Source: Myxococcales bacterium (GTDB lineage Bacteria > Myxococcota_A > UBA9042 > JABWCM01 > BTVJ01). Taken from it: a stretch of DNA of 64,000 nucleotides. The position numbers and the translations under genes are program-made. The stretch lies in the NCBI GenBank assembly GCA_045863395.1, contig BTVJ01000009.1, positions 64,001 to 128,000 on the forward strand. The letters run 5' to 3'. The notes beneath the pieces were generated by a model. The model ran no database searches and was not told the DNA's origin. It saw nothing but the letters and a program-made list of their open reading frames with translations. Positions 1 to 64,000 of this stretch are shown piece by piece (position 1 is the first letter of the stretch; each line of letters begins with the position of its first letter).

Positions 1-35
1 CCCACCCTACCCTCGCCACCAACCAGGAGGCTCCC

Positions 36-1145
36 ATGGACGTCCGCGCAGCAGTCGCCTTCGAGGCAGGCAAGCCACTGAGCATCGAGACGGTGCAGCT
101 CGAGGGCCCGCGTGAGGGCGAGGTCCTCGTAGAGATGAAGGCCACGGGCGTCTGCCATACGGACGCATATACCCTGTCCGGCGACGACCCCGAGGGCTTG
201 TTCCCCGCCATCCTGGGGCACGAGGGCGCCGGCGTGGTCGTCGAGGTGGGGCCCGGCGTGCGGACCCTGAAGCGGGGCGACCACGTCATCCCGCTCTACG
301 TGCCCGAGTGCCGCGAGTGCGAGTACTGCCTGAACCCCAAGACGAACCTGTGCCAGGCGATCCGGGCGACCCAGGGCCGGGGCCTCATGGCGGACGGGTC
401 GAGCCGGTTCTCGTTCCAGGGCAAGCCGCTGCTGCACTACATGGGCTGCTCCACGTTCGCCAGCCACACGGTGGTGCCCGAGATTGCCCTCGCCCGCATC
501 CGCGAGGACGCGCCCTTCGACAAGGCGTGCACCATCGGCTGCGGCGTGACGACGGGGCTCGGCGCGGTGATCAACACGGCGAAGGTGGAGCCGGGCGCGC
601 GGGTGGTCGTGTTCGGGCTCGGCGGCATCGGGCTGAATGTCATCCAGGCCGCGCGCATGGTGGGCGCGCGCCAGATCGTCGGTGTGGACCTGAACCCCGG
701 AAAGCAGGCGATGGCGCGGGCGTTCGGAATGACCGACTTCGTGAACCCGCGCGAGGTGAAGGGCGACCTGGTCGGGCACCTGGTGGAGCTGACCGGTGGG
801 GGCGCGGACTACTCCTTCGAGTGCATCGGCAGCACGGCGACCATGCGCCAGGCCCTCGAGTGCTGCCACAAGGGCTGGGGGGTCTCGGTGATCATCGGGG
901 TGGCGGGGGCGGGGCAGGAGATCTCCACCCGCCCGTTCCAGCTCGTCACGGGGCGCACCTGGAAGGGCACGGCCTTCGGTGGCGCGCGGGGGCGCACGGA
1001 CGTGCCGCGCATCGTCGACTGGTACATGGAGGGGCGCATCGACATCGACTCGCTGGTCACGCACACGATGCCGCTCGAGCGCATCAACGAGGCCTTCACC
1101 TTGATGCACGAGGGCACGTCCATCCGCAGCGTGGTGGTGTTCTGA
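36..1145 (+). CDS. frmA: S-(hydroxymethyl)glutathione dehydrogenase / class III alcohol dehydrogenase
   Basis: GVCHTD and GHEGAG Zn motifs, structural Zn CRECEYC...[11 protein letters not shown] Rossmann motif, [12 protein letters not shown] signature; AGGAGG RBS upstream. Confidence 0.95.
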
Positions 1146-1205
1146 GGGTCGCGGTGTCATCGGTTCGACCAACTGCCGCGCCGCGACGGCGCTCGTGAGG
1201 GACGG

Positions 1206-1985
1206 ATGAGACGAATCGTAGTGGTGGCGCTCCTGGCCGCCATGATCCCGGCGGGAGCGAGGGCAGAGGTGAAGACGAGGACGGTGGAGTACGAGCACGA
1301 CGGGGTCACGCTCGAGGGCCTCGTCGCGTGGGACGACGCGAGGCAGGGCAAGCGGCCCGGGGTGCTCATCGTTCACGACTGGATGGGCGTCGGCCCGTTC
1401 GTCGCGGAGCAGGCCGAGCGGCTTGCGCGAGACGGCTACGTCGCGTTCGCCGCCGACATCTACGGCAAGGGAGTGCGCCCCAAAGACACGAAGGAGGCCG
1501 CGGCGCAGGCGGGCAAGTACCGCGGTGACCGGGCGCTGCTGCGGGCGCGCGCCGCCGCGGGGTTGGCGGAGCTCCGCAAGAGCGAGCTCACGGGCAGCAA
1601 GGTGGCGGCCATCGGCTACTGCTTCGGCGGCGGCACGGTGCTGGAGCTGGCCCGGAGCGGCGCGGACGTGGCGGGCGTCGTCAGCTTCCACGGCAACCTC
1701 GACACCCCGAACGCAGCGGATGCCAAGAGCATCACGGGGAAGGTGCTGGTGCTGCACGGCGCGGACGACCCCTACGTGCCCGCCGATCAGGTCGCGGCCT
1801 TCGAGAAGGAGATGCGCGACGCGAAGGTGGACTGGCAGATGGTCCACTTCGGGGGCGCCGTGCACTCGTTCACGAACCCGCGGGCGGGCGACGACCCCTC
1901 GAAGGGCGCGGCGTATGACGAACGTGCGGCCCGGCGTGCCTGGGCGCACATGCAGCAGCTCTTCGCGGAGCTGTTCCCGCGGTAG
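1206..1985 (+). CDS. Dienelactone hydrolase family protein with N-terminal signal peptide
   Basis: IGYCFGG nucleophile motif, SFHG, HGADDP, AVHSFT; hydrophobic N-terminus ending ARA-E. Confidence 0.9.
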   Translation: MRRIVVVALLAAMIPAGARAEVKTRTVEYEHDGVTLEGLVAWDDARQGKRPGVLIVHDWMGVGPFVAEQAERLARDGYVAFAADIYGKGVRPKDTKEAAAQAGKYRGDRALLRARAAAGLAELRKSELTGSKVAAIGYCFGGGTVLELARSGADVAGVVSFHGNLDTPNAADAKSITGKVLVLHGADDPYVPADQVAAFEKEMRDAKVDWQMVHFGGAVHSFTNPRAGDDPSKGAAYDERAARRAWAHMQQLFAELFPR

Positions 1986-2097
1986 CGGCGCGGGGGGCGC
2001 TGAGGCACTGGGAGTTCGGCACCGGGGCGGCTGACCACGAAGTGCTCACGCCCGCGCGCCGACGGCGAACGCGCTCGCTGGTCGACGGTTCCGCGTC

Positions 2098-2580
2098 TCA
2101 GGCTGTCACGCCGTCGAGGAATGACGCAAAAGCCTCCAGGTCGTCACGGAGCGCCGGCCAGGCCGCTTCGGCTGCATCGAGGACCTCGACGATTCGATCC
2201 GGGTCCCAGCTCACAGCGTAGGCGTGGCGCACGAAGTGGCGGAAGCGCAGCAGGCCGGCGAGTGACTGCGCCGTCTCGACGCGCAGCACGGGCGGGCGCA
2301 GGCCCGGCAGATCGAGGGCCATGTCGGACAGAAGCGCCTGGTGGCTGTCGCGTCCGGCAGGTAGCGATCCCTCCAGGGTGCGGCAGACGCGCTCGAAGGC
2401 AGACTCCAGCGCCGTATACGCGCGGTGCAGAGTGATCGCCGCGTAGCCGAGCACGACCGGATCCCCCGTAGCCATGACGGCCCTGCGAGAGGACAGGTCG
2501 TCGAGCAGCGACCGGAAGGTCGCCACGTCGCGGCCGACCTCGACGCGCAAGCGCAGCAGGGCGGCGCGGTCAGTCGACAT
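2098..2580 (-). CDS. HEPN-domain (HepT/DUF86-like) ribonuclease toxin
   Basis: RHFVRHAY = RX4HXY motif; 160 aa; overlaps the upstream MNT gene by 11 nt. Confidence 0.85.
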   Translation of the reverse strand: MSTDRAALLRLRVEVGRDVATFRSLLDDLSSRRAVMATGDPVVLGYAAITLHRAYTALESAFERVCRTLEGSLPAGRDSHQALLSDMALDLPGLRPPVLRVETAQSLAGLLRFRHFVRHAYAVSWDPDRIVEVLDAAEAAWPALRDDLEAFASFLDGVTA

Positions 2581-2932
2581 CCTGGCCCTCCGCGGCGATC
2601 AGGTCGCGGAGACTTGCCGGGGCGCGGTCCAACTCCACCAGGTCCACGTCCGCGTCGAGCAGCGCGGCCAGGCTCGCGACTGCCTCGAAGTACCGGCCGG
2701 GAGCGACGTGATCGACATAGAGATCCACGTCCGAGCCCTCGGCGAACCGCCCGCGCGCGAGCGACCCGAACACGCCGACGCGGGTCGCGCCGAAGCGTGC
2801 CCGCAGCAGGGCGGCCGCCTCGGGCAGCCGCGCGCACAGCGCCGAGGCCCGACGCGCCAGGGCGTCCCGGCGCTCCTCCTCCCTCTGGCGGTAGATGGCT
2901 GCATAACGGGCGATGGTCTCTCGGGCCTCCAT
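2570..2932 (-). CDS. Minimal nucleotidyltransferase (MNT) antitoxin
   Basis: FGSLARGRFAEGSDVDL = GSX10DXD motif plus VDLV; start chosen at ATG 2932 (MEARET...). Confidence 0.85.
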   Translation of the reverse strand: MEARETIARYAAIYRQREEERRDALARRASALCARLPEAAALLRARFGATRVGVFGSLARGRFAEGSDVDLYVDHVAPGRYFEAVASLAALLDADVDLVELDRAPASLRDLIAAEGQDVD

Positions 2933-3629
2933 GGCATCACCATACCCAGCGCGCAGGCGAACGGTCAACCGGCCGAGCACCCGTGACTCCTCTCGTGAGA
3001 CGAGCATCCGCCTCACACGTGCAGCATCTCGCCCTCGACCCCTTGGGCCGCCCCGGGCTGGATCGACTCCTGCCGGACGCTCCCCCGATGGGAGCTGGAG
3101 GCGCAACCCCAGCCCAGTCGAAGCCACCGGTTGTCACGGCAGACCACCTGCCGGGCTTCGGCACGCTCCGCTACAAGCTGCGCCGGCGAGCCGTCCAAGG
3201 TCACAGAGCGCCCGCGTCGCCGTCGCTCACCCGGGAGTGCGACCTGGTCGCCGAGGCGCTCCTGCTTCAGCAAGCCGCGGGCGAACGGGGACATGACCTG
3301 GTCGCCGTCTCTGCGTTCGTCACGCGCGCCGGCACCCGCTCCGACGTGCTCGCCCGCGACCGTAGAGCCCCCGGTCTGCTCTGCACCCCCGTGAGTGGCC
3401 CCTCGTTCCGCCTCGACCGCACCTGCATCGACCCATTGAAGGTCGTCCGCGGTGCGCCGCTGGTGATCCCGGCATGGGATGACGCGCGCGGGCGCTCGAT
3501 CCTCGCCCGCTGCACGAGCGTCGTAGAGACCGTGGAGCTGCGCTGAGTCCCGCGAGATTCGTCGGGCCGTGTCCTGTCTTCGCCCCAGGTGAAGGGTCTC
3601 CGTCATCGCCCGACCAGGACGGCGCTCGA

Positions 3630-5150
3630 TCACGCGGCAGGGCGACGTGGGACTCCCAGGAGTGCGGAGACCACGGCTTCCGGCAGCTTTCGGCGGTTCT
3701 GGAGCTGCCGGACGGCGAGCTCCCAGCCGACACCGAAGGTTTCGCAGAGGCCGGCCACCTCCGACGCGGCCTCATCGAGGCGGGTCCAGTAGTGTGAGAT
3801 CGCACGAGGGAGCGCAGTCTCCGGCAACAGCAGCTCCGCGGCGAACGCGTTGGCGACCCGCTCGGTCGGCGCCGGTGACCAGTCGCTCGTGCACTCGCCG
3901 AACATCCTGCGGTCGCTCGCATCGTAGAGCAGGTGGTAGAGTTCGTGCGCGAGCATGGCCCTCCGTCCCCAGGGGGTGGCTGTGCGAGGGCTGGCCCGGT
4001 TGGCGGCCACTACGCAGCCGCCCCCAGGATGCCAGAGGGCCACGCCGTCTGTACCCCGATCATCGAAGGTCACGTCGCACACCTCGCAGCCGAGCGTCCG
4101 CAACAGCGCCTCGATGTCCAGGCGCCCGGTCGGCCTCTTTCGGCATCGTCTCACATCGCCCGCCCGACAGTACCCGAGCGCTGAATCTCCGAGGAACGAG
4201 TCTACGCTGTCGGCCTTCAGGCGAGCGCGGAGCTTGGTCAGGCCGACCGCAGGAGAAGCCCCGCGGAGTCTCTTGCCGAGTTCAACCAGTGCTCGGTGGT
4301 CTGTCTCGGACCAGGTCGGGTTCGAAGATCGCGCAGCCATCGCGAGAGGGGAGTCCTCCCGATGGTCCGCGGTGCAACCGTCCAGCAGATAGTCCTGCAA
4401 CAGGTCCGTCGTGCTGCTGTTTCCCTCTGAACGGAGGGCGTTGACCACGGACGTCACAGACCGGCCAATCCTCGGGGCCAGCGCCTCGGGGCGCGAGGTC
4501 CATGGTGCTTCCATGGCGTCCGCCAGTTTCTCGATCACGATCCGCGACTCGGCGGACGGGCGCGCGCCGGCGATCCTGGAGGCGACCCTGCGGACGAAGT
4601 CCCTCATGGGACCGGCCACCGCTGATACGGGGAGGCGTGCCGTAGCGTGAGCGATGAATTGGAGGCCGAGTCCGGGGCGAGGTCGCTCATCGGGTCTCAC
4701 GCTGACGACCATGTGCTCGTCGCGTCACCAGAATATGGCATTGGGCAGAGCAATACCGTCGCCAACCGACAACAAGGACCGGCAGGAGAGCCACGCTTCG
4801 ATCTGCTCTTCGTGGTGGTCCCACTCGTCGTTGGAGAGACTCGCGAGCAAGGCGTGGGCATCCCGTGCCTCGCCAGCCCTGAGAGCCCCCTCCGACCAGC
4901 TCATCCGGTCCAGGCTTCGGGCCATCCAGATAGCCAACGAGGAGGCCGGCAGAAGCACACTATCGTGGATGTTGCCGTGCGAGGAGACGTGGCGCGTGAT
5001 GATCGAACTCTCTCACACGAGCGTGACGCTGGCCCAGGTGATGCGCTGCCCGTCGTCGGCAAGATCGGGACAGTCCTCCCACTCCCAGAGGATTGCGAAG
5101 TGCTCTTGGTCGCCCACCATCATCATGGCTTCGCACCGTGACGCGCTCAC
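3630..5150 (-). pseudogene. ImmA/IrrE-family Zn metallopeptidase with long N-terminal domain, interrupted by two in-frame TGA codons (5013-5015 and 4725-4727)
   Basis: AHELYH HExxH and ERVANAFAAELLLP in 3630..4712; ORFs 4725..4958 and 5016..5150 lie in the same frame; GTG at 5150 overlaps the upstream stop (GTGA). Confidence 0.7.
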
Positions 5151-5566
5151 CTGGCGCGCTTGAGTCGGAGGGCGACCTCCTCATCGATCATCCCTGCGCT
5201 CTGCATCGCGTCGGCCACGGACCTGGGCACGTCGCCATCGTGAACCGGATAGCCCTTGTAGGTGTACGAAGCGGTGGCGATGTGGGGGCGCTCGGTCCGC
5301 TGCGCCGTGTAGAACTGCTGGCGCCCTGGCTCCCACCAATAGACATGGGGCGGATGGTCGGGGTGTGCCTCCTGATCGTCTGCGCTCCGCTCCACCCAGC
5401 ACGCGGTGCACGCAAGCGCCTGATGGAGCCATCGTGCCGGTTCGTCCGCGGCGATGTCCACGGGGCATGGGGTGAGCGCCGGCACCCGCTTTCGCCACTG
5501 CGCCGGTCCCCACGGACCCGGGTGCTGTTTGTGCTCGGAGCTGGGTCGATACACCGCTGGCGCCAT
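5147..5566 (-). CDS. Small hypothetical protein, toxin-like (YRPSSEHK...CP...YKGYP), coupled to the ImmA/IrrE frame
   Basis: 139 aa from ATG 5566 with GAGGGG RBS; 4-nt GTGA overlap with the next frame; toxin role is inference. Confidence 0.6.
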   Translation of the reverse strand: MAPAVYRPSSEHKQHPGPWGPAQWRKRVPALTPCPVDIAADEPARWLHQALACTACWVERSADDQEAHPDHPPHVYWWEPGRQQFYTAQRTERPHIATASYTYKGYPVHDGDVPRSVADAMQSAGMIDEEVALRLKRAR

Positions 5567-5717
5567 CGTGCCCCTCGTGCAGCCAGGCGCGATCATGCCG
5601 GGCCGGACGCACGACCATACCGCAAGGCACCCAGGCGGGGCAATCGCCTCGCAAGGAGACGACGGGGGGCCTGCGCTGCGCCGACTCGGCAGGCTCCGCC
5701 CGCGCACCGCTGCTCCG

Positions 5718-5867
5718 CGGATACCGCTCGTCGAGGGTGCGCCACAGCTCATCGAAGTCCTGCGCTGCGGTCACCTTTCGCGGCGGCTCGGAGCACGCTC
5801 ATGACCTGAGCGCCAGTGGTGTCGCGAGCACAGCGGCGCGGAAGGTGCGGCGTGTCGTGCTGCTGAC
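5718..5867 (-). pseudogene. Possible N-terminal remnant of a Tat-exported protein (S41 peptidase-like)
   Basis: Frame reads VSSTTRRTFRAAVLATPLALRS*ACSEPPRKVTAAQDFDELWRTLDERYP, with in-frame TGA at 5799-5801, then loses protein-like character. Confidence 0.35.
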
Positions 5868-5974
5868 GGGGCGACCCTGTCTGGGTTCAAGCGCTACGTC
5901 GACGTGCGCCCTCCCATCCCTTGACCCGGGGAGCGCTCCGGCCCACAGTGGGGCGAACGCAGGAGGTTCCATCC

Positions 5975-8900
5975 ATGGTGGCGAGCATTGGGCGAAGGAT
6001 CGGTGTTGCTGTCCTCCTGCTGGCCCAGGCGGTCGCAGGCTCCTCCTGCGGCCCCAGCGATGACGCGGGCCGGGGCGCGGGGGCCGGCGCGGACGGAGGG
6101 GGCGACGCAAGCGACGGTGCGCTGTCCGACGCGAGCGGAGGTCCCGCGGTGGACGGGGTCTCCAGCGGAAGCGACTCCGGCGCGGGCGGCGCGGACGGCG
6201 GCGGCGCGGACGCAAGCGCGGGCACGGTCACCCCTCCCGCTGGCCTGGCTCGGCGTGTAGCCGCCATCGCCGCCGCGCACCCGACGGCCCGCCTGCGGTT
6301 CAGCCAGCGCTCCGGGACCCTGGTGTCCGTCGTGACGGAGCCCCCCGTGGTTCCGGAGACCCTCGCGCCCCTCGACGAGCCCCTCCCGCCGCTCCAGGCG
6401 ACGCTCGGCACGTCGCGGGCCGCCATGGCGAGCGCGGTGCTCGCCTTCCTGCGCGACAACGCGGGCGCGTGGGCGGGCGGCGAGGACGGCGCGCTGCGGT
6501 ACGCCTTTGCCCCCGACGCGCCGGAGACCAACATCAGGCTGCCCGTCGACGCGGCCAACCCGGACCTGGAGGGCTACGACCTGGCCGTGGACGACGACGG
6601 CCTCCGCTCGGTGCGCCTGGTCCAGACCTTCGAGGGCCGCCGGGTCCTCGACCGCTACGCCATCGGATGGCACGACGCGGAGGGCAACCTCCTCGGCCTG
6701 CTGACCCGCCTCTATCCGCTGCCCGAGGGGGGGACGGGCGCCCACGTCCTCGACGAGGCCGCCGCCCTGGCTGCCGTCGCGGCGGCGGACACCCTCGCGG
6801 CCCACGACGAGCGGCTCACGTGGGTCGCCGGCGCCCTGGAAGAGCCCGAGGTCGAGCAAGTCGCCGAGGCGGTCTGGGAGCCCGAGGCGCCCCACGCGCC
6901 CGACAGCCCGCTCATAGCCGTCTGGCAGGTACACGTGCGTTTGTTTGGGCGCGTGGCGCTCATCCGCCTCGATGCCGCAAGCGGCGCGGTCCGGCGCGCC
7001 ATGGACGTCTCGCCCTCGGACTGGGCCTCGGACGGCACCGCCGCGACGGTCGAGGCCGTAGACGAGATCGGCGCGCTTCACACCATCGCCTCCACGCTCC
7101 ACGAGGGCCGCTACACCATGGGCGTCAACGCGGCGTGGAAGGGCGGCGCCCCGCACTCACCGTTCGTCTCGCCGCGCTTCCTCGCCATCACCGACTCCCA
7201 GGAGGTGCCGAGCCGCGACCCAGCGATCATCACCGCCGACCCGCTCGACATCCCCGCGACAATCCTCGATGCGCCCAACACCTGGGCCATCGACCCGGTG
7301 TTTGCGGCCGGCGGCGCCCGCGAGGCGACCTCGCTCCTGCGGCACTTGGTGTTCGCGCTCGACTGGTGGGCGGCGGAGCCGCGCTCGTGGCGCGGCTGGG
7401 ACGGGCGCGGCGGCACCCTCTGGGCCGCGGTCAACGCGAACTTCAATGACCCGCACCCCGTCACGGGACTCCGCCCGCCGGACGTCAACGCCTACGGCGC
7501 CGGCGGCGGGATCTACATCGGAGACGGCAAGGACCCGGCCGGCAAGACCACCGCCTACTCCCGGGAGATTGTCGGGCACGAGCTCCTGCACAACGTGGTC
7601 GAGGCGATGGTCGGCCTCGCGTATCACGACGAGCCGGGCGCTCTGAACGAGGCCCTCGCCGACTTCTACGGCCAGGCGCTGACGGTCGCCGGCAACGACT
7701 TCGCCGACGATCTCATGGGAAATGACGACTACAGCTTCGGGCGAGACACGGTCAACCCGGGCGCTTCGGGACGCCCCGACCGGTACGCGAAGTATGTCCT
7801 GAAATCGGGGGACAGCGGCGGGGTGCATACGAACAGCGGCATCGTCAGCAAAGCCCTCGGCCTCCTGGTGCGAGACCAGCCGGCCTTCAACGGCGTCGAT
7901 GTCGCGCACAAGGGGTTCCTGGCGACGGAGGAGCTCGTGCGTAATGCCTGCCGCATGCGCGCCTTCGACTCCGAGACGGACCTCGAGGGCTTCGCCGTGG
8001 CGGTGACGGGAATCTGTCACCTCAAGGCGGCGCTCAAGGCCATCGCGCTCGGCCCCGGCCACCCGGCGATCTCGGGGGGCACCTACGAGGACCTGTGCCG
8101 TCAGGTCGAGAGGGCGTTTCAGGCCACGGACCTGCTCCCCGGGTCCTTCGATGCGGATCTTGCCGTGGTCCGGACGAACCTTGCCTCGATCAACAACTCC
8201 GGGGCACCCAATGGGCTGAGCGTGACGGTGGAGAACGCGGGCGCCACCGACCCGATGAACCTCGCCGCCTTCCAGGTCGCCGCCACGGGCGAGGGAGGCG
8301 CGGCGATGGAGCTTCCAAGCCCCGTGGTCTGGCCGACGAGTCTGGCCTCCACCAAGACCGTTTCGCCCGGGTCGCAGGCGACATTTGCGTTCGAGTTCGC
8401 CACCGGGTTCCTCGGGGCGACTCCGCTCGTAGCCCCCGTCGACCTCTGGTTCACGGTGCTCCCCGTCTCGAACCCCAACGCCGACGTGGACGTCTCGAAC
8501 AACGCCCGGCCGCTCCGTGTGCAGTCGGACTATATGGTCGGCGCGGCCCGGTGGAAGCCGGGCGGCGCCCAGAAGGGCTACACCGCGCAGCTCCTGAATC
8601 TGACGAGAGTCGGCACACCGGCCGGGCTCACGGGCGTCTACCTCGAGCGGTCGACTGCGCACGGGCCGCTGGTCCCCGTGACGGGGGCTCCCAGCGCGGA
8701 GGTCACGCTCCCGGCAGACTCTTGGGGCGGTCCAAGTTTCCCGTCGATCCCGCTGACCGGGGACGGCTGGTCGGAGCCGCCCGCCCCGATCCTGCTCCCC
8801 GCGGCGACCCCCTACCCGGCCTACCCGTCGTGGACCCACGGCCGCCCAGGGGTCATCGACTTCGACTCCCAGGGAGGCCTCGCCATGCTGGAGGGCGTGC

Positions 8901-9715
8901 GCCAGATCTACCTCCTGACGGACGCGACGGACCTGGCCGAGGAGTCCGTCGAGTGGAACAACCTGCTGTGCGTCAACTGCGTCCGCGAGGGGCTCCGCGA
9001 TGACGCAGAGGCCGGCGTCCTCGTGAGGCTCGCGCCCAAGACGGACACCGACGCCCTGTTCCCCGAGCCCTACCGGGCAGCGGCCCGCCGCCTGCCACCG
9101 CTTCCTCCCGTCGTCCTCGACGAGGCGGCCATCGCCCATCCGCTCGTGAAGCTGCCGCTGCGCATGCCGCCCCCCCGTGCCCCGGGTGTTCCGGTGGATC
9201 CGCCCACGGGTCCGCCGACAGTCATGGAGATATCGCCAAGTGGCGGAGGCCCGACGACCGAGGTGACGCTCTTCGGAAAGAACCTGGGAGGCACGACCCA
9301 GGTCTGGGTGGACGACAAGGTGGGCAACACCTGGCCTGTCGCGGCCATCCTCGAGGTCACGAGCACCACCGTCCGGATCCTCATGGGCGACGAGCCGGAG
9401 TGCGGCTTCGTCGTCCTGGAGACCCCACTGGGCACCGCCGAGGCCCCCTGGCCGTGGATCCCGGCCCCGATCATCACGGGCTTCAGCCCCGAGTCTGGCA
9501 AGAAGGGTACGCAGGTGCTCGTCACCGGGCGCCACCTCTGCGACATCTTCGAAGTCACCGTCGGCGGCGGCGACGCGGCGACGGGCAGCACGCCGGTGAT
9601 GTACGACACGCTGGGAGTCACCATCACAAGCCAGTCGCTGACGGGCCTGATCGCGGCGAAGAATGGCGGTGGCACAGGCACGAGCAAGGGCACGTTCACG
9701 GTGCTGAAGCCCTGA
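5975..9715 (+). CDS. M4 (thermolysin-like) metallopeptidase, probable lipoprotein, with propeptide and C-terminal IPT/TIG-like domains
   Basis: GHELLH, GALNEALAD, DSGGVHTNSGI motifs; signal with Cys (AGSSC); AGGAGG RBS at 5961-5966; C-terminal P.I..FSP.SG..GT.V.VTG. Confidence 0.85.
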   Translation: MVASIGRRIGVAVLLLAQAVAGSSCGPSDDAGRGAGAGADGGGDASDGALSDASGGPAVDGVSSGSDSGAGGADGGGADASAGTVTPPAGLARRVAAIAAAHPTARLRFSQRSGTLVSVVTEPPVVPETLAPLDEPLPPLQATLGTSRAAMASAVLAFLRDNAGAWAGGEDGALRYAFAPDAPETNIRLPVDAANPDLEGYDLAVDDDGLRSVRLVQTFEGRRVLDRYAIGWHDAEGNLLGLLTRLYPLPEGGTGAHVLDEAAALAAVAAADTLAAHDERLTWVAGALEEPEVEQVAEAVWEPEAPHAPDSPLIAVWQVHVRLFGRVALIRLDAASGAVRRAMDVSPSDWASDGTAATVEAVDEIGALHTIASTLHEGRYTMGVNAAWKGGAPHSPFVSPRFLAITDSQEVPSRDPAIITADPLDIPATILDAPNTWAIDPVFAAGGAREATSLLRHLVFALDWWAAEPRSWRGWDGRGGTLWAAVNANFNDPHPVTGLRPPDVNAYGAGGGIYIGDGKDPAGKTTAYSREIVGHELLHNVVEAMVGLAYHDEPGALNEALADFYGQALTVAGNDFADDLMGNDDYSFGRDTVNPGASGRPDRYAKYVLKSGDSGGVHTNSGIVSKALGLLVRDQPAFNGVDVAHKGFLATEELVRNACRMRAFDSETDLEGFAVAVTGICHLKAALKAIALGPGHPAISGGTYEDLCRQVERAFQATDLLPGSFDADLAVVRTNLASINNSGAPNGLSVTVENAGATDPMNLAAFQVAATGEGGAAMELPSPVVWPTSLASTKTVSPGSQATFAFEFATGFLGATPLVAPVDLWFTVLPVSNPNADVDVSNNARPLRVQSDYMVGAARWKPGGAQKGYTAQLLNLTRVGTPAGLTGVYLERSTAHGPLVPVTGAPSAEVTLPADSWGGPSFPSIPLTGDGWSEPPAPILLPAATPYPAYPSWTHGRPGVIDFDSQGGLAMLEGVRQIYLLTDATDLAEESVEWNNLLCVNCVREGLRDDAEAGVLVRLAPKTDTDALFPEPYRAAARRLPPLPPVVLDEAAIAHPLVKLPLRMPPPRAPGVPVDPPTGPPTVMEISPSGGGPTTEVTLFGKNLGGTTQVWVDDKVGNTWPVAAILEVTSTTVRILMGDEPECGFVVLETPLGTAEAPWPWIPAPIITGFSPESGKKGTQVLVTGRHLCDIFEVTVGGGDAATGSTPVMYDTLGVTITSQSLTGLIAAKNGGGTGTSKGTFTVLKP

Positions 9716-9904
9716 GGGCCACGCCGCGACAGCCTGGGCCGAGCCCCGGTCAACACGCGGCGCCCGGGGAACGCGCCGAGAGAGCGGTGAGGAGCTCACC
9801 ACGGTCCCGGGAGCGCGAACGTGTACGGACTTGAGTGTGGGGTCGAGGCGGGCGGATCTGCCGAAGCGGGCGGCCCGCTCGGGCTCGACGTGGGGCACGA
9901 CCTG

Positions 9905-12157
9905 TCAGGGCCCGCCGAGGAAGATGGAGTAGTCGTAGTTGACGTTGTTCTTGGCCGACCAGTTGGAGTTGCCGCAGCTCGAGTCGCTGCACGTCTGCGA
10001 CGGGGGCTGGCACGCGTCGTTGCCAAACATTCCTGTCCCGCCGTAGCAGGGCGCCCAGCCGGACTGCGCCTCGGCGCAGGTGCGGACCGTGCCTCCGCCG
10101 CAGTTCGTGCCACCATACGGGCCGGAGCAACACAGGTGCATGTCGTGCCAGTTGCCGAGCCCGCCGCCGTTGTTGTCGGATGGGGTGCCCTGGTGGGACC
10201 CGATGCGGTCGCCGTCCGGCGAGCCCGTCGTGCCGCTCGTACACCCGCCGCCCGTCTGCACGCAGTGGTTCGCGTAGAGGGTGGTGGAGGTGCGCACCAG
10301 CCGCTCGCTCGTCCACACGCTCCCCGTCGAGGAGTTGATCACCGCCGAGCCGATCAGCGTGTTGTCGCCACCCTGCAGGTGCTGGAACATGCTGTCCCCA
10401 TTGGCCTTCGTGAAGCTCTTCCAGCCGCGATAGCTCCCCTGCTCGTGCACGACAACCAGGATCTTCGTCGCGCCGGTGTAGCTGTTCCACGCAGGGCTCT
10501 TCAGATCCGCGCCGAACGGGGCGCTGGCGTTCCCGAACGTCGCGCTGTTGGTCCACGCCGGGTTGCCCCACCACATGGCGTGCCCATCGGACGTGTCCAG
10601 GTTCAGCACGAGCGTCCAGCCGCCGCCGTCGGTGGTCATGTCACACCACACCTGGTAGGCGTCGGTGGTCGGCGCGCCGTTCGGGTCGATCCAGTACGTC
10701 GCATCCCCGTGGGAGTAGCCCCCCGCCTTGATCCCGGCGCACGACGCGCCAGCCTGCGCCTGGGTCCCCCCGTTCGGCGGCGGAGAGTAGATGGCCGCCC
10801 AGGCGGCCCCGTCGCACACCTCGATCTGGGAGCCCGTCCACCGCAGCGCCCCGGCGTTCCCGCTGGTGCAGGGGCCGTTGTCCCCGCCGATGCGGAACGA
10901 CCCGGCCACGTCGAGCTTCGCCGCCGGGGTCGTCGTGCCGATGCCCAGGTTCCCCGACGTCTCCAGGAGCATGAGCGGGCTCGACACGCCGTTCGCCGTC
11001 CACACGAAGGGGCGCCCGTTGGCGACGGTGTTGAACACGAAGGAGTCGTTGTCCACCCACGGCGTGTCTGCCGCCGCCACGACCCCCAACCACCAGCTCG
11101 GGTCCCGCAGGAAGACGGTCGCGTTCGGGTGGTAGCCGTTTCCACCGATGGAGAAGAAGCCGACCTTCAGCGCGCTGGTCGTGTCGATGGACCCGCGCAC
11201 GTCCAGGGCGTTGACCGGCGCCGTCGTGCCGATGCCCACGCTGGTGGTCACCGACAGGATCCCCTGCACGGCGAGGTTGCCGTAGGAGGTCCCCCCGCCG
11301 AACTCCAGCGCGGTGTGGCTCACGCTGGCCGGGTCCGCCGCGCGCACCCGCAGCCCGTTCGACGTATGCAGGGTGACCCACCCGTCCTTGTGGTCGTAGA
11401 GCCCGGCGGCTCCGATGCCGACCGCGCACAGGGTGCCGGTGGCGTTCGTGCAGGCCGCCACGCCGCCCGTGGCCGACACGTTGCCGGCCAGCGCCACGTT
11501 CGCCGCGATGTCGCTGCCCGCGACGCACCCCGTGCAGGCGACGTCCGACGCCGGACCGCCGGCGGTCGCCGCGCCGGCATAGGGGAAGGACACCTTCTCC
11601 GCCGTGACCGCGCCGGCCTGCAGGTGGGGCGTCGCGACGGCACCCGCTGCGAGATCCGTGGGCTCGACGCAGCCCGGGCAGTCCAGGTCGAGGGCAGCGC
11701 CACCCTTGCTCGACGCGCCCGCGTAGAGGAAGCCCACGTCGGCGCTGCCTACGCAGCCCGAGCAGGCCAGGTCCGTCGCGACCAGGGCGGTGTTCGCCCG
11801 CTCTGCGGCCATGGCGTAGGGGACGACGCTCAGGGGGCGCCGCGGCAGCACGTCTCCATCGACGACCGGCTCGAGCCAGAGCGTCGGATCGCCGTTCAGC
11901 AGAGACATGGGCACGGGCGGCAGCGTCACGTCGAAGACGCCACCATCCACCGAGACCCCGGGCACGTTCGCCACGTGCAGGGGCGCGCCGCCGGTCTGCT
12001 GCCCGTAGAACCGGAGCTCCATGCCGAACGTGCCGCTCACGGGCACCCCGGAGCTCGTGAGCAGCGTTCCCTGCACGGACAGCGACGTCGGAACGGCCGC
12101 CAGGGCAGGCGCGGCGGCCACCAGCCACCCTGCCAGGAGCACGGTGATCTTCTTCAT
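9905..12157 (-). CDS. Secreted fibre-like protein with C-terminal fibrinogen-like (YCDxxxxGGGW-type) domain
   Basis: Signal MKKITVLL...ALA with AAGGAGG RBS; three D(L/V)xCxGCV repeats; two (V/L)GIGTTxP..LDV repeats; YWIDPNG...VWCDMTTDGGGWTL. Confidence 0.8.
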   Translation of the reverse strand: MKKITVLLAGWLVAAAPALAAVPTSLSVQGTLLTSSGVPVSGTFGMELRFYGQQTGGAPLHVANVPGVSVDGGVFDVTLPPVPMSLLNGDPTLWLEPVVDGDVLPRRPLSVVPYAMAAERANTALVATDLACSGCVGSADVGFLYAGASSKGGAALDLDCPGCVEPTDLAAGAVATPHLQAGAVTAEKVSFPYAGAATAGGPASDVACTGCVAGSDIAANVALAGNVSATGGVAACTNATGTLCAVGIGAAGLYDHKDGWVTLHTSNGLRVRAADPASVSHTALEFGGGTSYGNLAVQGILSVTTSVGIGTTAPVNALDVRGSIDTTSALKVGFFSIGGNGYHPNATVFLRDPSWWLGVVAAADTPWVDNDSFVFNTVANGRPFVWTANGVSSPLMLLETSGNLGIGTTTPAAKLDVAGSFRIGGDNGPCTSGNAGALRWTGSQIEVCDGAAWAAIYSPPPNGGTQAQAGASCAGIKAGGYSHGDATYWIDPNGAPTTDAYQVWCDMTTDGGGWTLVLNLDTSDGHAMWWGNPAWTNSATFGNASAPFGADLKSPAWNSYTGATKILVVVHEQGSYRGWKSFTKANGDSMFQHLQGGDNTLIGSAVINSSTGSVWTSERLVRTSTTLYANHCVQTGGGCTSGTTGSPDGDRIGSHQGTPSDNNGGGLGNWHDMHLCCSGPYGGTNCGGGTVRTCAEAQSGWAPCYGGTGMFGNDACQPPSQTCSDSSCGNSNWSAKNNVNYDYSIFLGGP

Positions 12158-12472
12158 GCGGCCCTCCTTTGGGATCGCGTGTCCTGGGCGAATGACGCAG
12201 CGCACCCATGTTTGCGCTTGTGGCGTGCAAGAGCAAGGCATATTCGCCGAGTCGTGGGAGAGCAGCCTGGTCGACTCCAAGCTCCAGGCCCGGCGGTGAG
12301 CGCCCTGCCACGGCACCGCAGGCACGGTCAGCCACACCCAACGCGCCGAGGCAGAAGGTGGTGCCCCGGTCGACGTGGCGGGTCCTCCTCCAGCCGCCAC
12401 ACCTCATGCCCCCCTACCGCGAGGCTGGCAAATGGTGGAGAATCCTCGCCGGACGTGCGAACGGGAGCCTCT

Positions 12473-14722
12473 ATGAAGACGGTGCGCTGGATGGTGGCCT
12501 GGGCGGCTTGGACGCTGGCAGCAGCCTGCGGGTCTGCGGGCGACGGTCAGGACGGGGTGGGCGACGTAGACGGGGGAACGGCTGGGTCCCTGGACGGCTC
12601 GGAGTCTGTGGATGGACTGGATGGGGCAGGCGGCCCCGCGAACAGCGATGCCACCGCCGACACCCCGGACGTGGCAGGAGACGCGGGGAGCGCCCCGGAC
12701 ACGTCGCAACCAGGCGACGCGACGGACGCGACGAGCCCGGGCGACGCAGCCGCGGACGCAGTCGCGGACAGCACCGCGGACACCATGGACGCGACGGCCG
12801 ACGACGCGAGCGCCGAGGTGACGGACGCCGGGCCCGATGCGAGCGACGCCGCGACGCTCCCGCCCGTGTGCAGCGCTCCCCCCGCGGTGGCCCCGGCCGC
12901 GTCCACCGTCACCTACGACGTGCCGGCGCCCCAGGTCGGCGTGGACCCGCTGGAGCGGTCGCTGTACGAGGCGGTGCGCGCGGCGGCCCTCGCCGACCCG
13001 GACCTGCACTTCGTCGCGACGTGGGACCACGACGCCCAGGTCTACCGGGTCGACGCGGAAGGAGGCTTCGTCGCCTTCGAGCGCACCCCCGCGGGCATCG
13101 CCTTCGTCGAGGGGGACGCGACGAGTGTGTTCCCGAACACGACGGCGGAGGTGCTCGGCGACTACGCGAGCACCCTCGCCGCCTTCGAGAACCCGAGCGG
13201 CTACACGGGCGCCGACCTCGGGTATGCGCCCGGCGACCCCCGCGTAGGCTTCCTGCCGCCGGAGCTGGAGAGCTTTCCGGCCGCCTTCGAGCGGATCGCG
13301 GCCCTCTTCGACTCGCCGGACGCGCCCGACGTGGTCGTCGGCCACCGGAGCTGGTCGGCCGGGCCTGGAGGCTCCCACGGCGCGCTGAGCGCCGTCCAGT
13401 CTCGGGCGACCCTCGTGATCTCGGGGCGTGGCGCAAAGAAGGGGGTGGTCCTGGAGGCCGCGGCGGCGCTCCCCGACGTGGCCCCGACCATCCTCGCGGC
13501 GCTGGGGGCCGGCACGACGTCCGGGCGCGGGCCGGACGGCGCCTACGACGACGGCCTCTACATGGAGCGCCAGGACGGCCGCGTGCTGTGGGAGGCGCTC
13601 GCGGACGACCCGTGCGACCGCCCGCGGCACGCCATCCTGCTGCTGTTCGACGGGCTCTCGCAGACGGAGCTCCTGCACCAGGCGCTGGCGGGGGACGCCG
13701 CCATCCCCACCCTGAAGGCGCTGGTCGACGACGGGGTCGCCTGGCGCTACGGGGCCACGGTGAACTACCCGTCGGTCTCGGCGCCGGGCCACATGACCGC
13801 GGGCTCCGGCGTGTGGTCCGGGCACCACGGCATCATCTCCAACGCCTTCTACCGGCGCAGCGCCAAGAAGGACATCAACCCGTTCGCGCTGCTCGACGAC
13901 GTGCAGGCCACCCTCGCGGACCCGCTGAAGGCCGTCGCCCTTTATGAAGAGGCCCTGATGGACGGGTTCCAGACGCTGGCCCAGGCAGCGCACGCCCGGT
14001 TCGGGGACTTCGACCCGGTGACGGGCGAAGGAGCCTTCGTCGCCGTGGTGAACGAGCTGCCCATCGGCGGAGCGGACTGGACGACCGTGCACCTGCTGCT
14101 CGGCGCGGGCCCCGGCCCGCTGGCGCTGTCGCTCCAGGAGTACGAGATGGCGGACAACCTGGCCGTGACGCAGGTCGCGAACCTGCTGGGGGACACGGCC
14201 CTGCCGGCGCCTCTGATCCTCCAGATGTCACTGGTCAAGACGGACGGGGCGGGAGAGACGGACGGCCCCCACGGGGACGGGCTGCGGCAGACGCTGGAGG
14301 AGACCGACGCGCGGGTCGCGGCCATCTTGAAGGCCTACGCGGACAGGGGCGTGCTGGAGGACACGCTGGTCGTCCTCGTGTCGGACCACGGGATGGAGCT
14401 CCAGGACCCGCTTCGGACGACCAGCGTGGGGAAGGCGGTCTCCGCGGCCGGCGTGAAGGCGCGCATCCATTCGCCAGGGCTCGTGTGGTTCCCCGTGCTC
14501 GAGCTGCACCAGGCGGCGACGGACGGCGGCCTGGTCGTCACCGTGCGCGACCACGACAACGGCGCACCGGTGAGCGGCGCGACCGTGTCTTGCGATGACT
14601 GCGCTCCAGCCGTGACGGACGCGGGCGGGGTCGCCACCCTGTCCCCGGGCCCCGGGGCGACGATGGTCACGGCGACGCACCCGAGCTTCAACCCGCAGCA
14701 GGCCCCCCTCGCGGGACCGTAG
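12473..14722 (+). CDS. Alkaline phosphatase superfamily (NPP/phosphodiesterase-like) lipoprotein, apparently circularly permuted
   Basis: Lipobox LAAAC; LFDGL, YPSVSAPGH, HGIISN, VSDHG motifs; the GSHG...DVAPTI...DGRVL segment lies N-terminal to them. Confidence 0.8.
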   Translation: MKTVRWMVAWAAWTLAAACGSAGDGQDGVGDVDGGTAGSLDGSESVDGLDGAGGPANSDATADTPDVAGDAGSAPDTSQPGDATDATSPGDAAADAVADSTADTMDATADDASAEVTDAGPDASDAATLPPVCSAPPAVAPAASTVTYDVPAPQVGVDPLERSLYEAVRAAALADPDLHFVATWDHDAQVYRVDAEGGFVAFERTPAGIAFVEGDATSVFPNTTAEVLGDYASTLAAFENPSGYTGADLGYAPGDPRVGFLPPELESFPAAFERIAALFDSPDAPDVVVGHRSWSAGPGGSHGALSAVQSRATLVISGRGAKKGVVLEAAAALPDVAPTILAALGAGTTSGRGPDGAYDDGLYMERQDGRVLWEALADDPCDRPRHAILLLFDGLSQTELLHQALAGDAAIPTLKALVDDGVAWRYGATVNYPSVSAPGHMTAGSGVWSGHHGIISNAFYRRSAKKDINPFALLDDVQATLADPLKAVALYEEALMDGFQTLAQAAHARFGDFDPVTGEGAFVAVVNELPIGGADWTTVHLLLGAGPGPLALSLQEYEMADNLAVTQVANLLGDTALPAPLILQMSLVKTDGAGETDGPHGDGLRQTLEETDARVAAILKAYADRGVLEDTLVVLVSDHGMELQDPLRTTSVGKAVSAAGVKARIHSPGLVWFPVLELHQAATDGGLVVTVRDHDNGAPVSGATVSCDDCAPAVTDAGGVATLSPGPGATMVTATHPSFNPQQAPLAGP

Positions 14723-14891
14723 AGTCGCGGGAGAGGCGCCCAGCGCGGAGCGTGGGGGCCGCGGTCTCCCGGAGACCCCGCGTCACGGTGGGAAGCGCTC
14801 TGGAGCAACCCGGCGACTTGTGGGCGCTCAGAGGGATCCCGTGAGCCTTCGTGCGTTCAGCGGGACCAGGTGGCAGGCGCCTCGGGCCGAG

Positions 14892-15548
14892 CTACTTCGA
14901 CGCGCAGCAGTAGCCGCCGCCCGGGTCCTGTACGCAGTCCTTCGACTCGTCGGGGGTCGCCTCGCAGCAAGCCAGGTAGTAGGGGCGATTCGGGTCGAGG
15001 CTCGCGCAGCTCTCGCTGAAGAACTCGTCGTAGATGCAGCCGGCCCCCAGGCCAAAGCAGGGCTCGGCCGTGCCTGGACCCGCGTCCTTGTCGCCACCCG
15101 GGCTGCCCCCGCCGCCAGGGTCGCCGGTGCCCGAGCCCGCATCCTTGTCGCCGCCCGGGCTGCCGCCGCCGGACGGGCCGCCGGAGCCACTGCTCGTCGT
15201 TGTGGTGCACTTCTGGAGCGCGGCGAGGTCGCAGCCGGCCCCCTCGATGCACACGAGCTGAGGCTCGGTCAGGGAGGGGCAGTACTGGTCGCACATCGAC
15301 GGGGGCAGGCCGCACTTGGACGCTGCTGTTCCGCAGCGGGCCGGACAGTCGGTCGCAGGCGCCGCGCCAGCCCCGCCGCCGGTCCCGCCGCCAGCACCGC
15401 CAGCAACGCCAGCACCGCCAGCACCGCCAGCACCGCCGCCAGCACCGCCAGCACCGACCGCATCGGCGCTCCCGCTGCCCTTGTCGCTCTCACACGCGCC
15501 GGCGGCCGCCGCCAGGGCGAGCACCGCGATGAACGTGACCCTCTTCAT
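14892..15548 (-). CDS. Cys-rich, Gly-rich lipoprotein of unknown function
   Basis: MKRVTFIAVLALAAAAGAC lipoprotein signal; two Cys-rich modules separated by Gly linkers. Confidence 0.75.
   Translation of the reverse strand: MKRVTFIAVLALAAAAGACESDKGSGSADAVGAGGAGGGAGGAGGAGVAGGAGGGTGGGAGAAPATDCPARCGTAASKCGLPPSMCDQYCPSLTEPQLVCIEGAGCDLAALQKCTTTTSSGSGGPSGGGSPGGDKDAGSGTGDPGGGGSPGGDKDAGPGTAEPCFGLGAGCIYDEFFSESCASLDPNRPYYLACCEATPDESKDCVQDPGGGYCCASK
15391..15456. repeat. 9-bp tandem repeat (CCAGCACCG, about 7 copies) encoding a Gly/Ala linker
   Basis: Read directly in the sequence; one variant unit and one 3-bp insertion. Confidence 0.85.
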
Positions 15549-15664
15549 CTCCACAACCTCCAAGAATCTGGCGCCGCCCAGGGGGTCGAATCGACCTTGG
15601 ACCCGAGGCGGATCGGACGGAGTGTGGCGAGCGCGTGCGCAGGACGCAAGGACCCACTCGCGGG

Positions 15665-18600
15665 TCACCGGAATTGGGGGCGTCGAGCCCAGGCGGACGA
15701 TGCTGGCCCACGCCGTCGCCGTTCAGGTCGCCCCACGTTGGCGACCGGCGTGCCCGCGCCTGTCAGGCCCGGATCGAGGATGCACTGCCCCCCGTCACCC
15801 TCCGAGGCGTCCAGATCGATGTCCGGCAGGGGCGCGCCGCCGCCGTCGCGCCCGAACGCCAGGCAGAAGCCGCTCAAGTCGCCGCCGCCGAGCGCCAGGT
15901 CCGGCAGGCCGTCGCCGTTGACGTCCCCGACCGCGACCACGACGCTGTCGAGGCGCTCCGGGAAGCCGGCGGGCGGGCTGAAGGAGTGGGTGATGCGCGC
16001 CACGCGCAGCCTCACCAGGTCGGTGCCCACGGTGCCCCCGCCGCTGACCGGCGAGGCGTTGCCCGCGCCGTCCGTCGCCCGCACGGCGAACCACCACATG
16101 CCGTCCGGCAACGCCGACCACCTGCAGGCGGTCGCGTTGACGGAGCGTGTGTCCGGCCCGCGCAGGGTCAGCACGTCGAGGCTGCCCAGGGGATCACCCG
16201 GCGCGGGCATGTCCGGGGCGAGCGGCAGGTCTGTCGCCAGGCAGGCGGCGTCCCAGTCCTCCTCGCTGGTGATGGGCTCGCGGGCATAGCGCACCACGTA
16301 GGACGCGGCCGGGCCGCCGGGGACGCCCGTGTTCGACGCGGGGGGCTGCCACCGGAGCGTGACGGCGGGCAGCCGTGGCATGACGTCCAGCGCCGAGATG
16401 GGCTCGAGCACGGCCTCCTCGGGGGGAGACAGGTCGACGGTCGCCGTGAAGCTGGCGCTGGTCGTGTTTCCGACCGTGTCCTCGGCCGTGACCGTCACCG
16501 TGTGGGTCGCCTGGTCGGGGAGCGAGATCCAGAGGAAGTCGTGGCTCCCGGGGAGGGCGGGGAGCGAGACGGGGGCCGCCAGCGGGAGCCCACCTGCGCT
16601 CAGCGAGAGGCGCCCCGCACCGCCGTCGTTCATCGTGACGCGCAGGTGGCCCTCCAGCGAGGTCGTGGACGCGGGCGCCCGGTCGGACGCTGCACCCCAC
16701 ACGACGACGGCGCCGGACTCCGGGGTCGCAAAGCCGCCAACGTCTCCCGCCACGAAGTCCACGTCCGGCGGCACCAGGTCGACGCGCACCTCGAAGGGAG
16801 CAGTCTCTGCGGCGGGAGCGCCCTCGATGGTCGCCTCGGCCCACAGGGACGTCACGGCGCCGTGGGCGAAGACCACGGAGAGCTCCGCCTCGTGGTCTGC
16901 GGGCACCGCCTGGTCGATGGGCGCTCCGTCCGCGAGCAGGGTCACCAGATCCACGTCTCCGCAGGGGCCCACCCACTCGGCGAGCAATGTGCGGGCGACG
17001 GTCGCGCAGCCGGGCTCGGCGCAGTCGGCCATGCGAATGGCGCCGTCCGCCGGCAGGCCCGCCAGGGCGAGCACGCAGGCGCTCAGCCTCAGGTGCACGT
17101 CCCGGGTCGCGGTGCTCACGTTGCCGGCGGCGTCCCGAGCGCGGGCCTCGATGCGGCGCCACGACTCGGCCGCCGGCGCAACCAGAGTCAAGGCCACCGG
17201 AGCCTCGGGGCCGCCCGACGCCATGCCCGAGGCGCCGAGAATCGCTCCGCCACAGCCCGACCAATCCGGGGCGCAGCCACTCTGCACCAGCAGCTCCCAC
17301 GAGTCTGCGCCCGCCGTCGAGATTGCAGCCGCAGCCTGGAAGCCACCCTTGGACGTCTGCGCGTCGTCTGCGTCGACCAGGTCTGCGCCGGGCGCCAGGA
17401 TCGTGACCTCCGGCGGAGTCGCGTCCACGACGATGGACGCGGGCAGCGTGGCTGCGGTGGCCGTGTTTCCGGCGAAGTCCTCCAGCTCGGCCGCCAGCAC
17501 GTGAACGCCGTCGCTCAGCGCGCCCCACGTCGCGTGGGGGAAGACGGCCTGGTGGTCTGCTCCAGTGACCGTGTCGCCGATCAACGCCTCTCCGTCGCGG
17601 AGCCGCACCGTGGCTCCAGCCTCCGACGCCAGCAGGCGCACGTCCAGCGGCGCGCCGGCCAGCGCGGGGCTGCCTGCGGGCGACAGGAAGGTCAGCGAGA
17701 GTGGCTCGACCTTGACCAGCCACAGGCTCGGGAGGGACAGGGGGCTGCTCGGAGCGAGGCTCGCGTTGCCGACCGCGTCGAAGACGACGGCGCGCACGTC
17801 CTTGAGCCCGTCGGTCGCAAAGTCCAGCGCCGACGTCCCGGCGCCTCCGGTGATCGGGAAGCTCTGCCGGATCTGCCCGTTCACCCAGAGCTGCCCTCCC
17901 CCATTCAAAGGAACGCCGCCGTCCGTGGCGGACACGGCAAAGGCGAAGGTCCCTGGCGCTGCCTGATCGGCCTGGCTCAGCACCCCCGCGGGAGGCAGAG
18001 AGTCCGAAGGGCACGTGATGCCCTGGACAACCGGCGCCACGGTGTCGAGGACAACACGGCGCGACTGGAAGGTGGATCCAGCGTCCGTGGAGGCGGCCCA
18101 CACGTCTGCGCCCGGCACGACCTGCGCCTCTGCGACGAAGGTCTGCGCCCCGTCCGGCGCCCCGGAGGCGCCCACGAGGATCGCCGTCGCGGCCAGTGCC
18201 CCGACTCCCACCTGCACAGTGCCCGGAGTGGCGCAGGCTGGCCCCGCGACCCCGGGCAGGTTCGTGCAGAGACGCACCAGAGAGCCCACCGGCACACCCG
18301 TGGTCTGCACCTGGATCTGCTTGGGCGACGCGATTCCCCATGGGATGTGGCAGACTCCAAGCCAGCAGACACCGGCGCCGCAGTCTGCCGAGCTCCCACA
18401 GGAGCCCCCGGGTGGAGGTGCATTCAGGATGGAGACCACCTGGCCGGACGGGTTCGCCGAGATCACACGCAGGTGGGAGTCTCCGTTGCCGGCCGCGTCC
18501 GCCACGCGGGCCTCCACCGTCCGGGAGCCGGCCTCGGAGATGGTCCAGACCCCGAGAACGACCGTGGTGGGCGCGCCGTCGGGCGCCGTGACTCCCAGGG

Positions 18601-19678
18601 CGGCGCTCAGGGTCGGCGAGCCGTCGAGGGGTGAGCCGGCTGGGACGATTCGCACCTCGACGGTCTGCCCCGCCTGCACGCCAGACACAGAGACGGACAC
18701 GGTCTTCTGGAGTCCTGGGAGCACCGGGTTCTCGTCGTCGGTCGGCCCCAGCACGTCTCCGGATGGGCGCGCGATGGCGTGTATGATCGGCGCGACCCGG
18801 TCCACGAGCACGGTGACGGGGGCCGCCCCGGCCGTGCCGCCAGCCGTCGAGACCCGCGCGTCCAAGGTGCAGACTGCCTGATCGAGCAGACCTACGCCGG
18901 CCCAGGTAACGGACTGTCCGGTGACTGCCGCAGGGAGCTCCGTCACACCCGCGCCGCAGTCTACCGTGATGGTCGCCGTGGCTCCGTCTGCATCCGTAGC
19001 CGCCCCCGCGACGGCGAGGACACAGGGCCCCGGCCCCGGCGCGCAGGCGGCGGACGCGAGATTGAGCACGGCCCCGTCCGCGGGAGACAGCAGGCTGATG
19101 GCGGGCGCGGGCGGGCCACAGGAGAGCCCCTCGTCGGCGAGACCGTCGCAGTCGTCGTCCGCGCCATTGCACACCTCCGGCGGCGGCCCGCCGAGGCTGA
19201 GGCCCAGCGACCGCAGCCAGAACCGATCACGCGCGGCGCAGTGGCCAGCGCCCGCGTGCCGCACCACGACGCGGTCACACCCGGGCGCCGCCACCACCGG
19301 GAACGGCCCGGCAGTCGCCCCCGTGATCTTGAATCCGCAGCCGTTCCAGTCCGGGACCGTGCCGAGGAGCACGTCTCCGGTGGGGCACCGGAGCAGCACG
19401 TCTGCCGACTCGTTGCACTGCGGCTGTGTGAACGGGAGCTGCCCGGTGGCTGTAGTCTGGACGGTCACCTGGTGGAGCGACCCGGGACACGCGCGCGCGA
19501 GCGCCGCGGCCACGAAGACCACCTCCTCCGAGCACGGGAGCCCGCCACCGCAGCACAGGATCTTCGCGCCGTTCCAGCCCTCGCTGCCAAGCTGGAGGTC
19601 CGCGCGGGCGCTGGACCCCTGGGTGGCGCAAACGACGAGGAGCAGCCCTGTCCCGAGACGCACCGATGCAGACATCAT
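15665..19678 (-). CDS. Large secreted Ig-like repeat protein with EVCNG..DDDCDG motif, FN3-like domain and FG-GAP repeats; 3' end frameshifted/truncated
   Basis: GGAGGA RBS before ATG 19678; repeated DxAGN and (V/L)DxxxP Ig-like signatures; VGDVNGDGLPDL repeat; second repeat broken at C4 run 15731-15734. Confidence 0.75.
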   Translation of the reverse strand: MMSASVRLGTGLLLVVCATQGSSARADLQLGSEGWNGAKILCCGGGLPCSEEVVFVAAALARACPGSLHQVTVQTTATGQLPFTQPQCNESADVLLRCPTGDVLLGTVPDWNGCGFKITGATAGPFPVVAAPGCDRVVVRHAGAGHCAARDRFWLRSLGLSLGGPPPEVCNGADDDCDGLADEGLSCGPPAPAISLLSPADGAVLNLASAACAPGPGPCVLAVAGAATDADGATATITVDCGAGVTELPAAVTGQSVTWAGVGLLDQAVCTLDARVSTAGGTAGAAPVTVLVDRVAPIIHAIARPSGDVLGPTDDENPVLPGLQKTVSVSVSGVQAGQTVEVRIVPAGSPLDGSPTLSAALGVTAPDGAPTTVVLGVWTISEAGSRTVEARVADAAGNGDSHLRVISANPSGQVVSILNAPPPGGSCGSSADCGAGVCWLGVCHIPWGIASPKQIQVQTTGVPVGSLVRLCTNLPGVAGPACATPGTVQVGVGALAATAILVGASGAPDGAQTFVAEAQVVPGADVWAASTDAGSTFQSRRVVLDTVAPVVQGITCPSDSLPPAGVLSQADQAAPGTFAFAVSATDGGVPLNGGGQLWVNGQIRQSFPITGGAGTSALDFATDGLKDVRAVVFDAVGNASLAPSSPLSLPSLWLVKVEPLSLTFLSPAGSPALAGAPLDVRLLASEAGATVRLRDGEALIGDTVTGADHQAVFPHATWGALSDGVHVLAAELEDFAGNTATAATLPASIVVDATPPEVTILAPGADLVDADDAQTSKGGFQAAAAISTAGADSWELLVQSGCAPDWSGCGGAILGASGMASGGPEAPVALTLVAPAAESWRRIEARARDAAGNVSTATRDVHLRLSACVLALAGLPADGAIRMADCAEPGCATVARTLLAEWVGPCGDVDLVTLLADGAPIDQAVPADHEAELSVVFAHGAVTSLWAEATIEGAPAAETAPFEVRVDLVPPDVDFVAGDVGGFATPESGAVVVWGAASDRAPASTTSLEGHLRVTMNDGGAGRLSLSAGGLPLAAPVSLPALPGSHDFLWISLPDQATHTVTVTAEDTVGNTTSASFTATVDLSPPEEAVLEPISALDVMPRLPAVTLRWQPPASNTGVPGGPAASYVVRYAREPITSEEDWDAACLATDLPLAPDMPAPGDPLGSLDVLTLRGPDTRSVNATACRWSALPDGMWWFAVRATDGAGNASPVSGGGTVGTDLVRLRVARITHSFSPPAGFPERLDSVVVAVGDVNGDGLPDLALGGGDLSGFCLAFGRDGGGAPLPDIDLDASEGDGGQCILDPGLTGAGTPVANVGRPERRRRGPASSAWARRPQFR

Positions 19679-20177
19679 GGACACATCCTCCATGGAAGTT
19701 GCCGACGTGTGCGAAGCCCCGGGACAGGCGAGGGAGAGGCCCACGCGAGAGAGCCTCCCCCTCCCGAGGGGGATCGGTCTCTGTCCGCGGGGCATGCTGA
19801 GCCAAGGCGCCGGTGCACGACAACCTGTGCCATTCGGCCCCCGCTGCATCCCCGCTGGCAGCCTGGCGAGACCTTGGAAGGACAAGGCCCTGCCTGCGGC
19901 CTCGCCAGACTGCCAGCGGGGCGCATCGGGACCCTCGATGGATCAGGTTGTTATGCACCGGCGCCTGACATGGAGCGCGGAGAGGGCGCGTCAAGTGAGG
20001 TCTGCGCAGAGCGCGCACATTCGACCGGCGGGGAGCGGTGCAGCGCCCTCGTCGGTGTCCCGTGCCGCGTGTCCGAGTCCGCATGGCGTGCGGCCTTTGC
20101 GACACATCCCCGAGGGCGCACCTCCGGCTGAGGGAGACGCGGGCGTCGATCCCGGTGCGCCTCGCCCGATCACACCG

Positions 20178-21521
20178 TCACTCGGGGCAGCTCAGGGGCT
20201 CCTGGGCCGGGGCGCCGGGGAGCACCCGCGAGGCGGCGTGGCGAGCGGCGCTGAGGGCGAGGCGGCCGGCGTCGACGAGGTCGGTCGGCTTCATCTCCCA
20301 GAAGCTGCCGCCGTGCATGTCGTCGAAGAGGCTCCGGTACTGGGCCAGCACCTCCTCGCGCCACGCCGGGTCGATGGTCAGCGCCTTGTCCGCGAACTTG
20401 TGGCACCAGCGGCAGCTCTCGCAGTCCTGGTCGATACAGGAGCGCTCACGGAAGCGGTCGACGAAGCCGTCCATCTTGCGGTTGTCGAGCACGAGCGGGG
20501 ACTCGCCGCGCCGGGGGTAGAGCAGCCCCATGGTGCGCCCGAGCTTCGAGAGCTTCGGCACCTTGGTCACGTTCACCTGGCTCGGCTTGAAGAAGTACTT
20601 CACGGCGCGGCGGAGACTGTAGGCGTCGCGGGACGCCTTGCTCGTGTAGGACCGCTCCGGGTAGTTGAACGGGAGCACCAGGTCGAGCAGGTTGCCGTCA
20701 TAGCGGCGGTTGGCGTAGGCGTGGACCCGGCGCAGCAGCTCCGGCGTCGGTGTGTTGCGCTCCACGATCTTGAAGTTGGTGTAGCCCATCTCCTCGTAGA
20801 TGCGCAGATCCTCGGGGCGGATCCAGTTGGCGCGCACGTAGTTGACCGGCTCGCGCAGGCGATAGTCCAGGCAGAACAGCATGTGGTAGTCGAGGGGGAG
20901 ACTCCCCTTCCGGCCCTTCTGGTGCTGGGAGCCGTGGCTGAGGCTCGACGCGTGAGTCCCGGCGATGGCGCAGTCCTGGCGGCAGGAATTGTTCACGATG
21001 AGAGAGAGGTCGCAGGTGACCGCCTCACGGATGGCGCGGAGCGCCGCGAACTCCCGGGCGAAGGCCACCTCGTTGAGCACGATGCAGTCTGCCCCGTGGT
21101 CTTGCCAGAAGCGGGCTTTGCGGGGACTGTCCGTGAAGCGGTGGGCGCTGATTCGCACCTTGAAGTGCGGGTAGCTCTTCTTGATGAGCTGGAGCAGGTA
21201 GATCTGCCCCACGGTGATCGAGTCGACGCCGATGCCGCTCGCCCAGTCGAGGGTGTCGCGGATCTGGCGGTTGCCCTCGCGGGTGTACTCCGCGTTGCCC
21301 ATGCACGAGGCGTTGAGCAGGTAGTTGAACTGGATCCCCTTGGCGTGGACCTTCTTCACGAAGCGCTCCACGGTGCCGCGGTCGGCCTGGGGCAGGTAGA
21401 ACGAGGGGCGTCCGCCGCCAGCGTAGTCGCGGGTGACCTTGCCGTAGACCTCGTAGACGGGGTAGCCGGACAGGCCCTCGATGAGGGCCTCGTCGAAGTT
21501 GCACGCAACGCTCAGTCGCAC
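20178..21521 (-). CDS. Peptidase U32 family protein (putative Fe-S hydroxylase)
   Basis: FNYLLNASC, GVDSITV, IVNNSCRQDC, FC, WIRPEDL, FKIVER; C-terminal CX4CX2CX2C; GTG start 1 nt after the upstream stop. Confidence 0.8.
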   Translation of the reverse strand: MRLSVACNFDEALIEGLSGYPVYEVYGKVTRDYAGGGRPSFYLPQADRGTVERFVKKVHAKGIQFNYLLNASCMGNAEYTREGNRQIRDTLDWASGIGVDSITVGQIYLLQLIKKSYPHFKVRISAHRFTDSPRKARFWQDHGADCIVLNEVAFAREFAALRAIREAVTCDLSLIVNNSCRQDCAIAGTHASSLSHGSQHQKGRKGSLPLDYHMLFCLDYRLREPVNYVRANWIRPEDLRIYEEMGYTNFKIVERNTPTPELLRRVHAYANRRYDGNLLDLVLPFNYPERSYTSKASRDAYSLRRAVKYFFKPSQVNVTKVPKLSKLGRTMGLLYPRRGESPLVLDNRKMDGFVDRFRERSCIDQDCESCRWCHKFADKALTIDPAWREEVLAQYRSLFDDMHGGSFWEMKPTDLVDAGRLALSAARHAASRVLPGAPAQEPLSCPE

Positions 21522-21522
21522 G

Positions 21523-22665
21523 TCAGGCCTCCAGGTGGGGAGTGGGGCATTGGGGGACGACGCGGACCGGGGCGTCCGCCGCGTCGAGGAGCGTGGTCGC
21601 CCGCCGCGTGAGAGTCTCGACGACCTCCCGCTGGAGCGCCGCGAGCTGCGCCACCGTGATCTGCTGCTCGGCGTCGGAGAGCGCCATGTCCGGGTCCGGG
21701 TGGACCTCGATCATCACCGCCTGGGCGCCGGACGCGAACGCCGCGGCGGCCAGCGGGGCCAGGATGTCCCGCCGTCCGGCGGCGTGGCTGACGTCCACCG
21801 CGACGGGCAGTCGGGTGCGACCCAGCGCCAGCGGGACCGCCGAGAGATCGAGCGTGCTGCGGGTGTCCGGCGAGAAGGTGCGGATGCCGCGCTCGCAGAG
21901 GATGATGTCGTCGGAGCCCGACAGGGCCACGTACTCGGCGGCGTTCACCCACTCGTCGATGGTGGCGCCGAAGCCGCGCTTGAGCAGCACGGGCTTGCCG
22001 GTCTGGCCCGCCGCGCGCAGCAGGTCGAAGCTCGCCATGTTGCGGGCGCCAATCTGGATGATGTCGGCGTAGCGGGCGACCAGGTCTACGTTCTGCGGGC
22101 TCGTCGCCTCCGTGATGGTCGCCATGCCGTGCTCCTCGGCGGCCGCGGCGAGGAGCGCGAGGCCGCGCTCGCCGAGGCCCTGGAAGGCGTAGGGCGACGT
22201 GCGCGGCTTGAAGGCGCCGCCGCGCAGGAAGCGCACGCCGAGCTTGTGCAGGCCCGCCGTCACGCGCGCCATCTGCTCCTCGCTCTCGACGGAGCACGGG
22301 CCAGCCACGTAGCAGGCGGTGCCGGCGCCGATGGTGTGGCCCTTCACGGTGACCACGACGGGGGGGCCTCCCAAAGAGGAGACACGCAGGGTGCGGCGGC
22401 GACCGCCCTCGGCGAGGGCGACGCAGGCGTCGATGATGCCGCGAAACAGGCTGCGGACGGTGGCGTCGTCGAAGGGGCCGTGGTTGTGCTGGAGGAGCCG
22501 CGCCAGGAGCAGGTCCTCCCGCTGGGGGTCCCGCACCGGCATGCCGCGGCGCTGCTTCTCGTGGGCGATGGCGAGGGCCGTGCGGGCGCGCTCGCTCAGG
22601 GTGTCCAGGATCTCCAGGGACAGCGCCTCGATGGTGTCCCGGAGCTCTTCGAGGGGTTCGTTCAT
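21523..22665 (-). CDS. Bifunctional chorismate mutase (AroQ) - DAHP synthase (type I-beta)
   Basis: N-terminal LEELR..I...L.ER...K...RDPQRE; AGPCSVES, RGGAFKPRTSPY, QIGARNM, LCERGIRTF, IEVHPDP; GAGGA RBS before ATG 22665. Confidence 0.9.
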   Translation of the reverse strand: MNEPLEELRDTIEALSLEILDTLSERARTALAIAHEKQRRGMPVRDPQREDLLLARLLQHNHGPFDDATVRSLFRGIIDACVALAEGGRRRTLRVSSLGGPPVVVTVKGHTIGAGTACYVAGPCSVESEEQMARVTAGLHKLGVRFLRGGAFKPRTSPYAFQGLGERGLALLAAAAEEHGMATITEATSPQNVDLVARYADIIQIGARNMASFDLLRAAGQTGKPVLLKRGFGATIDEWVNAAEYVALSGSDDIILCERGIRTFSPDTRSTLDLSAVPLALGRTRLPVAVDVSHAAGRRDILAPLAAAAFASGAQAVMIEVHPDPDMALSDAEQQITVAQLAALQREVVETLTRRATTLLDAADAPVRVVPQCPTPHLEA

Positions 22666-22722
22666 CGTCGGTCCTCGTGGTAGAAGGCTGGTGGCGCACC
22701 AGCGGACGTCTATATACTCAAG

Positions 22723-22755
22723 ACGATTTTTGTATGAAAGAAAAATACACATCGT
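22723..22755. promoter_or_regulatory. AT-rich imperfect inverted repeat in the divergent promoter region (candidate operator)
   Basis: ACGAT-ttt-TGTAT-N9-ATACA-c-ATCGT; TATACT at 22713-22718. Confidence 0.45.
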
Positions 22756-24248
22756 GCGAGCTGGGAATGAAGGAGCTGGTGGAGGCATCCGGCGTGCACC
22801 GGCAGACCATCCACTCGTACCTGCGGGAGGGGCTCCTGCCCGAGCCCTGCGCCGGGGCCGGCACGCGCAACGCCCGCTATGGCATGAGGCACGTGGAGCT
22901 GCTGCGGCTGCTGCGAGAGCTGCGCGACGAGCGGGGCCTGTCGCTGGACGCCATCCGCCGCGCCTTCGAGCGGGCGGCCTTCGACCCGGACACGGCGCGG
23001 CGCGCCCTCGAAGGCGGGCTCCCGCCGTCGCCGCTCTTGCGCCTGGACCCGCCGGAGCGCCTGTCCATGGCGGAGGTCGCCGAGCGCGCGGAGTCCCCGG
23101 TGGAGACCGTCGAGGCGCTCATCGAGGCGGCCGTGCTCGCCCCCGAGGAGGCGAGCGGGCGGACGTGGCTCGACGACGAGGCGGTGGCGGTGGTCGCGGC
23201 GGCACACGCGCTGCACACCCTCGGCGTGCCCGAGGATCGCGTCGTGCGCCTTGCGCAGATCGCCAGGCGCGTCGCCTCCCTGGAGACCCGGGCCCTGGTC
23301 GAGGACGCCACCGGCGCCGCAGAGGGCCACGGGGCGATCCTGGCGCGGGCCGAGGCACGGCACGAGGCGGTGGGGACGCTGATCGACGCCGTGCGCCTCG
23401 CCGCGCTGCACGACGTCGGGCGCCGGCTGGCGGAGGTGCAACCGCGGACGGTCCAGTTCGCCCTCGACGCCATCTACGTGCCGAGCCCGCTGTTCGTGCG
23501 CAGGCACCGCCTCGACCGGGTCGTCGCCAGCGTGGAGGCGGCGGCGGGGGACGGCGCGAGCGCGGCCGACCTGGAGCGCCTCGGGCGTCTGCTGCTCGGC
23601 CTCGGACGCTACGCCGAAGCCGAGCACTGGCTGGAGCGGGCGGCCCAGCTCGACCCGGAGCTGGCGGACATCTGGTCCTACCTGGGCCTGGCGCGCGCCT
23701 TGGCGGGGCGCATCGCCCACGGCCTCGCGTCCTGCCGCCGCGCCGTGGAGCTTGCGCCGCAGTCAGCGCGCGCCTCGGCCTTCCTCGCGGTGGCGCTCGC
23801 CCTCTACGCCGCGACCACGACGGGCATGGGGGAGGCGACGGAGGTGCTCCGGGGCGCCTTGCAGGAGGCCCGCCGCAGCCGCGAGCTCACCCCCCGCGAC
23901 ATGCCGGAGCGCATGGAGGTCATGCTGTCCCGGGGGCGCATGTTCACGGTGCTCCCGAGACCGCTCGGCGACGGCGCCGCAGGCGAGGCGGAGCTCCAGG
24001 AGGTGCTCGCGCGCACGGAGGGCACCACCGACGCGGACAACGGCTTCGACCTCCCGGGCACCAACGAGCTCTACCGGGTGCACGCCCTCTACTACCTGGG
24101 CGTGGCGGCGCGGGACGCGGGCCAGCGAGACGAGGCGAGCCGCCTGCTGCGCGAGTGCATCGTCATCGACCCGGGCAGCCGCTTCGCCGAGCGGGCCTAC
24201 GAGGCCCTCGGGGCGCTGGGGTCGCTTACGTACTCAGCGACGCGTTGA
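22734..24248 (+). CDS. MerR-family regulator with two HTH-like modules and C-terminal TPR-like repeats (start could be 22767)
   Basis: MKELVEASGVHRQTIHSYLREGLLP; second LSMAEVAERAESPVETV; TPR-like LG..LL.LGRYAEAEHWLERAAQLDP. Confidence 0.8.
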   Translation: MKEKYTSCELGMKELVEASGVHRQTIHSYLREGLLPEPCAGAGTRNARYGMRHVELLRLLRELRDERGLSLDAIRRAFERAAFDPDTARRALEGGLPPSPLLRLDPPERLSMAEVAERAESPVETVEALIEAAVLAPEEASGRTWLDDEAVAVVAAAHALHTLGVPEDRVVRLAQIARRVASLETRALVEDATGAAEGHGAILARAEARHEAVGTLIDAVRLAALHDVGRRLAEVQPRTVQFALDAIYVPSPLFVRRHRLDRVVASVEAAAGDGASAADLERLGRLLLGLGRYAEAEHWLERAAQLDPELADIWSYLGLARALAGRIAHGLASCRRAVELAPQSARASAFLAVALALYAATTTGMGEATEVLRGALQEARRSRELTPRDMPERMEVMLSRGRMFTVLPRPLGDGAAGEAELQEVLARTEGTTDADNGFDLPGTNELYRVHALYYLGVAARDAGQRDEASRLLRECIVIDPGSRFAERAYEALGALGSLTYSATR

Positions 24249-24310
24249 CGCAGCCCCCCCGTACCCGGATACTTCCGGACGTTCGTGTCCGATTCCACTG
24301 CGAGGCCCCC

Positions 24311-25237
24311 ATGACCGACATCGCGCCCCGGCTCGACCTCAAGGTCGGGTTCTCCTGCAACAACCGCTGCATCTTCTGCGTGCAGGGGGACAAGCGGCAC
24401 CACATCGGGGACCGCACGACGGACGAGGTGCGGGCCATCCTCGACGAGCGGCGGGGGGCGGCCGAGGGGGTCGTGTTCACCGGGGGCGAGGCGACCATCC
24501 GGGAGGATCTCGTCGAGCTGGTCGCCCACGCCCGCGCCTTGGGCTACCGGACCATCCAGGTGCAGACCAACGGGCGGCGCCTCGCGTACCTGCCCTACGC
24601 CCGGGCGCTGGTGGAGGCGGGAGCGACCGAGTTCTCACCGGCGCTGCACGGCTCGACGCCGGCGATCCACGACCTGCTGACCCGCGCCAAGGGCGCCTTC
24701 CGCCAGGTGGTGCAGGGGATCCAGAACGTGAAGGGCCTCGGGGTGCCCGTGATCACGAACAGCGTCATCGTGAAGCAGAACGTGCAGGATCTGCCGGAGC
24801 TGGCGCGGCTGCTGGTGCGCCTCGGGGTGGACCAGCTCCAGCTCGCGTTCGTCCACCCGGCGGGAACGGCGGAGCACAACTTCGCGGACGTGGTGCCGCG
24901 GTTCACCGACGCCCTGCCCTTCATCCGTCGCGCCCTGGACATCGCCCGGGCCGCGGGTGCGCGCGCCTTCACCGAGGCGGTCCCGTACTGCTTCATGCAG
25001 GGCTACGAGGCGCACGTCGTGGAGGGGCGCATCCCGGACACCTGCGTCGTCGACGCCCCGATGGTCATCGACGACTACACCGAGTACCGCTGGAGCGAGG
25101 GCAAGGCCCACGGGGAGCCGTGCGGGCGGTGCACCTGGGCGCGGGTGTGCGAGGGGCCGTGGCACGAGTATCCGCGGGAGTATGGCTGGAGCGAGGTGGT
25201 CCCCCGCACCGACGATCCGCGGGGCTTCGGCGTGTGA
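24311..25237 (+). CDS. Radical SAM protein with C-terminal Cys cluster
   Basis: CNNRCIFC CX3CX2C, FTGGEAT, QTNGR; C-terminal VPYC...CGRCTWARVC. Confidence 0.9.
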   Translation: MTDIAPRLDLKVGFSCNNRCIFCVQGDKRHHIGDRTTDEVRAILDERRGAAEGVVFTGGEATIREDLVELVAHARALGYRTIQVQTNGRRLAYLPYARALVEAGATEFSPALHGSTPAIHDLLTRAKGAFRQVVQGIQNVKGLGVPVITNSVIVKQNVQDLPELARLLVRLGVDQLQLAFVHPAGTAEHNFADVVPRFTDALPFIRRALDIARAAGARAFTEAVPYCFMQGYEAHVVEGRIPDTCVVDAPMVIDDYTEYRWSEGKAHGEPCGRCTWARVCEGPWHEYPREYGWSEVVPRTDDPRGFGV

Positions 25238-25239
25238 CC

Positions 25240-26613
25240 TCAGCTCAGCGGCTCGAACCGCGAGGTGAAGTGGCGGAGCCGGGGCGCCTCCCAGGTGAAG
25301 CGGTAGCCGCGGAGCGCCCCGCGGGCCTCGTTGACCTCCTCCAGCGCCTCGGCGACGTACTCGATGTGGCTCTGGGTGTAGACCCGCCGGGGCAGCGCCA
25401 GGCGCACCAGATCCACCGGAGGCTCCACGTACTCGCCGGTCGTCTTGTCCGTCCGCCCGAACATCACACCGCCCACCTCCACCGCCCGCACGCCGGCGTG
25501 GACGTAGAGCGCGTTGACCAGCGCGAGGCCGGGGAACTCGCGGAGCGGGATGTGGGGCAACATGCGCCGCGCGTCCACGTAGACGGCGTGGCCGCCCGGC
25601 GGGAGCACCGTCGGTACGCCCACGGACTCCAGGTGCTCCGACAGGAAGGCCGCCGTGCGCACCCGGTAGCGCATGTAGTCCTCGTCGACCACCTCCTCCA
25701 GGCCCTGGGCGATGGCGTCCAGGTCGCGCCCGGAGAGGCCCCCGTAGGTGGGGAAGCCCTCGGTGAGGATCAGCGGTCCGCGGGCGCTCTCTGACAGGGC
25801 CTTGTCCCGGAGCGCCAGGAAGCCGCCCATGTTCACGAGGCCGTCCTTCTTGGCGCTCATGGTGCAGCCGTCCACGTGGTCGAACATCTCGCGCGCGACG
25901 TCGGCGAGCGGGCGGTCGGCATGACCGGGCTCGCGCGTCTTGATGAACCAGGCGTTCTCTGCGAAGCGGCACGCGTCGAGGAACATGGGCACCTTGTGCC
26001 GGTCGCAGACGGCGCGCGCCCCTCGCAGGTTGGCCATGCTGACCGGCTGCCCCCCCGCGGCGTTGTTGGTCACCGTCATGATCACGAGGGCCACCTTGGA
26101 GCCGAGGCGGCCGAGCGTGGCGTCCAGGCGGTCGAGGTCCATGTCGCCCTTGAACGGGGCCGGCTCGTGCAGGTCGGCCGCGGCCGCACAGGGGAGGTCG
26201 ATGGCCTCGGCGCCCCGGGCCTCCACGTTGGCGCGGGTCGTGTCGAAGTGGGTGTTGGAGATCACCACCTGCCCGGGCTCCACCATGAGCTCGAAGAGCA
26301 GGTGCTCCGCGGCGCGCCCCTGGTGGGTCGGGATCACGTAGGGCATGCCCGTCCTGCGCTGCACTGCGGCCTCGAAGCGGTAGAAGCTCTCGCTCCCTGC
26401 GTATGCCTCGTCGCCACGCATCATGGCGGCCCACTGCTCGCTGGACATGGCCGACGTGCCGCTGTCGGTGAGCAGGTCGATCATCACGTCGCGGGCGTGC
26501 AGCAGGAACACGTTGTAGCCGGCCTCCCGGATCCGCGCGCGGCGCTCGTCCTCCGTCGTCATGCGGATGGGCTCGACCATCTTGATCTTGAAAGGCTCGA
26601 TGAGGCTGCGCAT
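25240..26613 (-). CDS. tnaA: Tryptophanase (beta-eliminating lyase family)
   Basis: EPFKIKMVEPI, DLLTDSGT, HQGRAAE, MSAKKDG PLP lysine; LRHFT (His, as in tryptophanase, versus Phe in tyrosine phenol-lyase). Confidence 0.85.
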   Translation of the reverse strand: MRSLIEPFKIKMVEPIRMTTEDERRARIREAGYNVFLLHARDVMIDLLTDSGTSAMSSEQWAAMMRGDEAYAGSESFYRFEAAVQRRTGMPYVIPTHQGRAAEHLLFELMVEPGQVVISNTHFDTTRANVEARGAEAIDLPCAAAADLHEPAPFKGDMDLDRLDATLGRLGSKVALVIMTVTNNAAGGQPVSMANLRGARAVCDRHKVPMFLDACRFAENAWFIKTREPGHADRPLADVAREMFDHVDGCTMSAKKDGLVNMGGFLALRDKALSESARGPLILTEGFPTYGGLSGRDLDAIAQGLEEVVDEDYMRYRVRTAAFLSEHLESVGVPTVLPPGGHAVYVDARRMLPHIPLREFPGLALVNALYVHAGVRAVEVGGVMFGRTDKTTGEYVEPPVDLVRLALPRRVYTQSHIEYVAEALEEVNEARGALRGYRFTWEAPRLRHFTSRFEPLS

Positions 26614-26808
26614 GGATCCTCCTTCAGCGTGGCGGGCGATCCCTATCACGAACGGGACAAGCGGGTCCATTTGGGCGAGGCGCTGGTGGTGACAACGACC
26701 TCCGGGCTGGAAGCGCTCCGGGATCGTCACGAACACCTCACCGGGGAGCCTCGAGGTCCGCTACACTGCCCGTCCAGAACCCAGCTCCACTGTGGGAGGC
26801 GAGAGCTC

Positions 26809-28578
26809 ATGACCAAGCAGGACCCCGTCGACACGCTTGGACGTTTCGCGGTTCCACCAGAGGCCGAGTGGCCCGCGCTCTACGAGCAGGCCATAGCGGA
26901 GGGCTGGCTCCCGTACCCCCTCTCCGAGCTGCTCCGGGGCGTCGTGGAGCAGAGGGCGGTCCCGAGCACGCTCCTCGCCTGCGGGCGCGGGCTGTTCGAA
27001 GCCACCTACTGGTTGCTCTCGGCCCTGGTGCTGCCATCCGTGGTCGAGCGAGCGCACGTGGGCACCGAGCTCACGAGGCTGACGGCGCTGGTCACGGGCG
27101 CCAGCGCAGGCGGCGCCAAGCCCGGCGCGCTCTCCATGGGCGACTGGCAGACCCTCGCGCTCTCGGGTCTGGAGGTCGCGACCGCGGCGCGCGAAGCTGC
27201 TGGCAAGGTGCCGCCCGTCCTGCGCGACCTGGCCCTCCGGCTCCCGGAGCTTCGCTCATTCCACACAGCGGTGGTCGCGCTGCGGAACGTGTCCTCGGTG
27301 GGCCACGGCACCATCGACGGAACGGACATGGCGTCCGTCGAGGCCGACGCCGCCGCCATGGAGCGCGCGGTGGTCAAGCTGGTGCGCGACCTCGCTCCGC
27401 TGAGGGACTACGAGCTGCTGATCCGCGACCCGCTCAACATCGTGGCCTCCGACGGCACGCTGGCGCCGGTGCCCAAGTGGAGCGAGCACCACGCGCGCCG
27501 TCACCTGTTGGGCTTGGCGCTGCTCGACCCCACGGGCGCGCTCATCCAAAGCTGGCCCTTGTTTCCGCTGATACGCGCCCAAGTGGAGGGTGGGCTGGCG
27601 CGGGTGTGGTTTCTGTCCCCCCAGCGGAGTGGCGGCCTTGCGTACATCCCTGCGCGCGGCCCCCGAGAGGACACCGAGGTCCCCGATGCCACGGCGGAGG
27701 CCGCGCTCGAGTCTCTGGCGCTGGTGCTGGAGAGGCGCAGCGAGCCCCACCGCAGGCGGTCCATTGGGCCGTGGCTCCCTGCGCTCGACGCACACTTCGA
27801 GGGACACGCAAAGGTTCTGGGTGTCCTCGCGAGCCCCCCACTGCTCCAGCAGGACTTCGAGTTCCAGGCTCCACCCGAGATCGAGACGGCCGCCGCCCGG
27901 AAGCGCCAGGCCCTGGAGACAAATGACATGCACGCGCTCCTCGATGGGGCGCCGGCGCTGGACGCCGAGCCTGTCTCACTCTTCTACGAGACCCTCGACT
28001 TCGCGACGGTCCAGGCGCTGCGAGAGTCGGGCGTCAGACCGCGCCTGCTCAGTGCCAGCGCAGTGGTGCTCCACCCGAGCGAGCCGGCGCTCCTGCTCCA
28101 TGAGCGCTCCCTTGAGTCTGCCACCTACCCACGCGCCTTCCACACGATGGGTGGCGCCTTCCAGCCCGAGACAGGGCGACGCTCCGGGGATCGATCCCTC
28201 GAGGACACCATCCTGCGCGAGCTCCACGAGGAGAGCCGTCTCTGGCCGGTCCGCGAGGCGTGGCCCGTCGTCATGACCGAAGAGATCCCGACCGGATTCG
28301 TGCAGTACGTCGCGCTTGGAGTCCGCGCGACCACCTGTACGCCGGTCGAGAACTGGGAGGGCAAGGGGCGCTGGATTCCCTTCGACGCTCTCGAGCCATG
28401 GCTCCTGAGGGCCAAGAAGTGGGTCCCGTCGGGAAAGCTCCACGTCCTTCTGTGGCTCGCCGCAGGCGCCCCGGGAGCCCGAGACGCGCGCTTCGGCGGC
28501 CGCGATGCGCATGGCCTCCTGGCACACGTCCTCGAGAGATCTGCACGCGACTATGACCTCCCGGCAATCCAGACATAG
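26809..28578 (+). CDS. Hypothetical fusion: HEPN-like N-terminal domain plus C-terminal NUDIX-fold domain
   Basis: LSMGDW...LRNVSSVGHG; C-terminal MGGAF...SLEDTILRELHEES Nudix-like box; GGGAGG RBS. Confidence 0.65.
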   Translation: MTKQDPVDTLGRFAVPPEAEWPALYEQAIAEGWLPYPLSELLRGVVEQRAVPSTLLACGRGLFEATYWLLSALVLPSVVERAHVGTELTRLTALVTGASAGGAKPGALSMGDWQTLALSGLEVATAAREAAGKVPPVLRDLALRLPELRSFHTAVVALRNVSSVGHGTIDGTDMASVEADAAAMERAVVKLVRDLAPLRDYELLIRDPLNIVASDGTLAPVPKWSEHHARRHLLGLALLDPTGALIQSWPLFPLIRAQVEGGLARVWFLSPQRSGGLAYIPARGPREDTEVPDATAEAALESLALVLERRSEPHRRRSIGPWLPALDAHFEGHAKVLGVLASPPLLQQDFEFQAPPEIETAAARKRQALETNDMHALLDGAPALDAEPVSLFYETLDFATVQALRESGVRPRLLSASAVVLHPSEPALLLHERSLESATYPRAFHTMGGAFQPETGRRSGDRSLEDTILRELHEESRLWPVREAWPVVMTEEIPTGFVQYVALGVRATTCTPVENWEGKGRWIPFDALEPWLLRAKKWVPSGKLHVLLWLAAGAPGARDARFGGRDAHGLLAHVLERSARDYDLPAIQT

Positions 28579-28695
28579 TTCAGTCCCGGCGCAGCCCAAG
28601 CGACGACCCACGCTCGCGATTGGAGGAGACCCCCGGTGTGCCCTCAATGACCCGACGGTTGACGGACCGGGCCACGGGCGGCGACACTCCGGCGC

Positions 28696-29307
28696 ATGAA
28701 GCGCTTCGACGAGCAGGTGGCGGAGAGGTTGCGGGCGGCGGTGGCGGCCGCCGAGGGGCGGAGCGACCTGGAGATCGTGTGCCGGGTCGTGCCTCGCTCC
28801 GGCGGGTGGCGGTCCTTGCCATGGGTCGTGGGGTGTGGCGTGGGGGTCGCGCTGCTTGCGCTTGTCCTGTTCGCGCCCTTCTCGGTGGATCCAGCGTGGG
28901 TGCTGCCGGAGGTGGTTCTCCCGGCGGCGGCCCTCGGGTGGGGTGTGTCGCGGTGGCCCTTGGCGCTGCGTGCCTTGGCGGGCGCCGGGCGCCTTGATGC
29001 GCGCGTGCTGGAGCGTGCGCAGGCGGAGATGGTGCGCGAGGCCGTCACCGCAACGCGCCGCGGCACGGGGGTGCTGGTCATGGCGTCCGTGCTGGAGGAC
29101 CGGGTCGTCACGCTGTTCGACCACCCGCTGCTCGGGCGCGCGCCGCGGGCGGAGTGGGAGGCGGCCGCGCTCAAGGGGCGAGGGCCCGGCGATCTGGTCG
29201 GGCGGATGCTGGCGGTCGTCGAGGCCGTCGGGGCCGTCGGGGCCCGCCACGTCCCCGCGCTCGACGACAACCCCAACGAGCTGCCCGACGAGCCGCGCAT
29301 CGGCTGA
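28696..29307 (+). CDS. TPM-domain-like membrane protein
   Basis: AVAAAEGRSDLEIV, two hydrophobic segments, T.RGTGVLV..S..E.RV, C-terminal DDNPNELPD. Confidence 0.7.
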   Translation: MKRFDEQVAERLRAAVAAAEGRSDLEIVCRVVPRSGGWRSLPWVVGCGVGVALLALVLFAPFSVDPAWVLPEVVLPAAALGWGVSRWPLALRALAGAGRLDARVLERAQAEMVREAVTATRRGTGVLVMASVLEDRVVTLFDHPLLGRAPRAEWEAAALKGRGPGDLVGRMLAVVEAVGAVGARHVPALDDNPNELPDEPRIG

Positions 29308-29380
29308 GGGGCGGGACGTCCGACGAACGACACAGGAGCCCAGCGGGGGAACGGCCGCCGGAGCACAGGAGGGGTTGCCC

Positions 29381-30559
29381 ATGGTCCGCTTCGTCCACGC
29401 CGCCGACCTGCACCTGGACACGCCCTTCGAGGGGCTCAGCCGCGTCGCCCCGGAGCTTCGCGAGCGGCTGGTCGATGCGAGCCTGCTCGCTCTCGACCGG
29501 CTGGTGGAGCTGACGTTGGCCGAGCGAGCCGAAGCGCTGCTGCTCGCGGGGGACGTCTACGACGGGGCGGAGCGGGGGCTGCGCGCCCAGCTCCGGCTGC
29601 TCGACGCGACGCGGCGCCTCTCTCGGGCAGGCGTGCGCGTGTTCATCGCCCACGGCAACCACGATCCCGTCGAGGAGGGCTGGTCGGCCGTGCGGCAGTG
29701 GCCGGACGGGGTCACGATCTTTCCGAGCGACCGCGTCGAGGTCCACCGGCTGGTCGCGCGGGACGGCACTCCGTTCACCGTGTCCGGCATCAGCTACCCG
29801 CGGCGGGACGTGCGTGAGAACCTGGCGGCGCTATTCCCCAGGGCGCAAGGCCCTGGCGTCCACATCGCCGTCCTGCACGCCAACGTGGGGTCCCAAGGGA
29901 ACCACGCCCCCTACAGCCCGTGCACCGTCGACGACCTGGCCCGCACGGGGCACCACTATTGGGCGCTCGGGCACATCCACCGGCACGCCTTGCTCCGGGC
30001 GGAGCCGGCCATCGTCTACCCCGGCGTCCTCCAGGGGCGGAGCTTCAAGCCGTCGGAGCTGGGCCCGAAAGGGGCCGTGGTCGTCGACGCGGGCCGGCGG
30101 TGCACCGTGCGCTTCGTGGAGCTGGCCCCGGTCCGCTTCGAGGTCGTGGAGGTGGACGCGGCTGCGTGCGACGACGTGGGGCAGGTGGCTGAGGCCCTGG
30201 CGGCTGCCGCGGAGGGGGGGCGGGTCCTGCGCGCCGTGGTGCGCGGCGCCACGCCAGCCTACGACGCCCTGAGCCGCCCGGAGGCAGGCGACGCGCTCCT
30301 GCGCGCCGTCTCGGACGCCACCCCCGGCGCATCTTGGGCGGACCTGCGCCTCGACGTGCGGCCACCCGTGGACCTGGACGGCCTCGCGGACCGGGGCGAC
30401 CTGCTCGGGGAGCTGGCGGCCCAGGCAGCCGGGCTGAGCGCCGACGACGTGCGCGCCCTGCTGGGCGCCGAGGCGGGGCTCCTCGGGCATGACGTGGGCG
30501 ACCACGCGGAGCTGGTGCGGCGCGCGGCCTGCCTCGCGATCACGCTGCTGGAGGAGTGA
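29381..30559 (+). CDS. Mre11/SbcD-like (YhaO-type) metallophosphoesterase nuclease
   Basis: HAADLHLD, AGDVYD, GNHD, YWALGHIH, YPG.LQGR. Confidence 0.9.
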   Translation: MVRFVHAADLHLDTPFEGLSRVAPELRERLVDASLLALDRLVELTLAERAEALLLAGDVYDGAERGLRAQLRLLDATRRLSRAGVRVFIAHGNHDPVEEGWSAVRQWPDGVTIFPSDRVEVHRLVARDGTPFTVSGISYPRRDVRENLAALFPRAQGPGVHIAVLHANVGSQGNHAPYSPCTVDDLARTGHHYWALGHIHRHALLRAEPAIVYPGVLQGRSFKPSELGPKGAVVVDAGRRCTVRFVELAPVRFEVVEVDAAACDDVGQVAEALAAAAEGGRVLRAVVRGATPAYDALSRPEAGDALLRAVSDATPGASWADLRLDVRPPVDLDGLADRGDLLGELAAQAAGLSADDVRALLGAEAGLLGHDVGDHAELVRRAACLAITLLEE

Positions 30560-30560
30560 C

Positions 30561-33500
30561 GTGCGGATCCTCGGGTGGCACATCGACGGCTTCGGTCACT
30601 TCCAGGGCCACACGCAGCGGGACCTGGGCGCTGGCCTGACGGTCCTCTACGGCCCCAACGAGGCCGGCAAGTCCACGCTGCTGGAGTTCTTCCTCTACGT
30701 GCTGTTCGGCCCGGGGAGGCCGCGGCCCACGCCTCTCGCCGGGGGGAGGCTCGGGGGGCGCCTGTTCCTGGAGGACGGAGGACAACGCCTGGAGCTGGAG
30801 CGCCTGGACGCGCCGCCGGTGCTGCGCGGCGGGGGCGCCGTCCTCACGGGGGACGACGCCGTCCGGGATCGCCTCGGCGGCACGGACCGGGCCCTGTTCC
30901 GCGCGGTGTTCGCGTTCTCGTTGGCCGACCTGACGGGCCTCGACGGCCTCGGCGACGACCAGCTCCGGGACCGGCTCTGGAGCGGCGCCATCGCGGGGGC
31001 CGGCCGCAGCGTGCGCAACGCGAGGAGGGACCTCGACGCCCGCCAGGAGCGCCTGTGGCGGCCGCGGTCCGGGTGCATCATCAAGGACCTCCAGGCCGAG
31101 CTGCGTGCCCTGGACGAGCGCCTCGGCCGGGCGCGAGACCAGGCCCGGCGCGTGCGGGAGCTCCGAGACGAGGTCGGGCGCCTGGAGGACGAGGCGGCCG
31201 GGAGGCGCAGGGGCGCGGACGCCGCGCGGCGCGCCACGCAGCGCTGGGAGGGGCTCGAGCGCGCGTTCCCGCACCACGCCTCGGCCGTGGAGGCGCTGCG
31301 CGCCATGGAGGCCCTCCCGGCGCGGGTGCTGCCCCCGGGGCTGCGCGACGAGCTCGGGCGCCTGCGCCTCGACGAGGCTCGGGCCCGCGCTGCCCTGGCG
31401 GACGCCGAGCGGCGGGCGGAGCAGGCCCGCACCGACCTGGCGGCGCTGGGGGACGACCCGCCCATCCTTGCGCTCGCGGAGCGGGTCCAGAGCGCCGCGG
31501 AGCATCGCCCTCACCTCGGGCTCGGCGACGCAGCGCCCGTGCAGGCCGAGCTCGCCGCGGCGAGGGGGCGGCTCCGCGAGGCGCTGGCCGCGGCGGGGCT
31601 CTCCGACGCGGCGGCGCTGGTGCCCCTGAGCCCAGCACAGGTGGAGCGCCTCCGGGACGCGGCCCGCCGCGCCATGGACGCGGAGGCGGCCCGCGTGCGC
31701 CTCGCTGACGCCGACGCCCGCGTCACGGCGGCGGAGCGGGAGCTCGCGCGGCGCGCGGAGCGCCGCGACGCCCTCCCCCTGGACCCCGACACGGAGGCGG
31801 CGGCCCCCTCCGTCCATGCGCTGCTGGCCGACGAGCCTCGGGCGCAGCGGGCCGCGGCGCGGGTCCGGGAGCTGGACGGGACGCTGGCGAGGGCACGAGC
31901 GGAGCGGGAGGAGGCGATGCGTGCCTTTGGCGGGTGGGCGCCCGCCGGCGGCGAACGCGTCGACCTGACGAGCGTGGACGCCGTGCGCGCCGCGGCCTCG
32001 GCCTGGAGCGTCGCCGCCACCCGGCGCGCCAGCGAGGTCGCCGCGGCAAGCCGGCTCCTCGCGCAGCGGGAGCGTGAGCTGGAGGAGGCGTCGCGGGCCC
32101 TCGTCGCCCTCCCCGCGGCGCCGCCAACACCGGCCTTGGAGGAGACCCTCCGGTCCCTGGAGGCGCGGGCGGAGGGCGCCACGCGCGCCTTCCACCGGGC
32201 CGTCGGCGCCGATGAGGCGGGAGGCCGGGCCGCCGAGCGGCTCAGCATCGCGCTGACCGACCTGGGGCGCTGGTCCGCCCCGTTCGATGCCGCCACCGCC
32301 GGGGCTCGGGCCGTCGGCTCCGGCGCAGGGGGGGGCCGCGAGAGCGACGGGCTCCACGAGGGCGGCGCGGGCGCCTGGCCCGAGGCGCGGCTCGCGGCGA
32401 TCCGGCTCGATGCGGCCCACGAGGCGCGCCTCGCGGGTGCAGCGAGCGCCCTGCGAGAGGCCAGCGCAGCCCGGGAGCGCGCCACCCACGACGCGCACAC
32501 CCGCCGGGAGGACCGGCGGGCCCTGGGAGCGGCCCCGCCCGAGGTTCCCGACCTGGCCCCCCTGCGCGAGCGAGCGACCGCGCTGGCGTGGGCCGAGGTC
32601 GCCGTCCGGGAGCGGGAGGAGGCGCGCCGTGGGGCCAACGGTGGGCCGGCGTGGGTCCGCCCCGTCGGCCTCGCCATCGCCGCGTCCTTGCTCCTCGCCG
32701 CCGTACCCGTCGCCCTGGCGGGCCTGATCCCCGGCGCCATCGTGATGCTCGCCGGGGCCGTCGCGCTCGGCGCCCTCGCATGGCGCTCCGGCCCCCGCGC
32801 TGACGCCGACGCCCCGGAGCGCGCCGCCCGGGAGGCGCTCACGCGAGCCGGCCTGCCGCCGGACGCCGGCCCCGCGGTCATCACCCGGGCGCGGGCCGAG
32901 GTAGAGCAGGCGCTGGCCGAGGGGACGGTGGCCGCGGCTCGTGCCGCGCAGGTGGCCGCGGCCGAGCGCCAGGTGGCGGACGCAGAGCGCCGCCTCGCAG
33001 GCGCGGTGGCCACCGAGAGCGAGGCGCGGAGCGCGTGGGAGCGCGCCCTCGCCCACGCGACCCTCCCGCCAGTGGCGCCGGAGAGCCTCACCGAGCTGGT
33101 CGCCGGCGTCAGAGGGGCGCGCGAGCTCATGGCAGAGCGCGACGTCCAGCGGCGCGTCGCGGCCGAGGCGCGCCGCGAGTGGGACGCGTGGGCCCGCGAG
33201 GCCGCCGTCTCCGGGACGGTGCCCTCCGATCCGACCCTCGGCGCCCGCCTCCTGGAGGAGCTGCGCCAGGGAGCCCGCGCCAGCCGGGAGGCGGCCGCCA
33301 CGCGGCGCCGCCAGGAGCAGGCGGTGGACATGGCTCGCTCCGCCCAGGAGGCAGCATCCCAGGCGCTGCGGGTGGCGGACTCCGACGGAGGGGCGGCGCG
33401 GCTCGAGTCCCAAGCGCGAGCGCGGGCCACGGAGGCAGGGGTGCCGCCCCAGGTCCCCCTGGAGGGGGCGGCAGACTGGCTCTCCCGCGCCGCTGCGCTG

Positions 33501-35228
33501 CGCGCCATGGACGGCCACCTCGCCGGCCTGGCCGCGGACCGGGAGCAGGCACAGGCAGAGCTCGCCGCCTGGACGGAGCGCGCTGAGGCGCTCGCGTGGC
33601 TGGGAGCGCCGGATGCCGCCACCCGCCGCTGCGAGGACGCGGCGAGGCTGCGCGAGACCTGGCGCCGCGCGGACCAGGAGGTGGCCGCCGCAGCGAGGAG
33701 CGCGGACGACGCGCGAGCGGTCAGAGAAGAGGTGGCGGCCGTGGATCTCGTCTCGGGCCCGGCCGCGTGGGACGCGCAGCGCGCTGCCTGCCGCCTGCCG
33801 GCGCTGGATCCGCGGCAGCTCGAGTCCACTCTCGACGCCGTGAGCCGAGCGCAGGGCGCCCTCGACGACGTGGCGCGGCTGGAGGGCGTGGCCGAGGCAA
33901 CGCGGCTCCGGGTCGAGGCCTTCGTCGCCGAGGTGACGGAGCTTGCGCACGCCCTGGGCCGTGCCGCCCCCCTGGAGGCGGACGCGGCCAGGTTCTCTGC
34001 GGCGCTCTCCCGCGAGCTGGCCGCCGCGCGGGAGGAGGCCGCCCGCCGGGACGCGGCCCGCGCGCGCGTCGCCTCGGAGGCGAGCAGCGTCGAGCAGGCG
34101 CAGCGGGCGCTCCACCAGTCAGAGCGGGAGCTCCTGGCGCTCCGCGACACGGCGGGAGCACCGAGCGTGGACGCCATCGAGGGCCTGCTCGTGGACATCG
34201 AGCGCCGCCGCCAGCTCCAGGAGCAAGCGGACGCGGCCCGGACCGCCGTGCGGGAGGCGCTGGGCCCGTGGGCGGACGACCCGGAGACGCTCGAGCTGCT
34301 CTCCGCGGGGGACCGCGCGGCCTGGGCGGCCGCTGCCGAGGAGGCGCGCGGGGAGCTGGCCACTGCGGAGTCGGACCGGGACCGGGCCATCGAGGAGCGG
34401 ACCCGCCTCCGCCACGAGCTCGAAGCCCTGGAGAGGACGGACGAGATCGCCGCCGGCGAGGCGCGCCGTGGCGAGGTCCTGGCGCAGCTCGCGGACGCGC
34501 GACGGGAGCTGGCCGACGTCGTGCTCGCCGCGGCGCTCCTGGAGCGGACCCTCAAGCGGTTCCGCGAGGCGCACCAGCCGGCGGTGCTCCGCGCGGCCGG
34601 GCAGCACCTGCGCACGGCGACCGGTGGGACCTACGTGGCGGTGGAGGCGACCGAGGACGGCCGGGAGCTGGTGGTGGTGGACGCGGCGGGGGGCCGGCGG
34701 ACCAGCGCCCAGCTCAGCCGCGGCACCGCGGAGCTGCTCTACGTCGTGCTGCGCCTCGGCCTGGCCGCGGACCGCGCGACGCACGGGGCCTTGCCTCTGG
34801 TGCTCGACGACGCCCTGGTCAACCTGGACCCGGACCGGGCGACGGGCATGGCGCGCCTCCTGGCCTCGGTGGCCGAGCGGCACCAGGTCCTCGTCCTGAC
34901 CTGCCGCCCCGAGACGCGCGCGCTGCTCGCGGCCGCCGGAGCGGCGGTGGTGGAGCTCCCGCGCTTCGCGGGTCGCGAGCACCCGGTGGCGAGCCCGACG
35001 AGCGCGGCGACCGTCTCGGAGGCCCCGAGCAGCCACGCGGCCGCCATCCTCGCCGTCCTCCCGGACGAGGCGCCGGGCCTGCGCCGGGACGACATCCTGG
35101 AGCGCGCCGGCGTCCACGGAGACCACTGGCAGCGCGCCATCGGGCAGCTCAAGGACCAGGGGCTCGTCGTGGTCCACGGCAAGGCAAAGGGCACGAGCTA
35201 CACGCGGAGCCAGGTCGCCGTCCCGTGA
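30561..35228 (+). CDS. YhaN-like SMC/Rad50-type coiled-coil ATPase
   Basis: YGPNEAGKST Walker A, long coiled coil with two TM segments, QLSRGT signature, LVLDDALVNLD Walker B; GTG 1 nt after the upstream stop. Confidence 0.9.
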   Translation: MRILGWHIDGFGHFQGHTQRDLGAGLTVLYGPNEAGKSTLLEFFLYVLFGPGRPRPTPLAGGRLGGRLFLEDGGQRLELERLDAPPVLRGGGAVLTGDDAVRDRLGGTDRALFRAVFAFSLADLTGLDGLGDDQLRDRLWSGAIAGAGRSVRNARRDLDARQERLWRPRSGCIIKDLQAELRALDERLGRARDQARRVRELRDEVGRLEDEAAGRRRGADAARRATQRWEGLERAFPHHASAVEALRAMEALPARVLPPGLRDELGRLRLDEARARAALADAERRAEQARTDLAALGDDPPILALAERVQSAAEHRPHLGLGDAAPVQAELAAARGRLREALAAAGLSDAAALVPLSPAQVERLRDAARRAMDAEAARVRLADADARVTAAERELARRAERRDALPLDPDTEAAAPSVHALLADEPRAQRAAARVRELDGTLARARAEREEAMRAFGGWAPAGGERVDLTSVDAVRAAASAWSVAATRRASEVAAASRLLAQRERELEEASRALVALPAAPPTPALEETLRSLEARAEGATRAFHRAVGADEAGGRAAERLSIALTDLGRWSAPFDAATAGARAVGSGAGGGRESDGLHEGGAGAWPEARLAAIRLDAAHEARLAGAASALREASAARERATHDAHTRREDRRALGAAPPEVPDLAPLRERATALAWAEVAVREREEARRGANGGPAWVRPVGLAIAASLLLAAVPVALAGLIPGAIVMLAGAVALGALAWRSGPRADADAPERAAREALTRAGLPPDAGPAVITRARAEVEQALAEGTVAAARAAQVAAAERQVADAERRLAGAVATESEARSAWERALAHATLPPVAPESLTELVAGVRGARELMAERDVQRRVAAEARREWDAWAREAAVSGTVPSDPTLGARLLEELRQGARASREAAATRRRQEQAVDMARSAQEAASQALRVADSDGGAARLESQARARATEAGVPPQVPLEGAADWLSRAAALRAMDGHLAGLAADREQAQAELAAWTERAEALAWLGAPDAATRRCEDAARLRETWRRADQEVAAAARSADDARAVREEVAAVDLVSGPAAWDAQRAACRLPALDPRQLESTLDAVSRAQGALDDVARLEGVAEATRLRVEAFVAEVTELAHALGRAAPLEADAARFSAALSRELAAAREEAARRDAARARVASEASSVEQAQRALHQSERELLALRDTAGAPSVDAIEGLLVDIERRRQLQEQADAARTAVREALGPWADDPETLELLSAGDRAAWAAAAEEARGELATAESDRDRAIEERTRLRHELEALERTDEIAAGEARRGEVLAQLADARRELADVVLAAALLERTLKRFREAHQPAVLRAAGQHLRTATGGTYVAVEATEDGRELVVVDAAGGRRTSAQLSRGTAELLYVVLRLGLAADRATHGALPLVLDDALVNLDPDRATGMARLLASVAERHQVLVLTCRPETRALLAAAGAAVVELPRFAGREHPVASPTSAATVSEAPSSHAAAILAVLPDEAPGLRRDDILERAGVHGDHWQRAIGQLKDQGLVVVHGKAKGTSYTRSQVAVP

Positions 35229-35268
35229 GCCGAGGGGTGATCGACGTCCCCCGGTGGCGCTGCCGCCC

Positions 35269-36537
35269 TCAGAACGACACGAGGAGCGAGGTGTCGCGCA
35301 CCGCCATGAGGTCACGGACGACCGCGCGGCCCTCGTGGGTGAACCGGAGGCGGTGGCGGCCGTAGGGGACCGCGGCCTTGCAGGGGGTCGTGCAGGTGCC
35401 GCCGCCGGGGAGCTGGACGGTGGCGCCCTGGGGGCTGCTGTCCAGGGTGAGCTCCGCCGTGCCTGCCACGGGGACCGGGAGGACCTCCACGCCCCCGGCG
35501 GGCTCCGGGTCGATGCCGGAGGGGTCAGGCAGAGGGCGCGGCTCGGGCGCGAGCACGGGCGCCGCCGGGGACACCGCCTCCACCGCGGGCGGACTGGCCG
35601 CCGGGGCGCTCGGCCCCACGCTGGCCACTCCAGCCATGAACGCGACGACGGCCCCCGCCGCCAGGAACACGCCGGACGCGCCAAGGACGACCACCGCCGC
35701 CCGGCGCCGGGACTGCGGGTGCCCCGGCTCCTGCCGCGTCGCGGGGACCTCGGGGCCATCGAGCAGCGCGAGCGCCTCCCGCGGGTCCGAGAGGCGCTCG
35801 CCCAGCCCCGGCGCGGTCATGCGCTCGAGGACGCCGGCGACTCGGGCCGGCAGGCGCAGCATGCGGCGGACGTCCACCCGCCCGGTCGCCGGGTCCACGT
35901 CGAACCGCGCCGGATCCCGGCGTGTCGCCAGCGCGACGAAGGTCATGCCGAGGCCGTACATATCGGAGGCAGGCTCGGCCCGCCCCAGGATCTGCTCCGG
36001 GGCCATGTACCCGAAGGTGCCGACGGAGGTGAGCGCCGTGCTGTCCGCCAGCGCCCACTTCACGGAGCCGAAGTCGATGAGGAAGGCGCGCCCGTTCGCG
36101 AGCATCACGTTGCGAGGGGAGACGTCGCGGTGGACCACCGGCGGCACGCGCTCCCGCAGATAAGCAAGGATCTCGAGGCAGCAGCGCAGCGCCCCCTCCA
36201 GCTCGGCGCGGGACAGGGGCGCACCCCCGTCGATGAGCGCCTGGGCGGTCTGGCCCTCCACGAAGGTCTGCACCAGCGCGGTGACTCCGCCCTCCTCCCC
36301 GATGGCGTCCACGTAGCGGGGGATCCCTGGGTGATCGAGGGACCGCAGGAGGCGCGCCTCCCGCTGGAAGAGGTCGACCACCTTCCAGTCCGTCAGGTGC
36401 TGGAGGTGCAGCTCCTTCAGCACCGCGAGCCCGCCCGTGGAGCCCACGCGCACGAGGGACGTGCAGCCGGACGCCCCCCGGCCCAGCTCCCGCAGGACCT
36501 CGTAGGAGTCGGTGCTGGACTGGACGACGCGGCTCAT
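35269..36537 (-). CDS. Ser/Thr protein kinase with TM segment and PEGA domain
   Basis: LGRGASG, AVLKEL, HRDVSPRN, DFG, GTFGYMAPE; C-terminal LDSSPQGATV...TP. Confidence 0.9.
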   Translation of the reverse strand: MSRVVQSSTDSYEVLRELGRGASGCTSLVRVGSTGGLAVLKELHLQHLTDWKVVDLFQREARLLRSLDHPGIPRYVDAIGEEGGVTALVQTFVEGQTAQALIDGGAPLSRAELEGALRCCLEILAYLRERVPPVVHRDVSPRNVMLANGRAFLIDFGSVKWALADSTALTSVGTFGYMAPEQILGRAEPASDMYGLGMTFVALATRRDPARFDVDPATGRVDVRRMLRLPARVAGVLERMTAPGLGERLSDPREALALLDGPEVPATRQEPGHPQSRRRAAVVVLGASGVFLAAGAVVAFMAGVASVGPSAPAASPPAVEAVSPAAPVLAPEPRPLPDPSGIDPEPAGGVEVLPVPVAGTAELTLDSSPQGATVQLPGGGTCTTPCKAAVPYGRHRLRFTHEGRAVVRDLMAVRDTSLLVSF

Positions 36538-36660
36538 CGCACATCCGCGGCGCTCGCCACGTGGCGGGGGCCTCTGCTATGCTCCGGCGCCGCGGCGGCT
36601 CCCCAAGCATTGGGGCCTGGCGGCTCGCAGATTCTGGCACCCCACGTAGGAGCGGACAAG

Positions 36661-37296
36661 ATGAACGACCTCAAGGCCCGCGCACTGCGGGCGCCTCGCC
36701 TCTTCGGGAGCGCTGCCCTGGGCGGAGCGCTGATCCTGGCGCTGCTCGGCGGCTGCAAGGGCGACGCGCCGAAGACGACACCTCCCCCCGCCAAGCCCGG
36801 CGCCGCGGCCAAGGCGCCGGAGGCCGCGCCCACGGAGGACAAGTTCGCCATCGACCTGACCAGCGGCTACACGGGCTGCTACAAGCAGTACGAGGTCAAC
36901 GGCACCATCGACGGCAAGCTGGCCATCACGGTGACCAAGGACGGCAAGCCGGCGGACGTCTCCTACCAGGGCAGCGCCCCGGAGCCCGTCAGGGCGTGCC
37001 TCGTCAACCTGGCGCGGGCGCGGCGCCTCCTCGGGTACACCGGGGAGCCCGGCCTGGCGACCTTCGAGTACAGCGGCACCTACCAGAACGGCATGGAGAT
37101 GCTGTCGACGAGCTGGGCGTTCAAGCGCTTGAGCGCGCTGCCGCCGGAGACTCGCGCCGCCATCGAGGAGAGCCTGGCACCCAAGGCGCCTGCGGATGGC
37201 CCGAAGGAGGGCGCCCCCGCTGAGGCCCCTGCCCCGACCGAGCCCGCCCCGGCTGACCCTGCCCCGGCTGAGACTCCCGAGGCCCCCGCCCCCTGA
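36661..37296 (+). CDS. Hypothetical lipoprotein (TonB-C/AgmX-C-like core possible)
   Basis: Lipobox LLGGC; CY...G.L.ITV..DGK...C pattern; Pro/Ala/Glu-rich tail. Confidence 0.65.
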   Translation: MNDLKARALRAPRLFGSAALGGALILALLGGCKGDAPKTTPPPAKPGAAAKAPEAAPTEDKFAIDLTSGYTGCYKQYEVNGTIDGKLAITVTKDGKPADVSYQGSAPEPVRACLVNLARARRLLGYTGEPGLATFEYSGTYQNGMEMLSTSWAFKRLSALPPETRAAIEESLAPKAPADGPKEGAPAEAPAPTEPAPADPAPAETPEAPAP

Positions 37297-37330
37297 GCCG
37301 TCCTGCCTGCCCTCGCTGCCAGCCCCGTGC

Positions 37331-38752
37331 CTACGGGCACTCCCCGCACAGCGAACACGCATCCTCGCAGCAGTCGCCGAACGAGACGCACATCTCGTCG
37401 CACCAGCAGCCGCTCGCCGACTGGCCGCCGCAGGCCCCGGCGCAGGTGCCGAGGACCGGGCAGCCCAGGCCGCACTCGCCGACCTCCCCGACACACAGGC
37501 TGTCCCATGCGGTCTCGCAACAGAAGGCATCGAGGGCGCACACGCAGGTCTGCACGGCCTGGTCGTCGCAGCCCGGCACCTCCGTGGGCACGCAGCAGCT
37601 CGACGCCGTGCCCGGCTTGCACTGCTGGTCGACGGTGCACGCCTGCCCGGCCGGGCACGTCCCACACGACCCACCGCACCCGTCGCTTCCACAGGCCTTG
37701 CCATCGCAGGCTGGCTTGCACACCGCGGCCTCGCACTTCCCACCGGCGGAGCACACCTTGCCCGCCGCGCACGTGCCGCACACGCCGCCACAGCCGTCGT
37801 GGCCGCAGTCCTTGCCGCTGCACGCCGGGATGCAGGCCTCCTCGCACGCGCCGTCCTTGCACAGGAAGCCTGACTCGCAGGTCCCGCACACGCCGCCGCA
37901 GCCGTCGGGGCCGCACTCCTTGCCGCCGCAGACGGGGGCACAGACACCCGGCTCGCAGCTCGCGGCCTTGCACACCTCCCCGCCGCCGCAGGTGCCGCAC
38001 ACGCCGCCGCAACCGTCCTCGCCGCACTCCTTGCCGTCGCAGGTCGGCGTACACCCAAGCTCGCAGTGCCCAGCGAGGCTGCACTTGAAGCCCTCGGCGC
38101 AGGTGCCGCACTTGCCGCCGCAGCCGTCGTCGCCGCACTGGACTCCGGTGCAGTCCGGCGTGCAGGGGGCGGGCCCGCAGGTGCCGTGGGCCCCGCAGAC
38201 GTCGGTGCCCGTACACTCGCCGCAGCTCCCGCCGCAGCCGTCGTCGCCGCAGTCCTTGCCCGCGCATGACGGGTCACAGCCCCCGGTGCAGACCCCCGCG
38301 TCGCAGCTCCACCCGGTCGGGCAGCTCCCGCAGGAGCCCCCGCACCCGTCGTCGCCGCAGGCCTTGCCAGCGCAGGCGGGGGCGCAGGTCGTGACGCAGA
38401 GCCCCGCCGCGGAGCACGCCTCGCCGGACTCGCAGTCCCCGCAGGACCCGCCGCAGCCGTCGTCGCCACAGTCGCGCCCGACGCAGGCGGGGGTGCACGT
38501 GGCGACGCACTCGCCGTCCGCGGAGCACACGCCCTGGGCGCAGTCCCCGCAGGATCCGCCGCAGCCGTCGTCGCCGCAGACCCGCCCCTCGCACGAGGAC
38601 ACGCAGGCCGCCACGTCCTCCCCGGGGGTCGTCGCCACGTCACCGGCGCCGGCGCCCCCTATGTCCACCATGGTGTTGCCGGTGGTCTCCTCTTCGCAAG
38701 CGGCGCCGCAGAGGGCAAGGGCGATGGTCAGAGCAAGGGAACGTGCGCGCAT
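37331..38752 (-). CDS. Cys-rich repeat lipoprotein (9 x CGxDGCGGxCGxC) with C-terminal somatomedin-B-like domain
   Basis: Lipoprotein signal ...LCGAAC; nine repeats counted; C-terminal CAGACGG...CWCDEMCVSFGDCCED. Confidence 0.85.
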   Translation of the reverse strand: MRARSLALTIALALCGAACEEETTGNTMVDIGGAGAGDVATTPGEDVAACVSSCEGRVCGDDGCGGSCGDCAQGVCSADGECVATCTPACVGRDCGDDGCGGSCGDCESGEACSAAGLCVTTCAPACAGKACGDDGCGGSCGSCPTGWSCDAGVCTGGCDPSCAGKDCGDDGCGGSCGECTGTDVCGAHGTCGPAPCTPDCTGVQCGDDGCGGKCGTCAEGFKCSLAGHCELGCTPTCDGKECGEDGCGGVCGTCGGGEVCKAASCEPGVCAPVCGGKECGPDGCGGVCGTCESGFLCKDGACEEACIPACSGKDCGHDGCGGVCGTCAAGKVCSAGGKCEAAVCKPACDGKACGSDGCGGSCGTCPAGQACTVDQQCKPGTASSCCVPTEVPGCDDQAVQTCVCALDAFCCETAWDSLCVGEVGECGLGCPVLGTCAGACGGQSASGCWCDEMCVSFGDCCEDACSLCGECP

Positions 38753-38962
38753 GACGGGGACCTCCGGGTTCCAGGTTCGCGACTGGCGGGGGAAACCTCG
38801 CGCAATTCGGGGCTCGGCGCAAGAGCGATCCACCGGGCGATCCTTCCGTCCGAGCCTCGACCGCGCGCCCCGTCGTATCCGTTCGCATCCGATTTCGCTT
38901 GTCGGCGCGGCCGCGCCGGACCACCCTCGGCCCGTGTCCCTGCTGCCCGAGAGGAGGCGCCG

Positions 38963-39418
38963 ATGACCGAGTGGAGCTCCGTGGACGACATCCTGGCGTT
39001 CGCCATCGCCAACGAAGAGAAGGCCCACGCCTTCTTCCTGCAGCTCGCCGAGGCCGTGGAGGCCGAGGCCATCAAGGCGACCCTGCTCGGCTTCGCCGCC
39101 GAGGAGCTCGGCCACAAGCGCCGGCTCGAGCAGCTCCGGGACGGCCACGTGGAGGCCCGGTGGGTCCAGCAGAAGGTCCAGGACCTGAAGATCGCTGACT
39201 ACCTGGCCGACGTCGCCCCGAAGCCGGGCCTGAGCTTCCAGGAAGCGCTGATCGTGGCCATGAAGCAGGAGCTTGCGGCGATCAAGCTCTACGAGGCCCT
39301 CGCCAAGGCCGCTCCCGCGCCCCTGGACGACGTCTTCCGCGGCCTCGCCCAGGAGGAGGCGAAGCACAAGCTGCGCTTCGAGATCGTGTACGACGAGGGG
39401 ATCCTCGCCGAGGGCTGA
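38963..39418 (+). CDS. Rubrerythrin/ferritin-like protein
   Basis: Two E..A..F/Y...EE..H diiron repeats (EELGH, EEAKH); GAGGAGG RBS. Confidence 0.85.
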   Translation: MTEWSSVDDILAFAIANEEKAHAFFLQLAEAVEAEAIKATLLGFAAEELGHKRRLEQLRDGHVEARWVQQKVQDLKIADYLADVAPKPGLSFQEALIVAMKQELAAIKLYEALAKAAPAPLDDVFRGLAQEEAKHKLRFEIVYDEGILAEG

Positions 39419-39445
39419 CGGCCTGCGACCGCCAGTGCCGCCCGA

Positions 39446-40132
39446 TCACCCGTGGCGCTCCCACAGCACATCGAACTGCCCCACGTAGGCCGCCACCAGG
39501 CGCGGCTCGTCGGTCACGAGGAAGTTCTCGTCGTTGAAGTCGGCGGCGCTCCGGGTCCAGTTGTAGCTGCCGGTGAGCAGCAGCGCCCCGTCGATCACCG
39601 CGAACTTGTGGTGCATGTGGTGCTGGGTGCGGTCGTACCGGACGGCGACGCCCCGCGACGCCAGTTTGTCCACGTCCGAGCCCACGTCCAGGCTCTTCTC
39701 GTCGTCGGTCAGCAGCCGCACGGCCACGCCGCGCCGGTGGGCGGCGAGCACCGCGTCCGCCAGGCGGTCGTCCGTGATGGTGAAGACGCAGATGTCCACG
39801 GACCGCAGCGCCGTCCGCAGGAGCGCGACGATGCGCTCCGGGCAGTCGTCGTCCGGGCTGAACCAGGCCTCCGCGCGACCGCCCACCTTCTGCGGCGCCT
39901 CGGGCACGAGCGCCTTGACGACGTCCTCCAGCCACTCGACCACGGCAAGGGTGTCGCGCCCGAGGAGCGCCCCCTTGGCGACCTCGAAGGCGCGCTGGCG
40001 GAACAGGGCGTGGATGCGGGCGTCACCGCCCAGGTCCTGCACCACGTCCTTGATGGCGCGCCGCTCCGTGCGCGTAAGCTGGCGGTCCGCGAGTGTGTCT
40101 GTGAGTACCTGGTCGATCTGCTCGGGTGTCAT
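39446..40132 (-). CDS. Phospholipase D-family (single HKD) nuclease-like protein
   Basis: HHKFAVID, TGSYNWT, N.EN; start MTPEQID with GGAGGAG RBS. Confidence 0.85.
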   Translation of the reverse strand: MTPEQIDQVLTDTLADRQLTRTERRAIKDVVQDLGGDARIHALFRQRAFEVAKGALLGRDTLAVVEWLEDVVKALVPEAPQKVGGRAEAWFSPDDDCPERIVALLRTALRSVDICVFTITDDRLADAVLAAHRRGVAVRLLTDDEKSLDVGSDVDKLASRGVAVRYDRTQHHMHHKFAVIDGALLLTGSYNWTRSAADFNDENFLVTDEPRLVAAYVGQFDVLWERHG

Positions 40133-40188
40133 GGGCTCCTCCGGTGAGTGCGCAGGGTAGCGCACCGGGAGCCGCGAGCCAACGAGCG

Positions 40189-41547
40189 TCAGGGGATCGC
40201 GAGCGCCGCCTCGATGAGGGACTCGCACAGGGCGCGGGCAGCCGGGTCCTCCAACTGCTCCAGGGTACGGCGCAGCTTCGGCTCTGCGAACACCCCGAGG
40301 CCCTCGACGGAGGGCGCCGCCCCGAGCCCCTTCGCCGCCTGCTCCACGGTCCAGCGCAGGCTCGACTCCTCGTCGGGGGTCAGCACCTCGATGCGTCCGA
40401 CCAGCGCGCGGACCACGGACTGCGGGGCCGGACTGACCGCGAGCGGCGCGACCTGCTCCACCCACTCCGCGGGCGCCAGATAGAGCAGACGCAGGCCCTG
40501 CGTGTGAAAGACGGACCAGGACCACGTCCCGACGAGCGCGCGGCTCTCAGAGGGCGTCAGCCCAGTGCCATCGAGCTCGACTGCGATGTCCTCGGCGGAG
40601 ACGAGCGTATACTCGTCCAGGTTGATCTCCTTCGGAGTCGGGAGCTTGACCTTGGACTCCCCCGGCGCGAGCTCGCCGACCGACAGCTTCAAGCCACCGC
40701 CCGCGTGGACGTGCACCACCCAGGCGGCGGGGATCGTGACGGCCGAGTCGTTGGTCACGCGGAAGCTGCCATCCGGCAAGGGCTCCACCCGGAGCGGGAG
40801 CCCCAGGTGCGCCAGCCCTTGCGCGAACAGGAAGCGCTCACCGGAGGCGAGGGGCACGGCGTCGATGCCGCGGAGCGCACCCCACGGGCCGTCGCCCGGC
40901 GCTGGGGACGCGGCGCCGGGCTCGGGCGTCACGGTCCACGAGATGGCCCCGTCTGCGAGCGCCGCGCTCCCGCCCAGAGGGGGCGCGAGGGTCGCAGGCG
41001 CTGGCAGCCACCGGGACGGGATGCCGTCGGGCAGCCCCACCTCCACCGTGACGGGCGCCGACGCCTGCGTGTGCAGGGCGATGACCAGGGACTGGAGCTT
41101 GTGGGTGATCCCGTCCGGCAGCGCCTCCGCGGCGCCGGACCCGGGGGGCCCCAGGTCCCTGCCGACCACGAAGGCGGGCAGCTCCTCCTCGTCGTGCCAG
41201 GCGCCGGCCAGGTCCACTCCCAGCGAGCTCTGGACGCTGGTCAGCGTGCCGAACACGTGGACGGAGAGGGGGCCCGTGGCGACGTCGGTGCCGCCGCCGG
41301 CATCGCCCACGGCGTCGGAGCCAATGCCCGTGTCACCAGTGTCGCCCGTGTCGCCGGGGTTCCCCGCCCCTCCGTCCCCGACCGCGACGTCCCCGCCCGA
41401 GCCGGCCCCAACGTCCGCCCCGGCGTCAGCCCCCACCGCGACCCCGTCGCCGACATCGGCGGTGGCGTCGGCCGTGGCGTCGGCCGTGGCGTCGCAGCCC
41501 GTGCTCAGGGCTGCAAGGAGAGCGAGACCAGCAAACCGTCGCACCAT
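40189..41547 (-). CDS. Hypothetical lipoprotein, diverged paralog of the upstream gene
   Basis: Lipobox LSTGC; shares H.EE.LP.FV, ERF.F..GL, GLR.LY..P..W, R.LVGRIEVLTP, LG.FAEP.LRR with 41505..42992. Confidence 0.8.
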   Translation of the reverse strand: MVRRFAGLALLAALSTGCDATADATADATADVGDGVAVGADAGADVGAGSGGDVAVGDGGAGNPGDTGDTGDTGIGSDAVGDAGGGTDVATGPLSVHVFGTLTSVQSSLGVDLAGAWHDEEELPAFVVGRDLGPPGSGAAEALPDGITHKLQSLVIALHTQASAPVTVEVGLPDGIPSRWLPAPATLAPPLGGSAALADGAISWTVTPEPGAASPAPGDGPWGALRGIDAVPLASGERFLFAQGLAHLGLPLRVEPLPDGSFRVTNDSAVTIPAAWVVHVHAGGGLKLSVGELAPGESKVKLPTPKEINLDEYTLVSAEDIAVELDGTGLTPSESRALVGTWSWSVFHTQGLRLLYLAPAEWVEQVAPLAVSPAPQSVVRALVGRIEVLTPDEESSLRWTVEQAAKGLGAAPSVEGLGVFAEPKLRRTLEQLEDPAARALCESLIEAALAIP

Positions 41548-42992
41548 TGCGTCACCTTCTCATCTTGGATCAGCGCGCACGCCCGGCGGAGCCGAGGCTC
41601 GGCGAACCGGCCGAGCTGCGCGACCAGGAGGTCCCCTTTGCCCACCATGGACGACACCTGCGCCACGAGGGACGCCTCCTCCGCGGGGGTCAGCACCTCG
41701 ATGCGACCGACCAGGGTGCGGACGAGCGCGGTGGGCTCCGGCGTGATCTTGATGGGCAGGAGCGCGTCTGTCCAGGGGCGCGGCACCACGTAGAGCACCC
41801 GGAGCCCCGGCGTCTGGAAGTACGAGCGCGTCCAGGTGTCGACCATCGCCCACGCCTCGTCCTCGTAGAGGCCGCTCTTGACCAGCGCGTCCACGACCAC
41901 GGGGCGGACACACGCGAGCCAGTCCGCGCAGGCCTCGCCGACCGTCGCCGCATGGCTCGTGCTCTGCCCCGCCCCGAGGGCGCCCAGGTCAGCGACGGCC
42001 CCGGTTGCTCCGTCGGTGCTGAGCAGGATCACCGAGGGGATCAGGTCCCCCGATTCGTTGGTCACGGTCACCGTGCCGCCGGCATCGGAGGTCACGCGCA
42101 CCGGCATGTCGAAGCGCCCGAGCCCTCTATAGAAGATGAAGCGCTCGTGCTGGGCGCCGTAGCGCAGGGGGGTCGCCGCCGTCGCCCGCGACGGAGCCCA
42201 GATGTCCTGCGGGTCGACCGGCGGGAACTTCCCGGCGTCGATGGCCGGGTCCACGGTCACCTGCCAGGTCATGCTCCCGCCGCCGACCTCCTCCATGGCG
42301 CCCAGCGCGGGCCCCCAGGTGGTCGCGTCCGGGAACCACTGCCCGATGATCCCCTTCGGGAAGGCGACGTCCACGGTCACGTCCACCTTGGCGCCCGTAT
42401 AGAAGTAGATGACCGGGGTCTCCAGCTTCTGGTCGACCCCCTCCGGGAGCTCCTCGATGCCCTTCTGCTGCATGAACAGGCCGCTCCGGCTGACCACGAA
42501 GTCGGGGAGCGGCTCCTCCTCGTGGTGCATCCCGAGGAGCGGCGCGCCATCCGAGCCCTGCATGGACGTGAAGGTGCCCCACTCGTGCGCGATGAGGCCC
42601 TCCGCGGGCTGACCGGGCTGCGTGGGCTCACCGGGCTCCGTGGGCTCACCGGGCTGCTTGGGCTCACCGGGCTGCGCAACATCACCAGGCTGCGTTTCCT
42701 CACCAGGCTTCCGGGCGCGCTCGCCCGGCTTCTCCGAGCCCTCTCCGGCACCCGGGGTCGGGCCTCCAATGCCACCCTCTCCCCCCTTCCCGTCGCCGAC
42801 CGCTCCGCCCGTGGACGCCCCGCCAGACGCGCCCTCGGCCCCCTCCCCTTCAGGCTCCGCGCCTGACGCTCCTTGTTCGGTTCCCGCGCCCTTCACCACA
42901 ATCTCGCCCGGGGGCGCCGTCGTCTCCCCGCCTGTACTGCAAGCCGCCAGCACCAGCGCCGCGGCCAGGACCCATCGTGTTCGCAACCTCAT
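41505..42992 (-). CDS. Conserved-looking hypothetical lipoprotein (HEWGTFTS...ETPVIYFY type)
   Basis: Lipobox LAAC; AGGAGG RBS; low-complexity linker then globular domain. Confidence 0.85.
   Translation of the reverse strand: MRLRTRWVLAAALVLAACSTGGETTAPPGEIVVKGAGTEQGASGAEPEGEGAEGASGGASTGGAVGDGKGGEGGIGGPTPGAGEGSEKPGERARKPGEETQPGDVAQPGEPKQPGEPTEPGEPTQPGQPAEGLIAHEWGTFTSMQGSDGAPLLGMHHEEEPLPDFVVSRSGLFMQQKGIEELPEGVDQKLETPVIYFYTGAKVDVTVDVAFPKGIIGQWFPDATTWGPALGAMEEVGGGSMTWQVTVDPAIDAGKFPPVDPQDIWAPSRATAATPLRYGAQHERFIFYRGLGRFDMPVRVTSDAGGTVTVTNESGDLIPSVILLSTDGATGAVADLGALGAGQSTSHAATVGEACADWLACVRPVVVDALVKSGLYEDEAWAMVDTWTRSYFQTPGLRVLYVVPRPWTDALLPIKITPEPTALVRTLVGRIEVLTPAEEASLVAQVSSMVGKGDLLVAQLGRFAEPRLRRACALIQDEKVTQWCDGLLVSLSLQP
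42606..42710. repeat. Degenerate 18-bp tandem repeat encoding PGEPxQ-like units (about 6)
   Basis: GGGCTCACCGGGCT recurs at 18-bp spacing; protein reads PGEETQ PGDVAQ PGEPKQ PGEPTE PGEPTQ PGQP. Confidence 0.75.
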
Positions 42993-43044
42993 GGCTCACC
43001 TCCTGCCTGTCCCTCACGATGCGCCCCTTGACCAATTGAATCCA

Positions 43045-43062
43045 ATCATATGAAATCATGAT
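43045..43062. promoter_or_regulatory. Candidate LysR binding site (T-N11-A within a dyad)
   Basis: ATCAT-N8-ATGAT in the AT-rich 88-bp gap between the divergent lipoprotein and LysR genes. Confidence 0.55.
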
Positions 43063-43080
43063 CAACGATAACGAGGGATC

Positions 43081-43965
43081 ATGAACCTCGACCGCCTCGA
43101 CCAGTTCGTCCGCATCGTCGACACCGGCTCCATGAGCGCCGCCGCCCGGGCCGTGCACCTGACCCAGCCGGCGCTCAGCCGGTCCCTCAAGCTGCTGGAA
43201 GAGGAGCTGGGCGCCCCGCTCTTCCTGCGTGAGGGGCGGCGCCTCGTGCCCACCGCCGCCGGCCGTGCCCTGCTCCCCCGCGCCCGCGCCGTGCTGGCGC
43301 AGGTGGCGGCGCTCGCCAAGGACGTGGAGCAGGCCGCCGAGCGCGACTACCACGACCTGCGCATCGGGACCGTGGACAGCGTGGCCACCTGGCTCTTGCC
43401 GCGGGCGATCCCGGCGCTCCTCGACGCCTTCCCGGGGCTCCGCGTCAAGCTCCACACGGCCCGCACGGCTGCGCTCCTCGAGCGCCTGGAGGCGGGCACG
43501 CTGGACGTGGCGCTCGTCGCCTGGTCGGGCCCCCCGCAACCCCGCGCCGCGGCCGTCGGCCCCTACCAGCTCCGGTTCTGGGGCCGCGCCGACCGCTTCG
43601 CGTCGCTGGCGGACGCGACCACCGAGGAGCAGGTCCAGGTCCACCCCATCGTGGAGATCGAGCCCCAGCCCGGCCAGCCCACCATGGTCCCGGAGCACGC
43701 GGAGACCTTCGCCCTCGCCAACAGCCTCGCGTCCGTCAAGGCGCTGGTCCTCGAGGGCTTCGGCGTCGGCGCCCTGCTGGACTTCATGCTTACGCCCGAG
43801 GAGCGCGCCCGCCTGGTCTGCGCCCCGATCGGCCACGACCCCGACTGCGCCCTGTGGGTGCTCCCGTCTCCGGCGTGGAGCGGCGACGCCCCCTCCCGCA
43901 TCGAGGAGGCCCTCGCGTCATCCCTCCGCCGCGTGCTTGACACCCCGGCGGACCGGGGGCGATGA
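43081..43965 (+). CDS. LysR-family transcriptional regulator
   Basis: GSMSAAARAVHLTQPALSRSLKLLEEELGAPLF.R HTH. Confidence 0.95.
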   Translation: MNLDRLDQFVRIVDTGSMSAAARAVHLTQPALSRSLKLLEEELGAPLFLREGRRLVPTAAGRALLPRARAVLAQVAALAKDVEQAAERDYHDLRIGTVDSVATWLLPRAIPALLDAFPGLRVKLHTARTAALLERLEAGTLDVALVAWSGPPQPRAAAVGPYQLRFWGRADRFASLADATTEEQVQVHPIVEIEPQPGQPTMVPEHAETFALANSLASVKALVLEGFGVGALLDFMLTPEERARLVCAPIGHDPDCALWVLPSPAWSGDAPSRIEEALASSLRRVLDTPADRGR

Positions 43966-44001
43966 TCCTGCGCTGGAAGTGAAACCTGGCAGGAGGCACC
44001 G

Positions 44002-44982
44002 ATGCACTCGCACCCCGTCGCACGGGCCCTGGGAACCCTGGTCCTCTGGGCAGCCCTCGCGGCCCTCGCGGCGCCGGCCGCCGCGCAGCCGACCATCCAG
44101 ATCCGGCCGAAGGGCCCCCTGGTCAACCCGGGCTGGCTGTACCTGGAGACCCACCTCCCCGACAACAAGGCGGAGGCACGGGGGCTGGTCAGGCCCCTCC
44201 TCTACATCAACGAGGTCACCGACGAGCAGAAGACCGGCTCCCGCGTCGGCGGCGGCGGCTACACCCCCGGCGAGCCCGTCCCCCTGGCCGAGGGGTGGTA
44301 CGACGTGGAGGTGGCCCACTTCCCCGACGTGGCGGCCTCCAACAAGCACCGCTACTACGTCAAGGGCGGCCAGGTGACCATCGTCCAGACCGGGATGCTG
44401 TCGCTCCAGACGCTCCCCGAGGCCGAGCAGGCTTCCGACGTCTGCCGCTCCTGGAACGCGGCGATGACCGTCCTCGCCGCGGAGCCAGGCCCCGACGGGC
44501 AGCACGGCGTGGTCATGGCCGGCAACGGGGCCCACGTGAAGGACCACGGCCTGCTCCAGCTCCACCCGGGCGCCTACCTGGTGGAGTGGAACGGCCTCCG
44601 CGGCCAGGTCCAGGTGACCGCCGGGCAGATCACGCCCGTGATGACGGGCTTCGTCGGCCCGTTCCGTGGCAAGGAGAAGCCGCGGATCCACCAGCGGGAG
44701 GGTGAGACCCCGGACAACCCGGTCATCGCGGCCTGCGAGAAGCAGCCCACCCAGGTGCTGGTCGGCTCCTTCTGGCTCAGCTACCCGAAGCCCGAGGAGG
44801 CGAAGGACGACGAGGAGGGCGACACCGGCGTGGTGTCCATGGCGCGCGCCCCGAGGGTCTTCGAGCCCCTGGTCGTCGACCCCCACAAGCCCGGCAAGCC
44901 CGAGAAGCTCGGGGGCGACCGCCTCAAGGGCTACACCATCTACAAGGGCGAGGGCGCCACTCCCGATCACCACCTGCGCTGA
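44002..44982 (+). CDS. Secreted hypothetical protein
   Basis: Signal peptide ending AAA-Q; AGGAGG RBS; strong GC3 codon bias. Confidence 0.75.
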   Translation: MHSHPVARALGTLVLWAALAALAAPAAAQPTIQIRPKGPLVNPGWLYLETHLPDNKAEARGLVRPLLYINEVTDEQKTGSRVGGGGYTPGEPVPLAEGWYDVEVAHFPDVAASNKHRYYVKGGQVTIVQTGMLSLQTLPEAEQASDVCRSWNAAMTVLAAEPGPDGQHGVVMAGNGAHVKDHGLLQLHPGAYLVEWNGLRGQVQVTAGQITPVMTGFVGPFRGKEKPRIHQREGETPDNPVIAACEKQPTQVLVGSFWLSYPKPEEAKDDEEGDTGVVSMARAPRVFEPLVVDPHKPGKPEKLGGDRLKGYTIYKGEGATPDHHLR

Positions 44983-45009
44983 CCGTCCCCCGCCCAAGGA
45001 GCCCCCCGA

Positions 45010-46314
45010 ATGAAGGACATCCGCATCGCGCTCCTCGGCTGCGGGACGGTCGGCACCGGCGTCATCAAGCTGCTGCTGCAGAACGAGGACGACATCCGCG
45101 CCCGCCTCGGCGCCTCGGTGACCGTGCGCCACGTGGTGGTGCGGGATCCGAGCCGCCTCCGAGACCCGGAGGTGGATCCAGCCCTGCTGTGCGTGGACAC
45201 CGAAGCCGCCCTGGACGACCCGGACGTGGACGTGGTCGTGGAGCTCATCGGTGGCACGGACACGGCGCGCGCCCTGGTGCTGGCCGCCATCGCCCGGGGG
45301 AAGCACGTGGTGACGGCCAACAAGGCCCTGCTCGCTGCCCACGGGGACGAGGTCTTCGCCGCCGCAGAGCGCGCGGGCGTGGACGTGGCGTTCGAGGCGG
45401 CGGTGGCGGGGGGCATCCCCATCATCCGGTCCCTGCGGGAGGGCCTCGCCAGCGACCGGGTGGAGCGCCTCTACGGCATCATCAACGGCACGAGCAACTT
45501 CCTCCTCTCCGAGATGGCCGGCCGCGGGCGCGAGTACGCAGACGTGCTCGCCGAGGCCCAGCGGCTGGGCTACGCGGAGTCCGACCCCTCCATGGACGTC
45601 GACGGCAAGGACGCGGCCCAGAAGCTGTCGATCCTCATCGCGCTGGCCTTCGGCGCGTCCATCCCGTGGGAGTCCATCCCCACCGAGGGGCTCTCCCGGC
45701 TCACGCCGGCGGACTTTGCCTTCGCACGGCGCTTCGGCTACGCGATCCGGCCCCTGGCCATCGCCAAGGTGGACGACGCCGGCCTGGAGGCGCGCGTCCA
45801 CCCGGCCCTGGTCCCCGAGCGCCACCTGCTCGCGGCCATCGACGGAGTGTTCAACGCGGTCGCCGTCCAGACGAGCGCGGTGGGGCCGCTCCTCTTCCAC
45901 GGGCGGGGCGCCGGCATGATGCCCACGGCCGTCAGCGTGGTCAGCGACATCATCGAGGTGGGCCGCGCCGTGCTCCAGGGCACGAGCGGCCGCGTCCCCC
46001 ACCTGGCGTGGCGGCACCCGGACCGGGCCCCCCGTCGCAAGCCGTTCGAGGACGTGGTCTGCGAGAGCTACCTGCGCTTCACGGTGGTGGATCGCCCCGG
46101 CGTGCTCGCCACCCTGGCGGGCGCCCTCGGGGAGCACGGCGTCAGCATCCGCCAGCTCATCCAGCCCGACGCGCAGGAGGGCGAGCCGGTGGCGGTGGTC
46201 GTCCTCACCCACCCGGCCCGGGAGGGCGACGTGGTCGCGGCCCTGGCCACCATCGACGCGCAGCACACCACGGCCTCCCCGACCCTGCGGCTGCGCATCG
46301 AGGACCCGGCCTGA
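45010..46314 (+). CDS. hom: Homoserine dehydrogenase with C-terminal ACT domain
   Basis: LLGCGTVG, VVTANKA, FEAAVAGGIP, GIINGTSN, GRGAG..PTA, DRPGVLA. Confidence 0.95.
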   Translation: MKDIRIALLGCGTVGTGVIKLLLQNEDDIRARLGASVTVRHVVVRDPSRLRDPEVDPALLCVDTEAALDDPDVDVVVELIGGTDTARALVLAAIARGKHVVTANKALLAAHGDEVFAAAERAGVDVAFEAAVAGGIPIIRSLREGLASDRVERLYGIINGTSNFLLSEMAGRGREYADVLAEAQRLGYAESDPSMDVDGKDAAQKLSILIALAFGASIPWESIPTEGLSRLTPADFAFARRFGYAIRPLAIAKVDDAGLEARVHPALVPERHLLAAIDGVFNAVAVQTSAVGPLLFHGRGAGMMPTAVSVVSDIIEVGRAVLQGTSGRVPHLAWRHPDRAPRRKPFEDVVCESYLRFTVVDRPGVLATLAGALGEHGVSIRQLIQPDAQEGEPVAVVVLTHPAREGDVVAALATIDAQHTTASPTLRLRIEDPA

Positions 46315-46324
46315 CGCCCGAGGG

Positions 46325-47422
46325 TCAGGTCCGCCGGTAGACCTCGCTCTCGTGCCACGCCCGCAGGACCTCGGACATCAGCACCTTGAGGACCGCGGAG
46401 ACCGGCACCGCCAGCAGGATGCCCACCACCCCGAAGAGCTGCCCGAAGACGAGGATGGCGATGATCACCGTCAAGGGGGGCAGCCCCACCCGCTCGCCGA
46501 CGATGTTCGGCGACAGGATGGACGTGTCGATGACCGGCACGATGGCGAAGAGCAGCACGACCCCGAGCATGGTGCCCCACCCCATGCCCTCCAGCAGCGC
46601 CATGAGCAGCGTGAGGACCATGCCGACCACCGGGCCCACCCACGGGATCACGTTGAGGAAGGCGCCTGCGATGCCCAGCAGGATGGCGAACGGGATGCCC
46701 ATGATGCTCAGCGCCACGCTGTAGACCACCGCGAGGATGGCGATGACGATGAGCGTCCCGCGCACATAGGACGCGACCACCGCGTTGACCCGGGTCGCGA
46801 CGGCAGACAGGCGTGCCCGGTGGCGCGGTGGCACCAGGTCGATGGCGGCGTCCCGGATGTGTGGGAAGTCCTTGAGCAGATAGACCGTGAAGAGCGGGAT
46901 GAGCAGCAGGTTGCCCAGGGCGACGGCGAGGGCGAAGGCGCTGGTCAGGGCGGTCTCGACCAGGTTCGACCAGTCTCCGACCACCCGCTGCGTGAACTGG
47001 GAGAGCTCCACGCGGATCTGGTCCGGGTCCAGGTCCAACTGGAGCTCGAAGGTGCGCTCGATCCAGGGGCGCACGGTGCCCAGCGTGTCGGAGACCCAGT
47101 TGGGGAGGCGTGCGATGAGGGCCAGGACCTGCTCGACGACGCGGGGAATCAGAAACACCATGAACAGGAAGGCGCCGGCGAGCACCAGCAGCACCATGAC
47201 GATGGCGGTCAGCAGGCGGGGGACCCGGCGCCGCTCGAGGGTGTCCACGAAGGGCGACGTCACGTAGGCGAGCACCAGGGCCAGCAGGATGGGCGTCGTG
47301 ACGGTGGACAGCTCGCGGAGCAGCAGCAGGGCGCCGGCGACGACCGTGCCGAAGAAGACGAGCTTGAAGAACAGGTAGAGGTACTTCTCGGAGCGCTCCC
47401 AGCGGCTGTCGGGCGAAGACAT
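46325..47422 (-). CDS. AI-2E family (PerM-like) transporter
   Basis: Multiple TM segments; LAY...P.V..LE, YVRG, IPWVG, GILLAVP. Confidence 0.85.
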   Translation of the reverse strand: MSSPDSRWERSEKYLYLFFKLVFFGTVVAGALLLLRELSTVTTPILLALVLAYVTSPFVDTLERRRVPRLLTAIVMVLLVLAGAFLFMVFLIPRVVEQVLALIARLPNWVSDTLGTVRPWIERTFELQLDLDPDQIRVELSQFTQRVVGDWSNLVETALTSAFALAVALGNLLLIPLFTVYLLKDFPHIRDAAIDLVPPRHRARLSAVATRVNAVVASYVRGTLIVIAILAVVYSVALSIMGIPFAILLGIAGAFLNVIPWVGPVVGMVLTLLMALLEGMGWGTMLGVVLLFAIVPVIDTSILSPNIVGERVGLPPLTVIIAILVFGQLFGVVGILLAVPVSAVLKVLMSEVLRAWHESEVYRRT

Positions 47423-47606
47423 GGCAGGCTCCAGGCGGTGACCCACGAGGCGCGAGGGTGGCATGGTCTGCCCGGGACTTCAAGACGCGGCCGGGCCAGC
47501 CCCCCCCCTGACGAATCCGGTGCATGACGCAGCACGGTTTCAACTGGGGCATCCGTGATCGGTTACACCGGAGGCCGAGGCCCCTCCGTGCGCCGCCCTG
47601 CCCCTC

Positions 47607-47636
47607 TTGAAAGCGCGGGACGGGGTACCGTAGAGT
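47607..47636 (+). promoter_or_regulatory. Candidate sigma70 promoter of the acyl-CoA dehydrogenase gene
   Basis: TTGAAA-N18-TAGAGT. Confidence 0.5.
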
Positions 47637-47648
47637 TCAGCCCACTGG

Positions 47649-47666
47649 TGAATGGCGATTCATTCA
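47649..47666. promoter_or_regulatory. Palindromic operator resembling the Bacillus FadR (YsiA, TetR-family) box
   Basis: TGAATGGCGATTCATTCA (TGAATG-N6-CATTCA) just downstream of the putative -10. Confidence 0.6.
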
Positions 47667-47701
47667 TGACGCGAGGCGTCACAGAGACCACGGAGGACCG
47701 G

Positions 47702-49522
47702 ATGAGCGCACCCAACGCAATGAAGCCCGGCGCGGGCAAGACCCCCGGAGGCGGCGCGTTCCTGGTCAACAAGTGCGGGGACCACGAGATCTTCACCCCC
47801 GAGAAGTTCGACAACGACACGCTGGAGATCGGCCGCACGGCCGAGCGCCTGCTGCTCGGCGAGGTCAAGCCCGCCGAGGAGCGCCTGGAGAAGCAGGAGC
47901 CGGGCCTGATGGTCTCGTTCCTCAAGAAGGCGGGGGAGCTCGGGCTGTTCATGATCGACATCCCCGAGCAGTACGGCGGGCTCGACCTGCCGAAGTCGGT
48001 CAGCATGCTCGTGGCGGAGAAGGTGGCGTACAACGCGGACTTCTCGGTGACCTTCGGCGCGCACGCCGGCATCGGGACGCTGCCCATCGTCTTCTTCGGC
48101 ACCGACGAGCAGAAGGCCCGCTATCTGCCGAAGCTGGCAACGGGCGAGCTGATCGGCGCCTACGCGCTGAGCGAGCCGGGCAGCGGCTCCGACGCCCTCG
48201 GGGCCCGCTGCAAGGCGATCTTGAACGAGGCGGGCACCCACTACCTGCTCAACGGCACGAAGCAGTGGATCACCAACGCCGCGTGGGCCGACGTCTTCGT
48301 CGTGTTCGCCCAGGTGGATGGCGACAAGTTCAGCGCGTTCATCGTCGAGAAGGACACCCCCGGCTTCTCGCTCGGGCCCGAGGAGAACAAGCTCGGCATC
48401 AAGGGGAGCTCCACGAGGGCGCTGATCTTCGAGGACGCCCCGGTGCCCAAGGAGAACCTGCTCGGCGAGATCGGCAAGGGCCACAAGATCGCGTTCAACA
48501 TCCTGAACGTCGGGCGCTTCAAGCTCGGTGTGGGCGTCACCGGCGGCGCGAAGCACATCCAGACCGAGGGCGTGAAGTACGCCGCCGAGCGCAAGCAGTT
48601 CGGCACGCCGATCATCGAGCTCGGGGCGATCCGGCAGAAGATCGCGGACATGGCCATCCTGACCTACGCGATGGAGAGCCTGTGCTACCGCATCGCGGGG
48701 TACATGGACAACCTCTCCGAGGGCCTCGACCACGGCGCCCCGGACTACGCGAAGAAGCTGATGCACGTCATCGAGGAGTACGCCATCGAGAGCTCCATCG
48801 CGAAGGTGTACTGCTCGGAGGGGCTCGGGATGGTCATCGACGAGTCGCTCCAGATCCACGGAGGCTACGGCTTCGTGAAGGAGTACCCGGTCGAGAAGCC
48901 CTACCGCGACTGCCGGGTCAACCGCATCTTCGAGGGCACCAACGAGATCAACCGGCTCCTGATCCCCGGCATGCTCCTCAAGCGCGCCATGGGCGGGAAG
49001 CTCCCGCTGCTCCAGCTCGTGCAGGGCATCGAGGGCGAGCTGAAGGAGGGCGCACGGGCCGAGGTGCCGGCCCTCTCGGCCGACGCGCCGCTGGCCCGCG
49101 AGGTCTTCGCCGCCGACCAGATGAAGAAGGCCGCCGCGCTGATCATGGGCGCCATGGCCCAGAAGTTCATGACCGCCATCGAGAAGGAGCAGGAGGTCCT
49201 GCTCGCCGTCGCCGACATGGTGATGGACGTCTACGCCGTGGACAGCACGGTGCACCGCACGCTGCAGCGCATCCGCGACGAGGGCGCCGCGGCGCTGGGG
49301 GCCCAGATCGCCGCGACCCGCGCCCTGACCGTCGAGGCCACGGACCGGCTGCACATGCGGGCGCGGCGCCTGGCGGTGGACGTCTTCGGCGAGAAGGCCG
49401 GAAAGCTCCTGGACAAGATCGACCGACTCCTCCCCACCCTCCCGACGAGCGCCATCGCTGAGAAGCGCCTCGTCGCGGATCACATCACCCGCGACCTCAA
49501 GTACAACCTCTCGCGCGTCTAG
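47702..49522 (+). CDS. Acyl-CoA dehydrogenase (long ~600 aa, Bacillus FadE-like type)
   Basis: GGAFLV...FTPE.F, AYALSEPGSGSDA, NGTKQWITN, QIHGGYG, RIFEGTNEINR; GGAGGA RBS. Confidence 0.92.
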   Translation: MSAPNAMKPGAGKTPGGGAFLVNKCGDHEIFTPEKFDNDTLEIGRTAERLLLGEVKPAEERLEKQEPGLMVSFLKKAGELGLFMIDIPEQYGGLDLPKSVSMLVAEKVAYNADFSVTFGAHAGIGTLPIVFFGTDEQKARYLPKLATGELIGAYALSEPGSGSDALGARCKAILNEAGTHYLLNGTKQWITNAAWADVFVVFAQVDGDKFSAFIVEKDTPGFSLGPEENKLGIKGSSTRALIFEDAPVPKENLLGEIGKGHKIAFNILNVGRFKLGVGVTGGAKHIQTEGVKYAAERKQFGTPIIELGAIRQKIADMAILTYAMESLCYRIAGYMDNLSEGLDHGAPDYAKKLMHVIEEYAIESSIAKVYCSEGLGMVIDESLQIHGGYGFVKEYPVEKPYRDCRVNRIFEGTNEINRLLIPGMLLKRAMGGKLPLLQLVQGIEGELKEGARAEVPALSADAPLAREVFAADQMKKAAALIMGAMAQKFMTAIEKEQEVLLAVADMVMDVYAVDSTVHRTLQRIRDEGAAALGAQIAATRALTVEATDRLHMRARRLAVDVFGEKAGKLLDKIDRLLPTLPTSAIAEKRLVADHITRDLKYNLSRV

Positions 49523-49547
49523 CGCAACCACCCCTGCATGAACCACG

Positions 49548-49573
49548 GGGGGCCGGGTCCCTGCCCGGCCCCC
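49548..49573. terminator. GC-rich hairpin between convergent genes (possible bidirectional terminator; no U-tract)
   Basis: GGGGGCCGGG-tccctg-CCCGGCCCCC perfect 10-bp stem. Confidence 0.55.
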
Positions 49574-49588
49574 TCCCTCACCCCCTCG

Positions 49589-50764
49589 TCAGACGGTCCG
49601 AGCGCCCGCGACCGACCGCAGCGTGATCAGCGGCAGCTCCGCCGGGCACGCGATGCGGAACGGGAACCAGTGGCCCGCCCCGGCGCTGGTGTAGAGGCGG
49701 CTGTCTCCCCGCTCGTACACCCCGAGCAGGTAGTGGTCCGGGAACAGCGCCTCGCCGACGCTGCGGCCGCCGAGCGCCATCTGGAGGCCGTGGGTGTGGC
49801 CCGCCAGCGTCAGATCGGCGCCGAGGGCCGACGCCGGCACGAAGCCGTAGGGCCGGTGGGACAGGACGATGGACGCGGCGTCATCCGGCCGCCCAGCCAG
49901 GGCCGCGCCCACGGAGCGCGCCAGGCGCTCGTCGGGGCCCAGGGCGCGGTTGCTCGGGTCGTCGGCGCCCGCGATCCACAGCTTCGGGTGGACCAGCAGG
50001 CCCTCGCTGCGCAGGAGCCGCACGTCGCTCGCGTCGTGGAGCCGCAAGACCTCGGCGATGCCCCGGTGGTACTCGTGGTTCCCCGGCACGGCGAAGGCGC
50101 CCAGGCGGGGCCGGAGCGCGGCGATCATGCGCAGCGCGTCGGGCAGCCGCAGCAGGTCGTCTGCGATGTCGCCGGTCAGCAGCACCAGGTCCGGCGAGGG
50201 CACGCGGGCGAGCCCCGACTCCAGGTGGTCGAGCCCCGTGAAGGTGCCGATGTGCACGTCGGTGATCTGGAGCACCCGCAGCCCGTCGAGCTCGGGCGGG
50301 AGGTTGGGGAGCACGAGGTCGAAGGCGTTGACCCGCGGCCCCGGGAGCGCGGAGAGCACGCCGACCCCGCTGCTCGCCAGGGACAGCGCAGGGGCGGCGC
50401 CGATGGCCCCCTGCAGGAAGGCGCGCCGGGCGGGGCTGAGGGGGGCAGCGGGCGGCGCCTCCGTGCGGCGGCGGACGGCGGCGCGGATCAGCGCAGACAG
50501 GGGAACGGCGACGCACAGGGGCACCGCCACCACGGAGACGACGGCGGCCATGGACGCGCCCGCGGTGGCCAGCCAGCGCACATGGATGATCGCCCCGAGC
50601 GACCACAGGGTCACGCCGAGGGCGCCCGCCACGAGGAGCCCCAGGAGGATGCGGCGCGTGCGCGGCGTCCACCACGGGCTCGTCACGCGGACCACGAGCA
50701 TCAGGGCGAGCACGGGCAGGATGGTCATGGCGAGCACGATGGCGTAGGCGGCGAAGGATCTCAC
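49589..50764 (-). CDS. Membrane-anchored metallophosphoesterase (YkuE-like)
   Basis: N-terminal TMs, RRAFL, TDVHIG, TGDIAD, GNHE, LSHRP, AGHTHG.Q; GTG start. Confidence 0.85.
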   Translation of the reverse strand: MRSFAAYAIVLAMTILPVLALMLVVRVTSPWWTPRTRRILLGLLVAGALGVTLWSLGAIIHVRWLATAGASMAAVVSVVAVPLCVAVPLSALIRAAVRRRTEAPPAAPLSPARRAFLQGAIGAAPALSLASSGVGVLSALPGPRVNAFDLVLPNLPPELDGLRVLQITDVHIGTFTGLDHLESGLARVPSPDLVLLTGDIADDLLRLPDALRMIAALRPRLGAFAVPGNHEYHRGIAEVLRLHDASDVRLLRSEGLLVHPKLWIAGADDPSNRALGPDERLARSVGAALAGRPDDAASIVLSHRPYGFVPASALGADLTLAGHTHGLQMALGGRSVGEALFPDHYLLGVYERGDSRLYTSAGAGHWFPFRIACPAELPLITLRSVAGARTV

Positions 50765-50911
50765 GGTGGGCGCTCCCAAAGGCGAGGAGGAGTCGACAGG
50801 ACCCGAACAAGCGTCGTTGCGACGGAATGCCCGGCCGCCGGGGATCCGGGCTTGCACCCTGTCGGCGCCCGCGGGTAGCATGCCCGTCCCGTGCAGCGCC
50901 AACGAGGTGAC

Positions 50912-52120
50912 ATGAGACGACTCGCACTTGCCGCGGCCATGCTGCTGGCCCTCGGCGCTGGCGCGGTCCTGGTCCACGGCCAGATCCCCGGCAACACCGC
51001 GTGGCCGTCGGTCCCGGAGCCGGACCAGATGCTGCTCACGTTTCCCGGCGACCCACGCACCAGCATCGCGGTGTCCTGGCGGACGTCGCCCAGCATCGGC
51101 GAGGGGGCCGTGGAGGTGCGTGAGGCGGGCAAGGTCCGACGGGTGCCGGCCACCCTGGACGAGCTGGACTCGGCGCGCTGGCGGCCGGTGGTCAATGATC
51201 GCGTGATCCACCGCTTCTCGGCGAAGATCGAGGGGCTGAAGGCGGACACGGCCTGTGAGTACCGCATCGCGTGGCCTGGGCCCGACGGCGAGCGCACGAC
51301 GGCGTGGCGCCCCTTCCGGACGGCGCCCGAGAGGGACGCCACCGTCACCTTCATGTACCTGGGCGACCCGCAGAACGGGCTCCGGGAGTGGTCGAAGCGG
51401 TTCCAGGCGGCCATCGACCGGCACCCGGAGGTGCGCTTCGTGCTCATCGCGGGGGACCTGGTCGACGACGGGGAGGCGCGGACCCAGTGGGACGACCTCT
51501 TCGGGGGCGCCGGCGAGGCGTTCGCGCGCGTGCCGCTGGTGCCCGTACTCGGCAACCACGACCACATCGGGAAGGGGGAGGAGCTGTTCACGCGGCTGTT
51601 CGTGCTCCCCGAGGACGGGCCGGTCGCGCCGGAGCACGTCTACGAGGTCACCTTCGGGCCGCTCCAGATCGCGGTCCTGGACTCGACGCGCCTCGACACC
51701 ATGGCGGAGCAGGCGGCCTGGGCCGACGCGACGCTGGCGAAGGGGGACGTACCGTGGCGCATGGCGAGCTTCCACCACCCCATCTGGCCCTCGAGCGGCC
51801 AGCGTGACAACCCGCAGGTACGCGATGCGCTGATGCCGGTGCTCGAGGGGCGCGGGGCGGTCATGGTCCTGACGGGCCACGACCACGCCTACGTGCGCAC
51901 GATGCCGCTTCGCAGCGGGAAGCCAACCGAGGGCGGCACGGTCTACACCATCGCCGTCAGCGGCTCCAAGATGTACCCGCAGAAGCCGCGGGACTTCTGG
52001 GCGGCGGGGTTCGAGAACACGGCGACCTACCAGCTCGTGACGGTGTCGCCCAAGACATTCACCTACGTCGCACACACCTGGGACGGCAAGGAGGTGGACC
52101 GGTGGCAGACCGCGCGCTGA
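50912..52120 (+). CDS. Secreted purple-acid-phosphatase-like metallophosphoesterase
   Basis: Signal peptide, FN3-like N-domain, GDPQ, AGDLVD, GNHD, FHHP, GHDHAY.R. Confidence 0.85.
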   Translation: MRRLALAAAMLLALGAGAVLVHGQIPGNTAWPSVPEPDQMLLTFPGDPRTSIAVSWRTSPSIGEGAVEVREAGKVRRVPATLDELDSARWRPVVNDRVIHRFSAKIEGLKADTACEYRIAWPGPDGERTTAWRPFRTAPERDATVTFMYLGDPQNGLREWSKRFQAAIDRHPEVRFVLIAGDLVDDGEARTQWDDLFGGAGEAFARVPLVPVLGNHDHIGKGEELFTRLFVLPEDGPVAPEHVYEVTFGPLQIAVLDSTRLDTMAEQAAWADATLAKGDVPWRMASFHHPIWPSSGQRDNPQVRDALMPVLEGRGAVMVLTGHDHAYVRTMPLRSGKPTEGGTVYTIAVSGSKMYPQKPRDFWAAGFENTATYQLVTVSPKTFTYVAHTWDGKEVDRWQTAR

Positions 52121-53274
52121 CCCAATGCGAAGGCCCGAGCGAGGAGTCCTGGCGTGCGCGCCTCGACGAGGACGCCCGCACCTGGCGCGAGGCGAGGGTG
52201 TCTCCGGACCTGGTCACCAAGTGGACCCGGCGGCTGCTCCACGAGTGGCGCACCATCAACTGGAGCCGCACGCGCGGGGCCATGCGGCCGCCCCAGATCA
52301 CGGTCAGCGGCGATCTCCGGCGCTGGGGGTCGTGGGACCCGGAGCTGCGCCTCCTGTCGATCAGCGAGCGCCAGATCGTGTGCTACACGTGGGACTCGGT
52401 GCTGGAGACGCTCAAGCACGAGATGGCCCACCAGTACGTGAACGAGATCCTCAAGATCATGGACGAGCCACCCCACGGGCCTGCGTTCCGACGCGCCTGC
52501 AAGCACCTCGGAGCCGACCCCGCCGCGCGGGCCAGCGGGGGCACCCCGCTCTCTGGAGGGACGCTGCCCGAGGAGCCGGCAGACCCGACCTTGCGCCGCG
52601 TCCGCAAGCTGCTCGCCCTCGCCGACCAGAACCCCAACGAGGCCGAGGCTCAGGCGGCCTACCGGCGCGCCAACTCCCTGCTGCTCAAGTACAACCTGTC
52701 CGTGGCGGACCTGGCGGAGGAGCGGGTCCACACCTGGCGACGACTGGGGGTCCCGTCGGGGCGCGTCTCCTCGGTGCATTACGGCATCGGCGGCATCCTG
52801 CGGGACTGGTTCTTCGTCGACGTGCTCTGGGTCCGCCACTATGTGGCGGCGGAGGACCGCGAGGGCCGCATCATGGAGGTCATGGGCACGCCCGCCAACG
52901 TGGACATGGCCGAGCACGTCCACGCCACCCTGTTGCGCGTCCTCGATGACCTGTGGGGCAAGTGGGCTCGGCGGAGCGGCGCGCGGGGAATCATGGCAAA
53001 GCGCGAGTACCAGGAGGGGGTGCTCGCGGGCTTCCAGGAGAGCCTGCGTGCGGGCCGGGAGGAGGACCGCAAGGAGGGCCTGGTCTGGGTGGGGGACCCG
53101 CGCCTCAAGCAGTGGGCCTCGGAGCGGTGGCCGATGCGCCGCACCGTCCAGCTCACCGGCGTGATGCGCACGGACAACCACGCGGCGGGGATCGAGGATG
53201 GCAGGAACGTGCGCATCCACCGGCCCGTGGGCGGGAGCGCCGACCGCGGGCGGCTGCTCGGGGGAGCGGGGTGA
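52102..53274 (+). CDS. SprT-like Zn metalloprotease domain plus DUF2786-like domain protein
   Basis: LKHEMAHQ...HGPAF..AC; RVRKLLALA...NEAEAQAA...A..LLLKYNL. Confidence 0.8.
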   Translation: MADRALTQCEGPSEESWRARLDEDARTWREARVSPDLVTKWTRRLLHEWRTINWSRTRGAMRPPQITVSGDLRRWGSWDPELRLLSISERQIVCYTWDSVLETLKHEMAHQYVNEILKIMDEPPHGPAFRRACKHLGADPAARASGGTPLSGGTLPEEPADPTLRRVRKLLALADQNPNEAEAQAAYRRANSLLLKYNLSVADLAEERVHTWRRLGVPSGRVSSVHYGIGGILRDWFFVDVLWVRHYVAAEDREGRIMEVMGTPANVDMAEHVHATLLRVLDDLWGKWARRSGARGIMAKREYQEGVLAGFQESLRAGREEDRKEGLVWVGDPRLKQWASERWPMRRTVQLTGVMRTDNHAAGIEDGRNVRIHRPVGGSADRGRLLGGAG

Positions 53275-53281
53275 GGGGGAA

Positions 53282-53355
<74 letters not shown>

Positions 53356-53366
53356 ACCGGAGCGGG

Positions 53367-53395
53367 ACTCTACGAGGGCGGTGGGGTCGCGTCAA
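53367..53395 (-). promoter_or_regulatory. sigma70 promoter of tRNA-Pro
   Basis: TTGACG-N17-TAGAGT on the minus strand ending 11 nt before the tRNA 5' end. Confidence 0.7.
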
Positions 53396-53578
53396 GTCGA
53401 ACGCGCAGGTGCGGCCGCGGTGAGTTGACCCTGCGCAGCTCGGCCCGCCTCCCCCTCTCGCTCCTCGTCTCCCTGAGATCACCGGCCGCGAACCCTCGCG
53501 ACCCAAGGCCACCGAAGAACGGTTGCATTCTTGCGACGATCTGCCTACCATCCTTCGGCGACTTCGCCGAGGTGACTA

Positions 53579-54103
53579 ATGAAATCAGGAAAAGGCGCGC
53601 ACTCCCTGGATGACATCGACCGCCAGATCCTGGAGATCCTCCAGGAGGACTGCACCACACCCCGCAACCGGGTCGCCGAGCTGGTCGGGCTCTCCGCGCC
53701 GTCCATCCACGAGCGCCTGCGCAAGCTGGAAGAGAGCGGGGTCGTGCAGGGCTACCACGCCGTGCTGGACGCCCGCACCCTGGGCCTCGACGTGGCGGCC
53801 TTCATCGGCGTGTCCGTGCAGCACCCCTCCCAGATCGAGGCCTTCGAGGACGCGGTGGTGGCGCTCAAGGCCGTCCAGGAGTGCCACCACGTCACGGGTG
53901 ACTTCACGCTGCTGCTCAAGGTGCGCACGGCCAACACCGCCACGCTCGAGGTGTTGATCAGCCGCATCCGGTCGCTGCCGGGGGTCGTCCGCACCGTGAC
54001 CATGGTGGTCCTGTCCACCCAGACCGAGCGGGTTGCCATCGACCTGGCCACGCAGGAGGAGCCGGAGCACCGGCCCCGCCCGCACCGTTCGCGGTACCGC
54101 TGA
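53579..54103 (+). CDS. Lrp/AsnC-family regulator
   Basis: LDDIDRQILEILQED...VGLSAPSIHERLRKLEESGVV.GY; ECHHVTG. Confidence 0.92.
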   Translation: MKSGKGAHSLDDIDRQILEILQEDCTTPRNRVAELVGLSAPSIHERLRKLEESGVVQGYHAVLDARTLGLDVAAFIGVSVQHPSQIEAFEDAVVALKAVQECHHVTGDFTLLLKVRTANTATLEVLISRIRSLPGVVRTVTMVVLSTQTERVAIDLATQEEPEHRPRPHRSRYR

Positions 54104-54174
54104 CGCGGTGACGGCCCCCAGACGTGAGAGGGGGCGCACCGGGGCGACCTTGGCGCCCACGGAAGGAGAGTCCG

Positions 54175-57100
54175 ATGAACCGAGAGCAGCTTGAGGCCTG
54201 GCGCGGTGCCTGGGATCGAGCCGAGGCGCTGGGCGCCTGGCACCCCGACCGGGAGCACGACGCGTGCGGCGTCGCCTTCGTGGCCCACATGCACGGCGCC
54301 AGCCACGACATCGTGCGGAAGGGCCTCGCCATCCTGGAGAGCCTGGCGCACCGAGGGGCCACGGGCGCGGACCCGCTGACCGGAGACGGCGCCGGCATCC
54401 TGCTCCAGATCCCCGACGCCCTGCTGCGCCGGGATCATGCGCTGCCCCCACGAGGAGCCTACGGGCTGGGGATGCTCTTCGTGCCGCTGGAGACCGGGGA
54501 GCGCGCACAGGCGACGGCGCTGGTCGAGCGCATCGTCGCCGAGGAGGGCCTGACCCTCCTCGGGTGGCGGGAGGTCCCCACGGACGAGACCCAGTGCGGT
54601 GACCTGGCGCGGGCGAGTCTGCCTGCGGTGCGGCAGATCCTGGTGACGGCGGACGACGACCAGGATCGCCTGGAGCGCCGCCTCTTCGTGACCCGCAAGC
54701 GCATCGGCCACGAGGCGGACGCGCTGGGGCTGCGGGTCTACGTGCCGTCCCTGTCCACGCGCACCGTGGTCTACAAGGGCCTGCTGATGGCCCACCAGGT
54801 GGCGGCGTTCTACCCGGACCTGCGGGACCCGCTGACGTCGTCGGCGCTGTGCATCGTGCACCAGCGCTTCAGCACGAACACCATGCCGTCCTGGGAGCGC
54901 GCGCAGCCGTTCCGGATCCTGGCGCACAACGGCGAGATCAACACGCTGCGCGGCAACGTGAACTGGATGCTCGCGCGGGAGGGGCTCTTCGCGTCGGAGC
55001 TGTTCGGGGAGGACATCCGCAAGCTGCTCCCGGTCATCGTCACGAGCGGCAGCGACTCCGCCATGCTGGACAACGCCCTGGAGGTGCTGCTCCAGACGGG
55101 CCGCTCGCTGCCCCACGCGCTGATGATGATGATCCCCGAGGCCTGGCAGAAGGCCACGGACATGAGCGACGCGCGCCACGCCTTCTACGAGTACCACGCG
55201 TGCCTGATGGAGCCCTGGGATGGCCCCGCGGCCGTCGCCTTCACGGACGGGCGCCACGTGGGGGCGCTGCTCGACAGAAACGGGCTGCGGCCGGCGCGCT
55301 GGCTCCGCACGAGAGACGGCCTCGTGGTGATGGCGTCTGAGACCGGCGTGCTGGAGATTCCACCAGAGGACATCGTCGAGCGGGAGCGGGTGAGGCCCGG
55401 GCGCATGATCCTCGTGGACACGGTGGAGGGTCGCCTGCTCCTCGACGACGAGATCAAGGAGGCGGTCGCGGCGCGCAGGCCCTACCGCGCCTGGCTGGAC
55501 GAGCACCTCGTGGAGCTGGATGACCTGCCCGGCGCGGAGGGCCCCCCGGCCCTGGACGCCGGCAGGCGTCAGTGCGCCCTGCGGGTGTTCGGATACACGA
55601 GGGAGGACGTCTCGCTCGTCGTCGCGCCCATGGCGGAGAGGGGGGAGGAGCCCATCGGGTCCATGGGCAACGACACGCCGCCGGCGGCGCTGTCCGAGCG
55701 CTCGCCGCTGCTCTTCGACTACTTCCGCCAGCTCTTCGCCCAGGTGACGAACCCGCCCATCGACCCCCTCCGCGAGGAGCTGGTCATGTCGCTGCGGACG
55801 ACGCTCGGGCCGCGCCGCAACCTGTTCGAGGAGACCCCGGAGCACTGCGCGCTGCTCGCCCTGCCCCACCCGCTCCTGACCGGCGCGGACCTGGCGCGCA
55901 TCGAGGCGCGGGGGCAGGTCGTGCGGCTGGACACGGTGTTTGCGGTGGAGGGGACGCTGGCCGAGGCGGTCTCGGGGCTGTGCGAGGCGGCGGCCGCGGC
56001 GGTGCGCGACGGGGCGACGCTGCTCGTCCTGACCGACCGGCGGCACGACGAGCTGCGGGCGCCCATGCCGAGCCTGTTGGCGACGGCGGCGGTCCACCAC
56101 CATCTCATCCGCGAGGGCCTGCGGGGGCGCTGCGCGCTGGTCGTCGACTCGGGGGAGCCCCGGGAGGTCATGCACGTCTGCCTGCTGCTCGGCTATGGCG
56201 CGGGGGCCATCCACCCCTGGATGGCCTTCGAGGCCGTGCGGGGGCTCATCGCAGAGGGCACACTGGTAGGGGTGGGGCAGGAGCTCGCGGAGCAGCACGT
56301 CGTGAAGGCCCTGTGCAAGGGCATCAAGAAGGTGATGTCCAAGATGGGCATCTCCACCCTCGACAGCTACCGGGGCGCTCAGATCTTCGAGGCCATCGGG
56401 CTCCAGAGAGAGCTGGTCGATCAGTGGTTCACGCGGACGGCCACCCGGCTCGGCGGCGCGGGCATCGAGGACCTCGCCGGCGAGTGCAGGGCGCGCCACT
56501 CCGCCGCGTGGAGCGGGGACTTGGGGGACTTGGGGGACCTGGGGGACGGCGGGCGGTACCGTTGGCGGCGTGATGGCGAGCGGCACGCGTGGAACCCGGG
56601 CACCATCGGGCTCCTGCAGCACGCGGTGCGCAAGGGGAGCTACGCGCAGTTCAAGCGGTACACGGCGGCGGTGAACGCGGAGAGCGCGGCGGGGCTGACC
56701 CTGCGAGGGCTCCTGGAGCTGGTGCCCGCCGGGGACCCGGTGCCTCTCGCGGAGGTGGAGCCCGCGAGCGCCATCGTCAAGCGATTCAAGACGGGCGCCA
56801 TGAGCCTCGGGGCCATCTCGCCCGAGGCCCACGAGGTCCTCGCCATCGCCATGAACCGGCTGGGCGGGCAGTCCAACACCGGCGAGGGCGGAGAGGACCC
56901 GGCGCGCTTCGGGACGGACGCCAACGGTGACTCCCGGCGCAGCGCCATCAAGCAGGTCGCGAGCGGCCGCTTCGGGGTGACGAGCCACTACCTGGTCAAC
57001 GCGGACGAGCTGCAGATCAAGATGGCGCAGGGGGCAAAGCCGGGGGAAGGCGGACAGCTCCCGGGCCACAAGGTGGACGATCACATCGCCTGGCTGCGGC

Positions 57101-58644
57101 ACTCGACCCCCGGCGTGGGGCTGATCTCTCCGCCACCCCACCACGACATCTACTCCATCGAGGACCTGGCGCAGCTCATCCACGACCTGAAGAACGCCAA
57201 TGATCGCGCGCGCATCAGCGTGAAGCTGGTCGCCGAGGTGGGGGTGGGGACGGTCGCCGCCGGCGTGGCCAAGGCGGGGGCCGACGTCATCCTGGTGAGC
57301 GGCGACTCCGGTGGGACCGGGGCGGCGCCGCTGTCGTCCATCCGGCACGCCGGCGTCCCCTGGGAGCTCGGGCTCAGCGAGGCGCACCAGGTGCTCGTGC
57401 TCAACCGGCTCCGCGGGCGCGTCCGCCTGGAGACCGACGGGCAGCTCAAGACGGGCCGCGACGTCGCGGTGGCCGCCATGCTCGGCGCCGAAGAGTTCGG
57501 CTTCGCGACGGCGGCGCTGGTGGCGAGCGGGTGCATCCTCATGCGCGCCTGCCACCTGAACACGTGCCCGGTGGGGGTGGCGACGCAGGATCCGCGCCTT
57601 CGGGCGCGCTTTGCGGGGAAGCCCGAGCACGTGACGAACATGATGACCTTCATCGCCGAGGAGCTGCGCGAGATCATGGCGTCCCTCGGCGTTCGCCGGG
57701 TGGACGACCTCGTGGGGCGGACGGACCTGCTGCGGCAGCGAGACTGCGGGGGGAAGGCGTCACGGCTGGACTTGAGCGGCCTGCTCCACCGGCCGGAGCT
57801 GGACACTCCCACCCGGTGGGTGGAGCCCCAGGACCACGGGCTCGACGAGGCGCTGGACCGCAGGCTGATCGTCGAGGCGCGCCCGGCGCTGGAGCGGCGG
57901 GCGGCGGTGCGCATCGAGGCACGGGTGACCAACGAGCACCGCACCGTGGGGACGCTGCTGTCTGCCGAGGTGTCGCGACGCTTCGGCCGGGAGGGGCTGC
58001 CGCCAGAGACCATCCGCCTCGACCTGCGCGGCACGGGAGGACAGAGCTTCGGGGCCTTCCTTGCGCCGGGGCTGGACGTGCACCTGGAGGGCGAGGCCAA
58101 CGACTACTTCGGCAAGGGGATGAGCGGCGGGCGTCTGGTTGTGGTGCCGCCGGCGGCGGCGACCTTCGCGGCCGAAGACAACGTGATCGTGGGCAACGTG
58201 GCGCTGTACGGGGCCACCGCCGGGGAGGTGTTCATCCGTGGCATCGCGGGAGAGCGCTTCGCCGTGCGAAACAGCGGCGCGACCGCGGTCGTGGAGGCGC
58301 TCGGGGATCACGGCTGCGAGTACATGACCGGGGGGGCGGTGCTGGTGCTCGGCCCCATCGGGCGCAACTTCGCCGCGGGCATGAGCGGTGGGGTCGCGTG
58401 GCTGTATGACGGCGACGGGCAGTTCTGGTGCCGGGTCAACCACGAGATGGTGGACCTCGAGCGGCCAGGAGAGGAAGACCTCGCGACGATCCGCGCCCTC
58501 ATCCGGCGGCACGTGGATCTGACGGGGAGCGCGCTGGGATGGCGGCTCCTGTCGGGGTGGCGGACGGCGGCGCCGCGCTTCGTCAAGGTGATGCCCGTCG
58601 AGTATCGCAAGGCGCTGGAGCGGACGGCGCGCAGGGCGAGGTGA
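54175..58644 (+). CDS. gltB: Glutamate synthase large subunit
   Basis: EHDA|CGV Ntn start, [30 protein letters not shown]5CX4C 3Fe-4S motif, GXGXG domain; AAGGAG RBS. Confidence 0.97.
56515..56547. repeat. 9-bp tandem repeat (GGGGAC(T/C)TG x3.7) inside gltB encoding [11 protein letters not shown]
   Basis: Read directly in the sequence. Confidence 0.8.
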
Positions 58645-58647
58645 GGC

Positions 58648-60099
58648 GTGGGCAAGACGGGTGGATTCCTGAAGATCGGGCGCCAGGACTCGCCGAAGCG
58701 CCCCGTTGGGGAGCGGGTGAGGGACTTCCGCGAGGTGGAGCTCACGGCGCCCGAGCAGACACTCCGGGACCAGGGCGCCCGCTGCATGGGCTGCGGAGTC
58801 CCGTTCTGCCATGGCGGCTGCCCCCTCGGCAACGTGATCCCCGACTGGAATGACCTGGTGTACCGGGGGCGGTGGCGCGAAGCGGCCGAGAGGCTCCACG
58901 CCACGAACAACTTCCCCGAGATCACGGGGAGAATCTGCCCTGCGCCCTGTGAAGAAGCCTGTGTATTGAATATCAACGACGACCCTGTGACCATTCGAGG
59001 GATCGAGCGAGCCGTCGCCGAACGGGCATTTGGTGATGGACTCGCGCCGGTGGTGGCCAAGAGGTCGACCGGCAAGCGGGTGGCGGTGGTGGGGTCTGGC
59101 CCCGCGGGAATGGCCGCCGCGCAGCAGCTCGCGCGGGCGGGCCACGTGGTCGTGCTCTTCGAGCGCAGCGACCGCATCGGGGGGCTCCTGCGTTACGGGA
59201 TCCCGGACTTCAAGCTGGACAAGGGAGTCCTCGACCGGCGGCTCGACCAGATGCAGGCAGAGGGGGTGGAGCTGCGGGCGGGAGTCGACGTGGGGGTGGA
59301 CGTCACGGCGGAGTCTCTGCGGCGCGACTTCGACGCGGTGGTGCTCAGCGGGGGAGCGACGAAGGCACGCGAGCTTCCGCTGCCGGGCCGGTCGTTGGAC
59401 GGGGTCCACCTGGCCATGGACTTCCTCGTGGAGCAGAACCGGGTCGTGGCGGGCCTGTCGAGCGGCGGGATCAGCGCCGCGGGCAAGCGCGTGGTCGTGC
59501 TGGGGGGCGGCGACACGGGGGCAGACTGCGTGGGGACGGCTGCGCGACAAGGGGCAGCCTCGATTCAGCAGATCGAGCTGCTGCCGCGCCCACCGGAGGA
59601 GCGCACCGGAGACATGCCCTGGCCCTGGTGGCCCATGACGCTGCGGACCAGCACGAGCCACGACGAGGGGGCGCAGCGGGAGTGGTCCATCCTGACGAAG
59701 GGATTTGCCGGGGAGAGCCGCGTCGTCGGGCTGGACGTGGTGCGGCTGGCCTGGGAGGTGGGGCCCGAGGGGCGGCGAATGCGCGAGGTGGAGGGCAGCG
59801 AGCACCGCATCGACGCTGACCTCGTGCTGCTGGCGCTGGGGTTCGTCGGACCGGAGAGGGGGCCGCTCCTCGAGAGGCTCGGGGTGGAGCTCGATGGCCG
59901 CGGTGCCGTGCGGGCTGATCGGCGCTACCGGACCAGCGCCGAGCGGGTGTACGCCTGCGGCGACATGCGCCGAGGCCAGTCCCTGGTCGTCTGGGCCATC
60001 TGGGAGGGCCGGGAGGCGGCCCGCTGCGTGGACGAGGATCTGATGGGGCGGACGTCTCTGCCGACGAGCCCGGGTCCGCTGGGGCCCGCGCCTGTCTGA
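58648..60099 (+). CDS. gltD: Glutamate synthase small subunit
   Basis: [10 protein letters not shown]...[43 protein letters not shown]. Confidence 0.97.
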
Positions 60100-60121
60100 G
60101 CGGACGGCGGAGGGACGAGCC

Positions 60122-60820
60122 ATGGATTGGAGCCACATCGAGGCGCTGACCTTCGACTGCTACGGGACGCTCATCGACTGGGAGACTGGCATCCTGGAGG
60201 CGGTCCGACCCGTCATTGCGCGGTACGGCACCGTGCCCGACGACGACGCGCTCATCGCCCTCTACGCCGACTGCGAGTCCGCGGCAGAGCGCCCCCCGTA
60301 CAAGCCCTACCGAACGGTCCTGCGCTGGACCATGGAGCGCATGGCCCACGGGCTGGGCTTCGAGCTCGAGGAAGAGGACCGCGACGCGCTCGTGGAGTCC
60401 CTCGGGCGGTGGCCGGCCTGGCCGGACACGGCGGAGGCGTTGCGGGCCCTTGGCGGGAGGTGGCGCCTGGCCGTCCTGTCCAACGTGGACCGCGACCTCT
60501 TCGAGCTGACGCGGCCGCTTCTCGGGGTGGGTCTCGACGCCGTGGTCACCGCGGAGGACGTGGGTGGGTACAAGCCTGGCCGGGGGCACTTCGACAGGGG
60601 CCTCGAAGTGCTCGCCCTGCCGCCGGACCGGGTGCTCCACGTGGCACAGAGCGTGTGGCATGACGTAGCGCCGGCGTCAGCGCTGGGCTTCCGCACCGTG
60701 CACGTGGTCCGGCGCCGCAGCGGCCGCGGCTTCGGGGCATCCCTGCCGGCGAGCGCCGCGGCGGACGTGGTGGTGCCGGACCTGGCGACGCTGGCGCGGC
60801 TCGCCGGGTGTGCTGGCTGA
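60122..60820 (+). CDS. HAD-superfamily hydrolase (haloacid dehalogenase type II-like)
   Basis: [26 protein letters not shown]. Confidence 0.9.
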
Positions 60821-60870
60821 GTCAGAGACGAGGGGGCGCGAGCAGTCGGAGGCCCGCGCCCCGACTCACG

Positions 60871-63657
60871 CTACCATGTGCACTGCGGGAACTCGCAGAC
60901 CTGGCAGACCGTGTCGCAGCAGTCGCCGTACGTGAAGCAAACCTCGTCACAGTAGCAGTTGGCGAACGGGTCATACCCACCGCACCTCCCCTCGCACGCG
61001 GTCCCCGACCAGCAGATGGGCTCATGGACGCAGTCTCCCCACGCCGCCTCTTCGCAGTAGTCCGCCGTGCACGGGTCTCCGTCGTCGCAGTCCGTGTAGA
61101 CTCCGCCGGTGCACTCGACGCCCGCCGGCGACGCAGGAGACGCCTCGCAAATCTCCCCGTTGGTGCAGGCGTTGGAGTCGTCACACGGCGCCCCCACGGG
61201 CGAGACCACCCAGTCGCACCCGGTGACGGGGTCGCACAGGTCCTCGGTGCAGGGGTTGCCGTCGTAGCAGCCTCCGGGGAGGCTGACGCAGCCTCCTGCG
61301 TAGGCGTCGCACCAGTCCACGGTACACGGGTTCCCGTCATCACAGTCTGCGGGAGACCCGCCCGCACAGACGGCCCACCACTCGTACCAGGGCAGCGGGG
61401 TACACGCGTCGCCCGTCGTGCACGGGTCGCCGTCGTCGCAGGGCGTGCCAGTGGGCATCGGCGCGTACTGGCACCCGGCCTGCGGGCTGCAGATGTCGAG
61501 TGTACAGGGGTTGCCGTCGTCGCACACCGTCGGGACGTGGACGCAGGCACCCGTCGTCGAGTCGCACCAGTCCCACGTGCAGGAGTCTCCGTCGTCGCAG
61601 TCCTCCAGGTAGGCGCAGCCCGCCGTTGCAAAGCACACGTCCCTGGTGCACGGGATCCCGTCGTCGCAGCGCACGGGGTTGCCACCCATGCACTCTCCCT
61701 TGGCGTTGCAGTGGCGGTTCTCCAGGCACAGGTTGCCGTCGCCGCAGGGTGTGCCGCCTGGCGCCAGGTCGCTCTGGCAGCCGAGCGCGGCGTCGCATCG
61801 GTCGGTCGTGCAGTCGTTTCCGTCGTTGCAGGCGGAGTGGATGGGGTCGTGGCGGCACTCCCCGTCGTCTCCGCAGGAGTCCGCCGTGCACGGGATCCCG
61901 TCGTCGCACGCCATGTAGTTCAGGTAGATGCAGTCTCCATCGACGGTGCAGATGCCTGTCTCCTGGCAGAACCACCACCAGTCACTTGCCCATGGGAGGC
62001 ACACGTCGGTGGTGCAGGCATTGCCATCGTCACAGGAGACAGGGGCGGCCCCCAGACACTTGCCGGAAGGGTCACAGACACCCGTGGTCATGCAGGCCCC
62101 CCCCCCGCACGGAGCACCCTCGGGGAGGGCAGTGAAGACACAGCCTTGGGCCGGGTCGCAGGCGTCCGCCGTGCAGGCGTTGCCGTCGTCGCAGTTGACC
62201 GGGAAGTGCTGACACCACGAGGTCGGGTCACACGGGGGGCAGTCTGGCAGGTCCGGCGGACACGGAAGGCACGCAGGCGAGCAGGCGTCGATGGTGCAGG
62301 CGTCTCCGTCGTCGCAGTCGAGGGGCGTGCCGCCCGTACAGAAGGCATCTGCGTTGCACTGCTCGCCGGAGGTGCAGGCGTCCCAGTCATCGCAGGGCGC
62401 CCCCTCGGGGCTTGGGACGAAGCTGCACCATCCCGCCTCGGGATCGCAGGAGTCCACAGTGCACGGGTTGCCGTCATCGCACCCAGCGGGCCAGACCAGG
62501 CACTCGCCAGTCCACCAGTCGCACTTCTCCGCGGTGCAGGCGTTCCCGTCGTCGCACGCGTCCTGGTAGGTGCATCCCCAAGTCGGGTCACACAGGTCCA
62601 CGGTGCAGGCCGACCCGTCGTCACAAGAGATCGGGGCGCCCTGACACTGCCCGGCCTCGTCGCAGACGGCGTCTCCTGCCATGCAGGGACCCCAGCAGGG
62701 CTCGCCGGGGAGGGCTTGGTGGGCGCAGCCGGCGCTCGGGTCGCAGGTGTCCCGGGTACAGGGGTTCCCGTCGTCGCAGCGCCAGTCCGCGGGGTAGGAG
62801 GTGCACCCACCCGCTTCGTCACAGGTCTCCTCTGTACAGTCCACTCCATCGTCCGGGCACCCGGCGCCCCACCAGGTCTCGCAGCCCCCCCAAGAATTGC
62901 AGAAGTTGGCCGTACAGGCGAGCCCGTCGTCGCAGTCGAGCTCTGCTCCTCCGGTGCACCAGCCGGCCTCGTCGCACGTCTCGCCGGTCGTGCAGAGGTT
63001 GCCGTCGTCGCAGGAGGCTCCAGCCGGGGCCGGGGTGCTCGAACACCAGCCCTGGTCGGGATCGCAGCCGTCGATGGTGCAGGGGTTGCCGTCGTCACAC
63101 CACCACGGCCCGTTGTCGAAGTGCTGGCAGCCGTCGGACGGGTCGCACCAGTCCCACGTGCAGGCGTTTCCGTCGTCGCAGAAGTCCCAGGAGCTGCCCT
63201 CACACATGGCGCCGAAGGTCAGCCCCCGGCACGCATCGTCGAGAGTGCACGGGTTGCCGTCGTCGCAGGGCTTGTTGGGGATCAGCATGTGGACGCAGCC
63301 CGTCTCCTGGTTGCAGCTATCTGCGGTGCACGGGTCGCCGTCGTCGCACTTCTTCGTGCCGCCACCGGCACAGGCCCCGCCCTTGGTACACCGGTCATCG
63401 GCCGTGCAGGCGTTGCCGTCGTCGCAGGGTGCTCCGACGGCGGTCGTAAACTTGCACGCGCCGTTGACGCAGGTGTCCACGGTGCAAGCGTTCCCATCGT
63501 TACAGCTCGCGTCGCTGGCGCAGGCCTGCTTCTTCTGGGCTCCCTGCGCCACTCCCACCTGCTCCACCGACCCACCGCCGGGGTCGGACACGTCTTGGTC
63601 TGATCCACACCCGGACCACACCAGGACGATCGCGCTGAACCACCGAATCGAACCCAT
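60871..63657 (-). CDS. Large Cys/Trp-rich repeat lipoprotein (about 30 CDDGNxCTxDxC-type repeats) with C-terminal somatomedin-B-like domain
   Basis: AAGGAGGAG RBS; signal ending VWSGC; repeats counted by eye; C-terminal CEGRCGG...CYCDEVCFTYGDCCD. Confidence 0.88.
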   Translation of the reverse strand: MGSIRWFSAIVLVWSGCGSDQDVSDPGGGSVEQVGVAQGAQKKQACASDASCNDGNACTVDTCVNGACKFTTAVGAPCDDGNACTADDRCTKGGACAGGGTKKCDDGDPCTADSCNQETGCVHMLIPNKPCDDGNPCTLDDACRGLTFGAMCEGSSWDFCDDGNACTWDWCDPSDGCQHFDNGPWWCDDGNPCTIDGCDPDQGWCSSTPAPAGASCDDGNLCTTGETCDEAGWCTGGAELDCDDGLACTANFCNSWGGCETWWGAGCPDDGVDCTEETCDEAGGCTSYPADWRCDDGNPCTRDTCDPSAGCAHQALPGEPCWGPCMAGDAVCDEAGQCQGAPISCDDGSACTVDLCDPTWGCTYQDACDDGNACTAEKCDWWTGECLVWPAGCDDGNPCTVDSCDPEAGWCSFVPSPEGAPCDDWDACTSGEQCNADAFCTGGTPLDCDDGDACTIDACSPACLPCPPDLPDCPPCDPTSWCQHFPVNCDDGNACTADACDPAQGCVFTALPEGAPCGGGACMTTGVCDPSGKCLGAAPVSCDDGNACTTDVCLPWASDWWWFCQETGICTVDGDCIYLNYMACDDGIPCTADSCGDDGECRHDPIHSACNDGNDCTTDRCDAALGCQSDLAPGGTPCGDGNLCLENRHCNAKGECMGGNPVRCDDGIPCTRDVCFATAGCAYLEDCDDGDSCTWDWCDSTTGACVHVPTVCDDGNPCTLDICSPQAGCQYAPMPTGTPCDDGDPCTTGDACTPLPWYEWWAVCAGGSPADCDDGNPCTVDWCDAYAGGCVSLPGGCYDGNPCTEDLCDPVTGCDWVVSPVGAPCDDSNACTNGEICEASPASPAGVECTGGVYTDCDDGDPCTADYCEEAAWGDCVHEPICWSGTACEGRCGGYDPFANCYCDEVCFTYGDCCDTVCQVCEFPQCTW

Positions 63658-64000
63658 GGCAATCTCCTCCTTTGCTCCATCACCTGCGGTTCGCGACGAC
63701 TGGCCCCGCACCTGTGACTGCAGGAGGGGGCGGATTTTGAAATCTGACGTTTACGGTAGACAGCTACGAATAGAGTCAATAGGCGTAAATGCGCCAGGAC
63801 TACATGGAACGTCACGCCCATGCTGACGAAACTCCACGTCTACCCGACAACGGGGGCAAACGCCTCGACGGTGGGCGGTCGCGGCGCAGGCAGCGGCGGG
63901 GAGGCTGCCCCCAAGCGGTGGCTCGTTGTGCCGGGCGACCGGATGGGCTACGGTACGCCCACGCGCCGAGCGGCTCCCCGCTGCCCCTGGACGAACGGCG

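Follow-up and report, generated by a model that had tools for sequence, protein, structure and literature searches.

The locus described here raises the question of what a U32-family protein does beside a fused chorismate mutase (CM)-DAHP synthase (DAHPS) of its own. The original prediction, drawn from the window (the whole stretch of 64,000 nucleotides that was analysed), was of a prephenate-dependent, O2-independent hydroxylation module, governed by a divergent MerR-TPR regulator and perhaps acting with a radical SAM enzyme on a peptide, an RNA or a small molecule. All four open reading frames are present where they had been placed, and the features of the locus are as follows.

20178..21521, minus strand: U32-family gene, 447 aa, GTG start, PF01136 match over the cut-off
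20403..20438, minus strand: second Cys cluster of U32, within its C-terminal extension, C362-x4-C367-x2-C370-x2-C373
20871..20984, minus strand: putative [4Fe-4S] ligand region, C180-x3-C184 ... H213-x3-C217, from row conservation
21523..22665, minus strand: fused CM (AroQ)-DAHP synthase, type I-beta, 380 aa, NF009239 match over the cut-off
22666..22766, no strand: divergent control region, 101 bp, with an AT-rich core at 22709-22752 and a CATAC element
22767..24248, plus strand: MerR-HTH/TPR regulator, Pfam MerR_1 plus TPR
24245..24273, plus strand: sigma-70-like site, by consensus match only, directly 5' of the radical SAM gene
24311..25237, plus strand: HxsC-like radical SAM enzyme, below-cut-off HxsC4 match

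The finer layout was also as predicted. A single base, 21522, separates the CM-DAHPS stop from the U32 GTG, the radical SAM gene starts 62 bp after the MerR-TPR gene, and the gap between the divergent genes is AT-rich (50% GC over its 101 bp and 25% in a 44-bp core, in surroundings of about 70%). No further shikimate gene was seen among the called genes of the window, inspected by eye. RNA run X5 is fragmented over the U32/CM-DAHPS pair, and its contigs give neither strand nor level.

The U32 protein matches PF01136 over residues 86-174 (38.2 bits, cut-off 22.4) and is the sole such match in a genome that is 97% complete. Its predicted structure (pLDDT 83) is a TIM barrel plus a C-terminal extension, and the best structural match is Mk0906 (5d88), from Methanopyrus kandleri (Z 18.4, rmsd 3.2, 222 residues aligned, 21% identity), ranked first by both Foldseek and VIA-align and also the best sequence match among solved structures (E 7e-9); one of the structure comparisons covered residues 1-274. 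Placement in a tree, which had been proposed as a check, puts the protein outside the characterised clades on a branch of its own, with a long-branch warning; the tree leaves out two very divergent rows (L103:9357 and L108:1325), and a second tree was made from 42 chosen rows. Similarity to E. coli TrhP, UbiU and RlhA is weak (phmmer E 7e-6, 4e-5 and 0.017 in a four-sequence search), and no NCBIfam model matches at E 0.001. An Atlas search returned U32 clusters only, and a cluster look-up gave no named or cultured member. Database names are of the kind 'collagenase-like protease'. The clade may already be listed, function-less, among the 12 subfamilies tabulated in the PMC5727448 supplement.

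A metal site, putatively a [4Fe-4S] cluster, is suggested by conservation in the C180-C217 region, which in the window protein is spaced C180-x3-C184-x28-H213-x3-C217. Across 83 rows, C180, C184 and H190 are each kept in 82 and C217 in all, while position 213 holds Cys in 63 rows, His in 10 and Ser in 8. C180 aligns with RlhA C169, which is essential (PMC5727448, accessible part), and the other ligand positions align loosely. The literal CX6CX15CX3C motif, which U32 oxidases of the UbiU/V, TrhP and RlhA type carry according to the available text of PMC11574389, is absent from the window U32. All four cysteines of the second cluster are kept in 83 of 83 close rows, and this cluster may be an Fe-S or Zn site.

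The partner enzyme scores 437 bits on NF009239, the model of bifunctional CM-DAHPS (cut-off 279), and both Pfam domains, CM_2 and DAHP_synth_1, are found in it; residues R9, R26, K37, R49 and E50, which we take to be the AroQ catalytic residues, are each conserved in 48-49 of the 51 copies aligned. The predicted linkage recurs: of 80 genome loci, 62 have DAHPS/CM immediately beside U32, upstream in 57 and downstream in 5, and DAHPS/CM lies upstream in nine of ten close metagenome loci, the tenth of which starts inside the U32 gene. DAHPS is absent from the examined flanking DNA in 17 of the 80. Genes in these loci were called with a self-trained gene caller whose start sites are approximate, so that gap sizes may be off. 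The genome also holds three other DAHPS genes (C26:53787, C43:46651 and an AroG-type copy at C26:82657), which rejects the possibility that the window copy is the only one, and a second chorismate mutase on contig C107. The window CM-DAHPS is an extra copy that would serve U32 as prephenate source and/or sensor. Because the CM-DAHPS looks dedicated, separate DAHPS and CM genes exist and U32 stands outside the known clades, the reading of a prephenate-fed oxygen-transfer module is sound, and the adjacency in the 62 loci gives genomic support to a putative prephenate-dependent, O2-independent transfer by U32. The further claim that the module boosts its own prephenate supply carries a caveat: such N-terminal CM domains can be chiefly prephenate-sensing regulators (PMC5526877, in the part available).

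The likely acceptor of the oxygen is indicated by the relatives, whose gene context points to squalene and sterol synthesis instead of the peptide or RNA first suggested. Of the 80 U32 loci, 38 contain an oxidosqualene cyclase (OSC) gene, which in 27 directly follows U32 downstream, with a 4-nt overlap in ten of these (starts being approximate). HpnC/D is encoded in 22 loci, FPP synthase in 18, HpnE in 12 and at least one isoprenoid gene of any kind in 45; the OSC-bearing loci often also hold squalene and mevalonate genes. The locus cyclase is of OSC type, with 766 bits on TIGR03463 (below that model's cut-off of 851) against 254 on the SHC model, and the catalytic motif of the 38 cyclases is DCT[AGS]E in 36, with two truncated and DxDD in none. 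A DCT[AGS]E motif rather than DxDD points to an epoxide substrate.

The same association is seen in whole genomes, where 77 of 80 with U32 contain OSC, as compared with 33 of the 301 genomes sampled from the phylum. Squalene epoxidase (SQE, PF08491) was found in only 35 of these 80, all uncultured MAGs of unstated completeness in which a gene not found need not be absent, and it was not found in 36 of the 38 genomes with OSC in the U32 locus. PF04116 proteins, which we take to be the superfamily of AltSQE, an O2-dependent enzyme of the fatty-acid-hydroxylase family, were rejected as a general substitute, there being none in 33 of the 45 SQE-negative genomes. A heme-copper oxidase match is missing in 23 of these 45 as compared with 1 of the 35 SQE-positive genomes, and a CYP51-like gene occurs in none of the 45 as compared with 9 of the 35. 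Judged by gene content, the SQE-negative genomes look more anaerobic, although the heme-copper-family match in the other 22 counts against an oxygen-free reading. In described genomes SQMO is 'almost always flanked by' OSC (PMC8237579 supplement, accessible part). With SQE replaced by U32 beside OSC, we infer that U32 forms 2,3-oxidosqualene from squalene.

Close U32 genes are patchy in the phylum sample (14 of 301 genomes) and track OSC, being found in 5 of 7 genomes with OSC and no SQE detected, 6 of 26 with both and 3 of 268 without OSC; 11 of the 14 assemblies apparently recur in the 80-locus set, and the samples are not independent. A phylogenetically independent test comprised five pairs and was underpowered, without significance (median p 0.25). 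Two OSC-positive, SQE-negative genomes gave no U32 match (G205, with a partial OSC, and G270, with a divergent one).

We consider it probable, on these patterns of gene content, that the U32 protein acts as a squalene epoxidase that supplies OSC and depends on prephenate rather than on O2. U32 would oxygenate squalene to 2,3-oxidosqualene without O2, replacing the flavin SQE, while the co-transcribed CM-DAHPS would draw carbon into the shikimate pathway to maintain prephenate, probably being shut off by prephenate when U32 is idle, and the resulting epoxide would be cyclised by OSC, giving cycloartenol or lanosterol. In the SQE-less and often oxidase-less bacteria the U32 route would be the only one, giving unmodified protosterols; in the window genome it would be a low-oxygen back-up beside SQE. 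An isolated alkene is harder to oxidise than an aromatic or heteroaromatic ring; the terminal alkene would lose two electrons through the clusters, capture the hydroxide that prephenate gives off on aromatising to phenylpyruvate and CO2, and close to the epoxide. This chemistry is adapted from the UbiUV proposal (PMC10990095), and the characterised U32 reactions covered in the available text of PMC10990095 and PMC11574389 are all hydroxylations of aromatic or heteroaromatic rings. The analysis establishes which genes these are, how they are linked and how they co-occur; iron-sulfur binding, oxygen donation by prephenate, the squalene substrate, the epoxide product and use at low oxygen are predictions. 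The broader proposition, that true sterols (cycloartenol, lanosterol) are formed wholly without O2 in bacteria, some of them probably strict anaerobes, with U32 taking the epoxide oxygen from prephenate, falls only slightly on the likely side.

The linkage data fix the pathway and not the reaction, and U32 could act elsewhere in triterpenoid synthesis, with the epoxide coming from an unrecognised enzyme or not being needed: OSC might accept a hydroxylated squalene, the 3-OH might be added after cyclisation, or U32 might tailor sterols. Such roles would keep to hydroxylation, the known U32 chemistry, and a GGR-like flavoprotein is encoded in 13 of the 80 loci, all SQE-negative. This explanation is nevertheless unlikely, since the motif of the linked cyclases points to an epoxide substrate and one would hardly look for an enzyme of sterol tailoring in the place of SQE next to OSC, where U32 stands in 36 of 38 genomes; the GGR-like protein was not found in 23 of the 45 SQE-negative genomes and is rejected as a general SQE substitute.

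A second and more doubtful alternative concerns the window's own lineage. The window genome carries OSC, P450, ERG24-like and SdmAB-like genes on contig C26, where the AroG-type DAHPS adjoins the sterol genes, and SQE on C65, as well as a CYP51-like gene and heme-copper oxidases; its OSC is thus on another contig than U32. The motif of this OSC is VSDTTAE and not the XXDC treated as needed in the available text of PMC8237579; the protein still scores 744 bits on TIGR03463 and clusters with DCTAE cyclases, and sterol genes surround its gene. The nine-member window subclade (branch support 100 SH-aLRT) has His rather than Cys at position 213, U32 is beside OSC in none of its members, and all have SQE; these points and the motif of the window genome's OSC also weigh against the favoured reading, as do the cyclase-free genomes named next. 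It is conceivable that an ancestrally sterol-linked U32 drifted in this subclade to another lipid substrate, as it apparently has in the cyclase-free family f24: three phylum genomes of one family (G147, G294 and G347, 96-100% complete) carry a close U32 gene and no cyclase, and among them the G294 copy is split and the G147 copy is preceded by a B12 radical SAM gene, and sister U32s at 34-43% identity are located in B12 radical SAM clusters. Yet OSC is present in the window genome and in all eight other subclade genomes, far from the phylum-wide 33 of 301, other SQE-positive branches that keep Cys213 are likewise apart from OSC, and the window U32 retains 53-60% identity to the 38 OSC-linked homologues. 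Nesting of the subclade inside OSC-adjacent lineages was not recovered in trees that leave the base of the clade without resolution.

It is very improbable that U32 replaces SQE but draws its oxygen from traces of O2 or from water and that the DAHPS link has another cause. The 22 SQE-negative genomes with a heme-copper-family match and the 17 loci without DAHPS in the flanks would fit, but the 62 adjacent pairs come in two different gene orders, a lone chorismate mutase flanks even a distant sister U32 (L109), and prephenate is the oxygen donor for UbiUV (PMC10990095, accessible part). Less credible again is a role as a true protease or as a hydroxylase of RNA or quinones akin to RlhA, TrhP or UbiUV; PF01136 membership, the protease names in databases and the single U32 gene in the genome are in its favour, and the separate branch, the weak similarities and a patchy distribution that tracks OSC speak against it.

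The divergent genes are rare or absent beside the U32 pair elsewhere. The regulator has MerR_1 at residues 1-68 plus TPRs in Pfam; of the 'double HTH' ascribed to it the first is confirmed, and the second is plausible, unscored by Pfam and covered by a below-cut-off FtsR match. Among 80 genome loci two have the gene next to the U32 pair, and among 13 metagenome loci one; in place of the module regulator once proposed it seems to be a local accessory, confined to part of the window's U32 subclade. The CATAC element recurs in three relatives, which likewise have the MerR gene (four-region alignment), and RNA-library contigs from two studies terminate at 22654-22696, a weak hint. The radical SAM protein scores 175 bits on HxsC4 (cut-off 500), its best match, and 102 on HxsC (cut-off 268). 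Two MerR-sharing relatives have copies 69-72% identical on other contigs, and the G044 copy (69%) is two genes from an above-cut-off HxsB; no HxsB is in the window, nor in the examined flanks of the G048 and G041 copies. The gene is preceded by the sigma-70-like site (one found, 0.1 expected in shuffles) and is probably a stray component of a His-Xaa-Ser system. A RiPP context was also rejected, as no small ORF recurs beside the U32 pair (clustered neighbours, genes of at least 40 aa), and U32 was not found in the RiPP literature searched. That U32 and the radical SAM enzyme, controlled by the MerR protein, jointly modify a peptide, an RNA or a small molecule, as their adjacency here and the likeness to peptide-modifying HxsC might suggest, is scarcely credible and the partnership is rejected, given its absence from all 80 genome and 13 metagenome loci, the unlinked orthologues (one beside HxsB), the promoter-like site and the lack of a recurring precursor peptide.

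The enzyme class is already known, and the implied sterol pathway is without description in the searchable literature: no paper on U32 and sterols was found in the literature searched (subscription journals and bioRxiv supplements being out of reach), nor was 'U32' in the supplements of PMC8237579, PMC7306690 and PMC12414744. The O2 need of squalene epoxidation is the reason that steranes are read as oxic markers and the origin of sterols is linked with rising oxygen (PMC4919349, PMC7306690, PMC12414744, in their available parts), and uncultured OSC-bearing myxobacteria have been called aerobic because of their sterol genes (PMC8237579 supplement, accessible part). An anaerobic sterol pathway was raised as an open possibility in PMC4919349, and the U32/CM-DAHPS pair makes that question directly testable. 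If the favoured reading is true, this would be the first squalene epoxidase to work independently of O2 and the first case of epoxidation by a U32 enzyme, extending U32 chemistry from ring hydroxylation to alkenes; protosteroid biomarkers and the origin of OSC would be uncoupled from the presence of O2, and sterol or triterpenoid production by anaerobic fermentation could become possible.

With UbiU-UbiV of E. coli, the prephenate-dependent ubiquinone hydroxylases that need no O2, the window U32 shares the family, a lipid substrate (predicted here), prephenate as proposed oxygen donor (PMC10990095, accessible part) and the co-existence in one genome with a flavin monooxygenase route to which it offers an alternative, as aerobic UbiIHF is found beside anaerobic UbiUV. 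Unlike that heterodimer, the window U32 is a single protein, no paired paralogue being found in the 97% complete genome, and it has an extra four-Cys C-terminal domain, another Cys spacing, its own CM-DAHPS and a presumed isolated-alkene substrate and epoxide product. With RlhA and TrhP it shares the barrel, and C180 aligns with an RlhA cysteine; RlhA also requires C-terminal cysteines and prephenate, and is defined with a C-terminal DUF3656 (PMC5727448, accessible part), which the window protein lacks in Pfam (PF01136 only). It further differs from both in having no curated-model match, in its branch apart from E. coli TrhP and in the sterol-gene context of its relatives. The predicted reaction and the position beside OSC in relatives are those of SQE/SQMO (PF08491) and AltSQE (PMC7306690, PMC8237579, available parts), from which the window U32 differs in being of unrelated fold and cofactor; SQE needs O2 (PMC7306690, PMC12414744, available parts). 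No Pfam match to the PF08491 SE domain, of FAD monooxygenase fold, was obtained, and the likeness to squalene epoxidase is in working, not in membership. Mk0906 (PDB 5D88), the nearest solved structure by fold and sequence, is a 254-aa protein of no known function, without the C-terminal extension. The CM-DAHPS has the architecture of the Bacillus/Listeria/Geobacillus fusion (PRK12595) and matches over the cut-off; that fusion is a housekeeping enzyme, whereas the window enzyme appears to be an extra copy dedicated to U32.

The four genes lie where the original prediction had placed them:

20178-21521 (-), U32-family protein, 447 aa
21523-22665 (-), fused chorismate mutase-DAHP synthase (CM-DAHPS)
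22767-24248 (+), MerR-TPR regulator
24311-25237 (+), radical SAM protein

The U32 gene scores above the Pfam PF01136 threshold, its product matches none of the NCBIfam models, and the nearest structure to the predicted model (pLDDT 83) is Mk0906, itself an uncharacterised U32 protein. The upstream CM-DAHPS fusion exceeds its curated cut-off and is separated from the U32 start by 1 base; Pfam finds the MerR HTH and TPRs in the divergently oriented gene, and the radical SAM gene is HxsC-like with a score under the cut-off. The host assembly is 8.8 Mb and 97% complete, and the nearest named homologues are in Myxococcota MAGs. Near-identical sequence was found in sludge metatranscriptome runs from two studies. 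RNA-library contigs from three runs across these two studies each extend from 19939 or 19985 to 22654-22696, exactly covering the U32/CM-DAHPS pair, while a fourth run is fragmented over it, and these contigs give a weak hint of a single transcript. The gap between the divergent genes contains, within 22709-22752, a CATAC element that is invariant across four MerR/DAHPS gaps; in the three relatives it takes the form CATAC-N6-TGTATA (an ATAC-N7-GTAT dyad), with a spacing that differs from that in the window. A tryptophanase-family gene (25240-26613 (-); NF009709, 660 bits) is convergent with the radical SAM gene, 2 nt away from it, and was not seen to recur among the neighbours, and further along (29381-35228 (+)) a metallophosphoesterase-like gene, so judged by eye, precedes a 1556-aa AAA_27/SMC-like protein.

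Conservation of this arrangement was assessed in 80 loci from GTDB genomes (the best 80 of 122 relatives, at 53-79% identity) and in metagenome loci. The recurrent linkage that had been anticipated is borne out for one partner and fails for the other. A DAHPS/CM gene directly adjoins U32 in 62 of these best 80 loci; in 57 of them it is upstream and in the other 5 downstream. Of 10 close metagenome loci, 9 have it upstream. The radical SAM gene accompanies U32 in 0/80 genome loci and 0/13 metagenome loci. In five records with Bacteroidota titles (L044, L050, L053, L060, L087) U32 precedes DAHPS, a reversal of the order. The MerR-TPR gene stands beside the pair in 2 of the best 80 genome loci and 1 of 13 metagenome loci, and the two genomes that share it carry radical SAM copies, 69-72% identical, on other contigs, one of them two genes from an HxsB scoring above cut-off. 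HxsC-like radical SAM genes form several other clusters in the window's own genome (G000:C9:148957-155575, C15:6954-10543 and C12). The regulator slot upstream of the pair varies across loci L011-L090, being occupied by a sensor kinase (33 loci) together with a sigma-54 response regulator (26), by a Crp-type HTH protein in 4, all in genomes with squalene epoxidase, or by MerR-TPR in 2, and these variable regulators are candidates for oxygen or redox control. A DUF3419 protein follows two-component genes in 10 loci (L039:5311-6498 and nine more). The pair's fusion is not the only DAHPS in the window's genome, a point that the original prediction had asked to check: two more type I-beta copies are present (contigs C26 and C43), along with an AroG-type DAHPS on C26 and a second chorismate mutase on C107.

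When genes were called and clustered over the best 80 of 122 loci, the most frequent neighbour after DAHPS was a 650-aa cyclase, which lies inside 38 of the 80 and directly downstream of U32 in 27, with a 4-nt overlap in ten; in 12 that downstream position is taken by a GGR-like flavoprotein. The oxidosqualene cyclase (OSC) model gives the linked cyclase 766 bits and the squalene-hopene cyclase model 254, and DCT[AGS]E is present in 36 of 38 (the other two are truncated), DxDD in none. Two residues ahead of the Asp stands Ile in 30 copies, Val in 5 and Thr in 1; by the rule given in PMC4919349 for this position, the product is predicted to be mostly cycloartenol. Also recurring among the best 80 are HpnC/D (22), FPP synthase (18), HMG-CoA synthase (16), HpnE (12) and IDI-2 (11), with at least one isoprenoid gene in 45. 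The route from mevalonate through squalene to OSC is complete, with U32 occupying the place of the epoxidase. A DUF116 protein follows thiolase/HMG-CoA synthase genes in 7 loci, and in locus L033 OSC, the O2-dependent squalene epoxidase (SQE), a squalene-synthase-like gene and U32 all occur together.

Genome-wide searches detected OSC in 77 of the genomes behind these best 80 loci, the exceptions being G080, G105 and G092, the last with weak cyclase matches only. SQE (PF08491) was found in 35 of these 80, a number that may be an over-count since the PF08491 model rings weakly in E. coli too. Among the same 80, genomes with OSC inside the U32 locus divide into 2 with SQE and 36 without, and those with no OSC inside it into 33 with and 9 without; 6 of these 9 have isoprenoid genes in the U32 locus. 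A match to heme-copper oxidase was lacking in 23 of 45 SQE-negative genomes vs 1 of 35 SQE-positive ones, and a search with the P450 of the window's genome, which we take from its context to be CYP51-like, found a similar gene in 0/45 vs 9/35. PF04116 proteins were not found in 33 of the 45 SQE-negative genomes, nor a GGR-like protein in 23, and these absences rule out either as a general substitute epoxidase. An even sample of the phylum (301 genomes) contained OSC in 33, SQE in 29 and close U32 in 14, the last in 5 of 7 genomes with OSC and no SQE, 6 of 26 with both and 3 of 268 without OSC; these figures serve as base rates rather than independent replication, since 11 of the 14 appear to be assemblies already among the 80. 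The genomes are kin and not independent, and an independent-pairs test yielded 5 pairs with a median p of 0.25.

Close U32 without a triterpene cyclase occurs in three genomes of one family (L104:5310-8100, L105:9714-11084, L106:1737-3011), where one of the copies is split and another comes after a B12 radical SAM gene. Two genomes have OSC and neither SQE nor U32; in one the OSC is a contig-edge fragment and in the other it is divergent. The window's genome belongs to the group with both routes, U32 and SQE. Contig C26 carries OSC, P450, ERG4/24, SdmB-like and SdmA-like genes; C65 has SQE adjoining an HpnN/BstA-like transporter; C89 has IDI-2, HMG-CoA reductase, a prenyl synthase and an HpnD-like gene whose score below cut-off makes squalene synthase there only probable. 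Heme-copper oxidases are present. The window U32 belongs to a branch of nine members; every one of their genomes has OSC and SQE, and in none does OSC lie in the U32 locus. Its function is therefore assigned by homology (53-60% identity with the OSC-linked copies) and co-occurrence. Throughout this branch the putative third Cys ligand is replaced by His, and the OSC of the window's genome has VSDTTAE in place of XXDC; DTTAE instead of DCTAE is found in full-length OSC-type cyclases of this genome (L098:5585-7558) and of a same-order relative (L117:9525-11450). In the genome's own sterol cluster the P450 gene is immediately followed by the AroG-type DAHPS (L098:1658-2728; G000:C26:82657-83727), and of 12 other OSC regions retrieved, 2 have a DAHPS gene close to OSC (L119:12-596, L117:12135-12869), one of them in G001, a genome where U32 was not found. 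DAHPS near sterol genes apart from U32 is a second, unexplained shikimate-sterol link.

As expected of the undescribed pathway first proposed, the U32 protein lies outside the characterised clades, branching apart from E. coli UbiU, UbiV, TrhP and RlhA in a tree that drew the tool's long-branch warning. When 1.84 billion representatives were searched with a profile, three scored 751, 624 and 503 bits, above a long tail from 441 down, and the close clade is therefore tight. In locus L029 a pair of U32 copies is separated by about 8 kb (10001-11287, 18919-20355), the second aligning over residues 211-409 only. Sister U32s at 34-43% identity (genomes G029, G032, G343, G303; regions L100-L103, L107-L109) retain both Cys sets, are sometimes tandem with up to five per genome, and neighbour B12 radical SAM, membrane and, by eye, carbamoyltransferase-like genes; in L109 a lone chorismate mutase adjoins one. 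No OSC was near sister U32s in regions fetched from six genomes, which limits the sterol reading to the close clade, and the sister family probably represents another prephenate-dependent pathway.

C180, C184, H190 and C217, with a second set at C362/367/370/373, are nearly or fully invariant across 83 close rows, and C180 aligns with the essential C169 of RlhA (PMC5727448). In the proposed mechanism prephenate would be bound or activated by one cluster at the barrel mouth, electrons would be relayed by the second, and the terminal alkene of squalene would be converted to the 2,3-epoxide. For UbiUV, PMC10990095 names prephenate as the oxygen donor and proposes that the substrate is oxidised by two electrons, the oxidant being unknown, and then captures hydroxide from prephenate aromatisation. 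A CM domain in fusion with DAHPS can have weak catalytic activity and act as a brake that senses prephenate (PMC5526877), and the fused DAHPS may be active whenever prephenate is drawn down. No transmembrane segment is seen in U32, where the highest hydropathy over 19 residues is 1.25; residues ~295-312 form a basic amphipathic helix that, speculatively, could dock it on the membrane.

The original interpretation is partly upheld, with the radical SAM enzyme removed and a specific substrate added: the best explanation, which we hold to be rather probable, is that U32 is a prephenate-dependent, O2-independent squalene epoxidase feeding OSC. No U32-sterol link was found in the literature and supplements searched, which include few subscription journals. 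In these papers squalene epoxidation is treated as O2-requiring (PMC4919349, PMC7306690, PMC12414744), squalene epoxidase almost always flanks OSC (PMC8237579 supplement), and the U32 substrates listed are ubiquinone and RNA only (PMC10990095, PMC11574389). The enzyme would be of a known kind, implying an O2-independent sterol pathway that is undescribed, and, if this is true, a standing assumption would be overturned.
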